From contig CM060733.1 in the NCBI GenBank assembly GCA_030704615.1, positions 59,210,001 to 59,274,000 on the forward strand: a stretch of 64,000 nt of DNA, written 5' to 3'. Under the pieces are notes generated by a model, which searched no databases, was not told where the DNA came from, and worked only from the letters and a program-made list of their open reading frames with translations. Made by a program: the position numbers and the translations under genes. Below, piece by piece: positions 1-64,000 of the stretch; the first letter of the stretch is position 1, and every line of letters starts with the position of its first letter. The DNA comes from Takakia lepidozioides (lineage: Eukaryota > Plantae > Bryophyta).

Positions 1-2660
1 AAAGGTACTTCAACATTACCCACTCAATATCAAGATTTCAAGGATATCTTTGAGAAGAAAAATGCAGACATATTGCCATAACATCGACCTTATGACTGTG
101 CAATTGAGTTACAAAAAGGAGCCCAACCACCATTCGGCCCAATCTATAACTTATCACAGACGGAGTTGGCTACATTACGTGAATACATTGATGAAAATTT
201 GTCGAAGAACTTCATCCGACATTCAAAATCGTCTGCGGGGGCGCCTATCTTGTTTGTGAAAAAGAATGAGGTATCATTATGCATGTGTGTGGACTATCGC
301 GGTCTCAACAAAGTCACAATCAATAATCGTTATTTGTTGCCGCTGATTTCTGGGCTTCTCGACCAACTGGGACGAGCGAAGATTTTCACCAAAATTGACT
401 TGAGATGAGCTTATAACCTTGTACGGATAAAAGAAGAAGAGGAATGGAAAACAGCTTTTCGAACAAGGTATGGACATTTTGAATACAGTGTTATGTCTTT
501 CGGTCTTACAAATGCTCCAGCAATTTTCCAACATATGATGAATGACATCTTTCGAGAATTTTTAGATGACTTTGTAGGCATCTATTTGGACGACATTTTG
601 ATATTTTCTCAGAATGAAGAAGAACATGGCCGCTATGTACGCCTTGTGCTTGATAAATTAAGAGAAAAATGACTATATGCCAAGTTGGAAAAATGTCTTT
701 TCCATCGATCTAAGGTCGAATTTCTGGGCTACATTATTTCCGACAAAGGCGTCTTTATGGATCAGAAGAAAATACAAACCGTCATCGAGTGGATTAAACC
801 AACTTATTTCCGAGATGTACAATGTTTTCTGGGATTTATAAATTTCTGTAGAATCTTCATCAATGACTACTCCAAATTGATGCACCATTGACACGACTCA
901 CAGGGAAGGACAAATTTGTATGGGACGAGAAGGCTGACCAAGCATTTGAAAGGTTGAAGCAGACATTTACAACGGCTCCAATACTGGTACATGCAAACCC
1001 ATCTAAACCATTCTTTTTGGAAGCAAATGCATCGGACTTTGCACTTGGCGTGGTACTCTCTCAATACGGTACAGATGGCCGACTGCACCCTGTTGGTTTT
1101 CGTTCTCGCAAATTTTCCACTGCGGATATCAATTATGAAATCCATGACAAAGAACTTCTAGCGATTATCGATGTTTTTGAGAAGTGGCGTCATCTATTGA
1201 AGAGAGCTAAACATCATGTCACTGTCTATACCGATCACAAAAACCTCGAGTATTTTATGAGTGCTCGTGTTTTGAATTGACGTCAAACGAGATGGAGTAT
1301 GTCACTAGCAAGGTTTGATTTTGTTATTACCTACCGTCCCGGACATCTTCAAGGAAAACCAGATGCTCTTTCTCGACGATCGTATCTTGCGCCAAAAGAA
1401 GGGGGATGCAGCTTTTGACCAACAAAAATCCATCATCTTGAAACCAGCAAATCTCCAATTGAATATGCTATCCATGTCCACCTATGACGATGCAGAGATC
1501 GTAAAGGAGATTTAGGAAGCACTGAAGAGCGACCAATTTGCTACGACACTACGAAGTCAACTAAATCGACCTCGAGACAACCCACATGTTACAAACGATT
1601 TCGAATTCAAAGATGGTTTACTTTATTTCAAGGGACTTCTCTATGTACCTCCAAGACCTACACGACTGCGAATTCTTCAAACATATCATGATCTTCCGGC
1701 TGCAGGACATTTCGGCTTCAACAAAACAATGGAATTGATATCCAGGGACTATTGGTGGCCGCAGATGTGGAAACTCGTGAAAGAATTTATAAAATCTTGC
1801 GACACGTGTGCTAGAGCGAAGGGACCACGACATCGACCTTATGACATTCTTCAACCATTACCCATTCCCAATGGTTCATGGTCCTCCGTGTCTATGGACT
1901 TTATTACGGACATTCCAATTTCCAAGACCACCGATTCAATCATTGTTATTGTAGATCGTTTTACGAAGATGACATTTCATTCCATGTATTAAGACGGTTA
2001 CCGGCGATGAAACTGCAAGACTCTTCCTCAATAATATCTACCGCATTCATGGACTCCCGAATGACATCCTATCTGATCGAGGACCACAGTTCATATCAAA
2101 TTTCTGGAGAGGATTATTTCACATATTGGATACTAAGATCAACCTCTCTACAGCTAATCATCCACAGACTGATAGTCAAACCGAACGTGTAAACCAGATT
2201 TTGGAGCAGTATCTTCGCTGTACGATAAATTATCACCAAGATAATTAGACGGACTTTATGTCATTGGCTGAGTTTGCCTACAACAACACTATACATTCTT
2301 CGACCAAACAAACTCCATTTTTCTCTAATTATGGTCATTATCCTCGAGCAAACCCTTTCCACATAAAGACTGTTGGAAGCCCTGCTGCAGAAAACATTGC
2401 TACTCGTCTCGCTACGATTCACAATGAGCTTACATTCCACCTCGCAGAAGGAGTATGCAGATCAACGTCGCCAACTCCAACCCCAGTTCAAGGTCGGAGA
2501 TCGTGTGTGGCTTCTTCGACGGGACATACAAACCTCACGACCATCAAAGAAGTTGGATTATCAACGCCTGGGACCATTCAAAATTATTCGACAAATAAAT
2601 CCGGTCAGTTTTCGGCTTGAACTACCACGAAGTATGCGCATCCATCCTTGTCAGCCAAGT
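1..2660 (+). pseudogene. pol: pol pseudogene: reverse transcriptase, RNase H, integrase
   Basis: [37 protein letters not shown] (about 583-594), ASDFALGVVLSQ, NYEIHDKELLAI, VYTDHKNL, H..GH/YWWP..C..C zinc-binding motif, SMDFI..VIVDRFTK, GPFKI. Several stops and frameshifts. Confidence 0.95.
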
Positions 2661-3250
2661 TAGCTTCAAGGTAAAGACTCCACATTCAATGTACCTGATA
2701 TACGCTAAGGAGAGAGGAGCATCACACATCAGTATATATAGCTACATTTCCAGCACTTCCAACACTCTTGCATCTTGTATTGGCAGTATGGAGTCACAGG
2801 AACCAGATACATTGGAGTTGTCGCTTACCCAGCTACCAGATCAGTCGTTCCAACTCTCACGATCTTCAACATCACGCCGACGATCTCGAGACGATGGGCC
2901 ACCAATGCGACGCGTACTTCCTCGTCTCGACCCCGTACGACGGCAAGTGGACCCTACTCGAAGTCTGATAATTCTGTTGGAGGTTGAGGTTGAGGCTTCG
3001 GATCCAGAGGGCAACGAAATCATGTTTGAAGGCAGCTTCGAAAATCAAAATGCTCAAATCACTGCGTGGTCCCAAGTTCAAGGTGTTGGACACTATTGAT
3101 GGTTGCAGGGACCTATAAATCATTTGAGTCAAGAACGAAGAGCCGAATACTTGGCAAGTACCATTCGTCGGATTTTGGATTTTCTCCAACTCTAAGCAAG
3201 TCCAAGATTTTACCGCTCCTCGAGGAACTCGGTGCTAGAGGAGGTGGTAA

Positions 3251-3872
3251 TGTCACGGACATAGCCCAAAAGAACTTACCAGGAATAAATATCATAAGTT
3301 ACCAAGTTACCATGTTACCGGAAATTACCATGACTTACCGTGATTTATCATGATCTACCGTGATTTATCATGGTCTACCGTGATTTATCATGGTCTACCA
3401 TGATTTACCATTACTTACCAAGTTACCGGGAATTTACCAAGTTACCGGGAATTTACCAAATTACCAAGAATAACTTGGGAAACTGCTTAGGTAGCTTCTT
3501 TTGGAGGAAACTTCTCCATCAAGATACCTTCTTTGTTTAAGGAAGCTTCTCCATCAAGAAACCTTTGTTTAATCTTGGAAACTTCTCCAGCAAAAAACCT
3601 CCATAAGGGAAGCTTCTTAGTAGCCAGTATATATAGGAGGCGAGACTGGACACTCTTCAGTCTCGCCAACACAAGTTCAAGCTACTCTTGTTCCCAGTCC
3701 CAGTACTCCAGTCCAACTTCCAGTACTCCAATCCAGCTTCCAGTACTCCAGTCCAGTTTCCAGCATTCCAGTATTCGAGTCGAGTTCCAGTATCTTGTAC
3801 TCTTGTCCATTGTTATAAATATCATCTTGATTCATGTTTACCCACCATGCATTCGCCCACACCGACCTTGAC
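3251..3872 (+). repeat. 3' LTR of the Gypsy element, with internal minisatellites
   Basis: Starts TGTCA after the PPT. TATATATAGG at about 3628. Tandem TTACC/GTGATTTATCATG units at 3295-3470 and CCAGTACT units at 3690-3790. The end near CCTTGAC is uncertain. Confidence 0.65.
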
Positions 3873-4664
3873 TTCTTGTCTATCTAGTTTGATCTCTTGT
3901 TTGTGTTCAGTCATGTTCTTGTCTTTGACATGTATATTATTTTTGTTTGGCCTGGTATGGTATGATATCAGTATTTCAATTTTCAAATCTGATACTAGGG
4001 GTATATCAATACTGATATCAATACTGTTATTTATTTATTTTTAAACTGAAAATAAAAATCTGTCCAAATTATACTGCTGAGGTGAGCACTTCAGCCGCTG
4101 AAGTGATCACCTCATGGGCTGAAGCGCTCACCTCAGCGGCTGAGTGCCGCAATTCATAATAACAAGGAGCGGGATCTCACCTTAGGTAATTTGAGGTTAC
4201 CTTACAAGCCTAAGTAGATTTTCGCCAAAAGCGCCATTTAGATCGTCTAAATCAAAGAGCCGCAACTCTCCATGCTGCACCCTAAATCCCTAACGCTCCA
4301 CATATTGATACCTAGGGTGCAAGCGACAGCGGTAGACATAGTAATGGTATCGACAAAGCTGTGTTTCTTGCGATACCAAGCCGGTCTGGTAGGAGCCCAG
4401 GTATTAGGGTTTCACTATATTGCCCCCAATATGTTCTCCTCGAGGTATTGTCAGTTGTTTATACCTGCCTGATCTGGTATCTTGCCGCGATACCCTTACC
4501 CGTGCTGATACCCCGCCTCACCCCCATATACCGGTCCAACACTGGTTATGACTGCCAACATGCGGTAGCCATGGGTTTCCTGACTTTGACAATGACTGCA
4601 CCATGTTTTTATATGAAATTGACCTCTTGCAGTCGTTCATGCGACTATAGTCATATGAACGACT

Positions 4665-4884
4665 TGTCGTGTGCATACATATCGCTACACAACTACATCG
4701 CTGTCCAAAACCACACTTCATATGTGCACACCAAACACTGGTCTATCACTAGTCCACCACTAGTACACCACTAGGCTGCCACTAGCCACCACTAGTGCAG
4801 CCACTAGTCCACCACTAGTACAGCCACTAGTCCAACCACTAAGCTGCCACTGGCCACCACTAGTGCAGCCACTAGTCCATCACA
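4665..4884 (-). repeat. Terminal repeat segment A1 (extra partial LTR)
   Basis: TGTCGT...CCATCACA; direct repeat of 5205-5324 with about 100 bp of additional CCACTAGT-based tandem units. Confidence 0.9.
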
Positions 4885-4885
4885 A

Positions 4886-5324
4886 TGATAAGGAAATGAA
4901 TGATACAAGCATACAAGCTCTCTCAAACTCACACACTTGCACATGAAAATATCACTCATATATTAAGTCGAGCCAAGTGCACCCCACGCCATGGGGAATC
5001 CACACTACGGCGCCATAGCTAGACGCGGTGAGGCTCAACTCGAGAAAGATGAGCCCACCGCGATCTGCCGTGAAGATAACAACGCCAGGTGCCCAAACAT
5101 GTATTGGCCCCTGGATTGACACTTGGGTCAATCCCAAATGTCAATATATAAAAGCTAGCTATTTCCTAGCTAACTTCACACCAGTGGTAAAATAACTTGA
5201 CAGCTGTCGTGCGCATACATATCGCTACACAACTACATCGCTGTCCAAAACCACACAACATATGTGCACACCAAACACTGGTCTATCACTAGTCCACCAC
5301 TAGTGCAGCCACTAGTCCATCACA
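4886..5324 (-). repeat. Complete 3' LTR (segments B1+A2)
   Basis: TGATAAGG...CCATCACA (TG..CA ends), abutting the PPT complement. B1 matches 12521-12841 with about 12 substitutions and one 4-bp indel by eye. Confidence 0.85.
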
Positions 5325-5336
5325 ATCACCCCCCTA
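5325..5336 (-). promoter_or_regulatory. Polypurine tract
   Basis: Minus strand reads TAGGGGGGTGAT immediately before the LTR start TGTGATGG. Confidence 0.75.
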
Positions 5337-5584
5337 GCTGGCGCTTAGGTCCATCTAAGTCTAGGTAGCCACAAGATGTGATAGTGGCCATAGCCTCACT
5401 AGGTCCTCCACCATTCTCCCTACTACACTCAAACTCAATAGATCAAGAGGCCGGGTACAAGAGTTGCCCCATCGTTAGTCGTCGTCTTGCAACCTGTGCA
5501 CTTGAGCCTGAGATCTTGGGTATTGACTCATATGAGCTTGGCCTCCCATGTCTTGTGAACTGCCATTAGTCATATCCACTGCCA

Positions 5585-5728
5585 CTATCCCAAGCAGTGT
5601 GGACATAACCAATCTCCATCAGGAACCCTCTCAAGAGGTGGTGTCAAACATCCCATGTGCCAACCTCTTGAGCATCGATCACACACCAGCATAGTGGCGG
5701 CACCACGAGCGTGCCCACATAGCATGCA
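5585..5728 (-). pseudogene. PHD finger at the integrase C-terminus
   Basis: CMLC..MLVCDRCSRGWHMGCLTPPLERVPDGDWLCPHC, a canonical C4HC3 PHD. Confidence 0.95.
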
Positions 5729-7119
5729 ACGCAACCCTGCAGGTACCACTGCAAGGTTGGGATCTATCCTCCCATCCACATATGGAAGGTGACATGGCGC
5801 ACAATTACGCATATGATGCTTCCATACCATGCCATCTCGACCCTCCAGAATCAACACTCCTGAAGGCAACACCTCCCTGACCCTTAGAATCACACGTCCT
5901 GCTGTGACATCCAAGGTCATAGGCGCTGTCTGCTGCAGATACACATAGTCCCCAGGGTGGAAATGCTGAACACCTGGCCGATATCCCCCTCCACGTATAG
6001 TGACATACCTCAATGTGTCTCGGTGTTGGGCAATAGCAAGATTCTCAAAAGCCATAGCATGACTCTCTTGAACAACTCTGCCCGTTGGGCACATGCTTGT
6101 GTCCACACATCCGGATCATCAAGGTTGAGGACTACTGCAGCCTCCTTGTGAATAGACGCAGGCAAATCTAGCTCTCGGCCAAAGAGAAGGAAATATGGTG
6201 AGAAGGAGGCAAGTGATGTTTGCTTGCTAAACCTGTAGCCCATGGCTAGCCAAAGTATCTGAAGATCCCAATCTCCTAGGTGTCCTTTTTGCAAACCATA
6301 CTTGCGCAAACTCCTCTTCACCGTCTGCACCACTCTATCTGCCAAGCCATCGGCCTCAAGATGATCCCGAGAAATGGTACGCTGGTCTATCAAGGCTTTA
6401 TCACACAAAGCCTGAAACTCCCCCAAGAACTCTCTCCCTTGGTCCGTGAGTACCTCAGCTGGAGCACCGAATCGGCTAAGCACACGATCCAGGAATGCAT
6501 ACGCAGCCCCCTCACTAGCCTTGTCAGGCAATGGAACCAACTCAATCCACTTGGAGAAGTGCTCCACCATCACCAACACATATCTGTGGTGACGCATTGT
6601 CAGTGGCAAAGGCCCTGCGAAGTCAAGACTCCACCTATAGCCCAATCCCATGATGGGTAAAGGATACAACTATGGTGTAGGGGCATTGAATGAAGCACGC
6701 ACCCTGTCACACACCATGCACCTAGCCACGAACTATTGCACATCTGTGTGCATACCACGCCACCAATACTGCCCCTGCAGTAAACTATGAGTGCATCGCA
6801 CTCCAAAATGCCCCAACTCCTCATGGGCATGCCGCACTAACCGTGCATGCTGTGTTGGGTGAGGCACGATCCTCACCCGACCATCCTCCCACACTCGAAC
6901 CCACTTGAACCTCTTGGCTCGTTGTAGGATCCGATCCCTCTCCTTGGCAGTCACACTAGCTGCCGTGTTTCCAGTGCGGAGGTAGTCCAACACAACCGAA
7001 TCCTCATGTATATCTCTAGCACCACCTGGCTCATCACTAGCCTCAGGGTCCTCAGACACTCCGTCTACAGTCATCACTGTTGTAGGTCCAACCTGACCTC
7101 CCGATGCCAAGATACACAA
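5729..7119 (-). pseudogene. Retroviral-type DDE integrase with HHCC zinc domain
   Basis: HAHEELGHFG..YWWRGM..C..C; WSLDFAGPLP, VMVEHFSKWIE, FGAPAEVLTDQGREF, ADGLADR. In-frame TAG stops at 6733 and 6670 and a frameshift near 6070. Confidence 0.93.
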
Positions 7120-7759
7120 AAAGGCAGATGCATGTCATCCCGGCACCATCTCCTTGTCCGTCTCACCATGCCACCGAGCTCTAGTGTCATCCTGCTGGTT
7201 CGTGCATGGATTGCAACTCAATCCAGCCGCATCCCTATTGACCAAACCCGGTCGATGCACAACCCGAACATGTCTCTCATGCTCCTCCACCGTAGCACGA
7301 GAGGCAAAGCAATTCCTGTAAGCCTCAGGAACCGCCGTATACGTCGTCTCTCTCCTCTAGTGACAATAGGTCCAATGTCAAGCTCCCAATTGCCCTTCGT
7401 AACTGTAACCTTAAGTCCAGCAGACTTAGAGGTAGAGGACGCGTCCCATGGTTGCTATGTCGCAACCTCTTGAGCAGTACTCCCTGCCTGCTTAGTCAAT
7501 GACAAGGCCTCATCCTGCCCCATCATCTCATCCTTGAGGACCTCCTCAACCCGAGAAGAATCCCCAACCTCATCCATCACAGCCGCCTTGGCTGCCAACT
7601 CCCTCTGAACCTCGAGCACCTCCCATGTGTGTCATGGATGTCTACACCACGTGGTCCTCACCGGCTCGCCCCCACTCACTGCCTGTACCGTCTCGGTAGA
7701 CAGAGAGACCGTCAAGGGAAGTGCACTCCGCACTCTTTGTTGCTCAGCCATAGCCAAGC

Positions 7760-8704
7760 TGATAATCCAGGTCAAGCAATTTAGATCCATTGCTTGCCCC
7801 AACACCTGACGACGTGATGCCTTAGAAAGAGAAGGCACCGTCGTGGTCCCAGTGGAAAAACCCATAGCCCGCTCTCGCTCGTCGGCATTAGGCTCCACTA
7901 ATTGCTGCAACTGAGCATCCCACAGGAGGCCAGGTCCATTATCCCGGAAAACATGCAATCCTGGGAAGCTGAGCAGTGTAGGTAGTGCTGCTCGTGGTTG
8001 ACCCACCTTGTTGACCACTGCCAAAGGCGAACGTCATCGTGTCTCACACGCTGAGACTGCCTCCCTGTGTCCAAAATGCTATCCGTTGTGAGATGTGCTG
8101 GCCGCTGCACCCCATCAAATGCACGCTTAAGCAGTGCGGGTGGCATCAAGTTAGTCCACCATAACCGTGGACGATGAGCCCATGACGCCACTGCACCTGC
8201 ATCCAGCAACACTGCTGACCCAAGCCACGACTGGACTTGATGCACACTGGCCATCACCCTGGCCTGAGAATCGCCCATCAGTGGCACATTCTCCAAGATG
8301 TATGCTGGAGATACAGCCTGATGAAGCTGTAAGTGACGCAAAACCCGCACCATCTCCCAAAACAGACCCAACCTCAAGTCTCGCAATCCATTGCCATGCC
8401 CAGCTGATGAATACCCTTGGCAGGGCCAACCTGCCACTACCAAATCAATGAAGCCAACCCGCTCCAAATCCTGCGCCCCCAGCAAAGAGATGTCTGCTGG
8501 CAAGGCCTGTTGATATCCACGAACCGCAGACACCGACAACAACTCAGGGTACTGCTACACCAACTGAGCAATATGACGGAGTGAGACGCGTCGTGCAGTC
8601 TCATCCTTCTCCACATACAAGTAACGCCGTACTCGTACACCTGCCTGTAGAACAACAGCTAATCCGGTGCTGATCCCGCCAAACAAGTCCAGAAGGCAAA
8701 TGCC
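7760..8704 (-). pseudogene. DNMT3-like C5-cytosine DNA methyltransferase domain within pol
   Basis: Motif I LLDLFGGISTG, II YLYVEKD, III DI, IV DLVVAGWPCQGYS, VI ILENV, VIII AHRPRLWWTNL, IX ERERAMGF, X RRQVLGQAMD, all in order. One TAG at 8555 and one frameshift near 8025. Confidence 0.93.
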
Positions 8705-9149
8705 TTCATCCGGACACGGCCACACAATCGGTGTGGTGTCCAATGGTGACAACTGAGGTGGTCCTGGTGCAATCCCCGCACTGTCCTCCTCTCCTGACGG
8801 TACATAAGCCTCTATCCAGGCTTGTTGCACACGACAATCAGCAACCCGCTGCAAATCCTTGCTCGAGCCCCACAATGGAGTGTGAGCAACCATGGTAGAC
8901 AACTCCACCATACCATACAAGTCATCCTGCTCTCCCGGAGGTGACACATCCTCCGAATGAGCGTTACCCTCTAGCAACTCTCCAGGGCAACTCACTGCAG
9001 CTGTGAATGCTGCCAGTGTTGGCATCTTGCCTCGTTGGGCAACCGCAACTTCTCCTATGAACGTCACAGGGAGCTGCACACGCCGGCCCTCCCCTAACTG
9101 CCATCCAGACCTATAGGAAGCTGACTCATCCCAAAAATCCAGGGTGAAG

Positions 9150-9463
9150 CCCATGGGGTACAACATTGCCCCACCAACAAGGACATCGTACGAGACCGCG
9201 TCTGTCACAATGGCCTTGGCTCTCATCACTGAGCCATCTGTAGGATGATCCGGCTGTAGTCTGATAGCCAACTCATGCCGTGTCATGCCCCAAGACTGCT
9301 CTGATCCTCCCAGAGATGTCTGTATCTGGAAAGGGCATGGCTCCATATCCGCCTCCGTGAGGCCCAAGCCTGCAATAGCAGCTCTGCCCAACATCAATGG
9401 CTGAGCTCCCGAGTCCAATAAGACTCGCAGTGGCCGGTACCTCTTGCCTGCCGGTCTACTCAA
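9150..9463 (-). pseudogene. Retropepsin aspartic protease
   Basis: RVLLDSGAQ catalytic motif and YDVLVGG (ILG-like) motif, in the same frame as the downstream DNMT. Confidence 0.85.
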
Positions 9464-10056
9464 ACAGAAAATACCATCCTAGTTGTCTAATATGACAACT
9501 CCAGGTGTCACCATGGCGCGCTCAATGGCTGGCCTAGCTGGCAGCTCCATCAACCTAGTAGCTGCAGCTTGCCATGGCGCCGCTGTGGCAGTCTTGACCC
9601 TCACATCCGAGGATCCCTCCGGCACTACACCTCCCACTATCTCCGCAGAAGATGAAGTAACCTCCCCACTCTCACAGAGTGTAGCTGCCAGCCTGAACAC
9701 CTCAGCTGGTCTTACCCCCGGCGTTGCAATCATGGTAGCCGAGAACAATGGAGCCTGGCACACAGCTGTGGCCGCCCCCAGCAGCATACTAGCTGCCGTA
9801 GCCTTGGCAACACTAGGTAGTGGTGCTGCCCGTGTAGCTCTCCCCAATGGCATAGTAACCTCCGCCTCGGTAACAGTCGGGCGAGAACTAGGTGCCATGG
9901 ACAGCGTCGACACTGTCTCCGCCAATGTGAATGACTGAGGAAGCCTGGCCTGACGGCTTACCTCCCCACGCTGTGGATCCAACTCCACCTTCGCACCCCG
10001 TGGCTCAGGAACTCGTGCTGCTCCTCGAGTCACTGCCGCAGCTGACTCCACTTGCA

Positions 10057-10740
10057 CTAGTGGTAGTCCTGCCCCGCACATAGTGGTAGTGGTGCCCCAC
10101 CCACAGTGGTAGTGGTAGTGGCACCTCTCACTAGTGGTAGTGGTGCCCCACCCATAATGGTAGTGGTAGTGGCACCCCTCACTAGTGGTAGTGCTGCCCC
10201 GCACATGAATCCCATGCCTCTCATGTCTCCTCCCTCAGGAGCAGGAGGTGGACCATCCAGCCTTGGAGCCGATACCACCTGAGCTGTGGCCATGGCAGCG
10301 AGCCTCTGCTCTAGCTGCTGAAGCCGGTTGGCCATGCCTTGGTCACCACCCTGACCTCCGCGTCCTTGGCCATGTTGAGCTTGCCCTTGGCCTGCACCTC
10401 GTGCCTGGCCACCTCGTCCTCTCTAGGCTGCTCCACCTCGCCCCCGGCCACCATTGTTCCCTTGGAACTGGCCTGGGCGCAACTCAGGATGCAAACCATA
10501 GCACTGGGCCTCTCCATGCCCGTACTTGCCACAATGCCCACACTGCAACTGTGCAGGTTGTGCCTGTGCCAAACCATTGCCTCCCTTTGGGCAATCCTTC
10601 TTGACATGGGGTCCTCCACATGTCCAGCACACCACATCCGCCCGTTGTTGGCTTACAAATGAAGGGAGAGACCCCTGCATCTGAGGTCCTCTCTGTTCTT
10701 CCCTGGGCTTCACTTGAGCCCCCTTGTTGCCTTGAGTACA
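10057..10740 (-). pseudogene. gag: gag C-terminus with two CCHC zinc knuckles
   Basis: CWTCGGPHVKKDC and CGHCGKYGHGEAQC, followed by an RG-rich segment and GAPLPLVRGATTTT repeats (10057-10200). Confidence 0.8.
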
Positions 10741-12504
10741 TTGAGGAAACTACGAGGAAGGGAAACTAGAGCAATGTCTATCCCAAGCACGCTCTCATCC
10801 CAACACCCTTTTTTTTCCTCTCTTCTCTCACTTGTATGACCATGAGAGCATCTTGTAGACACTCCTCAAACCGCCCTCTCATGAAACTTGGCCTCCAAGG
10901 CCCCATGCAAGCCTCCACAGGGTCCGCCAGTGCCTCCTTACGTCCACCAGCCATTCCTCCGAATGGAACCACCTCAGGAAACCACACCATTCGCTGAAGG
11001 TTCAAAAATGGAGCAAATAGAGGTATATATAGGCCCCAACAACATTCTGTCCAAAGGAATTATCTGCAGGCTGGTCTTCCCCATAGTTAAGAATTGGGCT
11101 GAAAACCCGAAAAGATTACCTGCAGGGAAGTAATCCCCTTTGTTAAAACGCAACAGGGAGGCAATTCCGACTTTTCTGCCGGATCAGCTAGCTCAAAACC
11201 GTTGTTCTTCAGAGCCCAGCCTCCCCATCAAGGTCCCACGAAACGAGTGAAAAAGATTTATTTATTTATTTATTTTTATTTTTTTTCACTCTAACTGTTC
11301 GCGGCCTTCCGTGGCTCCAACCGCCACGACTCCTCACGGCCCGCCCTAGGCACTCGTTGGCCACGGGCTGCCCAGTGATACCCCGTGGTACCACTCCCAC
11401 GAGCCTTCACGGCCCGCCATCCCCACGATCTGGTCACCGTACCCACCCGTTGTATCTGCACCACGACTTCCAACGGTCACGGTCAACCATCACGACCTGG
11501 GCTCGTGGTATCTTGTGATACCGCCCCAACGGTCCATCACGACCACTATTCCCTGTGATCCCTGGAACTCCCAACGAGTTCCCATGCGTTCCCGAGGCGT
11601 TCCCTGCGTTCCCACGCGTTCCCGAGCTGGGGTTTGATCCTGCACCTGCTGCCGACAAGCTATGGCTTCTGCGGAGCCATCAGCCCTGTTGCCCTGCACT
11701 CCTGAGCTCTCATGGCCCACTAGAAGTGCCTCCAACTCAACAAGCAAGCTATATGCTGCCCAACAAGCTCCATTTTCTTCATGAAGCTCACAAAAACAAA
11801 TCTGAAAATACACACCTTTACAAACTTGGTGCATCTGCACTTCTCATGCATCTCCCTTGGCTCTAGGGCACCTCGTTGCTGCCCTTCCAGCCCCGCTCTT
11901 GCTACTCCAAGAGCCCTTACACTGCTGAGTTTCAGATTGAAACTCCAACTCAACATATGTTTCACAAGTGCACTGATTTGCACACAAGAAAGACCAGCCC
12001 CCTCTCTTCACTCATACCTCTTCATGAGCTTGGAGCTGAAGCTCCCAACGGGCTGCGATGCATCTCCTCGCAGCTCCACCATTCGGCTACTCCTCATCTA
12101 CCCGCAACAACTGATTTCGAGCAGAAATACTTGGAGCTGATCATGTCATCTCCAACCTGCAACATGTTAGCTCCCATGCGCAGCCCACATTTCTGCAGCT
12201 CCTTAACTCGGCCTGCAGCTGAAGAAGACGACCACCAGTTCGCCCACTCGTGGCCAACATCTCCTCTGCTTCACACTAGAAGCCCAAACTTGGTTGCCAT
12301 AGCGTTGAGCTATGCAACGCCGCTCTTCAACATAGGCTACTCGCCTCTCTATCCATTGCAAACCTGCAACCTGTTCGTCTTTGTACTCTATCCACTTTGG
12401 ATAGGCTCATGCACGGATCCCTGCACTCTAGGCTGAACCGTTTTTCATGATCTGAAAACACAAGTGCTACACAACTAACTCGAACCTGGCACTCACAGAC
12501 TCGA

Positions 12505-12520
12505 GCTCATCTTTCTCGAG
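12505..12520 (-). promoter_or_regulatory. Self-complementary primer-binding site
   Basis: Plus-strand GCTCATCTTTCTCGAG adjoins the LTR and is the exact reverse complement of LTR positions 5039-5054. No TGG tRNA-type PBS. Confidence 0.75.
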
Positions 12521-12841
12521 TGATAAGGAAAGAAATGATACAAGCATACAAGCTCTCTCAAACTCACACACTTGCACATGAAAACATCACTCATATATTA
12601 AGTCGAGCCAAGTGCACCCCACGCCATGGGAAATCCACACTACGATGCAATAGCTAGACGTGGTGAGGCTCAACTCGAGAAAGAAAGATGAGCCCACCGC
12701 GATCTGCCGTGAAGATAACAACGCCAGGTGCCCAAACATGTATTGGCCCCTGGATTGACACTTGGATCAATCCCAAATATCAATATATAAAAGCTAGCCA
12801 TTTCCTAGCTAACTTCACACCAGTGGTAAAATAACTTAAGA
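12521..12841 (-). repeat. 5' terminal repeat, segment B2 only
   Basis: Direct repeat of 4886-5202; segment A does not follow. Confidence 0.9.
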
Positions 12842-13464
12842 GACTATCTAAGTAGTCGTCTGTATGACTACATGGCTCCGGAACGGGTGGAAGGCTAGTC
12901 AACGACAATTGACCAAATTTAGCTCACCACTCATAGTCATTTCCAAGACTACAGTGTACATGGATGAGGTTGCGTAGTCATGATGACTATTGGGGATTTT
13001 GTAATTTGGTGTCTATAATACAATTAAAACACCGTATGATCACATGAATGAGTAATGGGTGTATTGGTTCGCAGGTAGTGAACTATAAATTTTATAGCAA
13101 AGAGATAGGCTGCCACGTGGTTTTTTATTATTATAAAAATACATTATGCCACATGGCGCAATGCGGTGTGACACGACGTCTGAGTTTTTATTTATTTTTA
13201 AATAAATATTTTTGAATTTTTTGTTATTTTTTTAATCAATTGCGCCTCGTCACATTGCGCAGCAGTGGCGACTGCGGTATGGTATATTGACTGTAGTGAG
13301 AGATATCACTTAGTTCATCTGATTATAGTCATCCGGACCGTACCATCCCGTACTCATTGTATTTACTTGGTTTGCACGATTTACAATCATAGAAGTCATA
13401 TGTACCATTTATGACTGCAGAATAATCATATATACAGTAATAAATACTGCGGTCTGTTGTAGTG
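12842..13464. mobile_element. Probable CACTA-like non-autonomous element end (host of the DNMT element; left part about 4580-4664)
   Basis: GACTA/TAGTC subterminal motifs on both sides of the insertion; ends in TTGTAGTG (reverse complement CACTACAA). Confidence 0.4.
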
Positions 13465-14829
13465 TTGTTTCGAGAGGCCAAACCCATAGCCTATACAGTG
13501 CCAGAACTAACCTTCGTCCCTAGTGACAGTTTGTGGAAATATTACACTGATCCTCGCACGGCAGTATGTAAGGCCATTGATGATCATATTGAACGGTTCG
13601 CCATCCTAAAACATTGTTTCATCAAGGGCTTGCCACCAGCAGAAAGAGTCTTCCTACAAAAACAACATTATCATTATGAAGACGAGATGGTGGGACCCTT
13701 GGAAGAGAGGCTTAGATTAAAATCTGCAAAGATTGGAGTAACACACCCTTCTCCCACCAAGGCTATCCATTTCTTGGCCAGCTCTTGCGGTTGTCATGGT
13801 TTTAGTCATGGTTAACTAGAATTATCTACTTCTAATTAACTAGGACATTTGGATATTTATATTTGTATTTTGGGTTTTGGAACTGCATTTGGTCTCATAT
13901 GCCAAGTGAGGTGTCAAGGCTCATTTGGGACATAAGGATGGGTTTTCCCCTTATGAGTGTGGAGGAGGGCTCATCTTCTTGTAGTTGAGCCTCCACGAGC
14001 CTATCTCACCTCCATAGCTCTATGTATTGGAGGGAGTGTGTTGAGGGCTTTATAGGGTGGATTCCTTTAGCAAAGGTGCCTTTGGCTTGACTTAGTTTAT
14101 GTGATTGAGTGGATTCATGAGTGGAGTGTTTCCATTGTGTTCACTTTCATTACTCTACAAGAAGATGACCTTATGTTTGTGAGTGCGTAGTGTAAGGATT
14201 AGCTTAGCACTTGTATTGATGTACACCAAGGAGTGAGAGAGTTAGGAAAAGCTCAAGTATCTCACAAGGCTTGTAAGGTGTTGCAAGGGAGAGTGTTTTT
14301 GCATTGCATCAAGGAGGTAGAGCAAGGAGATAGCTCTTGTGCTTGCAAGGTGTTGCAAGAAAAACACATGTTTGGGTGTTGCTTGCACCAAGGAGTTGGA
14401 GAGCTAGGGAAGCTCTTGAGTCACAAGATTTCACAAGGATTGTAAGGAGGAAGTCTTGTGTGGAAGCATAGATTCTAGGGTTTGAGAATCCTCTCTATGA
14501 ATCATGGAGTTAATGTCATATGCCATGGCATGTGGAAAGCTCTTAAGAGCTTGTTAGAGCTCATTTTGCTCTTAAGCTAGGGTTGGGGGAGCTCAAATGG
14601 GTGCATGTTGTGGAAGAGAAGACAATGAGCTACAACTATGAGCTTAAAGAAATACAAGGCATAGTTAAAAAATACGAATGGACCAATATGGAGCCTCGTA
14701 TGCCGATACTATATACTTATGTAAATGGAAACATGACCTCCACAAGAAAGCCACCTCAGAACATAATGATACCTTCTTTGATTGCCCGACAACACAAAAA
14801 TTGCAACACAATATTCAAAAGATAACTGA

Positions 14830-17534
14830 GTGTTACCGCTAGACCAACATTAACTATTCAGCGCATATTCGTACTCAGTATATTACGGAACTACAAACCT
14901 CTGACAAACGCTTCATTAGCCTACCAAAAAATATTCCGAACTTACATATATCCCTATCCGAATGCAATCCAGACATAGATGTTCTATGTACCCACCCACA
15001 TATCCAGACCCATCTTGGCATTGCCTACATATATGGACCAGTGGGATGCTACATTGGAAGCATATTACTCGCTAAATTGAACTGGCTATAGAATATGTCC
15101 CATCGAAACCCCATCCCTAGCCTGCAACCCCAGATCCCACCAACATTTGCGATGAAAGTCTCCACACTCCTCCAGTGATATGCCCACGATTTGCCTTCCA
15201 AGTGTCCAACCACACCCAACAAACTCTCTCTTGCACACTACACTCCCCACACCCTCATAGACTTTCTTACAACACAACTTAAACTCACTCACTCATACAT
15301 CTCTAACCCTCTCACATGTCCCATGGCTACTCCAGCTTATATAACACTAATCAATGTTTTGGCTCTCTAGGCTTGGCTAGATCTCATCAATGGCAAGGAA
15401 GAGGAGTTGTACCCCCCCGGACTATACTATAGCTACCGAAGCAATACATTGGGCAAGAATAGCTGCCCATACATCCACAAAAGCCTTTACCGTCCTGTAC
15501 ATTCCTCACAATAACCATAACAACACTTATCACCCTATGCTGGCAAGCCCCCCCGGAATGTTCATATTTTGATATATTCGACCCACGTTCGATCACTTAC
15601 GAATCAACTCCGCTATTACCCAAACCTATATATGGCATATCAAGAGCCATCCTTAACTAAACTAATCTATGTACACCACTCGAGCAACCCACAAGTACCT
15701 TGTACTTTCTTTTCACAAAACAATTACGAATTAAGACATTTGTTTGGCCCCACATCCGCCATAGTTTATGAACCGCAACAAGTGCTCCATATTTACCTCC
15801 GCTTCAACTAAGACAAACCATGGAATATGCAGGCCATTCCACGATCATTTTGGACAACTCAGCAATTGCACCCAACACCTATACATTTTGTACACCGGAT
15901 TTATATCCAAACCTAGGCCCTCTAAATTTCCCTCCACACCAATGTGCGTATACAAATGGCTCCCTAAAAGATGTACATGCGGGGTATGACACATACTTTG
16001 CCAATGGAGAGAGAAGACTCCAGCCAAAGCCGACGTAACTAAGAGTCACCTTGTCTTGCGGCTACTCCCCTTTTCGGGGGGTGGGCCCTATTATACTCTG
16101 CCAATACCAACTCAAGAACATACAACCGTCTCCCAGGTCGCTAGAATATTTTACCTACAGAACTCATGTCTATACATGATGCCTTAAAATATCTCTCATG
16201 CCAACTCGGTTCGACCTATTACCTTTTCACAGATAGCTTAATAGTCTCTTTGTATCTTCTCTCTAACCAAAAGCTTAAACCCTCCTCCCAAATTCATCAC
16301 CTTGACCTTAATCTCATTAAAACCATCATAGATATTGCGCACTCATACCCATTACAATTCCATCTTCATAAAGTCCGGTCTCACAATATAGGCATCACGG
16401 GTAATGAGATAGCAGACCAACTTGCCCAACTTGGAACCATTCAACCTACTGTATAGCCCACAAATGACCTTATTCACTCAACACACACACATCCATTCTG
16501 GTTGACATCAACTAAAGCTAGAGTCCTAAAATAGGCCCCATTTGGGACTTACGTACACACATTGCGACTAAGGAGCAAATCCGTACGACGTTGCCCACCT
16601 ATCTGAACTCCTACATATCCAAATGGGTCGCATCGCCTCATCTGCTCCACAATATGTCTAATCACTTCTGGATATCACCGATAATCACTGATGCCCACAC
16701 TGATGCCCAAATTAGACAAATGCTCCGATTTCAACATGGACAATACATTGACAACGTCCAACGACGTAATCTATTCTGGCTTTTATTATATCCACATAGG
16801 CATTGTATGTTAGGTTATGCCATGCCCGACCCCCTCAGGTGGACACATTGACGCATCTTCTTCTCCACTGTAAACATCCCACTATCCCTGGACTTCACAT
16901 TTCTCGACATAATCGAGGAGTCTGGCAACGTCATAAACTTCTACTCACGCACCCTAAATCTAGAAGAGACAACCTCATTAATGCAAGCACGTTTGAAGGA
17001 AGACCACCGGACCGCACAATACCCTCATGGCTGCTACCATGTACATGCATTACCTATCCATGTCTCTGTCTGGCAAGACTATGTCATGAAATTCTTTTTG
17101 TCAAAGGACTCCCCATCTCGTTGGCAGTGCCAACAGCCCTCCCTTCTGTCACGACAGATATCCGGACCAGTCCATTATGTACAATGTGAAAACTATGAAT
17201 CCTTTTTGGCCCTCCATCAATATGGAGGAATACCGCCCTTTTTACGATCATCACTACTTGTGTATGAGGAGGAGCCCACTCTCAAAATAGTCTAGTCCTA
17301 AAAGAAAACCTCAAGCTACCTTCGAAATATACCACTCCCCTATTACACACATGCACTTCACAACCATCACTTCACTTTTATCCGAGTCAACAAAAGAAGT
17401 ATTGAAAATGGGCAGCTTACCGCTTAGTAATTGGTTCCAGCTCCCGTAGAGCCCACCCCCAAAAGGGGTAGTACCCATACTGGGAAGAGGGCTCTTATTT
17501 ATGCTAGTTTCGGCTGGCATCATATATATATATA
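14830..17534 (+). mobile_element. 5'-truncated, degenerate Dualen/RandI-like non-LTR retrotransposon (MTase-like fold, RNase H, CCHC finger, RLE)
   Basis: RNase H YTNGS/ELMSIHDAL/FTDSL/KVRSHNIGITGNEIADQLA; C..C..DTLTHLLLHC..RHN; C.C..C.C..RLCHEIL (decayed RPD motif); structured 3' end plus (TA)n. Confidence 0.7.
16005..16088 (-). repeat. Short LINE-3'-end/SINE-like structured element inserted in the RNase H region
   Basis: Minus strand GGGCCC-ACCCCC GAAA AGGGG-AGTAGCC GCAA..TGACTCTTAGTTACGTCGGCTTTGGCTGGAGTC(TC)n, homologous to the other copies. Confidence 0.7.
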
Positions 17535-18249
17535 CACACAAATGAATTAAGGGAGCAAAATCAAAAGTTCGCTAGACAGTGCTAGTAGTGGAATTATCAG
17601 GAGCTTGACTTTGTCTACTTGGACCTATTAACACGTGCCACCTGTAATATGGCCACTTCGCTAACCATGCCACCTCGTTATTCTCACCACATGGGCGTTA
17701 TATAGAATTTACATGTGGCCATATGAATAAACGAAATCACCTTGATTTGGTCTGCATAAATTTGTTAACTCATCATATTAGTATTACTAGGGTAGCCTGT
17801 GTCGTTGGCCCAAGTGTCAAATGTCATCTAAGCCCAAGTGCAATCTCCTATGTATGTAAGTGCCTCTCCTATGTCAAGGCCCAAGTGCAACCTCTAGGGT
17901 AGCCTCTGCAGTTAGCCCAACGGTCCAATGTCATCTAAGTCCAAATGCATTTTTTTTCCACAGAGCCTACGACCAGATTTGACCCGGAGACCTTTCCCTT
18001 TATATCTATCCTCTGGAGGCTCCAACCATTGTCCCAGGAATTCCCACTCTGCAATTTTTTTGTGAATTTCCAGCAACCCAAAGTACTCGAAATTCCAAAT
18101 CTTCCACACTGCAGGTCTCTCTGTAAATTGACTGGACGTTAAAGTAATTTTATCTTTATCTCTCTACTAGACATGCAATAAAAATATAAAGTTTCATTCA
18201 AGAGACACGATGGCCCAATGATCATGTCCATGTTTCTTAAGTGGCCAGC

Positions 18250-18362
18250 TAGCCACTTCCGGTTCGGATAGAGCCCACCCCTGAAAGGGAGCAGTACCCG
18301 CAAGGGGAAGAGGCTCTTATTTACGCTAGCTTCGGTTGCCGTCATATATATATATATATATG
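18250..18362 (+). repeat. Isolated LINE 3'-end structured motif with (TA)n tail
   Basis: GAGCCCACCCCTGAAAGGGAGCAGTACCCGCAAGGGGAAGAGGCTC..GCTTCGGT..(TA)n, matching 17449-17534 and 28900-28992. Confidence 0.8.
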
Positions 18363-18707
18363 TCCCTGTTTCTTAAAAAATAAAAAATAAAATGAAACAA
18401 AAAATTCATACCTATATCCCAATCCGCTCTTTATATCCAGGTATAGAAAATAGAATTCTCTATTAATTTAGCAAGTATTTGGTGACAAAAAGCTAAGAAC
18501 CGGGCAACACTGGTAAAATATACATGTGCAACAGTTTATGTACAAGCGTGGGATACACCCTGAGTGATGAGCCTAAGTGATCCAAGGAAGAGAACGGAAG
18601 AGCAGCACTTGCGACGAGTTTCGAAAGTGCGAGAGTGAGGGACATGTAAAGTAAGAACCTCAACTTGTAATGCTTTCCAGCCTGAAATGATTATGTAAAG
18701 CTAGAGC

Positions 18708-21550
18708 TCAGCAGAAGCTGATTCGTAGCTCGCTGCATTCATCTGTTGCAGCGGCCAAGCAGCTCGACTGCGCACTACATACTTCCGAAGTATGTCCATC
18801 ACTGAGCCCCCGAGCTGTATTTTGTAGCTGCATGGATAGTTCAAGTGCAGAATTATCTGTGACTGCGGGTCGAGGAGGTGGGTGAAGACTGGAATTACTC
18901 CCATACCGGTAGCCACTCTTGCACTCACCATTGAAATTGAACTTGTCCAGTTGTACAGCCAATGGCCAGCTCAGGAGCTCCACAATTTTCGTGTTGCGAA
19001 GCCCACCGGCGTATAATCCTTTGAACCCTGGAATACAGTTGACGAGGGCAATGGTAGTGTTCACTGCTTCATCGTCATCCCCGCACACAAACTCGGTGTG
19101 AGGATTGTTCACGTCTGGAGTCTCTGTCAAGAGTTTCTGCATATCGAAATATTGATCTAGTATATCTCATGTCAGGTGCACAATATTGCAAATATACATA
19201 GTCGTCTCCTTGAACTGGTATATGATTAAATTGATAGCTTAGAGATCTCAGTTGACCAGTTCCAAAGAATACTAGGCCTGGCACCTTGTATAATTAGTAT
19301 AGTACACTAGTGTACACTAATTGACCAGCGTTTCCTCTCAAATCCATGGTGTTGGTTCCAACTTAGTCCAAGTTACAGACAATTTGAAAATTTTCCAGAT
19401 CTTTTTGCCTCACATTGCCTTATGACACTGCAAAAATTGATCTCCTCAAATGTACACACTGATCCACCGAAGGTACCAGCCGGAAGATATACATTTTTTC
19501 ACTAGCCTGCAGAATTCCCATGACATCCTATCACTGTACCTCACTAACGAGCTGCACTTGAGCATGAATATCCATGTGGTGCACATAGATCCATGCCTAG
19601 GAAGAGAAAAAAATAGAAATATTGAAAAAATGTTGACGCAGGCTGCCCAAGCGAGCATGAACTATGGTGTCTGATCTTCACCTTGAAGGGCAAAACAGAG
19701 GACAGACACCTGTTTGCACTTATCGTGAACAGATACTTGACCAGACGACCATACCGACAAGAAGATACAACTCAAACTTGTTACGAACACACATGACATC
19801 CATACCTTCCATTTATGCTCTAACGCAGAGATAGTCAACTCGTGATCTAATCCTCAGAGTTCGACATGCAAAGTATTACGCTTTTGTGTATAGGTACAGC
19901 AGTGCCTCAGATGAACGAATTCAAGCACTTACAGGGAAGGCGGTTTTGAAGGCAGTCGTCCATCGCACTCTAACCGCGTGACACAATGCTCTCTTGTTGA
20001 GGCAAACTGATGACACCTGGCCCCAGTTGCTCTCATTGAGAAAATAACCGATGTTGGTTGCATCCACGATGATTTTGTTACGGAGATGCTTCGCAAGAGA
20101 CATCAACAGTACTGCTCTGTCCTGCAGGGATCCCTGCCCAGATCCAAACCTTGGCATGCTCAGGATATGATCCACGTTTGACAATTCTCAGACCCGCACC
20201 TGACTAATTCATCTGAGCCTACTGTTAGCAGACGAAAAAGTTTCAGTGGGGTCAGAAACGAGGGAGGGACTTAAATATCAGCTCTAGATCTATGAGCTGT
20301 AATAGTGTTTATTAGATCAGCTCGCTAGGTTTTATGATTGGTGCTTGCAATGGTGTCAAATTGTAAACTTGTCTAGGCAGAGTGATTGATTGGACTGGAG
20401 GGCGGATCACGTGCAGTCAAGTTTGAGAAGACAGCAGGCCTCGAAAACCACCAATCCAATGTACAAATAAAACTTTATAGCTCCCAAAAGTCGTGCGAAT
20501 ATTCATGATGTACATATGTCGGATTAGGTGATCGACGGCTCATTCCAGAGTTGCTCAATATAGTGTAGTTACAGAGTTGCTATCTAGAAAGATTTAGCGA
20601 GAGAGTGCTCGAGAAACAGACAGATGATGATCGGCTATCGGAATGCATATCTTATAAGAAAGGAGCTCACCTCAGACACACCACAAAATAGACAAAAAAT
20701 CACGTGCGTTAAAGGTAAGCTTCTCGTGTTCACGACCATTTTACCTACAACTTAGGCGAACTCGATTGAAAAGCAATCGCTAGGAAGCAAGACACATTAA
20801 ACCACTGTAATTTAAAGAAACAGAGCTCTGGAAGAGTCCGACTCTTGAAAAGAGTCCTGAGAAGTGTATCCTGGCATGACTCGACCATGATCACTGCTGG
20901 AAAGAGGCTCAGAAGAACTGCAGCTGCCTACTTGTGCACATGATGGCAAGTTATCTCGCATTCAGCTGCCCTGACCTGTGTTCACATAAGGTTCAAACGT
21001 GAATTGTCCAGATGTAGACCTGCAGTCTACGAGTGATGATCACCTGCCGGGTCAGCATTCACCCCGTGGCAATACGTTTCGGGAAGAATGGAGGGTACAT
21101 CATACTTGTATCAGTATGTTTTTGGCACTCTCTTCCCGAAAACCCGTGCAGGTTCATCCAACCCAGGATTCAAATTTCAAATGAATCGACACAAAATTTC
21201 AAAGATAGTTGCATATCGTTGTACACTTCAGATTATAGATATCTCTAGAGCTGAAGGAGTAATATGACCGTGCATGTACGTGCAGACGAATATCGCAAAC
21301 TTACGGAGGGGCCCCAGATGATGATGTCCCCCGCAGCAGCAGCGTCCGCATTCGACAAGCCCTTTACTGCAAGATGCAATGGAATTTGCTTGGAGATCTC
21401 TGCAGCAGCCACGGCCGCTTTTTCGACATCTCGGGATCCGACGATTACTCTAAGGCCTGCATTAGCAAAATGGGCGGCGAGCAGACCTCCCCTCGTGCCT
21501 GTGCCTGGGACCACTGATATCGTTAATGCCTTCAGGTCGAGCGCCGCCAT
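18708..21550 (-). CDS. F420-dependent NADP oxidoreductase (FNO/NpdG, COG2085)-like protein, about 291 aa; exons 21550-21305, 20133-19933, 19136-18708
   Basis: Rossmann PGTGTRGG, VIVGSRD, NADAAAAGDIII, KIIVDATN, FVCGDD, AGGL. GT-AG junctions join in phase 0 with no internal stops. Confidence 0.8.
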
Positions 21551-23744
21551 TCAGTGTCACTGGTCGGGAGGACCAGAGATAGAACGAGGCAGAATCACAG
21601 TGATCTAGCTGCTTAGCCGGAAGAGAGCAACTGAGAAGACATCGGACATAGACACACTTCACGAGAATGGAAGAACCCAAGAGCTTTCTATAGAGGTACT
21701 TGCAAGATATATATCTAGAGGAGGTGGAAATTACAACAGTTCACAGCTAGAGACTGGAGATTAACAGATCAAACTAAATTCGCTGCTGCAGCAGCAAACC
21801 CAGACCACAATATTGCGAAGACGAAAGAAGCAGCAGGACCCACAGATTTCTACAACGCAGGCGGTGAGATGTAGCACTCAGTGAAATGCAAAGAGGCATG
21901 GTAAGCACATTCTCTAGTGAAGCGCAACTTCGTCAGAAGTCCCCATGCCTTCAAGCCCACATGTGATGGCCATGGAAAGCGGCGGCATGGGCATGGGATG
22001 TGGGGACTGGGGACTAATCCCTTACTGTCATGAAAAAACAATATTTGTTTGTTTGTAATATGAGAATGCCACTAGGTAGTCTCTTGGCCGTTTTCATAAA
22101 CCAGTTGACTGAGGGGAGTTGGGGAGGAAGGTTCTGAACTGTGACTCAATTTTTGCAACAGTGGTTGACCACCTTGCCCGACTTTACTATCTTGACACCA
22201 TTACCAACCCTTCGTGATTTAGGTGAGGTTTGGTTCCAGGACAAAAACACTGTCTCTCATTCGGACCTGAAGAAGATGATGAATTTGAGGAGATAGCTTG
22301 TCCAGAGCGCCCTCGATGGCTATAAGGTGTTTACTATTATAACCTACCTTTAGGATTCTACTGGGTGTGGGGTTTCCATTTAGGGACTGCATGGCATCCA
22401 CCGGCTGCTGATGTGGCCTGTGTGTATTTGCAGACTTTTTCGAGGAAAACCTATAGAATGCTGGGACCCAGACGTTCCTGAGGAGAGGGCGCTTTTTCTG
22501 CGGTCACTACAACAAGTGTTCCGGTCAAGCCAGGCTCTTAGCGATCAGGGTTGGAGCTTCCGTATGCATCCAAGCATTTGTATGAGTTCTGTCATACAAC
22601 AGTTTTGCTCGGAAATATATGATACCTGTGTTGTGAGGAAGTACTGACGGCCGTTCTGCCTGGTCAGTGAAACATAGGTAAGGGGAACTGGGCCCTACTG
22701 GAAAAGGGTCCTACCTGGTTCAAGAAAAGCAAACTTTGGAAGAAAACATGTCATTTTATTCCGCAATTAGACAGAATGTAGTTGCACGGTCTGCATGTCT
22801 GCTGCATCCCACCAACTTGCTGTCCTTGCCAATATGAAGATGGCGAGTTGATATCTGTGCCTAAATTGCTCCACTGCTGCTTGTAGTCACCTTGCTTCAA
22901 GGTATACTCACTGTGAATGCATGGAAAAACAACAAACAGGGACTGCGTTCATGTGACACTTCTACCAGCAAGATGAAACCCTCTCGACAGATCCATGTAC
23001 GTTTCATTGCTGACTTTTCTTTGGGACCAGTTTCATGCTTCATTGACTATCGGTTGTGTATCTACCAGGATTGCATTGCATGGGTCTCAGCCTTAGTCAG
23101 CAAAAGAAAATATAGTAAGTCAGGAGAATGATGCTGTAGGTCATCAACAGCTTGGAACTCGATATGGCTACATTTTTTGCAGTGGAGTGGAGGTATGTAC
23201 AGCAGTGGCTGGAGCTACATGAGCTCTTTATAGGCCCTTGCATGGAGGTGCCAATGAGGCCAAACACCGAAGATGACATTTTAGTGAATTTTTTGTGTAA
23301 ACTTGGAGCCACAACCTTGCCACATATGTGCAGCAATTGCCTTGCATAGCGAAGTCCTTGTTGGGGTCTTAGGAAGAGGAGGATGGGGACGAGGAGGAGG
23401 ATGATGACAAGCCCCAATAAGGCCTTTGTTGTGCCAGATGATTGTCGCATACATGAGAACATATGCAGAAGGCTTAGTTTTGCAATTGTGGCTCCGAGTT
23501 TACGCACAAGCATTCACTGAAGTGTCATGTTGGAAGGTTTGGCAATGGACATGCTCTGAGCAATGGCGTCGACCCTCCTTGCCAGGAGGAGGACGAGAAG
23601 GAGGAGTAGTCTATGTTTCTCAAAAAGCATCCAACAGTTGGCCCAGTGGTTAGGGCACAAGGCAGCCTTTACAAGTGGGTCATGGGTTAATAGCCACATA
23701 TATGTATGTCAGATGTCACCCCTCATGGCAAACCCAGCTATGAA

Positions 23745-24240
23745 AGGTGGGTAACTAGATTAACTGGTTACTTAATACGTGGCTACCTGGGAACGTCCGA
23801 GTCCTTGGGGGAGGGTTGGGCACCTGCGTTGCCCGGGTTATGTATAGGGGAAAGCCCCAAGTGATGGAACCTTCCCCAGCTTATAGCAAGTTAAAGCAGA
23901 TGTCCCTTCTGTTCGGAGGTCCCTTCCATTTGTGGAAGGGAGCTCCGTTGAACGGCTGTAGGTTCTGCGTCAGAAGGTATGTCAGATAATATATGAAGAA
24001 ATTAGAAGTGTTTTACATGTAGGGGAAGGGCAGCTGACTCAGCCCTTCCACCATTTAAGAATGTGTGACCGAGGGCGGTAGCCCTAGTTCACGCGCTCAA
24101 AAATGGGGGAAGGGCTGAGTCAGCTGCCCTTCACCGGCGTAAGAAACCAACCTGCCCCTTCATGCCCCACCTCACAATTGTCAGCTTACGAATTTCGTAA
24201 GGCCCTAAGTGTCTTATGCCTGACGTAAGGTGCGTCCTCG
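23745..24240. mobile_element. MITE-like palindromic segment
   Basis: About 25-bp inverted pair at 24024-24049 and 24108-24132 (GGAAGGGCAGCTGACTCAGCCCTTCC) plus repeated GGAAGGG/CCCTTCC motifs. Boundaries approximate. Confidence 0.45.
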
Positions 24241-27066
24241 TGTCAGGATGAAAACTTTCCGTCTAAGAAGGTAATGATTTTAAGAGAGGATATTTCTAGG
24301 TGGTTTTTTACGGCTTTTAGAAGGTGTCCAGTTCCAGATGGAAGTCTATGGCCCTTCGGGATGAAGTGACACCACAAGTTACAGAAATGACTTCTCTGCA
24401 GTGTCACAACTGCTTGGGAGGAGGTCACCTTCTGTTACTGTGCCGATTTTGCATTGCCTGAATTGAGAAGCTGAGCTTTGATTGTCAGGCCCAGTTTCTA
24501 ACTACTATTCAAGATGTGGTCATAGAAAGAAAAGCGGAGATAGCTGGATAGACTTATTTTGCATGAATCATCACTCAGAAATGATTTCATAGTTTGCATC
24601 TGGCGGATAGGAAGGTTGTTGTTTCTCCACGCCCAACACTTGTCCCAACCCTCCTACAAGAAAGAATTTGGAGAAAAAGAGGAGAGGAGGAAGACTCTTA
24701 TCACAGGCTATGGCCCTGCCTGTGAAGTAGAGTTACCACAATGTCGAGCTCCTGTTACCACCGGTCCTAAACCAATGCCAACAGAATGGCCCCAGAATAT
24801 TGTGCCCGAACCAGCTGGCTTTATCAATTGCCGGAGCAGTGCTCTCCTTCACAAAAAATATCATCCAGTGAGACCGCAGTCGTCTCCAAGCAAGCTGAGA
24901 CGTCAGCTCCCTCGTCCTCCAAGTGCTTCCCAACCGGCATACGGTCCACGAGAGCTGGTAGCTGCAGCTGCTTTGTAATCTCTTGTCCTCTTTGATTAAG
25001 CTGTCAGCAACATTGACAATGCCAGCCCACTGGAACAGTTCCAAGCACATGCTCACCTTTGCAGCAGTATCTTCTGAAGGACCTCCAAAATCAGCTGCAA
25101 CTCCATGGGGCAGAAATAGTTAAGACAGAGGAGCAACTGTTTGCAGGCCCGCCTCAAAGGGGGTCTGTTGAAGTGAGCAAGAACCCAGAGAGTGATGTCC
25201 AAGGTGTCTGCCATACTTGCTGGCTATGGAGGAAAGGCAGCTGGATGCAAAATGTCTGATCTTCAAGGGTGAAAAATAGAACATATCTGTAGGCCAATGT
25301 CAAGACCTTTTGGAGAGACATTTCACCCAGCATATGAAGGGGAACTCCATGTTTCCCAAAGAGATGGTCACCAGTTTTCTTTCCTTAGAATTACGGGACT
25401 TCAATGAAAGTGTGTTTGTCATCGTTGGATGGGGGCCATGCCAAAAGTTCGATCAAATCTGGTTGGTTCGCCATTGGAAGTGGCTCATGCATTAAGGTCT
25501 GTTAAGCCCTTGGCTTAATGACCAGTAGCAACCAGCTTTTGGGACAAACGATGGCTGGTCACATGAATGGAATGCTGCAGTGGTCAGATAGGAACCATGT
25601 AATGATATATTGTGTCAGATAGATGGACCCATTGCAGTCCTCTACAAACATGTGGAGCTCGTTCCCTGTTCCACTCAACAGCTTCTTAAAAGTGAAAAGT
25701 TATGAAATCTCAAAGACTACTCAAGGATGACCATGAAGTGTGGGAGAAATTTGTAACGGTCGTCTGATTTCATGCAACTGAGAATTAGCTGCTGGTAACT
25801 TCATCAGTAGATGGGCTCATGTGCACCAAAGGCGACAGTAACGATGGTGAAGGATTGGAATCAGTGTGTCCCATCCTCTCTCTGTTTATTGTTGACTGAG
25901 TTTGTTCCCATATTCTGGTGACTTGTTTGCTGATTAAAATCGTCTTCGTCTCCCTGTTTTTGCGAAGCAATAATCACCACTACTCAGACCATGTCTACTC
26001 ACATTGGAGTATCTTGTGTTAACACCTTCATGTCACATGGTAGATGGAAAAGACCTTCTCAATTTATATGAGTGCGAGATATCTGTCACAGCAGTGATTT
26101 CTTACCATTTTTGAGCTGTGACAAAGTTAAGCTTCTGGCTGCTTCGGCAGGTTCAACTTCAAGAATCTGACATAGTCAGATTCTGAACAAACTTTGTACA
26201 TCAAGAAACCCCAACCAAAACCTCATCCACGTCCTCGAGCTGCCAACCTCATCTGTTGGTCCAGGTTGAGACCCTATTATTGGATTTGCAATCCAATGTC
26301 TGAGCCTTTGAGGTTATGTCTGCCAATGATCAAAGGCTTTGCAGGGTAGGCCTCTTCTTGGGAGTTGGACTACCCAAAGCTTGTGAACTGTGGCCTCTGT
26401 CCACCATTGCATTACTAATACAGCTTTATGTTTGTGTTCAACCGCATCTGTGTATGGGCATTCCAAATTTCGACAGTGACCATCATGCTGGATGCTTCCT
26501 TGGTGGTCATCCCTGGAGCATGGAATAGTGCTGGCAGGAGCTCTTTAAGATCCTTCACAGTGGTTGGACTCGAGCACTCTTAAGGTATGCTTTCTTCATG
26601 TAGGATGCAAAGGAGGGATTTTAACTGGCTGTTTTGACTTTTGGATTATACTCATTGATGAGTTGAGTTAGTCGTCTGTCCTAAGCAGGCCATGAAAGGA
26701 GGATGCCCAAGGCTTTTCCCCTGGAATTTACAAGGCACTTGGGAGGGTTGATGATGGGGCTTGGTCTTATTAATATTGTGGCTGCTCAGCTGTATATATC
26801 CTTGTGGCTTTCAATGACCTATGAAAAATCTCCCAAGTACAAAAACAAATTGCACACAGAGGTCCATTGGTTGGTTGAATCCTCCTCGGGTGAAAAGAAA
26901 GCTACTTGCCATGACACAAGGTCGAGAACAGTGTGGTGATGGTGCCATCATGGATACCAGAGTGCAGGTCTAATTTTGATGTTGGAAGATTAACAGGAAA
27001 AAGTGCGTACTACTCGCAACGAGCCTGATTAGATGGGCAATCTTGTCATCGCTAGTTTAGCATCTT

Positions 27067-27456
27067 GGGCCTGTTCACACATACAGCTAAGTTTAACCTA
27101 GCACCTGACATGGCAGCTTGGTGCAAGGGTATCGGCCCACACATACAGTTAACAATCCATGTCAACAGCTAACATCGCTAGAGGTTAGATAAATTACTCC
27201 TCACTGCTAATTTAACAGCTGCAAAAGGCTCATATCATAACAGTTATCATTTGTAATTTCAAGATCTACATGTAGCAAGTATTATATTTTATTCTTTGAA
27301 AGTTTTCATTGGTGCTTGGTCTAGCTAGCTTATCATGCACTTGATTTACACATTTGCACTTCCCTATGAACCCTTAAACAAATGCAGCTAGCCTGCTGTG
27401 GTCACAACTATGTTAACTTAGCGACATTCCTCTTACCTGCATGTGTGAATGGGCCG
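27067..27456. mobile_element. PIF/Harbinger-like MITE
   Basis: TIRs GGGCCTGTTCACACATACAG / CTGCATGTGTGAATGGGCCG (16 of 20 match); TSD not clean. Confidence 0.5.
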
Positions 27457-28899
27457 TTTAGTTTAGGACATGTTTAATTGTGTTGCTTCAGATATACCCC
27501 TAGAGTGACTTGGATGGACGTTGTCTGAAGCTACACTACAACTCTATAAACAAACCTGTCAATATCCCAGTTTCTGGAATGGGGGTTAGCCATGGAGCAT
27601 AGAATAACACTGGCAATAGTGTCTTCAGTCCCTCAACTGTGGGAAACCATGCTGGCAAGGTGTGGCTTGTTTGATGTAAAACCACCCTGCTTGAGGGTTT
27701 TTCTTCAAATAGGACTGATCAGTGAGGGCTGGTGTAACACCATGAAGGCATCACCCATTTTCAAGTCACATGCAGCTGGACTGCAATGTAATTGATATGG
27801 CTGCAGTGTGTGATGCCCTCTGCATAACCTTAAAGAAGTGGCCTAAACAGAGCAGGGTCAGGCCTGCTGCTCCAGCCTCGCTAATCCAAGCCTTCCAAGG
27901 CGTAACCTTCTTTTTTGCATGGAAAAACATGTTGAGAACTGGCATTGGATTAGTCATGCATGTCTGTGTCAGATTTCAAGATCAAAATAGGGAGTCTGCA
28001 ATGAAACCCTGTTGCATTATGCCACCTCGGAGTCACCATCACTACATCACCAGCAATCCTACTGCCAAATTTGCACACCAAAGTGCCAAGAAATCCCTCT
28101 TTAGTAAGTGTCAGCTGACCACAAACTTGCCCAAGTCTTTGGAATCAAGCAAGGGGGACTTGAGCAAATTTGGGTCTTTGCTTCTGCAGGCTCTTTGCAA
28201 GCAAGACCCAAATTTGCACCAGTCCCCCTTCCTCTGTAAGCCTCTCTCAAGGCCCAGCAAAGGTTACTTTTCCCTCGCCTCTGCAGTTATTTTTACCCTC
28301 CCCCCTTCTCCGAAAAGCAAAACAAAACCAAACAAAACAGAAAGTAGAACAACTCCAGGGTGGGGATGCTCTATCCCTGCTGGCCTGGTGGCAAGACACA
28401 TGAGTACAATGATGCAACAAGGCACAATGCAGGAATGCTTGCATCATGTCTGTGAAAGTTTGTTCTCTTCACAGTACTTACATGTATGAGGCAGCTTTGT
28501 CCATCAACCCAACCCAATCGATCCATTCAAACCCACCGAAGTTTGCGTGAATAAGAGTCCATTTCCCTTGTGGGTACGCTCCCTTATTTTGCTTTTCCGG
28601 AGGTGGGCTCCAATTGCCATACTTGTGTGCAAACTGTGAACATGTTGGCAGAAAGTACCTTCTCACATACAACTACCAAGGATCTTTCGGCAGGTCTGAT
28701 TATGCAAATATAGCATCAATTATTATTCAAGTATTGTTCGACCCTCGAGAATTGATTATTAACCATACCGCCCCTTGCCTACAACCCCCCCCCCGGCACA
28801 TTCTACCGCCCACAGTCCAACAGGATGGAGTTCTCAATGCGCTACCATCTCCGGCCCTTATTGTAGTGCTACCCTTTCTAATTCTATGCCTGCAGCTGG

Positions 28900-28992
28900 A
28901 GAGCCCATTGCTGAAAGGGAGCAGTACCTGCAAGGGGAAGAGGCTCCTATTTACGCTAACTTCGGTTGGCGTCATATATATATATATATATA
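28900..28992 (+). repeat. LINE 3'-end structured motif with (TA)n tail
   Basis: Near-identical to 18271-18362. A partial copy at 29300-29351 ends in (TC)n. Confidence 0.8.
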
Positions 28993-30099
28993 CACCTGCG
29001 GCCATGAATAATTTAAAAATATATTAAAAAATTACATATGTTTTCTGATTGTACAGATTATAAAAAAGCAAGTGACTAACTCATTAGTAAATAAATACCA
29101 TACTGCAGTATCAGGTATGAAATAATAAATATATAGTGGCCGGTGCGGCCTGACCCACAAAATGATGATTCCGGTATGGACCATCCAAGAATAATAATCA
29201 TTGCACAAGCCCCCAGCTCACTAGCGAACATCCAAGACCTACCTTTCCATATTTTTACCTCCGCACTGACATCGGTTTAAGCGCAATTTAACCACATCCC
29301 GGAAGTGGCTCCTATTTACGCTAGCTTCGGCCGGAGTCTTCTCTCTCTCTCCAACCTCATTTCGGTCTTTAAAAAAAAAAATTAAAAGGGGAGGACGCCC
29401 TGTTATTCATATCAGTTAATTAAAAAATGAGGAATATTATTTAGCTGATGATGGGACCCAAGGGCTGTCCCCCAAATTCCCTCATGAGCCCCAGAAATGA
29501 TGGCCGGCTACCTATTTAATAATACACGGGAGCGGATGGACAGAGACTCGGGAATGGATGAATACTGTTCGCTGGTGGTCTTGATTGTAGCATGAGTAGG
29601 TTAGGTGGCAGTCCGACACAACCGGCGAGCGCGCGGGGCACGCCGCCTGCCGTCCGGTCGGACGGGACTGAACTCCGATCCCGATTGGCTCCGTTCCCCG
29701 TTCTGTCGCGATCTGTCGGGGCTTTTGGTGGTCCGGACAGAGGTGGATGAACTGGAGCCTCGGGATGAACGAAGAATGAGTCATAAATATGGACGGGCAG
29801 GCGGATGGATGGGCGGGATGGACGAACGAAAGGAGGTGGGGTGTGGATGAAGAAAGTTGGAGGGAGGGGATGTAACGGGTTCCGTTGCAGCCCATGATTG
29901 GGGTTGCTGTTACCCAAAATACTGCGCCCGCACTTTGTCGTTCAACCCTCGGTTGACTCAGTTATCCTAACAGCTCCCTGCCAGCTGTGCCCTCCACATT
30001 AACTTATTATTATTTTAATATTAATCCTATTATTATAGCATATATCCGGGGTACGCTGAGTGGGCACCAACGCCACTTATTATCTCCGCTCTATTCCTT

Positions 30100-31470
30100 C
30101 CCACCCAGGCGCACTGTTGGGAGCGGACGGAGTTGGCCGCACCGTTCGGCAGCCCTCAGGAATTTCCATCAACCAATGTCAGATGTAAGGCAAAAGCGGT
30201 CATATGTCCGTTCAAGTTGGGCCTCATCCGGAGTCCCCTATTGGGTGTTGAGCTTCGATACGGCATCAACGGCACTTACTAACACTCCGGCAACACTATA
30301 ACATATTCCCCTAACTCCGGCACACTGTCTAAGTTGGCGGCACCTTTCGGCAGCCCTCATGGTGGTGGTGAATTTTATAGCAACCAATGTCTGATGTAAG
30401 GCAAAAGCGGTCACATGTCCGTTCAACTTGGGCCTCATCCGGAGTCCCCTATTGGGAATTGAGCCTCAATATGACAACAACACACTTATTAACGCTCCGG
30501 CAACACTATAATATATTCCCCTAACTCCGGCACAAGGTCTAAGTTGGCGGCACCTTTCGGCAGCCCTCATGGTGGTGGTGAATTTTACAGCAACCAATGT
30601 CAGATGTAAGGCAAAAGCGGTCAAATGTCCGTTCAACTTGGGCCTCATCCGTAGTCCCCTATTGGGAATTGAGCTTTGATACGGCAACAATGCACTTATT
30701 AACACTCCGGCAACACTATAACATATTCCCCTAACTCCGGCCCACGTCTACATTGGTGGCACCTTTCGGCAGCCCTCATGGAGGTGGTGTATTTTACATC
30801 AACCAAATGTCAGATGTAAGGCAAAAGCGGTCAAATGTTGGGCCTCATCTGGAGTCCCCTAGAATTGAGCTTCGATATGGCAATCAACGCACTTCTTAAC
30901 ACTCAATAACATATTCCCCTAACACCGGCATACTGTTTAGGTTGGCCGCACCTTTCGGCAACCCTTACGGAGGTGGTGAGTTTTACATCAACCAAATGTC
31001 AGATGTAAGGCAAAAGTGGTCAATGAGTGAGCGACATTTCATTTCCTACATGTTCCGTTCAAGGGCCTCCTGACCCCCCTAGTCGGAATTGATGCGATAT
31101 GGCCACAACGGCACTTATTAATACTGCTGCAACACCATAAGATATTGCCTCCCACCAGGGCACGCAATCGAAAGCGGGTGGCCGCACCTTTCGGCAGCCC
31201 TCGTGGAGGTTGTGCATGTAACGCATCACGCAAAGCACATTCCATTTCATACATGTTCTTTCAAGTGCATCTGAGTCCCCTATTCGAATTGAGCATCGAT
31301 ACGGCAACAACGGCACTTGTTAATAATCCGGCAACACTGTAACATATTCCCCCAACCCGGGCACATCTGTCGAAGTGGGCGGAGTCGGCCACACCTTTCG
31401 GTGGCAAATTTACAATGTCGGATGTAAAGCAAAGCAATCACGCAACATTTCAAGCGCCTCCGGAGTCCCC
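30100..31470. repeat. Tandem repeat, about 210-bp unit, about 6.5 copies
   Basis: GGCCTCATCCGGAGTCCCCTA recurs at about 30219, 30431, 30641, 30841, 31063, 31270 and 31455; copies diverge toward the edges. Confidence 0.9.
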
Positions 31471-32799
31471 TTTTCGTATTATTGTTATTATTATTATTAT
31501 TATTATTAAAAAGAACATGGGACAGAGGCCCCGAAAGTATTATTATTATTATTATTATTAAATAATAAATAATGTACCCCTGTTTCGAAGATATTTTGGC
31601 TGAAAAAGAAACGATTAAAAATAATATAGAATCGTGCGGCCGGGCGTCGCAGTACTCCAGGCTCCATAATAACTCACTAAGCACGCGCAATAACTGAGTT
31701 AGTGACTCGGTTAGTGGCTGTGCCAGTTTTACCGCGCTATGATTAGTCAGATGCGAGCCTGGAGATTAGTTCCTTTGGAGCTTTGTTACTCTGAGGGTTA
31801 ACTAGCCGAATCCTGGTCGCCAGCTAACTGGCGCAGTTAGTGAGTAGGTAGTGAGTGGTGCGCTGGTTATTCTATTGGGGGTCCAGCACACGATGCTATT
31901 GTTTTATTTTTTTTAAAGCTGATGGTCGACTATTATAGTGTATAAACGGGCCAGTACGGTTGCAGTTATTAGCGGCGAGAGTACAGAAATCTAAAAATAA
32001 ACTGGCTTGTGGGATGCCCTAAAAATATTGCAAGGCCGCAGCGGTGGAGCATGTGAGCGGGTGGTAGAAAACAATATGCGAGAATGACAGGTTAGTTAGG
32101 GCAGTATAACTGGGGTTATTTAAGTATAACGGAACCAGGGTTGTCTAATTTGGGTATCACCTACCGCGGTTAATCCAGGGAATGATTTGATTCCCTTCAG
32201 TACAGGGGCCCATATATAGCCTTGTAGATTCTGTAATTACTAATCAGTGGGTAATTAGTAATTATCTAACCCCCTGAGTGATTAGTGTGAAGTTGCAGGA
32301 GGAAACAGAAATTGCTCTGTAAATTATTGGGAGAATAAAATATCATTGATGTCTTTGGCAATTTTTTCTTTCTTTCATTATAGAAAGGGAGTAATTAAGA
32401 GCTAGGCTTAGAAGAATATATAATGTATTTATTTCTGAAAGTGCCCAAGACAAAAGTTGGTTATTGGTGTTGAAAAGGGGCACAAATAAACAATTAAGTT
32501 TTTTGAGAATCGTGCAAATGATTAATATAATCATCACATGGACTCGGTGTATCATAGTTTTAGCCATCTATTTACCCACAAATGCAGTTTAGTAATTAGC
32601 AATCTGCTCTAGTTAACTATAATTAGCGCTAATTAAACACTCTTGTGGCAGTTTAACATGAGGGCACAATTTACGATGTTATCTCTACACCAAAATATCG
32701 CAATCATTCGTCCAATCACCTCTCCTGACATTCCTTTTTGTCTCTTTTGTTACTAGGAAGTTTCTACCTGTGCTCATTTACGATCATTTACAGGTGCGC

Positions 32800-33152
32800 G
32801 AGAGAGGAAGACTCCGGTCGAAGCCGATGTAACTAAGAGCCACTTCGCGCCTTACAGGTCTGTCCCTTTTGCGGTCGAAGCCGATGCGGATGTAGGAAGA
32901 GCCACTTCGCCTTACAGGTCCGGTCCCTTTTGCGGTCAAAGCCGATGTAACTAAGAGCCACTTCGCGCCTTACAGGTCTGTCCCTTTTGTGGTCGAAGCC
33001 GATGCGGATGTAGGAAGAGCCACTTCGCCTTACAGGTCCGGTCCCTTTTGCGGTCAAAGCCCATGTAACTAAGGCCACTTCGCCTTACAGGTCTGGTCCC
33101 TTTGCGGTCGAAGCCGATGTAACTAAAAGCGACTTCGTCCCTTTCGGGGTCG
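32800..33152 (-). repeat. Head-to-tail array (about 6 units of 55-61 bp) of the LINE 3'-end motif
   Basis: Unit GGGACCGGACCTGTAAGGCGAAGTGGCTCTTAGTTACATCGGCTTCGACCG on the minus strand, two alternating variants, ending GGAGTCTTCCTCTCTC. Confidence 0.85.
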
Positions 33153-34529
33153 GCGCGACGGTGATTACTTACGAACAACCTATTTGCCCAGCGGCATGAC
33201 AAGTATTTGCTTGGTAAAGAAATACAAATGTTGGTGGAAGAGAGAATCAGGTAGACATGTGGTGTAGTTAGTAGGAGGAGTGGCACAGTCTGACAAGCAA
33301 ATAATCATTATTCCATTTTCTGGGTACACTTGGCAGCCGCCACTCCACGCATTAATTCATCTGGAGCCGCCTTTTCTAACTTAAGGACACTCGATTCCAA
33401 ACCCACAGTTTTGCCCTAAAATGTGGCCCTTAATTCTGGTTCGCCAATCTGGGTCGCCAAACTCGTTATTTTAGTAATCAAATGAGTGATGATGAATGAC
33501 ACAGTGCATGGTGATGCACTCATGGAACCGAATTGTACCACCCGGTAATTATCCCATATCCGGAGGGAATGGCAGCTGTTTACTTACTCCCACTTACTTT
33601 TACACCTTTCCTTTGCTTCTCTCTACAACCACCCACTCACCTTCTGGTATTGCCCAGTAAAGGTTTAATAATAACAATAATACTAATAATAGTATTATTA
33701 ATATTTTTACTTAAAACTCTACATCATGGAAGGAGCCTACCAACAAAGATATTGAAACTAAGATATTTTGAAACCGAAGATGGAAAAGGGATAGTCGGTT
33801 TTATGAAGAGTATCTATGATGCATGAAGAGATTATCATTGCGATATTTCAAGGATATTGTATCCACGTCCGTAGCATATTCTGTGGGGCAGCTGGGAATC
33901 TGGCAGTGCCGGCGTTTGTTTGTGAAAACAACTGGATGCAAAAATGTGTATTCTTCGGCCGACTGCGGGTGCCGGGGGTGCCGGGTCCATGCACGTCGTA
34001 ATTTGTGGCAACGAGGCTGGAGCGGCCCCTTGCTTTTACATTAAAAAGCAGCACCCAACCACTTGCTTGCTATCCGTAGATTAGCACGGGCGGGTAAATA
34101 TGGTGGGGGTCTTGCAATATCCATCAGAGGGCCCGGTTTTTCCATTGATTTACGTTCCGATTCCATTGAGAATGTGAGGATCTATTGACGGAGTCAACCG
34201 ATGATTGCGGATTGCGGCCCAAGCTCTCGGGTCGTGACGGTGACATTTCCGCATTAAATCGAAAGACGACCCCTCCAATTTGCGTGTACAAAATATCGCA
34301 AAAAAATGATTAGGATGATAGTTCCTCCCCACCCAACGACAGCTGGGAACTGCTACGACGTACAAATACGGGTCTTATTTGTACCAATATGTATACATCG
34401 TATGAATACTGTGCCCATGCCTGGTGAGTGGTAACAATATCTATACCTATCCAATGTATTCACTGCACCCGGAATACACTCTTCATGTCAGAACAGTACA
34501 CAATACATCACATAATTCGGTTCGTCTTT

Positions 34530-35450
34530 GTATCCCTTTGTATGAGAAGACGGATTTCATTGACACCAGACCGATCAGAATATCATGCGAACGGTCGGAG
34601 AATCCCTGTTCGTTCTCATGAAAAATTAAGGGATTGTCTTGGTTGCACAACAACCCGAATGGATAGTGTGGAAAATGCGTCGCTCTCCCTTTGAGTGAGA
34701 AGATGGATTTTGTCCATGCCACAATCTGACTAATGGATATACTATCGGAACGGTCGAAGAATCCTTCTCATAAAAATAAGGGGATTGTCTTGGTTACGGA
34801 ACAATCTGAATGCATAATATGAAGCGAAAGTGCTATCCGTCAATGCCACATTCTGACCAATGGATATACCATCAGAACGGTCGAAGAGTCCCTGTCCGTT
34901 CTCATGAAAATTAAGGGATTGTCTTGGTTGCGGAACAATATAAACGCATAGTGCCTTTTGAGTGAATTTTGTCAATGCCACAATCTGACTGATCGAAATA
35001 CCATCGAACCGGTCGAAGAATCCCCGTCCGTTCTCATAAAAATGAAGGGATGGTCTTGGTTGCAGAACAATCTGAATGCATAGTGCGGAAAAGGTGTCGC
35101 TCTCCCTTTTAGTGAGAAGACGGATTCTGTCCATGCCACAATCTGGCTAATGGATATACCATCGGAATGGTCGAAGAATTCCTCTCCGTTCTCATGACAA
35201 ATAAAGGAATTGTCTTGGTTGCGGAACAATCTGAATGCATAGTGCGGAAAATGTGTCGCTCTCCCTTTATATGAGAAGACAGATTTCTTCAACACTGCAA
35301 TCAGACCGATCAAAGAATCGATGTCCATTCTCAAGAAAATTAAGGGATTGTCGAAATACCATCGGAACGGTCGAAGAATCCCTGTCCATTCTCATAAAAA
35401 TGAAGTGACGGTCTTTGTTTGCGGAACAAATCTGAATGCATAATAACGAA
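34530..35450. repeat. Tandem repeat, about 120-155-bp unit, about 6-7 copies
   Basis: GAACGGTCGAAGAATCCC..TTCTCAT..AAGGGATTGTCTTGGTTGCGGAACAATCTGAATGCATA recurs. Confidence 0.9.
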
Positions 35451-36330
35451 AGTGCGTCGGATCAACAGTTCCATGACGTGCCGAAGAGTTGGGTATAGAC
35501 AAAAACCCTCCACATGGGCTGCTGAAAAAAGCTGCAGTAAAGCATACACAGAAATACTGAAATGAGAAAATACGGTATACGAGAGAATGTACAATAGGTG
35601 AAGTTTTTCTACTTTTACCCCTGCGCCCCCACAGTCTTGTGGGCTCTGTGTCGCTCACAGTGCTGGTCTCGGGGGGAGGGGAGGTGCGCGAAGCTCATCT
35701 CTCTGGCCGAGCTCTGTCTGTGACAGCTCTGCGCTGCGGGGAGAGAGACCAGAGGTGGGGCACAAGTCTCTTGCTGCACTTTCTCGGTGGAAGCAGGAGT
35801 GACTTGTTGTACGTATTTCCTGCGCTCCTCCTCTCCATCTTCACCTCTTCAGCTGTATTGCTGCTGCTTTGTAGCGCTGTGCGTGTCTTGTTTTGTCTGT
35901 GTGTTAGCTGAACGCTCGTGCTCAATCTCGGGGCTCGGGTGTTTTGTTGAGCTGTTGGAGGAAAATGCTGTCCTTTGGTGCAGGCTGCAGCATCCGGGAC
36001 CAGCTTCGTAGCGTCTGTCAGGAGCTTATCAATGTGTGGTGCTCTCGTCGTTTCTCTGATTGATAGCTGGGTCCTTTCTCGAACCAGTCTGCAAGCATTC
36101 CCTGAGCTAGGACAAGTGTGTGGAGGTGGAGAGGAATCGAAGATGGCTGTTATGGCTGTGGTGTAACAGCAATTCCAGCTGCACGACTTGCTCGCTTTGG
36201 GACTGACTGTCAGCTCGGCTGGAAAAGGTTGATTGCTCGTTGCGTGCTCGAGCTCGAGCCGACGGGGTGATTGGCTACGTCTTGTCTTCGGCTGATACGT
36301 AACTCTCGTCTCGCAACGAAAACAGCACCC

Positions 36331-39300
36331 ATGGTGTCCCAGGGTGCTAGAAAGGAAGTGTTTGTGGGAAGCTATGGAGAGATGGAGGAGCAGAATCAGA
36401 AGCTCGAGTCCGGGGAAGGACTGCCTGACCCCTCGATGCCGGGGCAACTTAAGCGGCTGCTGTGGCACGGAGGGTCTGTCTACGATGCTTGGTTCAGTGC
36501 AGCGTCCAACCAGGTTGTCTTTAAGCTGTGTCTGTGGGGAGTGTGCGTGGATGCCTGTAGTTGAGCTCTAGCCCTGCATGAACGTTGTGTTGTGTCCTTC
36601 GTAGCTGACCAGCTGGTTTGACTGGGCATGGCGGCAGTATTAATGTTGGTGAAGCCGAAAAAACGTTGGATCAGTTTAAGCTTCTGAAATCCCGTTGCAA
36701 GGTTTATATCTTTCCATGGGCGCAAGACTGGGGACAAGGAGAGGGTGTGCCGTGGAAACCCAGAGTCATTGCCATCCCCTTCCTTCGAGGGAACTATGAT
36801 CCGGTGGAGGAAGTTATTCTTAGTGTGAACAATGAAGCAGTTCACTTTGACTACATCACAGAGAATATGGTGTTCCTAAATTGGTGGTTCTAATGCCCGA
36901 ATCGACCTTGATAGGAGATTCAGTCAAGCTCCCAACGTTATCTAGATTACTCTTACATTGTGGTGGCTACCTCCTCAACATCATACGTTTTGCATGACGG
37001 AAGCTCTAGGTGACACTCACTGTGGTCATAGATCACCCCGAGGCTGCTGTCCTGTATGAGCGCAGAACTGTGTAATGCTCTCCAAGGTCAGCGTCCCTCA
37101 ATTGGGAAGTTGTGGAAGTAGTGCTTGAAGGGAGCAATGAGTGCAGGGAACAGAGCCTCTTTGCCCAAAGTCAAGAGTGTGTGAGTATAACACGTACTGG
37201 GTGATTGGGAATGGGGCTCTAGAATCTACCCTGAACCCCTGCGCTCCCACTCTCGTGAGAGCTGAACAGGCATTGTGCCTGATAAGTCAGGAATGTTTGT
37301 ATGTGGATTCTCACTCACTCTGAGCTTCTGCACTTTCGAGCCTTCTTGAGTGTGCATTACTCGGATGTTGCTATTGATGCCTTATCCAAAGATTTGCAGC
37401 CCGGCGCGTCTTTCAATGAAGCTGTCTGCGTGAAACGTAGCTGAAAGCATAACGTTCTTCACAGGTCCCAGTCCATCTCCAGGCAGAACCAGCAGTGCTT
37501 GAGGCGACTGTGACCTTACATGCTGGACAACCTGCAATGTATTGGTTTTGCCTACCAAAGCGTTCGTAGTATGGCACGTCGACAATGAAACCGCTTTCCC
37601 CAATCATACGAACTACTATGCAGTGATAAAACAGCTTTTGACTTCATCTTCCGTTTGGTCTGTCTAGGAGAATTTTCGTGGTGAGATTGGGTTGCACGCA
37701 TGTCTCATTTGCTAAAGAGATGCGATTGAGAAGACTTCTTCTGTTCTTCTGTTTGCCCTCCTCGCGGTTGTGCGCCTGCCAGGTTTTCTTCGTTCGAGTG
37801 TCTCCAGGATTACCAAAATCTGACAGTGTGTGACCCCTGGACTGCCGAGCATGCAGGTAGCTCAAGTGCTCCTGACACTCCCCACCTCATTCGCACAACT
37901 TGGGTATGCATCGGGCTTAGTGTTCCAGATATTCTATGGATTCGCTGGATGCTGGGCCTGTTATATGATTACATGGCTTTACATGGAGTATCGCACACGG
38001 AAGGAAAGGGAGGGCTGTACGTTCAAGGACCATGTCATTCAGGTTGGGCCTCAGAACTTACTCTTGCCCGTAGAAGCTGTTTAAGTGGTTAAGTACCTTC
38101 GAGTTGCTGGTGCAGACTGATGAGGAAGACAGTGACCGTGTGGGCACTCCCCCTAAAGTCTACAGGGGATTATGCAGAACGAACTCAAATGGCTATCTTC
38201 TAAATGCTGAATGTCTTTTGCTTAACAATCTGATCAGCAATAATTTGAGTATTGGGAAGAGAAAGGAGGCCTGATAATTCTAAGGATGCCCATGGTTGCA
38301 TGAGCTCTGCTCAATGTATGAACATGGGCCTTGTCCATCATTCATGTAAGGAGAGCCCCACTCCTTACTGTGGCTGCTGTACTGGATGAGTGACTCGGTG
38401 ATTTGGTGGAGGCAGGCTAACATGTCCTTCATGGTGGGCTGTGTTGGTGTGAGGGATCCAGTGGTTTGAGGTACTCGATGGATTGCTCGGGCCGTATTGG
38501 AAAATTGTAGGCCTTGTCTTCAATTGTACATTCTTACTCTTTGGTGCTGTAATTCAGCTTATTGCTTGCGCCAGGTGAGGTTCTCTGTCATATTGGGACT
38601 TGTTTTTAGTGTTACAGGATGATCTTCCAGCAGCCCACGTGTTAACAGTATTAATCGAAGATTTAGAGGGGTGCATCGTTGCTTGGTTGCTGGTGTCTAT
38701 AGCATTTGCAGTTCTGATTGTGTCGCAGGTTGCTTCTGAAGGTTGTTGTCAAGGCTTAGTGATATATGGTTGCCAAATTCTCTTGAAAGATTATGTCTTA
38801 CACAGTTCTATGGCTCTTTCAACACCAGTTCTTTCTGCTTTTTTCCCTGGTGTCCTCTGGCCTCTAGTGGTGGTCATTCTTTCTTGCGAGTGAATGCGCC
38901 TGTCCCTCCCATTGATGAGAGTGTCTGCTCTTGTGGTCCAATTACGGTATGTATACCCCACCTGCACACCTAGTCTGTCCAAAGTCGTATGCAAATCTGG
39001 CTTAGGCAACAGGAAAGTGCACACTAAGTCTGAATACAACAACCTTTAAATATCAGGTGTGGTTTACCTAAGGCCTACTATTTCTGCACACGAGGGTTCT
39101 AGAAACAATCTTTGAGAATGCAATGCTGCAAGAAGTGTGGATTAGTGACCACTTTGTCAGACAAGGGTGAGACCTTGCAGTACCTCTCAAGCAGCAGGGA
39201 TGATAAAGTAGGTCAAATAGCACTTCATTAGCACAAGTATGTCTGATGGACTGTGATTGACACTTCATCACCATATTGCAGCAATATTTTCTTGCTGAAT

Positions 39301-41778
39301 GACCGGCTGGACAAGCGGGAATGGACCTACATCTTCGGAGCATGCTGCATGGTCACAATTTTTGTGCCCTCCTTCCGGAATTACCGAATCTGGTCTTTCT
39401 TTGGGCTCATCATGATTACTTATACAGCTTGGTTTATGACAATAGGCTCACTCGTTCATGGACAGGTAAGCTGGTTGTTTCTGGGGCGAAATTGCCTGAT
39501 AGCTGATTCTCTGGGCTGATGGCTTTGATGCTTATGGTATAGTTGGAGTATTTCTTGTGATAATGATGGTGGACGAGGTTGTCTAATAGACTTCAATTGC
39601 AGGATCCTTTGGCAACCCACAAAGGTCCCATCTCAAAGGTGTTCTACTTCACAGGGGCTACCAATATTCTTTACACATTTGGAAGTCATGCTGTCACTGT
39701 GTAAGCTTTGCTGCCCCAGTTCCTTTATTACTTTGTCTCCCTCGCTCTCTCTTTATTTATCAAGCCCCACCTGAATGAGCATTCTGAAATGGCAGTTTGT
39801 CTCCCATCCTTCTGTTCCTCTCAGCTCCCTGTTCCGAGTTGCGGCAGTACATTATCTATGCCATGAGCATATGACCAGTGATTCAACATCATGATGGACG
39901 CATCACTCTTTCTCCAACCTGGTTATCAGTTTCAGGAAAGTGGAAATTACTCTACGCCAGTGAAAGGAAAGAAGGAATCAAGGTTTAATGGCAAGCAATT
40001 TTTGGAACACTATGCACAGCTGTAGTGCCTGGGTTTTACATTCAGCAGTAATGGCTACACTCCAGGAATTTGAGTTCCAACTGTTCAATAAAACATTCTT
40101 GATAGTTCACCATGAAGCTACAGGATGTAGGTTGGTCCTTCAGGGTGCAGGGAGCTATGGCACTACTGCGTTGGAACCTGCTAAGCACTTCAGGGATTTG
40201 GGGAATCTGGTTGCAGGGAGATAATGCATGCCATGTGGAAACCTGTGAAGTTCAAGTATGTCTATGTGTTTGCAACTCTTTACGTCTTCACCTTGACCAT
40301 CCCCTCAGCACTCTCGGTCTACTGGGCCTTTGGTGATCTTCTTCTGAAACATTCGAACTCACTCGCCTTGCTGCCTAAGAGTGCTGCTCGTGACGTAGCT
40401 GTCATTCTCATGCTCATCCACCAGGTATGATGTTCATACATGCATCAGGAATGTTCTTTCCGTCGAGTGAGGGGTTTTAGTCCATTGATGGTGTTCAAAC
40501 CTCTAGCACCCACATCTAATCACATACTCTCCATGTGCCTCATGTGCTAGCCTTGCACCTATGCACCATTGTACTGGTGTGAACTGATCAGAAAAGGGAT
40601 TGAGGGTGGGTGAGGTTCTGAGGGTTGGGGGACAGATTGAAGACCACTAGAATCTCAGTGGCCTTGGTCCAGTGTATGTGGAGTTACCTTAATTTAAGCT
40701 TGGTTGAATTCTCTCCAGAAATTTGCTTAGCACAAGCTTGAAACTAGTCTGGTCAAACTTCTAGTTGTGGAAAAAAACAGAATTTGGAAGTTGGGAAGCA
40801 CAACTAAAAAGCCAAGTGAACCAGAATGCTAATGGGTGGTATGCAATGGCTCATGGAGCCCACATGACCAAGGTGTGGCAGTTTTGAAGACTGTAATCTT
40901 TACTGAACGGTTTGTTGTGTGCAGTTCATTACGGTGGGATTTGCGGTCACCCCACTTTACTTCGTCTGGGAGAAATTAATTGGCATCCACACCACTAAGA
41001 GCATTCTGCTCCGGTCTGTATGTCGAATGCCCATAATCCTGCCCATCTGGTTCTTTGCAATAGCTTTCCCTTTCTTTGGGCCAATCAACTCGACAGTGGG
41101 TGCTTTGTTGGTGACGTTCACTGTCTACATCATTCCTTGCACGGCACACATGGTTGTTTTCCGCTCTGCATCTTCCCGCCAGGTGTGTCTTCAATTCTTT
41201 AAAAAAAAATTATAGTTCCCTTGATTGTGCCTTGGCAAGCATGGCTGCAGTATATTATCTCGAGCTCATTGATGGAGTAACAGATACTTTCTCTCTCTTT
41301 CTTTCACCTCATACGACCCAACTTCTTGAACCAAATATGAGTGGCAATACAGGTTACAGTTAACACTTGTTTGTTGTGTTAGGTCTTTTACTTCATAGAA
41401 GTGCCGATACCAACATCGTGCTTTGGAGTTAGTATGCGAATGCTATTTGTTTATTACTGCACTCAAATCCCTTGTAACAGGTCATCTGGTGTTGAGTAAG
41501 TCAGGATTCTAACATGCACGGCTGAACGATTTATTTGCACTATGCAGAACTCTATTGAGAAGCCACCGTTCTTTCTACCAAGCTGGACAGCTGTCTATCT
41601 CATCAACATGTTTATCATTGCATGGATCGTTGTGATTGGAGTCGGGTGGGGAGGGTGGGCAAGTGTCACCAATTTCATTGCTCAGATCAAGACTTTTGGT
41701 GTGTTTGCGAAGTGCTATCAGTGTCCACCCAAATCGGTGCCTGCGTTGCCTCCTGTGCATATGGTCCGGCATTTGTAA
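36331..41778 (+). CDS. AUX1/LAX: AUX1/LAX auxin influx carrier; exons 36331-36513, 37857-38042, 38462-38574, 39282-39465, 39603-39700, 40217-40424, 40925-41182, 41548-41778
   Basis: LLWHGGSVYDAWFSAASNQ|VAQVLLTLP, HVIQ|WFEVLDGLLG, LDKREWTYIFGACC, YFTGATNILYTFG, EIMHAMWKP, ILMLIHQ|FIT, FAKCYQC. All junctions GT-AG and in phase. Confidence 0.97.
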
Positions 41779-42716
41779 GGTAGAGTGATCATCAAGCTTA
41801 TGACGTTGAGTTTAGAAGGGTTACCCCTAATGGCAAACCCTGACATGCCCACTACTCTTTCAGAGATAAGCTTATACACAGATTGATATGCCCTCCTCAA
41901 CACTTGATGCTCAGCGGCAACATCAAGATCCACCACACCCATGCCAGGTTTCCTACATTACAGGAGCTAGCTCTGGACAGATTCTTCTTTCTGCTGTTAG
42001 AAAGTCTCTCTTCACGGCAAGGAGGACATGATTGCTTCCAGTCTTTTCAGGGGTTTAAAGTACCCCTAAAATACAGTCTTTTCCTTCTTAGATTACCTTT
42101 TCCCTTAAGTGGCTGAAGTGGTGAGAGCAAGCACAGCTTGTAATTTTTTCATACAGAGTTGTGCCTACTACTTCTCAAGTTTGAAGCACCCGGGCGTATT
42201 CTTCAGATTCTCTGGAGTAGCCCACACGGTTAGTTGCCAAGTCAGTACAGTAGTTGAATCAAACTGTCGACCATGTAAGCTTCTGCAGTAAAGTTTCAGC
42301 TTCAAAAAAGTGGTTGGCTCTTGATATGCAAGTCATGAATCACTAACTTGCCGTGGAATGGCGCACCTCCTGTGCGCTCTTGGGAAAAGGTCCTGCTTGT
42401 ACCTTGGTTTTCTGCGATGGTACAATCACACACCACACCTCCTCGCACCTACCTCACAAAAGTAAACGACTCATTATGGCTGCAAAGAACCTGTGGAGAG
42501 CTGTCTATGCGCGACTGCGCCACCTTTTTTACAAGTACTTGAACCCGTCGTTGTGCTTCACCACTTAAAAAACAAGTTGACTCTGCAGGAGAGAGGGGTA
42601 TTCTTCCATGGAAATGCAATGACTGCGAAGTTGGTAGCATGATCACCAGTAAGGACGTGGATTGTGAGACAGAAGAAACACCAGATTCGGAACATTGTTG
42701 TGATACTCTTTCGTTG

Positions 42717-44404
42717 CCCGGTTTTGGCTCTTGAGGTTGGTGGACCGCTCAGCTCAGATTCATCGCACAACGAAGAGAGTAGCTCTCAGTATGGGGTTGT
42801 TTGAAGTTTGAACGCCAATGGAACCTCTGCTGTAGGACGTTGATCTACACTTTTGCTTGTACTTTCTGCGGAGTCGTCTCCTGTTCCCCACATCGAACTC
42901 ATCATCCATTTTCCCAACCCACATGTTGGTGTTAGGCCTATCTCTGGCCTGCCCCCCATAAATTCATGGATTGTCCTTGAGAATTCAATCAAAACGTCGG
43001 ACTGCTTTCCCTCAAATCCATTGAAGGGGGACGTGGTTGTTTCCATGGAGATGATTACAAGGACTGCCCCTACATTAATCAAATCGAACCCATTGTACTT
43101 CCTTTCTATGAAGATCTAATAAATCACCCTGTCCAAGAGACTGATAGCTCTGGTCAAGAACACCGGTCTGCCTGATTGTTGCCCTAAAAAGCCTGAATGC
43201 ACCATCGGGTACTTCCAATAATCTCAACAGAATCCACTAGCTTCATGCCTAGCTTGTGGAGGGCTATCTTTGGCCCAAATCCAGAAAATAGCAGTAACAC
43301 ATTTCTGCCTTTGGGTACAGTTGTCGTAGCACGGAAAAGCGAATGGTTGTTCAATGGATGACTTCAGACCTATAACAGTTGTGGGCTTTTAACAGCCTCT
43401 CCACAATCAGATCAGATACTATAACCTGACAAGCGAACCACAGCTCTTCCAATTAGGTGTTCAATGATATGAGCTCAGCCATAGCTGAAATAGGCAGTTC
43501 CTGAATAGGTATACAGTGGGTGTGTGAAATTTGTATGGGGCTGGCTGCTATAACTACCTAGGACTTGGTACAGGTCAGAATCAGACTAAAAGACTAGGCT
43601 TCGTTGAAGCAAAGTTGATTCAGGCATTCAGCTACATTCCAGAACATCTTTGCATTGAACATAAGTACGTCATCTAGTTTCTCTGAGATGGGTGTAGGAA
43701 TGTTAAGGGCTGTCTACACGTCTACACCAGACTCGACCTTCTGGTGATCGTCTCTGTTTCAAATAGATCACTGTGCAAGTCTGATATTTCCTACCCCACG
43801 GTGTCGTTACAGTGACAAAGCGACGGTTTATGTTGCAGTGTGTCAGCAAGTTAGCTTGGATGATGGACGGTTTGCTTCTTCAGCGATTCTGTTTGACAGT
43901 ACCGAGCTATCCTACTATTCACCAAAATTCGTGCAAGCAAACCTAACTTCTCCCTCGATGATGCTAGGCCGTGTGATGGTGCCCCCACCTTGTCTTGCTC
44001 GATTTCTCTAAACGTTATTGGCCCTCGTTCGCTCATGGATTGCATACATGCTCGCTCCTGTGCGTATTCAATCATCTGAAAGTTGGAGAGGGTAAATAAG
44101 CTTAAAGCACTGCTAGGTTTCCCAAATGCTGAGAGGTGGGAAGCTTGGTCAAGGCACGCGCGTGTTGGAGGAGAATGCAGAAACTGTGAAGCAAACTGAG
44201 CCCCAGCAAGTAATCATCGCTCCTACCCGAGCCTCAGTTCATGAGAAATTGGTCTTACATCTCTCTCTCGTCGGGGGGCAGCTATGAGCATTTTAAACTG
44301 GAACCCCCAATTCCAGACTCTCTTTGGGCCCAGAAAATCTCTCTCTCTCTCTCTCTCCACTCTCACTCTCTTGCGCCCAAGCTGGGCTCGGCCACAGGGC
44401 TACG
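42717..44404. repeat. Left arm of a long inverted duplication (partner 58268-60058)
   Basis: Reverse-complement alignment by eye over more than 1 kb, roughly 85-90% identical with indels. Confidence 0.9.
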
Positions 44405-44514
44405 AAGATAATAGGAATAAAGTAAGAACTTAATGCACACATGCAACCTTTGACAGGATGGTACGCCGCTTTCCGGCATGTCAAATCTTCCCCACCCTCT
44501 CTTGAGAGTGACAT

Positions 44515-44842
44515 GGAACTGAAGGAGTGTAAACTCGAGACGGGGTTACACTAGGTTACAAGACGAGGTGTGTAACTCCACTCGGGGTTACACAGAATGG
44601 AGTGTAACTCCTCTCGGTGTAACTCACACCTGGTCTCAAAATTTGACTGTCCAAATTTGGTTAAGTATAAAATGGACTAACCAGAGTTACATGAGAAACC
44701 GGGGTTACAGAGGGTTACACCGATTGGAGGGTTACACTACCGGGGTTACACCAACCAGGGTTACACTACAAGTGCCTCCCATCAAGAATCGAACCCTGAA
44801 CCTCACCACGTATAACGCTATCCCCTTACCACCATACTACCC
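44515..44842 (-). mobile_element. tRNA-like head with GGGTTACAC/GTGTAAC repeat body (SINE- or MITE-like)
   Basis: Minus strand 44840-44775 has A-box-like TAGTATGGTGG and B-box GGTTCGATTC; about 12 GTTACA motifs in both orientations follow. Confidence 0.5.
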
Positions 44843-45934
44843 ACCACAGAGAAAGATGTCTCACCACCAGTGGTGGAACAGACTTCCCTTGAAACTTGGA
44901 AGAATGAATCTCCAACTGGTAAATGTGCACTTTCTCTGCCCCAGAGAGTTCCACAAAACCCAGATGCAGTGACAGCTTAACCCCCAAATCCAACCACTCG
45001 TTGATATTTTCTGATACATTGTCCCGGCTGGCTCCAATCTTTCCCAGCCACGGCCCACTGCAAGCCAATGGTTTTCAAACATTCAGGATTGATAAAAAGT
45101 TAGCAAATCTACCTCCCGTATCTAGATACTGCTACATGCATTTCAATCAGGATGTTTTCACATTTCCTGGTCTGTGCTTTTCATACTGATCACTGAATGC
45201 CATAACCTTGTTAGCCTTTACAAAAGGGAATTCACCCAAGCAGCTTCATGCTAGAGCTTTTTCTTTATGTTTGTTTCTCTTTGCTGACATGTTTGGGCTT
45301 GTGGATCTGGAGCTTCAAATTCGTTCTGGAAGCCTGGGGTTCTTATTTTGGACAGCCTTTGGCAACTGTTTTTGGTCTTGATGGTTTCTTGCCTTTCCTC
45401 ACCTTTACCAAGGTGTTCAAGGAGAGAATTCCTTTTCAGTTTGATCTGGTGTCTTGCCCTTTTCCTCAGAGAAAGACAGACAGAAACAATGTGTATTAAC
45501 CAATGTGGGTGCCAGATCCAGGCTAGCAACAAACCGGTGGTCGTATGGAGACTGAAAGGTCAAGTGGACGAAAATAAAGAAGCATACCTACGAATCAACT
45601 CGAACAGATCCGAATGAGAAGAATGGGACGCCGCTGTCATCGCAATCTGTCTGGCCACCAATGTCCCTGGCAGCGGCCTCCGCGCTTATGCTGCAATCAC
45701 CGCACTCCTTTGCCCCTTTCTGGCGCTGTCCGCCTTCCTGCATCATTTGCTCGCACATCGCCAAAGACTCGCACATCCCCAAAGCCTCCATTCCACACAC
45801 CTGCGCATATGCTGCAATCGCGCGGATTTGGCATACATCGCGCGGAGATTGGCGCCATAACGAAACAAACTAGAGAAAGAGAGCCTATTCTCCCCCTATG
45901 CTAAAACCAGTTCCGACTTTGTTGTCACTAGAAT

Positions 45935-46166
45935 TATTATTTTTATATATTTTTTAAAAGGAAACCTGGGAGCGACTGCTCACAATTCAGGCCCTTGAGG
46001 AGGGGAAAAATTAACCCCCTTTCAGATAAGCCATTAGGCACACAGGTGGGAAATGTCACCACCAGTACCAACCGGTCACGAACAATCCACACACCAGGCA
46101 GGGCAGCGGGTTTGAACCCTGAACCACCAAGGCGACACACTGTGCACTTACCAGCTGAGCTACCAG
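45935..46166 (-). mobile_element. tRNA-derived SINE
   Basis: A box TAGCTCAGCTGG, B box GGTTCAAACCC, about 150-bp body, A-rich tail at about 45935-45955. Confidence 0.7.
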
Positions 46167-49100
46167 TTGATGTGCTACATTATTCCTATTGTCTTCCCCC
46201 AGAATTTCTCTTACTCTTTCTCCTCTGTTTTTTAAGTCTTGTATTATGAGTTAGGGTGTCCCAATATTTTGATCCTTCTGACAATCTATGAAGCAGTGTT
46301 TGTCTTATTGCTCTAAAGTGCAACTTGATAACAAAGCTTGGGAGAAACCCATGTGCCTGATCTGCATGCAAACTGCTGGAACCTACACACACAAGAGACC
46401 CCCTTTGAAAGCTTCAAAAGACCTGACACAGCACCCAGGTCCAGATGTTTGAGACCCTGCAGAAAAGATGTGATACTTTTGAGTTTGAATCCTTCTCCTT
46501 AACATACAAGTTGATGGACTGATGGAAATGTATGGCAAGGAGGAAGTTTCAAAGCCTAAGTTGTAAGTGCCTCAAATAGTTGTAAAATTGGGAATGTCAT
46601 ATCAAATGACGTCTACATGTAAGGGTGTCAATCAAACAAGTTGCGAGGAGTTCTCCATCCACTTTCATGCACATGCTGTATTTTCAGACGGCTGTTACTT
46701 CCTGTTCCTGGTCCTGGTCCTGGTCTCGCTGCACAGCCGAGTATTGTGTTAGTAGCACTACCTCACATAACAAACAGCTGTCAAGCTACACTAATGCATT
46801 AACATTCAGTCAATGTCTTGGTTGAGATACCAATGTCATTGTACGGTGATTTCTAGCCCATCCTCCAAGGTCACATTTCAGTAGCTGACTCAGATCTGTT
46901 CAGAAATTGGCTCCTGGACGAAGACCCCTGCCTACTCTCAATGGCTGCCAACTCTTACTGTTGAACCACTACATAGCTTCAAATTTCAAAAATTGTTCAA
47001 GTATATTGGACGTTGCTAGTGTAATCTCACAATCATTCTTTCCCACCCTTCATTTCGACTGTTCCAACCTAAATTGAGTGCACCCACGCCACACTACACT
47101 TAACCAGTCCAAAGTTTTGCAGTGCGCATGTGAGGGGAAGAGGAACACAATTGTGCTTGCATCTCAAAATGATAAAGATTTCCACTTGAGTTTAAAGCCT
47201 TCCTACCATGAATTTGAAGTATGTAGACCCACCTGCATTTTTTGTTCTTGGATTTGCTGCAACTGTAATCCCTTGGCATCTCTCACTGGGTTATCTCCTG
47301 ACTGCCAAAATCATTTCGAAATACAATATATGGCCCATAAGAATGATGAAGAAGAGGAGATACAACATAGCAGGCAGGTTTGTGGCTACGGAGAGAGGGA
47401 GATAATGAGTGGGAGCCTCAAGCTGCTGCTCAAACTGACCCCAGAACTTAGACCCAACGAGGGCAACATCTTTCATCAGTGAGGTGAAAAAGGGGTCAGT
47501 CATTTCGATGCTTTCAAAGTGGCTACAAAAACAATGCACCAGAACTTATTATCCGCATTATCTGACATATGGGTTCCATAAAAAGAAGCTTGTTAATTTA
47601 CTGTCCTCTTAGTTTGAACTTCAGCCTTAAGCTAACACTTTGTTCACTAAAAAGAGCAGATTTGTGCCTGGCTTCAGCTTACTTGGTTTTGAATAAACTT
47701 ATATGCAGGCATAAAACTATCTTGGCCTTAACCATATGGGTCGCCTTCCTATACTGCAGACCCTATTCAAGGGTAGGTCTCCTTATATGGAGAACATGGA
47801 CCCTTGCACTGCCGGATACAGTCCGCTGCACAAGAAAATTGGACAGCACCAGCATTTCCTCTTGCTTGTTTTGAGAATCTCTTGAAGTGTGAGCTTCCCA
47901 GCTGCAATGCTGGCAGACTTACATTTAAGAGCACAGGAGTAGTTCTGTGAGAATAATTCCAATTTGACTGTTGTTGTAAAACACCATGACACAACTTGTG
48001 CGTCAACCACACACCAAGATCAGACAGAAACAGATACAAGACTAGGGAAATGCAAAGAACATAGGATAGCTCACCAATTGCTGCTCCATGTACTCATCCA
48101 CAGCCCACTGATACTTGGATTGGTTCAGTCCAAACCATTCTACCAGATGTTCTTCCACCCCCAATGCCACTGGCACAATGCAAAAAATTAGTCACATATT
48201 CCTGAAAACTAAGAGTAATAGATCAGCACTGCTGGTCATACTTGCGAGACAAGGACAGTACCACCCAAATAGGTACCACTGTCCTTAAGTGTCTTTTGCC
48301 AATACGAGATGCACCAAGAAATTCAATGAGAACTATGTTGGCAAGGAGAGAATTTCCAGTCAGCAGTATATTATTGGCAGGCTTTCTGCCACGTAGACAA
48401 GATTATACACTACACAGTCTTTCTCACAATGTCAACCCTAATGAATATATTTTGGCTATTACACAATGTTCACATTCCCACCTCGCCTTAATACATTTTT
48501 TCTTACATACAGATGACCTCAGTGCAGGCTTTCAGACTACTCTCCAAGCTGATGGCTGCATCAATCCTTCCACGGGCCAAGAGAGAGAAAAGAAGGCTTT
48601 CTAAAATCCTCCTCCACAGAGAGAGAGAGACAAAGAAAGAGCTCTACAACATCAGCAGGAGGCTCAAAAGACTTTATGGGACAACGACAACTGAAGACAG
48701 AATGAACAGAACAGTGGGGCTCCCAACCATGAGCCACACTGAGAGAGAGAGTGCGAGAGAGAGAGAATGAAGTTTGGCAAAAGAATTCGACTAAGGGACG
48801 ACAATGTTGGAAGGATTTAAGGCAGACGTGTGCAGGACCAAGTGAAAAGCAAGTCTCCTCACGTAGCTGAAGGTGACATAAGGGCTACTGGATTCAGCTG
48901 GACGAGAGAGAGAGAGAGAGAGAGTGCACAATTCGAGGAGGAGCGGAGAACATACCATCCCGCAATCTTGACCAATAACTGCGTGAAGGTTTCATATTCC
49001 TTGCCTCCGCAGTTGACTCAGGTCCCATGTCCACGACGGATGAGTCAGAAAGATATGTGGTCCTGCTGGGAAACACTTGAGGAGGCTCCGTGGACGACAC

Positions 49101-50687
49101 TGACTCCATATCATCGTCTTCGACAATGGCTGTACTTGCAGCAGCAGATCGTCTGTCTATCCCTGTGGGAACACGGTACTCTCCGGTGTTAAAATTATCT
49201 AAGTTTCTGATAAACTTATCGTTTTGATCTTCATCCAGGAAAAATCTTGGTCTTGATGCTGGAGATTCACCCATAGGACCCTAACTTACACCTGCTTGAG
49301 TGCTCCACAACTGCGATGCTGGTTAACACAATTTGTGGATGTTTGAACAGTGAGCAAAGCGATGGTTAATCGATAGATGGGGCAATGGAGCACTCTGATC
49401 GCATCGGCTGCATTAATTCTCAAGTCCAATTAACAAAGTGAACTGGGACAACATTTCAAGCTACCTCCAGCAATCTCAACAATCAACAAGGGATTCATGA
49501 GCTCGACCCTTTGATGGACAACTGATGCTCAATTTAAAAACCCAAATCGCAAACAGTGATCGATAGGATCTGGAAGGGGTAAAGTCTACCTCTCCAAAGG
49601 TGGAGGTCAGTGATGGTGAACGCGGTGCCAGTCAACCTGCCTCTGTGTTTCCACCCATCTCCCGAAATAACAGGAACTCGGCAATTTCTCAACTGCGCAG
49701 GAAGTAAACCGTGTTGGGCACTCTATCTCATCATCATCAACCTCGCCAAGTCTATAAACCCTCCAGAAAACCTCTCAGATTGTACAAACTCTCACCACAT
49801 CAAAGAAGGATCTTTCCAAAGTCGAGCTCACGACCTCTATGACCTAAGCGAGAAACATATGATTCAAAATAGTAATGAATGTGATAAGGATATTCCACCA
49901 TAGATTCTATACTATCACTTGAGCACTGGCGCCTTAATTTTACCTTCCTTTCAAGTTCCTCTGTCTCTCCGAATTCTGCAGCTTTCTGGGTTCCATAACT
50001 CTCCTGCATCTATGCAGATTTTCCTCTTATGATAGCGACCATATAGCTTCAAGTACTCCAGGTTTGGGCTGTTGAGTTGTTAACAGGAATCGATCAAAGT
50101 GTGGGTGACAGGTTGGACAGGATTCTTGTGAGACAGAGATTCATGGGCATTGAATGCATCAGTGTTGACATGATTGCCAGAACCATCACCAGGACTCAGG
50201 ACATCGTGATCTGTCGTGGATCTGTAAAGTTGCACGTCTCGAATTCTTTGATATATTGTCAACACTATTCACCTTACTTCAACCTGAGGAGTGTTGCTGT
50301 TGATAGGAGATAATATTTTGATTGGTGTCGCAGGCCATAAGTTTAAGCATAAGAACCAACCCGAGCCCAAGTGCCGAGTATGCTAGACAGAGCATACGGC
50401 TGCCCAATTTGGGCGGAGGGGCTGCCCCCGCTTGTTACCATTCAGAGATCACACTCCAGGGAGTTGCAGGGAATGGCCCGTGTAGGCATATTCTAAAGAG
50501 GGAAAGGCCCCAAGCTTTCCAACTAAATCCAATGCACTCCCTTACCTGGAGCAAAGCGCTTCAGGTCGATACAAACAAAGACACGAGGTCACAAGGCCGG
50601 CATTTAGTCACAGAGACATTAATGTACTCCCGTATCAAGTCCACCCAATGGCAAGAGGCTTCCTAGAGGACAGGGAGACGTAAGGAA

Positions 50688-51290
50688 ATGAAAGAGAAGG
50701 GTTGCAAGCCCGATGTTCTGGTTTTCGGCACTATTATCCATAGCCTTGGCAAGGCTGGCGATGTAGACATGGCCCTCAGTATCTTCAATGACATGCAAGA
50801 GAAAGGCTATACCACAGATAAAATTACTTGCAATATACTAATGGATACTCTTAGCAAAGCCGGTCGCATGGAAGAGGCGTGCAAAGTTCTGCACCAACTG
50901 AAGGAAACAGGGCACTTGCCTGATATCTTCACTTACGGGATTCTTGTCAATGGCTTTGGTAAGACTCTTCTGAGAAGCCCACAGTTCCAATTTGACTGAA
51001 AAACTAGATTGATCGTGGCTGTCACTTAGAAACCTGTACAGGGTTTGGGAGAGGTAGCATTAGGGTTTCTGAGCACGTTGACTCTCAGATGTGTAGGCTG
51101 CAGTTGTTATTCATCATTTCATGCTCACCATGGGATGTTAATGTCTTATGCCAACAGGAAAGGCAGGGAGATTGGAGGCTGCTTGCACAGTCCTTCAAGA
51201 TATGAAAGCAAATGGGTGTAAACCCAACATCGTCATATACAACCACACTTCCGGCTTGCTTCTCAGAGGCAGACGAAGGCGGTGAAGTCC
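50688..51290 (+). pseudogene. P-class pentatricopeptide repeat gene fragment (about 4 motifs)
   Basis: MKEKGCKPDVLVFGTIIHSLGKAG repeats. Intron 50959-51157 joins in frame to KAGRLEAACTVLQDMKANGCKPNIVIYN, then the frame degenerates. No N-terminus. Confidence 0.8.
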
Positions 51291-51727
51291 GCAGACTGCA
51301 CAATAAAATTTCGAAGTAGCAATTCGAAACTACCTTCAGGAAGGTAGTTAAAAACTATGTAGTTGAAGCTTGAAACCTGCAGTTAGCATTGATCTCACTC
51401 GGTTGGTGACTGCTTCTTTAAGACTTGGACTCTCGAAACCATCTTCATTCTATTTGTTCTAGGCAATGTTGACCTGTGTCCAACATTTTATACTCATTGC
51501 GCTGACTGTCTTGCCATGTCCACCACAGTTGTCATCTTAGTGAAAAACATGTATGCCATAAGCATCTCCAATTGTGGAAATTTGGAGCTCAATGGTGAAA
51601 GATGTATGAACGTACCTTGCAAGTCAACATGCCATAGCCAACCTTCCTGCACAGTAGTCAGTAAGTCCACTAGACACAATTAGAAGATGCTCTTTTGATT
51701 TGCCAAAACAACTGCAGTTTTATTCAT

Positions 51728-54700
51728 TCAAGTCTGGTGCCACCATGGAGGTCCAGCTTTAAATATGCGGTCTTCTCCCTCCCATGCAAGCACTGAAGCC
51801 TGCAGGCCCACTGCACACTTGGGCTCAGGGCCATGCTGTGCAATCCAATTCTCTTCAGCTGTCGTCATGCTATCACTCATAGGAGTATTATCATCTTGGG
51901 CACTCAATCCTGCTAGAAATGGGTCTATCTCTGGAGATTTCAGGCGAGCGGCGGCAGCTGGCATGTACACAGAGTCCCCAACAAGGGGTGCCCCTAGTGC
52001 AGCAAACTGGGCTCGGACCTGCAGCAGTGAGCAATGAGTGAACATTTTGACGCGTTGAAGCAATATTATGTAGAATGTCAACTGTCGTGCGGCACATCAG
52101 GTTTCAGCACAAATACTACTATTTAACAATCATGTTCCAATTTAAGACTATGGGAGATCATGCGCTCTGACATAAAGAGTACCAAAAACATATAAGTAGA
52201 ATGGCTACTTGATGACAACATAATTTTCATTGAGAAATCTGGAGGCCACATATAACCTTCTAACAGCTCTTTGTTGCCCTTTCAGAAGGTCTCTTTCTTC
52301 AGGTTGCAATAAGTTTACCTTGAATTGGTGTACCTGTGCATGAAATTACTTTGCAGGTGAAGGTTCAGAAACCTGCTCAATGGGATCAGTTTGTGGAGGA
52401 ACTGTGTAAACGAGAGATTTGTAAATTAGTTAATTGCCAGCAACCAAGATGGACACAAAATGCTGTAGTTATCCTCCATTGCACCGACTCCTCTGAAGTT
52501 GCACACAGGTGGAAGGCAACAGAAAAGATTAGGGCTTGACACCTGATGAGTGCGCCCTGTCAGAAGATGAATGGGACATTCATAAGCATGAAGACGAGGA
52601 TCCCAGCCACAATCCTCGATGCCATACTGAGCCTCTAGGGCAGAGCCTGGCCATGGCACTTGCTTGCAGTCCAAAACCTCCAGTAAACAATGGAACCAGC
52701 GCTCATAAGACTCTGTAGATGGAGCCAAACAATTTCAAGAGTAAAGACGTTTGTTTGACGACATATGATTCTAATCAACACATGGCTGCAGGAAAGAAAG
52801 AAGGGAATTGTATGACATCTACAGGGATCATAAAGAGCTTATGGGACAAAGGAAATGAGGAAAAAGCACAGGAAAGTGTGCCCCAACAAGCCTGTTGTTT
52901 TGAGATCCTTGGCTTTTAGACACAGGATACTCTCTAGCAGTTCATACGAACCTTGGCTACAGTGAAGTCTGAGGCTGTAGTTGGGGGGCTACTGGAGCCT
53001 CTTGTGGGGTTTCAGTCTACTCAATCCGAAATTGCCCTTCTGGGATAATGACAAGGTTCCAGTTCAGGGAATCGGGCGTTGGTGAGTACTTGATTGCATG
53101 GAGGGGATACTAAATAGCATGGAGTACACAACCCACACTAAGAAAATGACCTCACAAGTTGTATGCTCGGAACCTCCAATGACAAACAACGCATTTGAAG
53201 GAGTAAGGGCCAAGGCTGAGTTTTCATGCAGCAGGAGCAGAACAATGTCACGCAACAAAAGCAGACAAGGGGAAAGACAATAGAAACACGTACTTTCACT
53301 AAGAATTCGAGGTGCATAGCGGTCTGGCCGCATGAAGTGAGAGTGACGCCCGTGACTTACAGGAGCTGCTGCTAAGGCGCGATACTCTTTCTTTACTTTC
53401 CTCTCCTGAAGTCATGGCAATAGAGGATGACGAAGAAAGTTGGATCAATGCACCAACCCTGTACAAACCTGGTATGCATTCCTTTAACTCAATCAATACT
53501 GACATGGAAAAGGTGGAAATGTTCAATGGACTAGCAATACGGTTGGACTCCTGAGTCCAGAGCATCACTACAAAGAGATGACTGTAAAGAGTGATAACTC
53601 ACACATTGGTGATTGCCTAGATCGACCTCCAGATAGTCAAAACCAAGAATCTCTCTTCCTGGCAGAAAAATTAAAGAATGTGATACAGACCCGCAGCAGC
53701 TTATGAAAGTGTGAAGAGAATTGTCTTGTCTTCGCAAATACAACACTGCAAATAGAGCAAAGGAAAACGTTTGTCTCAGCTTCTGTCCACCAAAGAGCTG
53801 ATTACAATACTTACAATTATGGCCATGATACCAAGGAGGGCCTCAAACTTAATGACCTAATCCAACCAATCAATGAGGTTCCAATGTCACTGATTGACAT
53901 GGTGACAGACATTTGACATTTGACATCAGGCTTAGAGAAGGATGATGCAAAAACAGCACAAAAGGTACGTAGTCATCAGACACCGCTACATGTGTAACCA
54001 GGTTTCTCCAAAGCAGAAAGGGGGCGAAGGGGAAGAGGAGGAGAGCAGCATGAGGTCCCTATTTCAGGAGAAAGTTTGCTCCAGTAGTTGATGTCTTCTG
54101 AAAATGAGTTTATTCAGTTCTTAGATTGTACTCATAAGACGTAGTTTGCCGTAGCCTTGTGAGTTTATTCAGTTCTTAGAAAAAGAGGAAGGAGTTTATC
54201 ACAATCGCAGGAGGCCTAGAGGGTCACAGGACAATGTACTCAAAAGACGTTGTAAAATTTGTAACATTTTTCTGGGTTATTTTAATAAAAACAGAAAAGA
54301 AGGTAGGGAGCACACCATCCTTCAGTGCATCCATCAATCTGATGGGTGAGAATAAGAGGATGCTGGAGCCCCAATGCACGCCCGACAAACGTTGCACACA
54401 TCTCTTCCAAATTGTCCACTGTGCCACCTACCTGACATAACAAGAAACTGCACTTTGTAACTTGCAGTGTCTCTTTGACACAATCCATCTCTTAAAGACC
54501 TGAACTCCCCCCATGTCCAATTTACAGTAGACCCATCCACCCAATGTCATAATGGATTGAACTCGCAAGCACCTCCAGTGCCCTCATTGCACTATCCATT
54601 GGAGTACAGCCTCTCCAACATCAACAACTCTGAGACAGGCAGATGTTTTTTTAATCTTTTACAAAAAGGCTTTCCCGGTATTTATTTATTCCATTTGCAA

Positions 54701-57700
54701 CATCAATCAACGAAAAAAATTTGAAGTATCTCAAAAGAGAAGCAGACAAAATTGCTGAGAAAACTTTCCAAATCAAGATTCTGGAAATAATGACTGATGG
54801 AATAACAATTCACAGAAACCTGACTCACTTCCTCCCATCTGATTTGATGTGGGCCAAGAAACGTACAGTGACACCAGCAGGCTTATCGACAACCACATAT
54901 GAATCTGTCTCAGCTATAATCCTTGACAACCAGTCCACCTCATAGACCCTGTTTCCACAACAAAAATACCTCAAGACATCAACAGTCTGTGAAGGAATGA
55001 CACTTTCAAAAAAGACAATCTTATCTGAGAAGAACAAAGAGAGAGAAATTTATCATCCACACAAGGCCTTTGAAACACACAAATACAATATATATCATCG
55101 TGAGAGCCTACTAAACTCTAAACTCACACGGGACTGGTAACCGAAGATAAAATGAGGTAGTTACATTTAGGAGAAAAAGAGCTTTTAAAGATGAAAACAC
55201 AGGCATCAGGATAAGGACAATCATATGGAAGAAGAAACAATTAAAAGAGGAAGGAAACCAAAAAAAATGTTGCCTAGTCGCTTGGAGAGTCAACCCACTA
55301 TATCCTGTTATAGCAGTGACCAGCTATTATGACTCCCCACTCACTTCATCAGTTCCTGACAGAGGGTGCAATTTCTGTGTCAACAATGGCGGTCAATACA
55401 TAGTTTTAGCATTCAAATCATAGAGGAACAAGAAAAGAGAGAGAGTAGGGTGTGGGAGAAGAGTGGGAGGGTGTGGGGGCCAAGGAAAACTCTGACCACA
55501 CCATCAAATAAGACTTCAACTATGGTGCTAAACACACGGGGAATCCAATTACAGTTATAGATTACACAGATGTGTGGATTAGGATTGTCGCTGTACCAAA
55601 GAGGTTGGCTAACCTTGGAAAGCGCTTCGGATGCACATGGACTCGCAAATAAGTGCCTGCTTCAACAATTTCATGTTCACTTGCAATCCTAAATGTCTTT
55701 TGTGCCTCCCGCAATGTTTTTCCTTTCAAGGATGGGCGGATCTTCTTCAGTGATTTGCGGAAATGAGCGAACTTGTCGAAGAGCTCCAGTTGCTCAGGCG
55801 AAGCAGAGAGTGGGGGAGTGGGGCACTCCAAGGCATAATGCACAGCTCCAACCTCTATGAGATCTGCCACATACCTATTCACACAAGCTCTCATTAGACT
55901 CAATCTCTAATTATGGTTACATTGGCCCATGTGCTCTCTCCTTTTCATTGACTGTGGATAAGTTTTAGTAACACCAGTTTCTGTGTTGACTGATTCTGTC
56001 CAGAACGGAATGGTAAACAGAGAGACTCCTTAGGGTCTTCCCTAAGTGGTTAAACTAGATATAGCCTCCCTATATCTTTAGATGCCATGGCCCTTCTTCT
56101 CATATATGAGACGAACAGGCAAGAGTTGATGGAACACTTGCCTACTTCTGCAGGATGGCTACCCTAAGGTACTTGTCCAGGTTCAATCAGCACATTCAAG
56201 TGCACAGAATGCTGCTTAGTACGCACACACAGAGAGAGAGGCCAAATTGAAGAGAATGCATGGAATGCAAGTGCTTATGGCAGCCTGAAATTGACATGTG
56301 CGCATCTGGCTGGCTGAAATGACTGAAACGACCTCCCTTACCTCACTTCTCTTGGTTAAGTATGATCTGTGACAGGGATGAGATCAGTAACAATTGTCCA
56401 GGGGTTTGGTTGTGATAGATCCCGGTGAGGCCACTTCACCTTCTTTTATTGCTGAGAGTGCTACAAAGAGCAAGAGACTAAGGGACTGAGGTTTTGAGGT
56501 CATTGAAGACTTCAAATTACTCAGTCTGTATAACAGTGTTTGCACATACACAATCATTCCGATTTACTCAGCTTTGGAAAGAACTAAGAGCATGTGGTTA
56601 CCTGTTTTCTTAGACTGGCATATCTAGTCTGCATATAATTGCTACTTAGAGAACAGCCTACCCCTGGTTTTCTGATAAGAATGTGACAAGGAGAACATGG
56701 AGGGTTTGAGACTGTTTGATGGTACCGAAAGCAGGCTGTATGATATCATAAAAAAGAGGTAGACAACAGATTGTGTTTTGTGTTTCCTTGTCTGACATTC
56801 ACATGCTCTTTCTCTCTCTCTCCCTGCACTTACTTTTGGGCTGCTCACACACAGTAGATTGATGTTTGTGTGAAGGGCTTCCAAGAGGATATCTGGAAAG
56901 CCTGACCTAACTGTTTGTATCAAGGTAAGTCATACTACCGGAGTTTCTGGTCCTTTTGTCCCGCCCAAACTGGGCGCGGGGTCTATGGCCACAAGGCTAT
57001 GGCAAACAAAGTCTTATTTTGTCCATCATCTCTCCCTGCACTGCTGGATTTGGTTTGCTATTATATTGCAGGGGCTCATCAATCTTGAGGATGCCACAGT
57101 ACTGATGAAGCTTCATTCCAATTGATTTGACCAAGCAATTACCCTGCCCTCATGGTTTTTCCTTCGTGTATAGACCAGATACCTCAATTCCCTGGTAGAT
57201 ATTCAACCTTCCCTCCAAACTACTAATTCCAATCCAAATATAGCCAATGTGATCCATGGAAGGTTGCTAATCAATGCCATTTACAAGGATTCTAAACTCT
57301 CTTTCCTTGCTGGATGTCACTCTCTCTTTAGCACTTCAAGCATTGTCATGGTGAAGGAGAACTTACAGAGGGGGGAGAGTAAGGGCATGGGAAATAAGAT
57401 CGACAACGTTTCCATCCTGCTCAACCAGCATGTGCTCAATGCGAGGTGGTAGAATCTGTGGTGGGCATGGCATCAACCGTTGATATTGTATGGGCCTAGA
57501 CCATTCACCCAGATTCCCAATTAAGAGCTGCTATGAACCACATCATAAATTTGACCAACAAAAAGTGTTGATGCCATGGACCCACTCAACAATCAGCAGA
57601 TGGAAACCTTTTCTACAGTGCTTTCAGAGAGCTTGTGAAACTTTCATATCTGGTGATGTCTAGAGGCCTTGGCAGTAAGTATGGCCCGAAGTTCTTTCTC

Positions 57701-57885
57701 CCCAAATCTAGTAGTTGGGCTGGAACAACCTCAACTGTATTCCCTGCTATTCCTTGGTGTTGGGGTCTACCAGTAGCTTTGCAGGACACAGATTTACCCT
57801 CTGCTATGTCGAAACTGCTGCTCAAATTCAAACCAGCCCCACCCCCCCCAAGAGCCTTTCTTCCTCTGGCTTCCTGTTGATGCAA
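51728..57885 (-). CDS. RluA-family RNA pseudouridine synthase (plant organellar PUS6-like); exons about 57873-57617, 57495-57367, 55874-55614, 54948-54867, 54431-54316, 53745-53691, 53405-53294, 52712-52543, 52018-51728
   Basis: YQRLMPCP..PPRIEH, YLRVHVHPKRFPR, VVDKPAG, catalytic THQIDGCTEG, LLTGRTHQ|VRAQ, PLVGDSVY, GLQA. Internal phases consistent; start codon and first exon unresolved. Confidence 0.9.
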
Positions 57886-58267
57886 TATATGTTTTTCCCT
57901 CTTCTATTTTTCTCACTCTTTCAGAGCCCAGTGGCTGTTATATAGTCCCCTTCTTTCTTTTCCAAGCTAATCAAAGATAACGAAAAAGTCCATCTGCGGA
58001 GTCGTCAACGAGGGAGTACCTGGCCATTGAGGCTGTACATCTCAAAAGACACACAGCGCCCATGGGTTCAATTTCAAGCATTGATCACTTGCTGACCGCT
58101 TCTACCATTCCATTAACGGCCAAGAAGACAATGATGGCGACCTCAAACCTTGACAGTCGCAAGCATCCTTTGGCAGTGCAAGTCCGGGAAGATAGTAACC
58201 CTCCTGAGCTAGTCCACCTAGCAGGGTATGTGGGATAGAGAGAATGTACTCATGAGACGTTGTTTAC

Positions 58268-58312
58268 CGTAGCCTTGTGGCCGAGCCCAGCTTGGGCGCA
58301 AGAGAGCGAGAG

Positions 58313-58357
<45 letters not shown>

Positions 58358-60058
58358 CCCACCCATGTAAGACCAATTTCTCATGAACTGAGGCTCGGGT
58401 AGGAGCGACGATTACTTGCTGGGCAGTTTGCTTCACAGTTTCTGCATTCTCCTCCAGATGTAACGCGCGCGTCCCTTGACCAAGCTTCCCACCTCTCAGC
58501 TTTTGGAAACCTAGCAGTCCTTTAAGCTTATTTACCCTCTCCAACTTACAGATAATTGAATACGCACAGGGGCGAGCATGTATGCAATCCATGAGAGAAA
58601 GAGGGCCAACAATGTTGAGAGAAATCGAGCAAGACAATGTAGGGGCAACCATCACACGGCCTAGCATCATCGAGGGAGAAGTTAGGTTTGCTTGTACTAA
58701 CTTGCTGACAGACACTACAACATAATCCGTCGCTTTGTCACTGTAGCGACACGGGGTAGGAAATATCAGACTTGCACAGACATCTGACTTGAAACAGAGA
58801 CGATCACCAGAAGGTGGAGTCTGGTGTAGACAGCTCTTAACACTCCTACACCCATCTCAGAGAACGAGATGAGGTATTTCCGTTCTGGAATGTAGCTGAA
58901 AGCCTGAATCATCTTCGATTCAACGAAGCTTAGTCTTTTAGTCTGTGATTCTGCCTATACCAAGTCCTAGGTAATTATAGCAGCCAGCGCCATACAAATT
59001 TCACATACCCAGTGTATATGTATTCAGGAACTGCCTAGTTCAGCCCTGGCTGAGCTCATATCATTGAACACCTAATTGGAAGAGCTGTGCTTCGCTTGTC
59101 AGGTATTGTAGAGAGGCTGCTACGGGAACAGCGTTTTTTTAATGCGCGAAATTTCGACACTTTTCGATAAATTTACAAAGGAATTATGGGTTAAAATATG
59201 GCACTGTTTCGCATTACTGCCCTCCGTAATGCCACCATGTCGCTGCAATGAGGACGCCGCCTGTACAACTGTCGCACAGGGAAAGAGCCACATGCCATTT
59301 GGGTTCGTTAGATCCAGATGATCTTGCCTATCGATTTCTAGAAACCCTACCACCCTGCCACCGCAAGGAGCAAAGCCTTGGGTTCAAACTCTTCCCGCTT
59401 TCGCGAAGGGGTCGAACTATGGAGGGAACTCTCATTTAGGTTTCGCTTACCCGCCTAGTATCCGTGTCATGCACCTCCATTTAAGCAGACTTGCACCACC
59501 TCTTGCACTGGCACATGAGGCTTTGAGCAGAGTTGCTGATCTTGCACAAGATTAGTCATATTTGTCAATGGATTGTATCCATGTGACAGAGTTGTGCTAG
59601 GCTTTGCAAGATGCAGTGTCGTTGTTACTTAGAAAAAATTACCTCCTTTGTCGCTCCCACAAACCGAACAGTACATGAGTTGAGTTCGCGTAAAACTCAT
59701 CAAACATTCTTGACAGTAGCCACCGGTTCGAGATCACATGTCACAGAGTCGTTACCACTTCAACTTCCTTATAGGCCAGCCAAGAGCCAACGTGGCTCAA
59801 TTAAATGAAAAAAAAAACGCTGCTATGGAATATTTGTTTGTTATTGCCATGGACAAAAACCCACATCTGTTATCAGTCTAAAGTCATCCATTCAACAACC
59901 ATTCAGTTTTCAGTGCTACAGCAACTCTACACAAAGGCATAAATGTGTTACTACTACTGGATTTGGGCCAGAGATAGCCCTCCACCTGAGAGCTACTCAC
60001 TTCGACGAGCGATGAATCTGAGCTGAACGGTCCACCAACCTCACGAGTCAAAACCGGG
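58268..60058. repeat. Right arm of the inverted duplication
   Basis: Reverse complement of 43256-44404 and then 42717-42789; interrupted by an insertion at about 59120-59854. Confidence 0.9.
59120..59854. mobile_element. MITE-like insertion within the duplicated arm
   Basis: Absent from the partner arm (about 43390); subterminal inverted CAGCGTTTTTTT / AAAAAAACGCTG. Confidence 0.55.
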
Positions 60059-60066
60059 TCATGAGA

Positions 60067-60404
60067 TGTAGTGCCTGGGTTTTACATTCAGCAGTAAAGG
60101 GTCGATTCCTACACTTCAAGAATTTTAGTTCCATATTCTTGAGAGTTCGCCATGAAGTTACATGATGTAGATTGGTCCTTCAGGTTTAGGGAGCTATGGA
60201 ACTACTGCGTTGCAACCTGCTAAGCACGTCAGGGATTTGGGGAATTTGGTTGCAGGGAGATAATGCATGTCATGTGGAAACCTGTGAAGTTCAAGTATGT
60301 CTATGTGTTTGCAACTCTCTATGTCTTCACCTTGACCATCCCCTCAGCACTTTCAGTCTATTGGGCCTTTGGTGATCTTCTTCTGAAACATTCGAACTCG
60401 CTCG
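60067..60404 (+). pseudogene. Duplicated AUX1/LAX fragment (intron 5 end plus most of exon 6)
   Basis: Direct copy of 40021-40365, including the acceptor TTGCAG|GGAGATAATGCAT. Confidence 0.95.
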
Positions 60405-61299
60405 TACGTTGAGAGCGAACGAGAATGCAAATGTAACAGGCAGAGCAGAGCAGCACTCTCGATATCGATCACATTGCTAGGGTCAAAGCATGTTCAGGTG
60501 TCTCATTTGAGGAACTATTTCAAGGACAACAGCCCTATGTTTGACTATCATTAGGGTCATGGGATTATTTTGCGCTTATTTTGCTAGGTTTTTTAAATAG
60601 GTGTCCATCTGATAATAATGTGGGATCATTGACATATCGCGTACTGCCACGTCTACAAATGTCTCCATCGCGCAGCCAGATTTCGGCGCATTGCATGAGA
60701 TAGCGGCAATTTTTTTGCGATCCACTGCTACAGACAGTGTGCAATTTTGAAACTGTACTACGCGCCTCTTTGCAATAATGTCTTTCTCTCTATTGTGACA
60801 ACTCTTGTATGGAGTGTGAAACCCGCTCAAGTCTCGAGCGCATTGTCACGCTCCTTTCTTCGCGATGAAGTACTTGAACTTTGTTGTTGTTTCGCCTACA
60901 GTTGTTGCATTGGAAAGCATCTGCACACCCCGGTGCATTTTTGGCTCCAGCACTCTCAGTTGTCCATGGTTTGTCTCTCGAGCAGATGTGTGGTGTCTCG
61001 ATCGCATTCTCACCCGGGCCTGGTGTTTACCCCATGCGAAAGGAGGAATTCAACGTGGTTGGCATTTAGGGTTCCATAGAGTCCCTGCATTGTAACTTCT
61101 ACTTTGGAAATCTTCAGTGCTAATTTTGAGGCTTCACTGTCAGCTCCTGGGAGACATGCCAAGATACAGCCGCAGTCCAAAGGTGGTGTTTGAAACATCT
61201 CTGCATTGGTCGTACTGAGCGAGCGAAAAGTGAAGTATTTTAACCTACATATCCCTGCACGAGAGTGATGGAGACGTTCTCATTTGTCATGATTGTTTA

Positions 61300-62864
61300 A
61301 TGTCCAACCTAGAATGTCAGGAGGTACGCACTCCATTAGTGAATGGACATTTGCAAACTTCTATTCGTAACATAGTGGGTATGTTTCTCCACCGCAATGT
61401 GGATAATCGCAACCACATGCAATATATGTCATTTTGTCTGAGCCCTGAATCTGTTATTCGTCTCCACTTGCAATCTATCGGAGGGAGGTATGTGACTTTT
61501 CCCGGTGCAATGCAGATTTGCAGTGGAAATGGAAAGGGGAGAGGAAAAAACTTGAGCCCAGTACGTGGGTTTGTGCAGCCACATATCGAGAACATGGTCA
61601 CTGAATTGCTTTATGACTCATGTTTCCTTGTTCTCCTCACTCTTCGGAAAGCAGTGGTTATCTTTCACTGTCGGGTCGGCGTTCCAAATCTCAAGCCATT
61701 TCACTTTCACCTCTGGCTTCACTACGGCTGTGGACAGGCGATGAAGCTTCTCCTGCATCATTTCGGGCTTGGTGTCCACGTTCCAGTGGATCCTGACCTG
61801 ATTTAAGAACTCTGGGCCAAAAGCAGGGTAGGCTATTTTGAGTTTTTTACAAACGCGCTCATGTAGTGCCTCTTCGCCACCTACATCTCATTGTTCATAG
61901 ATTCTTCCACTCCTTTTGAGGATCGCTCCCCTGGGTCTTTTTTGGCATAGTACTCCCTTTCTCTCCAGCCTCCGCAATCTCTTGCTGAACATTCCAGTAT
62001 ACAACTTATTAGTCAACTGGTTTTATGAATGAACTAGTAGACAGAGCTAGGGAAGGAATACTTACAGCATACATGTAGTCGCAGAAAGCCTCCCTGGTCA
62101 GCTTGTACCATGTGTCGGCGGATTTGGAGGTCTCGCACTTCTTGTAAGCCTCAGCACTGATAAGGTTTTTGAAGGTGACCATTGGCATTTGGCCCACCTT
62201 CTGTATCCTGAATAGAGTGTGGACCAAATTCGTCGTCACGTGTGCACTTTCGGTTCCCCTGGAGTCCCACACAAACACTATGACTGCCTCCTTCACTAGG
62301 AAATACAAAACAGACAGAACAAATCGGAGAGTTTTGATGGCATGAAGGGTGAGCATTATACTTACTTGTTGATGTCATGCATAGCCGTCAGAAGTGCTGT
62401 GACGTTTCCTTTCGGATCCAGCACCATGGACGCCACAAGGAAGTGCCACTCCTCGTCTGTGTTGTGATATTTGTTTATGACGTTCATCCAGGTCATGAAG
62501 CGGTGATTGCCATCCCAAATATGAAACATTTTCCCGGAGAACACCTGTGTAGACAGTCTCCTCGAAATCTGGGCTTCGAACTCCTCGTTTATTTCTCGCC
62601 ATATTGGATCCCATCTTTTCACAATTGACTTGTCCACCAAGACCTCGTTTCCATTGGCATCGCACAAGGACACGTAAAACACGGGAGACCCCTCTATGTA
62701 TCCATGACTAAAATCTTGCTCCAACTTGGACACATCCCCGGTCAGGGCAGGTCGAACGATTGGCATTGATATTAGGCGGCAGAGAGGGATCATAATCTTG
62801 CCTCCAGGTACCTGCATAGACTTGATCATCTACGCGGAATTGACCTTCTGGAACGCAGTGGAAC
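61300..62864 (-). pseudogene. Spliced ParB/Srx-like domain gene, probably transposon-associated, degenerate
   Basis: VRP..DVSKLEQDF..G..VFYV..FHIWDGNHRF motif; GT-AG introns near 62365-62260 and 62066-61985; in-frame TAG just before 62829 and stops downstream. Confidence 0.55.
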
Positions 62865-63369
62865 CTAAGACGGAGAAAATTACAGTTCAGTGGGCAGATT
62901 CGCTAAGTCAAACACTTATTGTGGATTTTCCTCGCGATAGAGCCATCTACGTTGCACCATCTCTATGCGTAACCTATTTCCTACCCAAGACTATCAGGGT
63001 CTACAGTTGTCCCAAGCTTTTAGTAATTTGAGTGTCAGCACACCTCGTTCAAGCCCCTACTTTGTGCCATGGGTCCCATTTACTCATTTTGAATGGGAAC
63101 CCTTCCGTGGTATTGCATTGATAGGCCTCTTGTGGGAGACCTCATTGTGTTTAAAGTTCCACGCAGCACTCATCCCTAAGAGTTAAGGTAGGAGTGCAGC
63201 TACGGCGTGAGCCTAGCCGCATGAGCCCAGGAGCTTGGCTCACGCTTTGCCCTCTAAGCGTGAGCCCAGGGGTTTAGTGGAAGGAAGAAGCAGGCCCCAT
63301 ACCCGAGTCATCTGTTTAGAGAGGGTCCTATTGTCGTGGAAGCAGTTATAGCGCTTAAAAAAAGAGGTA

Positions 63370-64000
63370 TAGAAAGAATGGAATGGTCATTGTGAAACTA
63401 ACTGAGGTTTTCTTATTGAAGAAGAGGTGAAAAAAAAAGGTTGGGTGAGTCATCATGAATCTTACTTAGGGATTCTTGCATAAACAAGAGGCAAGAAAAG
63501 TTTGGATGCTCATTGTCAAGCTATCTGACGTTTCCAGTATTTCATCCATGGTGGATGGATGATGGATGGATGAAATATTGAAGGAGAGGTTAAAAATAAT
63601 GAGGACGGGCAAGAACAGGCCCCAAAATATGACCCCTCATTGTGAACAGGCAATGGTTTTTGTTAATGTAGATGAGGTGAAAATTAAACAGGTGGTCATC
63701 TTCAAGCTTATTTAGGCTTTGTTTGTGAAGAAGATGTGTAACAAAATGAGCGGTTTATTGTGGAACTTGTTCAGGTTTGTGTTATTGAAGATGAGGTGAA
63801 AAAAAAACACATGGTCATTGTGATTGCTTATTTAGGGTGTCTTTGTGAAGAAGAGGTAAAAAAAAACATTGAGCTATCCTTGTGAAACTTGTTTAGGATT
63901 TTGTTATTGAAGAAGAGGTGAAAAAAAAATCAGATGGTCATCATGAATGCTTATATAGGGTTTGTTTGTGAAGAAGAGGTGAAAAAAAAAGTTAAGCTCT
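63370..64000. repeat. Degenerate tandem repeat, about 62-bp subunits (about 125-bp dimer)
   Basis: GAAGAAGAGGTGAAAAAAAA recurs about every 60-65 bp up to the window end. Confidence 0.85.

Follow-up and report, generated by a model that had tools for sequence, protein, structure and literature searches.

We consider it reasonably likely that a PHD-tipped integrase tethers a Ty3/gypsy retrotransposon of Takakia lepidozioides to unmodified histone H3, and that the DNA methyltransferase (DNMT) of the same element, encoded before a likely leaky stop codon, acts separately on the element's own cDNA. The copy lies on the minus strand at 4665-12841 of the window, by which we mean the whole stretch of 64,000 nucleotides analysed here. 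It is a Ty3/gypsy element of the KnitGypsy-Dnmt3 type with split direct repeats and a DNMT3-like domain. New here are a probable readthrough stop that separates the writer from the reader and a second methyltransferase-like domain in chlorophyte relatives; Gypsy elements with a DNMT, Gypsy elements with a PHD finger and LTR elements with a reader plus a writer have each been published separately. From the 5' end of the element its features are as follows.

4661-4664 with partner 12842-12845, no strand: probable 4-bp target-site duplication, which presupposes a decayed 5' end
12521-12841, minus strand: repeat A1, element 5' end with decayed terminal bases, 95% to A2
10500-10630, minus strand: two CCHC-type zinc knuckles of Gag, read from the translation
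9075-9440, minus strand: aspartic protease with a DSG motif, from the sequence
7749-8707, minus strand: DNMT3-like C5 cytosine methyltransferase (Pfam PF00145, E 7.5e-12)
7449-7457, minus strand: in-frame stop separating DNMT from RT, context UAG-CAR-YYA, by conservation across loci and host runs
7138-7302, minus strand: remnant of the RNase H end, by tblastn of relatives
6106-6858, minus strand: integrase zinc-binding domain and rve core (Pfam PF17921, PF00665)
5795-5947, minus strand: SH3/Tudor-like barrel of five strands, forming the C-terminal domain of the integrase ahead of the PHD finger (DSSP strands, 46-96 of the model)
5594-5728, minus strand: C4HC3 PHD finger that ends the Pol frame (Pfam PF00628, structure model, fold search)
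5327-5335, minus strand: polypurine tract directly before B1, at the same place in 6 related loci
5205-5326, minus strand: repeat B1, ending in CA, by repeat comparison
4886-5202, minus strand: repeat A2, starting with TG, by repeat comparison
4665-4885, minus strand: repeat B2, element 3' end, ending in CA, with an internal tandem expansion, by repeat comparison

Along the minus strand the Gag zinc knuckles are followed by the protease, the DNMT (8707-7749), the RNase H remnant, the integrase (6858-6106) and the PHD finger, and the domain order in the branch to which the window copy belongs is Gag-PR-DNMT-stop-RT-RNaseH-IN-PHD. About 1.25 kb of RT and RNase H has been lost between 7268 and 7302; a contig of run X8 carries about 1.28 kb at this place. 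The integrase contains two stops, a substitution of the third catalytic acidic residue and a frameshift behind the core. Because of its several stops and frameshifts and the loss of RT and most of RNase H, the window copy makes no polyprotein itself; it is dead and RT-deleted. The ORF of the Gag zinc knuckles gave no match in a Pfam search, and the protease of the homologous locus L016 matches Asp_protease_2 below the cut-off. Short tandem repeats in Gag at 10075-10205 coincide with a frame change in the window copy.

The split direct repeats, arranged A1...B1-A2-B2, occur in the window and at six further loci (L002, L039, L029, L041, L044, L052), of which L002 and L039 are the same insertion. 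The repeats start with TG and finish with CA, and a purine tract lies ahead of them. Three independent insertions (L002/L039, L029, L052) of the five examined are flanked by 4-bp duplications, as is probably the window copy; at L041 and L044 a clear target-site duplication was looked for and not found. The TG...CA ends, the purine tract and the 4-bp duplications together indicate that a DDE integrase carries out the insertion. Membership in Ty3/gypsy follows from the order PR-RT-RNaseH-IN with a DDE integrase in the relatives, RT being deleted in the window copy; split repeats stand in the place of the two complete LTRs of this group and give the element the DIRS-like repeat structure of KnitGypsy. 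Identity with DIRS/Ngaro was rejected in view of the rve (DDE) integrase and the 4-bp duplications, which are not the marks of a tyrosine-recombinase element. Membership in Phygy, which has NCGN duplications and no extra domain, was rejected since the observed duplications are not NCGN. The Chromo domain that would mark a chromovirus is absent from the precomputed Pfam lists of the relatives. Where B1 meets A2 the sequence runs CA, two bases, TG, and with the purine tract preceding B1 this resembles a built-in two-LTR circle junction.

The nearest named relatives are found in Calypogeia, Riccia, Marchantia, Sphagnum and Coleochaete. In the DNA runs of the host the family is very abundant, with 43,436 matching contigs in one run (X1), and no relative of the element was found among the viral contigs searched. 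A look for RNA data sets containing 5330-9500 listed none, and run X8, which may be RNA, is not counted as a sign of expression. A word search with the DNMT region matched 4 proteins. One family member, P0403, is labelled as uncultured cyanobacterium and probably represents a plant contig that ended up in a bacterial bin. A further Ty3/gypsy element in the window, likewise decayed and with RT, RNase H and integrase, lies at 1-3250 of the plus strand; it is about 30% identical to the PHD/DNMT family and ends near a purine tract at about 3235-3250. Tandem arrays with units of about 210 and 130-160 bases occupy 30062-30995 and 34550-35408, and 42717-44404 forms a long inverted duplicate pair with 58268-60058.

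A preliminary description had recognized an intact C4HC3 PHD finger at the end of the integrase frame, and this identification is borne out. The complete finger (Cx2C, Cx2C, Hx2C, Cx2C) is translated from 5728-5594 of the minus strand, and directly behind it two codons are followed by a stop at 5587-5585. It matches PF00628 over the whole profile with an E value of 1.6e-10 and 41 bits against a cut-off of 24. In the AlphaFold model of the last 165 residues (alignment of 69 sequences, mean pLDDT 86.4) a helix, a five-strand barrel and the PHD finger form the C-terminal end, and the finger superimposes on the PHDs of ATXR5, BAZ2A and DPF2 with 0.6-1.3 Å over 46-49 columns. Zinc ligands, profile match and fold all identify a PHD finger. 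The barrel, which we take to be the gypsy GPY/F module, aligned in the fold search with the Tudor domains of Tudor-PHD entries, and the finger behind core and barrel occupies the C-terminal slot of the integrase that had been proposed for it. A frameshift near 6060-6080 cuts the PHD off from the integrase core in the window copy; in the relatives the two are in frame. A host PHD gene was rejected as the source, given that the sequence has no introns, sits within the element's repeats and is fused to integrase in relatives, and a chance cluster of cysteines was likewise rejected as the origin of the C4HC3 finger.

The earlier interpretation depended on conservation of the PHD finger across copies, and the finger is conserved. 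It was found by two queries that contained no PHD: with the integrase core in 84 of the 91 proteins that reach its position (120 listed of 263), most of the seven remaining proteins ending in apparently shifted frames, and with the DNMT in 24 of 26 proteins reaching that position (150 listed of 2005). A count of 104/120 obtained with a PHD-containing query was set aside as biased. At the DNA level, again with a query lacking the PHD, 64 of 69 testable loci carry it (80 kept of 556, many of the 80 being related copies or the same insertion and not independent events). The DNMT is present in 36 of 43 testable loci, with no upstream DNMT match in the other 7, and the co-occurrence of both domains, proposed earlier as a check, was observed in 26/35 testable loci. 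Between lineages the dN/dS of the PHD amounts to 0.16-0.37, at a pS of 0.58-0.66 and with dS close to saturation. Judged from these sequence comparisons, the PHD finger is a family trait under purifying selection.

A survey of 181 full C4HC3 fingers, from 217 examined, suggests what the PHD may read. The Asp after Cys3, part of the R2 pocket, is present in 174/181 and the Trp of PxGxW, part of the A1 pocket, in 171/181. The position of the aromatic-cage Trp, presumably two residues before the His, is occupied by Trp in none of the 181 fingers and by Gly in 170; an H3K4me3 reader of the ING/BPTF type was rejected on account of the missing cage Trp and the Gly in its place. The window finger retains, by alignment, the equivalents of KDM5A L309, D312, V330, P331, G333 and W335; the matching residues of KDM5A PHD1 have been described as binding H3 R2 and the H3 N-terminus (bioRxiv 10.1101/715474). 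The best solved matches are CHD4, PHD1 of KDM5A/B, PHF12, ATXR5 and PHF21A, and none of ING, BPTF and TAF3 is named among the best 60 of 82 solved matches. The finger is therefore likely to be a reader of the unmodified or free H3 N-terminus, of the KDM5-PHD1/ATXR5 type, and the earlier claim of H3-tail recognition is upheld at the level of residues, those of the R2 and A1 pockets being kept. A predicted complex of the PHD with an H3 tail scored 0.30 against a mark of 0.34, the tail being a viral-contig stand-in, with no alignment and with the controls not folded.

Recognition of lysine 4 is a separate matter. The acidic residue before Cys1 that K4me0 readers use occurs in 107 of the 181 fingers. 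It is absent from the window and its closest relatives, which lack an equivalent of KDM5A D315 as well, so that the K4 sensitivity may be weak. The fold and the A1/R2-pocket residues are common to the window finger and the PHDs of KDM5A/B (PHD1), ATXR5, PHF21A, BAZ2A and UHRF1; unlike these, the window finger, a predicted reader, is without the N-terminal acidic residue of the K4 pocket. The finger might then be a general nucleosome tether that binds H3 A1-R2 and is blind to K4, or have a structural or non-histone role, in which case it would raise the efficiency of insertion and choose no marks. The constancy of the A1/R2-pocket residues alone, next to a K4-pocket acidic residue that varies, is in keeping with this alternative, as is the occurrence among the matches of UHRF1-type PHDs, which have also been solved with an H3K4me3 peptide. 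We nevertheless hold it to be unlikely. Against it, a PHD-bearing gypsy element of Chlamydomonas, which may or may not belong to the window family, inserts 2.6-fold more often in intergenic DNA, a bias that selection could also explain (bioRxiv 10.1101/2022.06.16.496473, as far as its text was accessible).

The DNMT of the window retains motifs I, IV (PC), VI (ENV), VIII, IX and X, in what we assume to be the usual numbering, and is interrupted by a single stop and a single frameshift. Its homolog in L016 has its best solved matches in DNMT3A/B. Among 40 full DNMT domains of the family the catalytic Cys is present in 35 and EN in 39. The DNMT occupies either of two places, ahead of RT or between RNase H and IN; the second was seen in 28 of 59 long proteins, with a distance to IN of 116-148 residues in the six that were measured. 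The PHD is always behind IN. The window DNMT lies on the same side of RT as that of the Klebsormidium nitens protein P0158. When the KnitGypsy DNMT was expressed in yeast, no activity was observed, a result that its authors call inconclusive (PMC5890265). Two Marchantia gene models (P0002, P0003), annotated as host 'PHD proteins', are joined element fragments (DNMT, IN, PHD), which illustrates that intronless DNMT3 copies of the family can be mistaken for host genes in annotation.

Between DNMT and RT the frame is interrupted by a stop that reads UAG CAA CCA in the window (7457-7449). In L016 a Gag-PR-DNMT frame of 1,369 codons is followed by UAG CAG UUA and an RT-RNaseH-IN-PHD frame of 1,047 codons; the UAG is the sole stop in a frame of 2,417 codons, and there is no Met between it and the RT domain. 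A stop followed by CAR-YYN occupies the homologous site in 23/27 loci of the window branch as compared with 0/10 of the L044 branch, two further matches to the stop context that lay elsewhere being excluded from the count. The exact context is found in the window, L016, L028, L029, L031 and L038, three of them with UAA; in most L003-type loci the sequence is CAA CCC, which deviates from the CARYYA consensus by one base. As a background, CARYYA follows 24 of 12,927 TAGs, a count that includes the true sites. The stop is retained in four lineages with an integrase identity of 59-75%. In the host runs no variant of at least 2% was seen at 7449-7457 in 585, 236, 10 and 1 contigs, while positions 7448, 7460 and 7461 vary; among the stops listed, those at 9481 and 7634 are private to the window copy. 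Decay was thus rejected as the origin of the stop at 7457, which is fixed in the host family and kept in four lineages. The conserved stop also explains why 29 of 59 long proteins begin just before RT and why in three protein clusters 10, 7 and 6 of 15 listed members measure 1,031-1,044 aa and none is longer.

By its sequence context the stop at 7449-7457 is a probable programmed readthrough site. CAR-YYA drives readthrough in plants, with 6-10% in transgenic Arabidopsis according to the available part of the report (PMC2754532), and CARYYA is mentioned for gag-pol of retrotransposons (PMC3441728, likewise available in part). Stop codon and 3' hexamer are the same as in readthrough of the TMV type; in contrast to that and to gag-pol readthrough, the window stop lies behind protease and DNMT and not between Gag and protease. 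The stop might instead be a true one, and RT-RNaseH-IN-PHD would then be made by re-initiation or from a separate transcript, spliced or internal. In favour of this, L003-type loci have a Met three codons behind the stop and a context one base off the consensus. We think this improbable: L016 has no Met before the RT domain, the window has none directly behind the stop, and the reading frame and the CAR codon are preserved in four lineages. A true stop would leave the separation of DNMT and PHD unchanged.

No stop intervenes, and one ORF is formed, in the L044 group, in P0023/P0429, in K. nitens P0158 and in the chlorophyte type (Pleodorina, Hariotina, Haematococcus), the last with the DNMT between RNase H and IN. 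In these branches DNMT and IN-PHD could be joined. A quick integrase tree, with a long branch as outgroup, groups the layouts without settling the deep forks, and no root or donor is claimed. The earlier view that reader and writer are combined in one polyprotein consequently fails for the window branch, where the conserved stop lies between DNMT and RT, and may hold for the one-ORF forms of P0023/P0429, the L044 group and the chlorophyte type.

For the window branch we propose the following scheme. Most ribosomes would stop behind the DNMT and yield abundant Gag-PR-DNMT, which would be packaged in the particle; a minority would read through and yield RT and IN-PHD. In LTR elements Pol is processed by the protease, which would separate the domains here too. 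The DNMT would methylate the new cDNA, as de Mendoza et al. propose for DIRS elements in the accessible text (PMC5890265). The PHD would anchor the integration complex on nucleosomes in the manner of a chromodomain; as it would recognize H3 A1-R2 and has no cage for K4me3, insertions would tend to avoid promoters marked by H3K4me3. Reader and writer would serve one life cycle at two different steps. Because the conserved stop separates them, the DNMT is likely produced at the level of Gag and acts on particle cDNA, with the PHD travelling with the integrase.

The preliminary description had likened the arrangement to DNMT3 with its ADD domain. Developed into a mechanism, this would mean that the DNMT depends on the PHD for guidance or activation on chromatin, either in an uncleaved readthrough product or in a complex at the insertion site, and that the insertion and its flanks become methylated. 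The ADD domain is specific for unmodified H3, the type to which the finger belongs; the presence of both domains at most of the testable loci, the one-ORF forms P0023 and P0429 and the proteins with DNMT between RNase H and IN could also be cited in its support. In the window branch the analogy finds no support, as the stop and about 1,000 residues, RT and RNase H among them, intervene between DNMT and PHD. Moreover, each domain occurs alone, P0111 having a PHD and no DNMT, and P0334 having a DNMT of the same family before RT and, as judged by eye, a chromodomain-like end in place of the PHD. Since the PHD remains with the integrase while the DNMT changes position, and since each is found alone, coupling like that of ADD is less likely, and we give it only a slight chance, though it may apply to the chlorophyte type. 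Separate action of DNMT and PHD is the reading we prefer.

The chlorophyte-type proteins P0043, P0045, P0056, P0073, P0099 and others extend beyond the PHD with a module of Tudor/SH3-like type and a domain resembling Rossmann methyltransferases. Tails of at least 280 aa were seen in 60 proteins, 14 of which contain both DPFxG and TSPPF-like motifs. Structures that match the P0073 model include METTL5, type I restriction MTases, KsgA and Erm, and P0099 has a weak match to MethyltransfD12. The tail domain may be a 6mA/4mC enzyme that these elements have in addition to DNMT3 and PHD. A more far-reaching interpretation, which we put forward tentatively and with some doubt, is that a clade of split-repeat gypsy elements extends through the whole green lineage, with a constant PHD-tipped integrase and swapped writers. 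Its streptophyte branch would use a leaky stop of the TMV type for a particle-packaged DNMT that acts on cDNA, the PHD steering to nucleosomes with unmethylated H3K4; its chlorophyte branch would have DNMT3 beside the integrase and, behind the PHD, the Tudor-like module and an amino-type (6mA/4mC) methyltransferase, and would be a PHD version of EpiLTR.

Retrotransposons that carry a DNMT are known. If the stop behind the enzyme is indeed read through, the element invests in producing its methyltransferase at the level of the coat protein, and the likely use would be to methylate cDNA within the particle. The PHD would add a second type of reader to the chromodomain already known from integrases, and a family of this abundance may shape bryophyte genomes.

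Among known systems the closest is KnitGypsy-Dnmt3 of K. nitens, described as having DIRS-like repeats, Gypsy domains and Dnmt3 (de Mendoza et al. 2018, PMC5890265). As in the window element, a DNMT3-like domain among the Pol domains is combined with DIRS-like repeats, and the K. nitens proteins P0158 (DNMT-RT-RH-IN), P0126 and P0173 (IN-PHD) are direct matches of the window integrase with an identity of 49-58%; they may form one clade with the window element, the quick integrase tree leaving the deep forks unsettled. P0158 differs from the window branch in having no stop between DNMT and RT. The word 'PHD' has 0 occurrences in the text of PMC5890265, whose Fig. 4c may show one. KnitGypsy-Dnmt3 is presented there as an event in the K. 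nitens lineage, whereas the present matches come from liverworts, Sphagnum, Coleochaete, Closterium and chlorophytes. In the literature covered, with subscription journals, Repbase, theses, figures and bioRxiv supplements outside its scope, no description was found of the stop layout or of a PHD in Gypsy-DNMT3.

PHDs in retrotransposons have been published (PMC6673714, PMC8557442, bioRxiv 10.1101/2021.11.30.470311, by their accessible parts). For Gypsy-7a_cRei of Chlamydomonas reinhardtii, a Gypsy element whose Gag-Pol includes a PHD finger, LTR 'subparts' are described and a targeted insertion is proposed (bioRxiv 10.1101/2022.06.16.496473). The PHD finger in a Gypsy element is common to it and the window element, a likeness by description only, and the figure legend names no methyltransferase, unlike what is found in the window. 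Chromoviruses such as MAGGY are Ty3/gypsy elements with a chromodomain behind the integrase (PMC6673714, PMC6317226, in the sections available). In them, as in the window element, the C-terminal domain of the integrase is followed by a domain of a histone-reading type; the window element differs in having a PHD for the chromodomain and split repeats for paired LTRs, and its PHD is predicted to read unmodified H3 and not methylated H3K9. EpiLTRs of Cymbomonas and Euglena, with a chromodomain, DAM and a DNMT4-sister enzyme, are called distinct from streptophyte Gypsy-DNMT3 in the accessible text (bioRxiv 10.64898/2026.05.21.726589); like the window element, they bring a chromatin reader and DNA methyltransferases together in LTR elements.

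Follow-up and report, generated by a model that had tools for sequence, protein, structure and literature searches.

A decayed retroelement in the window (the whole 64,000-nt stretch of DNA analyzed here) carries at 15230 to 15690 a segment that we read, at somewhat better than even confidence, as a degenerate N6-adenine methyltransferase (MTase) fold. On this reading it belongs to the PCIF1/DIRS clade and sits just upstream of RNase H within the long reading frame of a probably Dualen-like LINE; the prediction is that it has lost catalysis and acts as a module that binds nucleic acid. The element and its parts are as follows.

14640..17534, plus strand: decayed, 5'-truncated copy (~2.9 kb, 5' boundary approximate) of a multi-copy non-LTR element with a Dualen/RandI-like 3' half, delimited with sister contigs
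15230..15325, plus strand: MTase-like part 1, a helix and the motif-I strand (alignment, sister contigs)
15328..15411, plus strand: MTase-like part 2, YSS...CFGSLG plus the strand that runs into the catalytic motif, corresponding to PCIF1 ycS..D..FGS.G (alignment, sister contigs)
15412..15425, plus strand: site equivalent to NPPF, reading V-V-break-P-P-D-Y in the window and F-A-H-P-P-D-(Y/S) in the main sister type
15414..15690, plus strand: MTase-like part 3, a helix, the FTVLYIP strand, and the predicted last two strands, MFIF and KLIYVH (alignment)
15946..16453, plus strand: RNase H of the D-E-D-H-D type, split by a 100-nt insertion (Pfam PF00075 and motifs)
15993..16092, minus strand: short insertion belonging to the repeat family of the element's 3' end (contigs and sequence)
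16790..16880, plus strand: CCHC-like zinc finger, split by a frameshift (by eye)
16900..17200, plus strand: putative restriction-like endonuclease (RLE) region with an RHN motif; sisters have Asp at the PD position (by eye)
17447..17534, plus strand: structured 3' end of the element, then (AT)n (fold, self-alignment, contig)

The host element is multi-copy, with sister contigs, mostly 80 to 95% identical, that span all of 14640 to 17534 and have a summed depth of about 1.5 to 30 times single-copy depth, short repeats excluded. It has several non-LTR traits, namely 5' truncation, a simple-repeat 3' tail, and short 3'-end copies with target duplication. The structured 78-base 3' end (fold z of -3.49, 0 of 200 shuffles) is joined by an (AT)n tail that begins after 17520, and a second single-copy contig over 17387 to 17532 links the element body to this 3' end. 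Short 3'-end copies lie at three further window sites, and one of these is the insertion at 15993 to 16092, whose target duplication is 13 nt long with 12 identical positions and which contigs in two of the four sequencing runs described below skip. No flanking target duplication was found for the long copy at 14640..17534. We note that another high-copy repeat, at 14400 to 14634, directly adjoins the 5' truncation of the LINE and ends near 14634. High-copy hairpin repeats of ~88 bases that resemble the LINE 3' end are present at 15993 to 16092 (minus strand), 18269 to 18356 (plus), 28900 to 28991 (plus), and ~32790 to 32860, and some end in (AT)n; they may be extreme 5' truncations of the LINE or a partner SINE.

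An RNase H had been predicted downstream of the MTase-like segment in a first-pass annotation, and Pfam confirms it (PF00075, E = 3.8e-6, 16145 to 16453). In the window copy its first Asp is replaced by Asn and there is one in-frame stop, and the fourth conserved position is His (KVRSH...GNEIAD). The archaeal-type RNase H of plant L1 elements has Arg rather than His (PMC4640811), and a plant L1 with archaeal RNase H is therefore rejected as the host. A DIRS element is ruled out by domain order, since the MTase-like segment lies before, not after, RNase H, and a separately inserted PCIF1 retrocopy is ruled out because the sisters are continuous across the segment and the frame runs on towards RNase H. 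Farther downstream, the RHN and PD-like motifs that follow the CCHC-like finger are presumably RLE-like. Pfam has no match to the putative RLE region at 16900..17200, and among the 13 pieces of the element scanned it matched the RNase H piece alone, the other 12 giving nothing. The ESM Atlas returned unnamed eukaryotic clusters at 0.91, and the nearest family-bearing cluster for the finger is zf-RVT at 0.85, which we regard as a lead only.

The first-pass annotation called the host a LINE, and this stands insofar as the 3' half resembles a non-LTR retrotransposon; the reverse transcriptase (RT), however, is missing from the window copy, so that the assignment depends on the 3' half. No RT match was obtained among 26 upstream ORFs scanned, and scans of 13, 19, and 113 window ORFs (the last being 113 of the 149 listed) found no RT, APE, or recombinase. 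Dualen/RandI elements have the order RNase H, CCHC, RLE (PMC5029228). The element appears to share this 3' order (PMC5029228, PMC4640811, and PMC3636483), with CCHC and RLE recognized here by eye, and the His-type RNase H is common to both; APE and RT are absent from the 5'-truncated window copy, so the class is read from the 3' half. On these sequence features the host is probably a Dualen-like LINE.

Elsewhere, the window contains an ordinary Gypsy pol remnant at 860 to 2700 (plus strand; RT-RNase H, integrase zinc finger, and SH3 domain), pieces of host genes (F420_oxidored at 21248 to 21550, minus strand; amino-acid transporter exons at 39247 to 41212, plus strand; PPR repeats at 50667 to 50996, plus strand), and degenerate tandem repeat arrays at 30131 to 31401, 34533 to 35459, and 63655 to 63998. 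The PPR repeats and the transporter exons, which are separated by introns, suggest that the host is a plant.

The peptide pieces from which the methyltransferase was first proposed are all found on the plus strand where that annotation placed them, in three successive frames over 15230 to 15510, as shown by the window translations.

Frame of 15179-15367, plus strand: TLIDFLTTQLKLTHSYISNPLTCP
Frame of 15307-15429, plus strand: CFGSLGLARSHQWQGRGVV
Frame of 15381-15569, plus strand: EAIHWARIAAHTSTKAFTVLYIP

Four sequencing runs from one sample (X1 to X4), possibly the source of this DNA, contain 98% of the words of 14700 to 17450, and a plant metagenome contains 11%. Over 15190 to 15600 the window shows no differences from one contig of single-copy depth in each of the four runs, so the breaks are genuine mutations of the window copy and assembly error is ruled out as their source. 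About three frameshifts had been proposed. Two true frameshifts do lie within the interval, at 15325, where the window copy lacks 10 nt relative to sister contigs, and at 15412, where it lacks 1 nt; the proposed break at an LP junction is instead an in-frame cluster of indels (15235 to 15249, net 9 nt, by comparison with a sister contig), and two more lesions follow just downstream, within part 3, where the window copy has 1 surplus nt at each of 15570 and 15619. One sister contig has one base fewer at 15570, one fewer at 15619, and three fewer at 15625, with the consequence that its frame continues to about 15690, and the domain-like stretch likely extends this far.

A 407-nt sister contig from X3 (record 21) has a depth of 171 compared with 34 for single copy, corresponding to about five collapsed copies. 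It covers 15292 to 15569 with 34 substitutions, 10 added bases after 15325, and 1 added base after 15412, and these two insertions coincide with both frameshifts inside the interval first proposed. No stops are present over 15293 to 15569, as read from 30 of the 34 listed substitutions together with both insertions. Half of the codons that differ between the window and this contig are synonymous (12 of 24, with 6.4 expected if the changes fell at random; P = 0.013); third positions taken by themselves show no significant excess (13 of 27, P = 0.09). The open sister frame and the synonymous excess together indicate that the stretch belongs to the coding frame of a multi-copy element.

Descent of this segment from the PCIF1 clade is likely real on the sequence comparisons that follow, and it is supported as a targeted test of a single family only. 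The PCIF1 profile was built from genes on viral and metagenome contigs, with 58 of 96 domains kept after removal of near-duplicates. In a Pfam check covering 11 rows of the set or their ORFs, PF12237 was confirmed for all 7 viral ORFs and for both metagenome domains examined, and an AlphaFold model of the first profile row matches CAPAM 6IRX (E = 1.9e-12). The window read-through scores 7.6 bits on this profile, reached by 4 of 20,000 shuffles, and the X3 contig taken by itself reaches 9.3 bits, a score that 3 of 10,000 shuffles exceed. The highest scores come from joining two sister contigs, at 15.5 bits (0 of 10,000 shuffles) and, for an extended join, 14.4 bits (1 of 20,000); scaled to a Pfam-sized library, scores of 7.6 to 15.5 bits would correspond to E values of about 0.01 to 3. 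Best-of-58 pairwise scores are 16.2 and 21.8 bits, each with 0 of 1,000 shuffles, and the global alignment is colinear from STLP (AALP in the family) to KLIYVH (vf.lqn in the family). The N6-adenine MTase of PCIF1 type that had been proposed is thus upheld in its single-family significance and in motifs that are colinear over ~165 residues, but not by any library-wide match.

Pfam searches with the pieces and the one-break read-through yield no MTase match, do not reach the PF12237 gathering score, and yield no Dam (PF05869) match, and a PDB sequence search with the MTase pieces has no match. A profile-to-profile comparison of the type suggested at first pass counts against the proposal, with HHalign probabilities of 30.9% and 0.3% for two separate pieces. 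AlphaFold of a 63-residue piece alone has a pLDDT of 54.9, and a seven-sequence viral PCIF1 profile, which is too thin, gives 4.9 bits, a score exceeded by 8 or more of 5,000 shuffles. The differences between sisters and window are not significantly PCIF1-ward (9 up, 10 down, P = 0.15), and unrelated window chunks (1,704, six-frame) reach up to 6.6 bits on the PCIF1 profile and 10.8 bits on a Dam profile. This Dam profile, built from 25 phage domains that were collected with a motif chosen after the resemblance was seen, gives 6.3 bits for the window and -1.1 bits for the sister reading. When the segment is divided, a split made post hoc, its first 66 residues reach 9.4 bits on the PCIF1 profile (0 of 20,000 shuffles) and the other 107 reach 7.1 bits on the phage-Dam profile (3 of 20,000). 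Swapping the profiles, with the N-half on Dam and the C-half on PCIF1, gives null results.

The motifs are unevenly preserved. The motif-I strand reads HSYISNPLTC in the window and HSYYSNPLTC in the main sister type compared with ECFASPLNC in the PCIF1 family; the ECFASPxN motif is absent, with SYYSNPxT in the sisters and SYISNPxT in the window, and P alone is identical. YxS...DxxFGSxG is retained, and its S, D, F, G, S, and G match near-invariant PCIF1 columns; the Asp of DxxFGSxG is present in the sisters and is Asn in the window copy. Ten of the 22 near-invariant PCIF1 columns are identical in the sister reading. The catalytic NPPF is absent: the main sister type has HPPD(Y/S), and in the window the site is frameshifted. 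F-A-H-P-P-D, with Tyr or Ser as the next residue, is the reading both of the X3 contig and of loose ends in X1, X2, and X4. One single-copy sister variant has FAPPPD, and an aromatic residue at motif position 4 occurs in no sister variant seen, with Asp there instead.

The first-pass annotation had described the NPPF motif as degenerate, made no call on activity, and suggested looking for NPP(F/Y) in other copies. The motif is indeed degenerate, and the sister contigs, which could be read at this site, also lack NPP(F/Y) and show HPPD(Y/S) in the main type. As far as the copies seen show, the loss thus extends across the family and does not reflect the decay of one copy, and activity is unlikely. 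PCIF1 is killed by changing NPPF to APPA or SPPG (10.1101/485862). Given the changes from NPPF to HPPD(Y/S) and from ECFASP to SYYSNP, the LINE domain is probably catalytically inactive, like the DIRS MT domains.

We considered whether the domain is a functional N6-adenine methyltransferase whose motif is rearranged (HPPDY, the aromatic residue shifted by one) and which would mark the RNA cap or new DNA of the element. A Monosiga row of the PCIF1 family has His at the first motif position (HPPF; PMC4738411 supplement), the CrRem1 subgroup of the PCIF1/DIRS clade is thought to be active (PMC4738411), both prolines and D..FGS.G are retained, and the Tyr codon after PPD is kept by most of the depth at 15424 in two of the four runs (X1 and X2). 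However, every sister variant seen has Asp in place of the aromatic residue, the Glu of motif I is lost along with conserved Asn and Trp columns, and loss of Asn and Phe inactivates PCIF1 (10.1101/485862); we thus consider a working enzyme improbable. It is rather unlikely, too, that a domain of MTase ancestry persists with no remaining function, as a structural spacer carried in the polyprotein between RT and RNase H. The SAM-side YSS..D..FGSLG and the PP pair persist with proper spacing, and long relaxation would erase both, although half or more of the near-invariant PCIF1 positions do differ and the synonymous excess proves that the frame is translated, nothing more.

Similarly unlikely is a chance likeness, in which an unrelated alpha/beta segment of the LINE protein happens to share FGSLG and the PP pair with PCIF1. 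The region was chosen by eye out of 64 kb, the scores are only 7 to 15 bits, and a match from a library-wide search is lacking, as would be expected of chance; yet several motifs are colinear and correctly spaced, the sisters restore the frame exactly where the alignment requires it, and the shuffle controls stand at 0 of 1,000 and at 0 to 4 of 10,000 to 20,000.

In the reading that we prefer, of a captured and catalytically dead binding module, an ancestor of the element family would have taken up a PCIF1-like domain into the linker between RT and RNase H, a step supported by the sequence comparisons. In the captured domain, the Asn that activates adenine and the aromatic residue used for stacking would have been replaced, a loss of catalysis predicted from the motifs, and the domain would have stayed under coding constraint afterwards. 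The dead domain may have been retained as a nucleic-acid-binding module that holds the element's own RNA near RT and RNase H during target-primed reverse transcription. We infer RNA binding by analogy, following what PMC4738411 suggests for DIRS; that the capped 5' end of the element RNA is what the domain holds is a guess.

Searches for relatives of the element were largely negative. Word-indexed protein searches, each a weak negative, found no relative for the RNase H piece among proteins of 182 to 2000 aa, for the stop-to-X frame among proteins of 1045 to 3325 aa, or for the one-break MTase read-through among proteins of 44 to 140 aa. A DNA-pattern scan of metagenomes for element relatives had 0 matches, and pattern scans gave 3 bacterial-genome and 16 viral-contig matches, none of which is element-like by tblastx/tblastn. 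Viral scans with two element pieces returned one distant RNase H and otherwise nothing, and the ESM Atlas otherwise returned unnamed clusters only. Across the protein, metagenome, bacterial, and viral searches, no intact relative of the element was found. We note that eight giant-virus or viral contigs (L002-L009) have compact PCIF1-family genes, of which that in L007 has NPPR for NPPF.

A bolder proposal, which we put forward tentatively and consider doubtful, is that green-lineage Dualen-type LINEs carry an unrecognized PCIF1-derived domain in the RT-RNase H linker that connects cellular PCIF1 to the DIRS MT in evolution, and that grips the capped 5' end of the element RNA or, in some families, still writes m6A. 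If true, a long-unexplained retrotransposon MT domain gains a testable job. The function of the DIRS methyltransferase-like domain is stated as unknown in PMC3266345, and PMC4738411 ties retroelement domains of the PCIF1 clade to DIRS-type elements. A PCIF1-like domain in a LINE would add a second, mechanistically different retrotransposon class that keeps the fold without the catalytic motif, and a fold kept in two such classes points to a common role that needs no catalysis, for example holding template RNA. Laboratory Chlamydomonas has active Dualen elements (10.1101/2022.05.23.493040), and this role is therefore testable there, if its Dualen elements carry the domain too.

In the literature covered (full-text searches and passages of PMC5890265, PMC5029228, PMC3636483, PMC5718144, PMC4640811, PMC3266345, PMC6338049, and 10.1101/2022.05.23.493040), adenine methyltransferase domains in retroelements are reported for DIRS-type elements only. 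We found no earlier report of a PCIF1-like domain in a LINE, and the segment is probably a new variant of the PCIF1/DIRS clade. For Dualen, the one methyltransferase named in this literature is a SET domain at the N terminus of a cryptophyte element (PMC5029228). Cytosine C5 enzymes are reported from LINE ORF1, DIRS, and Gypsy elements (sources include PMC5890265), and in SymbioLINE-Dnmt and KnitGypsy-Dnmt3 a methyltransferase has likewise been captured by a retrotransposon (PMC5890265). Those enzymes, however, are cytosine C5 methyltransferases with conserved active sites, and that of SymbioLINE-Dnmt is in ORF1, whereas the segment described here lies inside the RT-RNase H polyprotein (PMC5890265). 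The window also contains, 5 kb from the LINE, a decayed Gypsy-type pol at 5400 to 10300 (minus strand) with a C5 DNA methylase (PF00145, E = 7.5e-12), an aspartic-protease motif, an integrase, and a PHD finger. It resembles KnitGypsy-Dnmt3 (PMC5890265); should the host be a land plant, it would widen the range from which DNMT-bearing Gypsy elements are known.

The LINE segment and PCIF1/CAPAM (PF12237; PDB 6IRV-6IS0) have in common a colinear core of an (A/T)LP helix, P(L)xC, Y-x-S, D-x-x-F-G-S-x-G, and PP, as well as a hydrophobic strand ending in P. They differ in that ECFASP is SYYSNP and NPPF is HPPD in the LINE segment, which falls below the Pfam threshold and is embedded in a mobile element. 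No WW or helical domain of the CAPAM type was recognized in the LINE segment; the cap pocket of CAPAM also includes a helical domain.

The DIRS1 MT (Dam-like) domain (Group-2 clade 1; PMC4738411 and PMC3266345) is likewise retroelement borne, PCIF1 related, and catalytically degenerate, and PMC4738411 assigns the DIRS domains to the PCIF1 clade and regards them as likely inactive. The active-site motif is degenerate in both, with HPPD in the LINE and mostly AFPP in the DIRS rows (PMC4738411). By eye, GSLG-x-A-x-x-H-x-W...F-A-H-PP in the LINE parallels GSLGT-DALAH-SW...Y-AFPP in DIRS (PMC4738411 supplement), although D..FGS.G in the LINE segment is PCIF1-like and not DIRS-like, the DIRS comparison being by eye only. 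DIRS elements have the order RT-RNase H-MT, a tyrosine recombinase, and terminal repeats (PMC3266345); the LINE segment, unlike the DIRS MT, stands before RNase H, which is followed by the CCHC and RLE-like motifs. Since the stretch from GSLG to PP looks as DIRS- or phage-Dam-like as it does PCIF1-like, the best interpretation of the segment is as a member of the already known PCIF1/DIRS clade that occurs here in a new host element.
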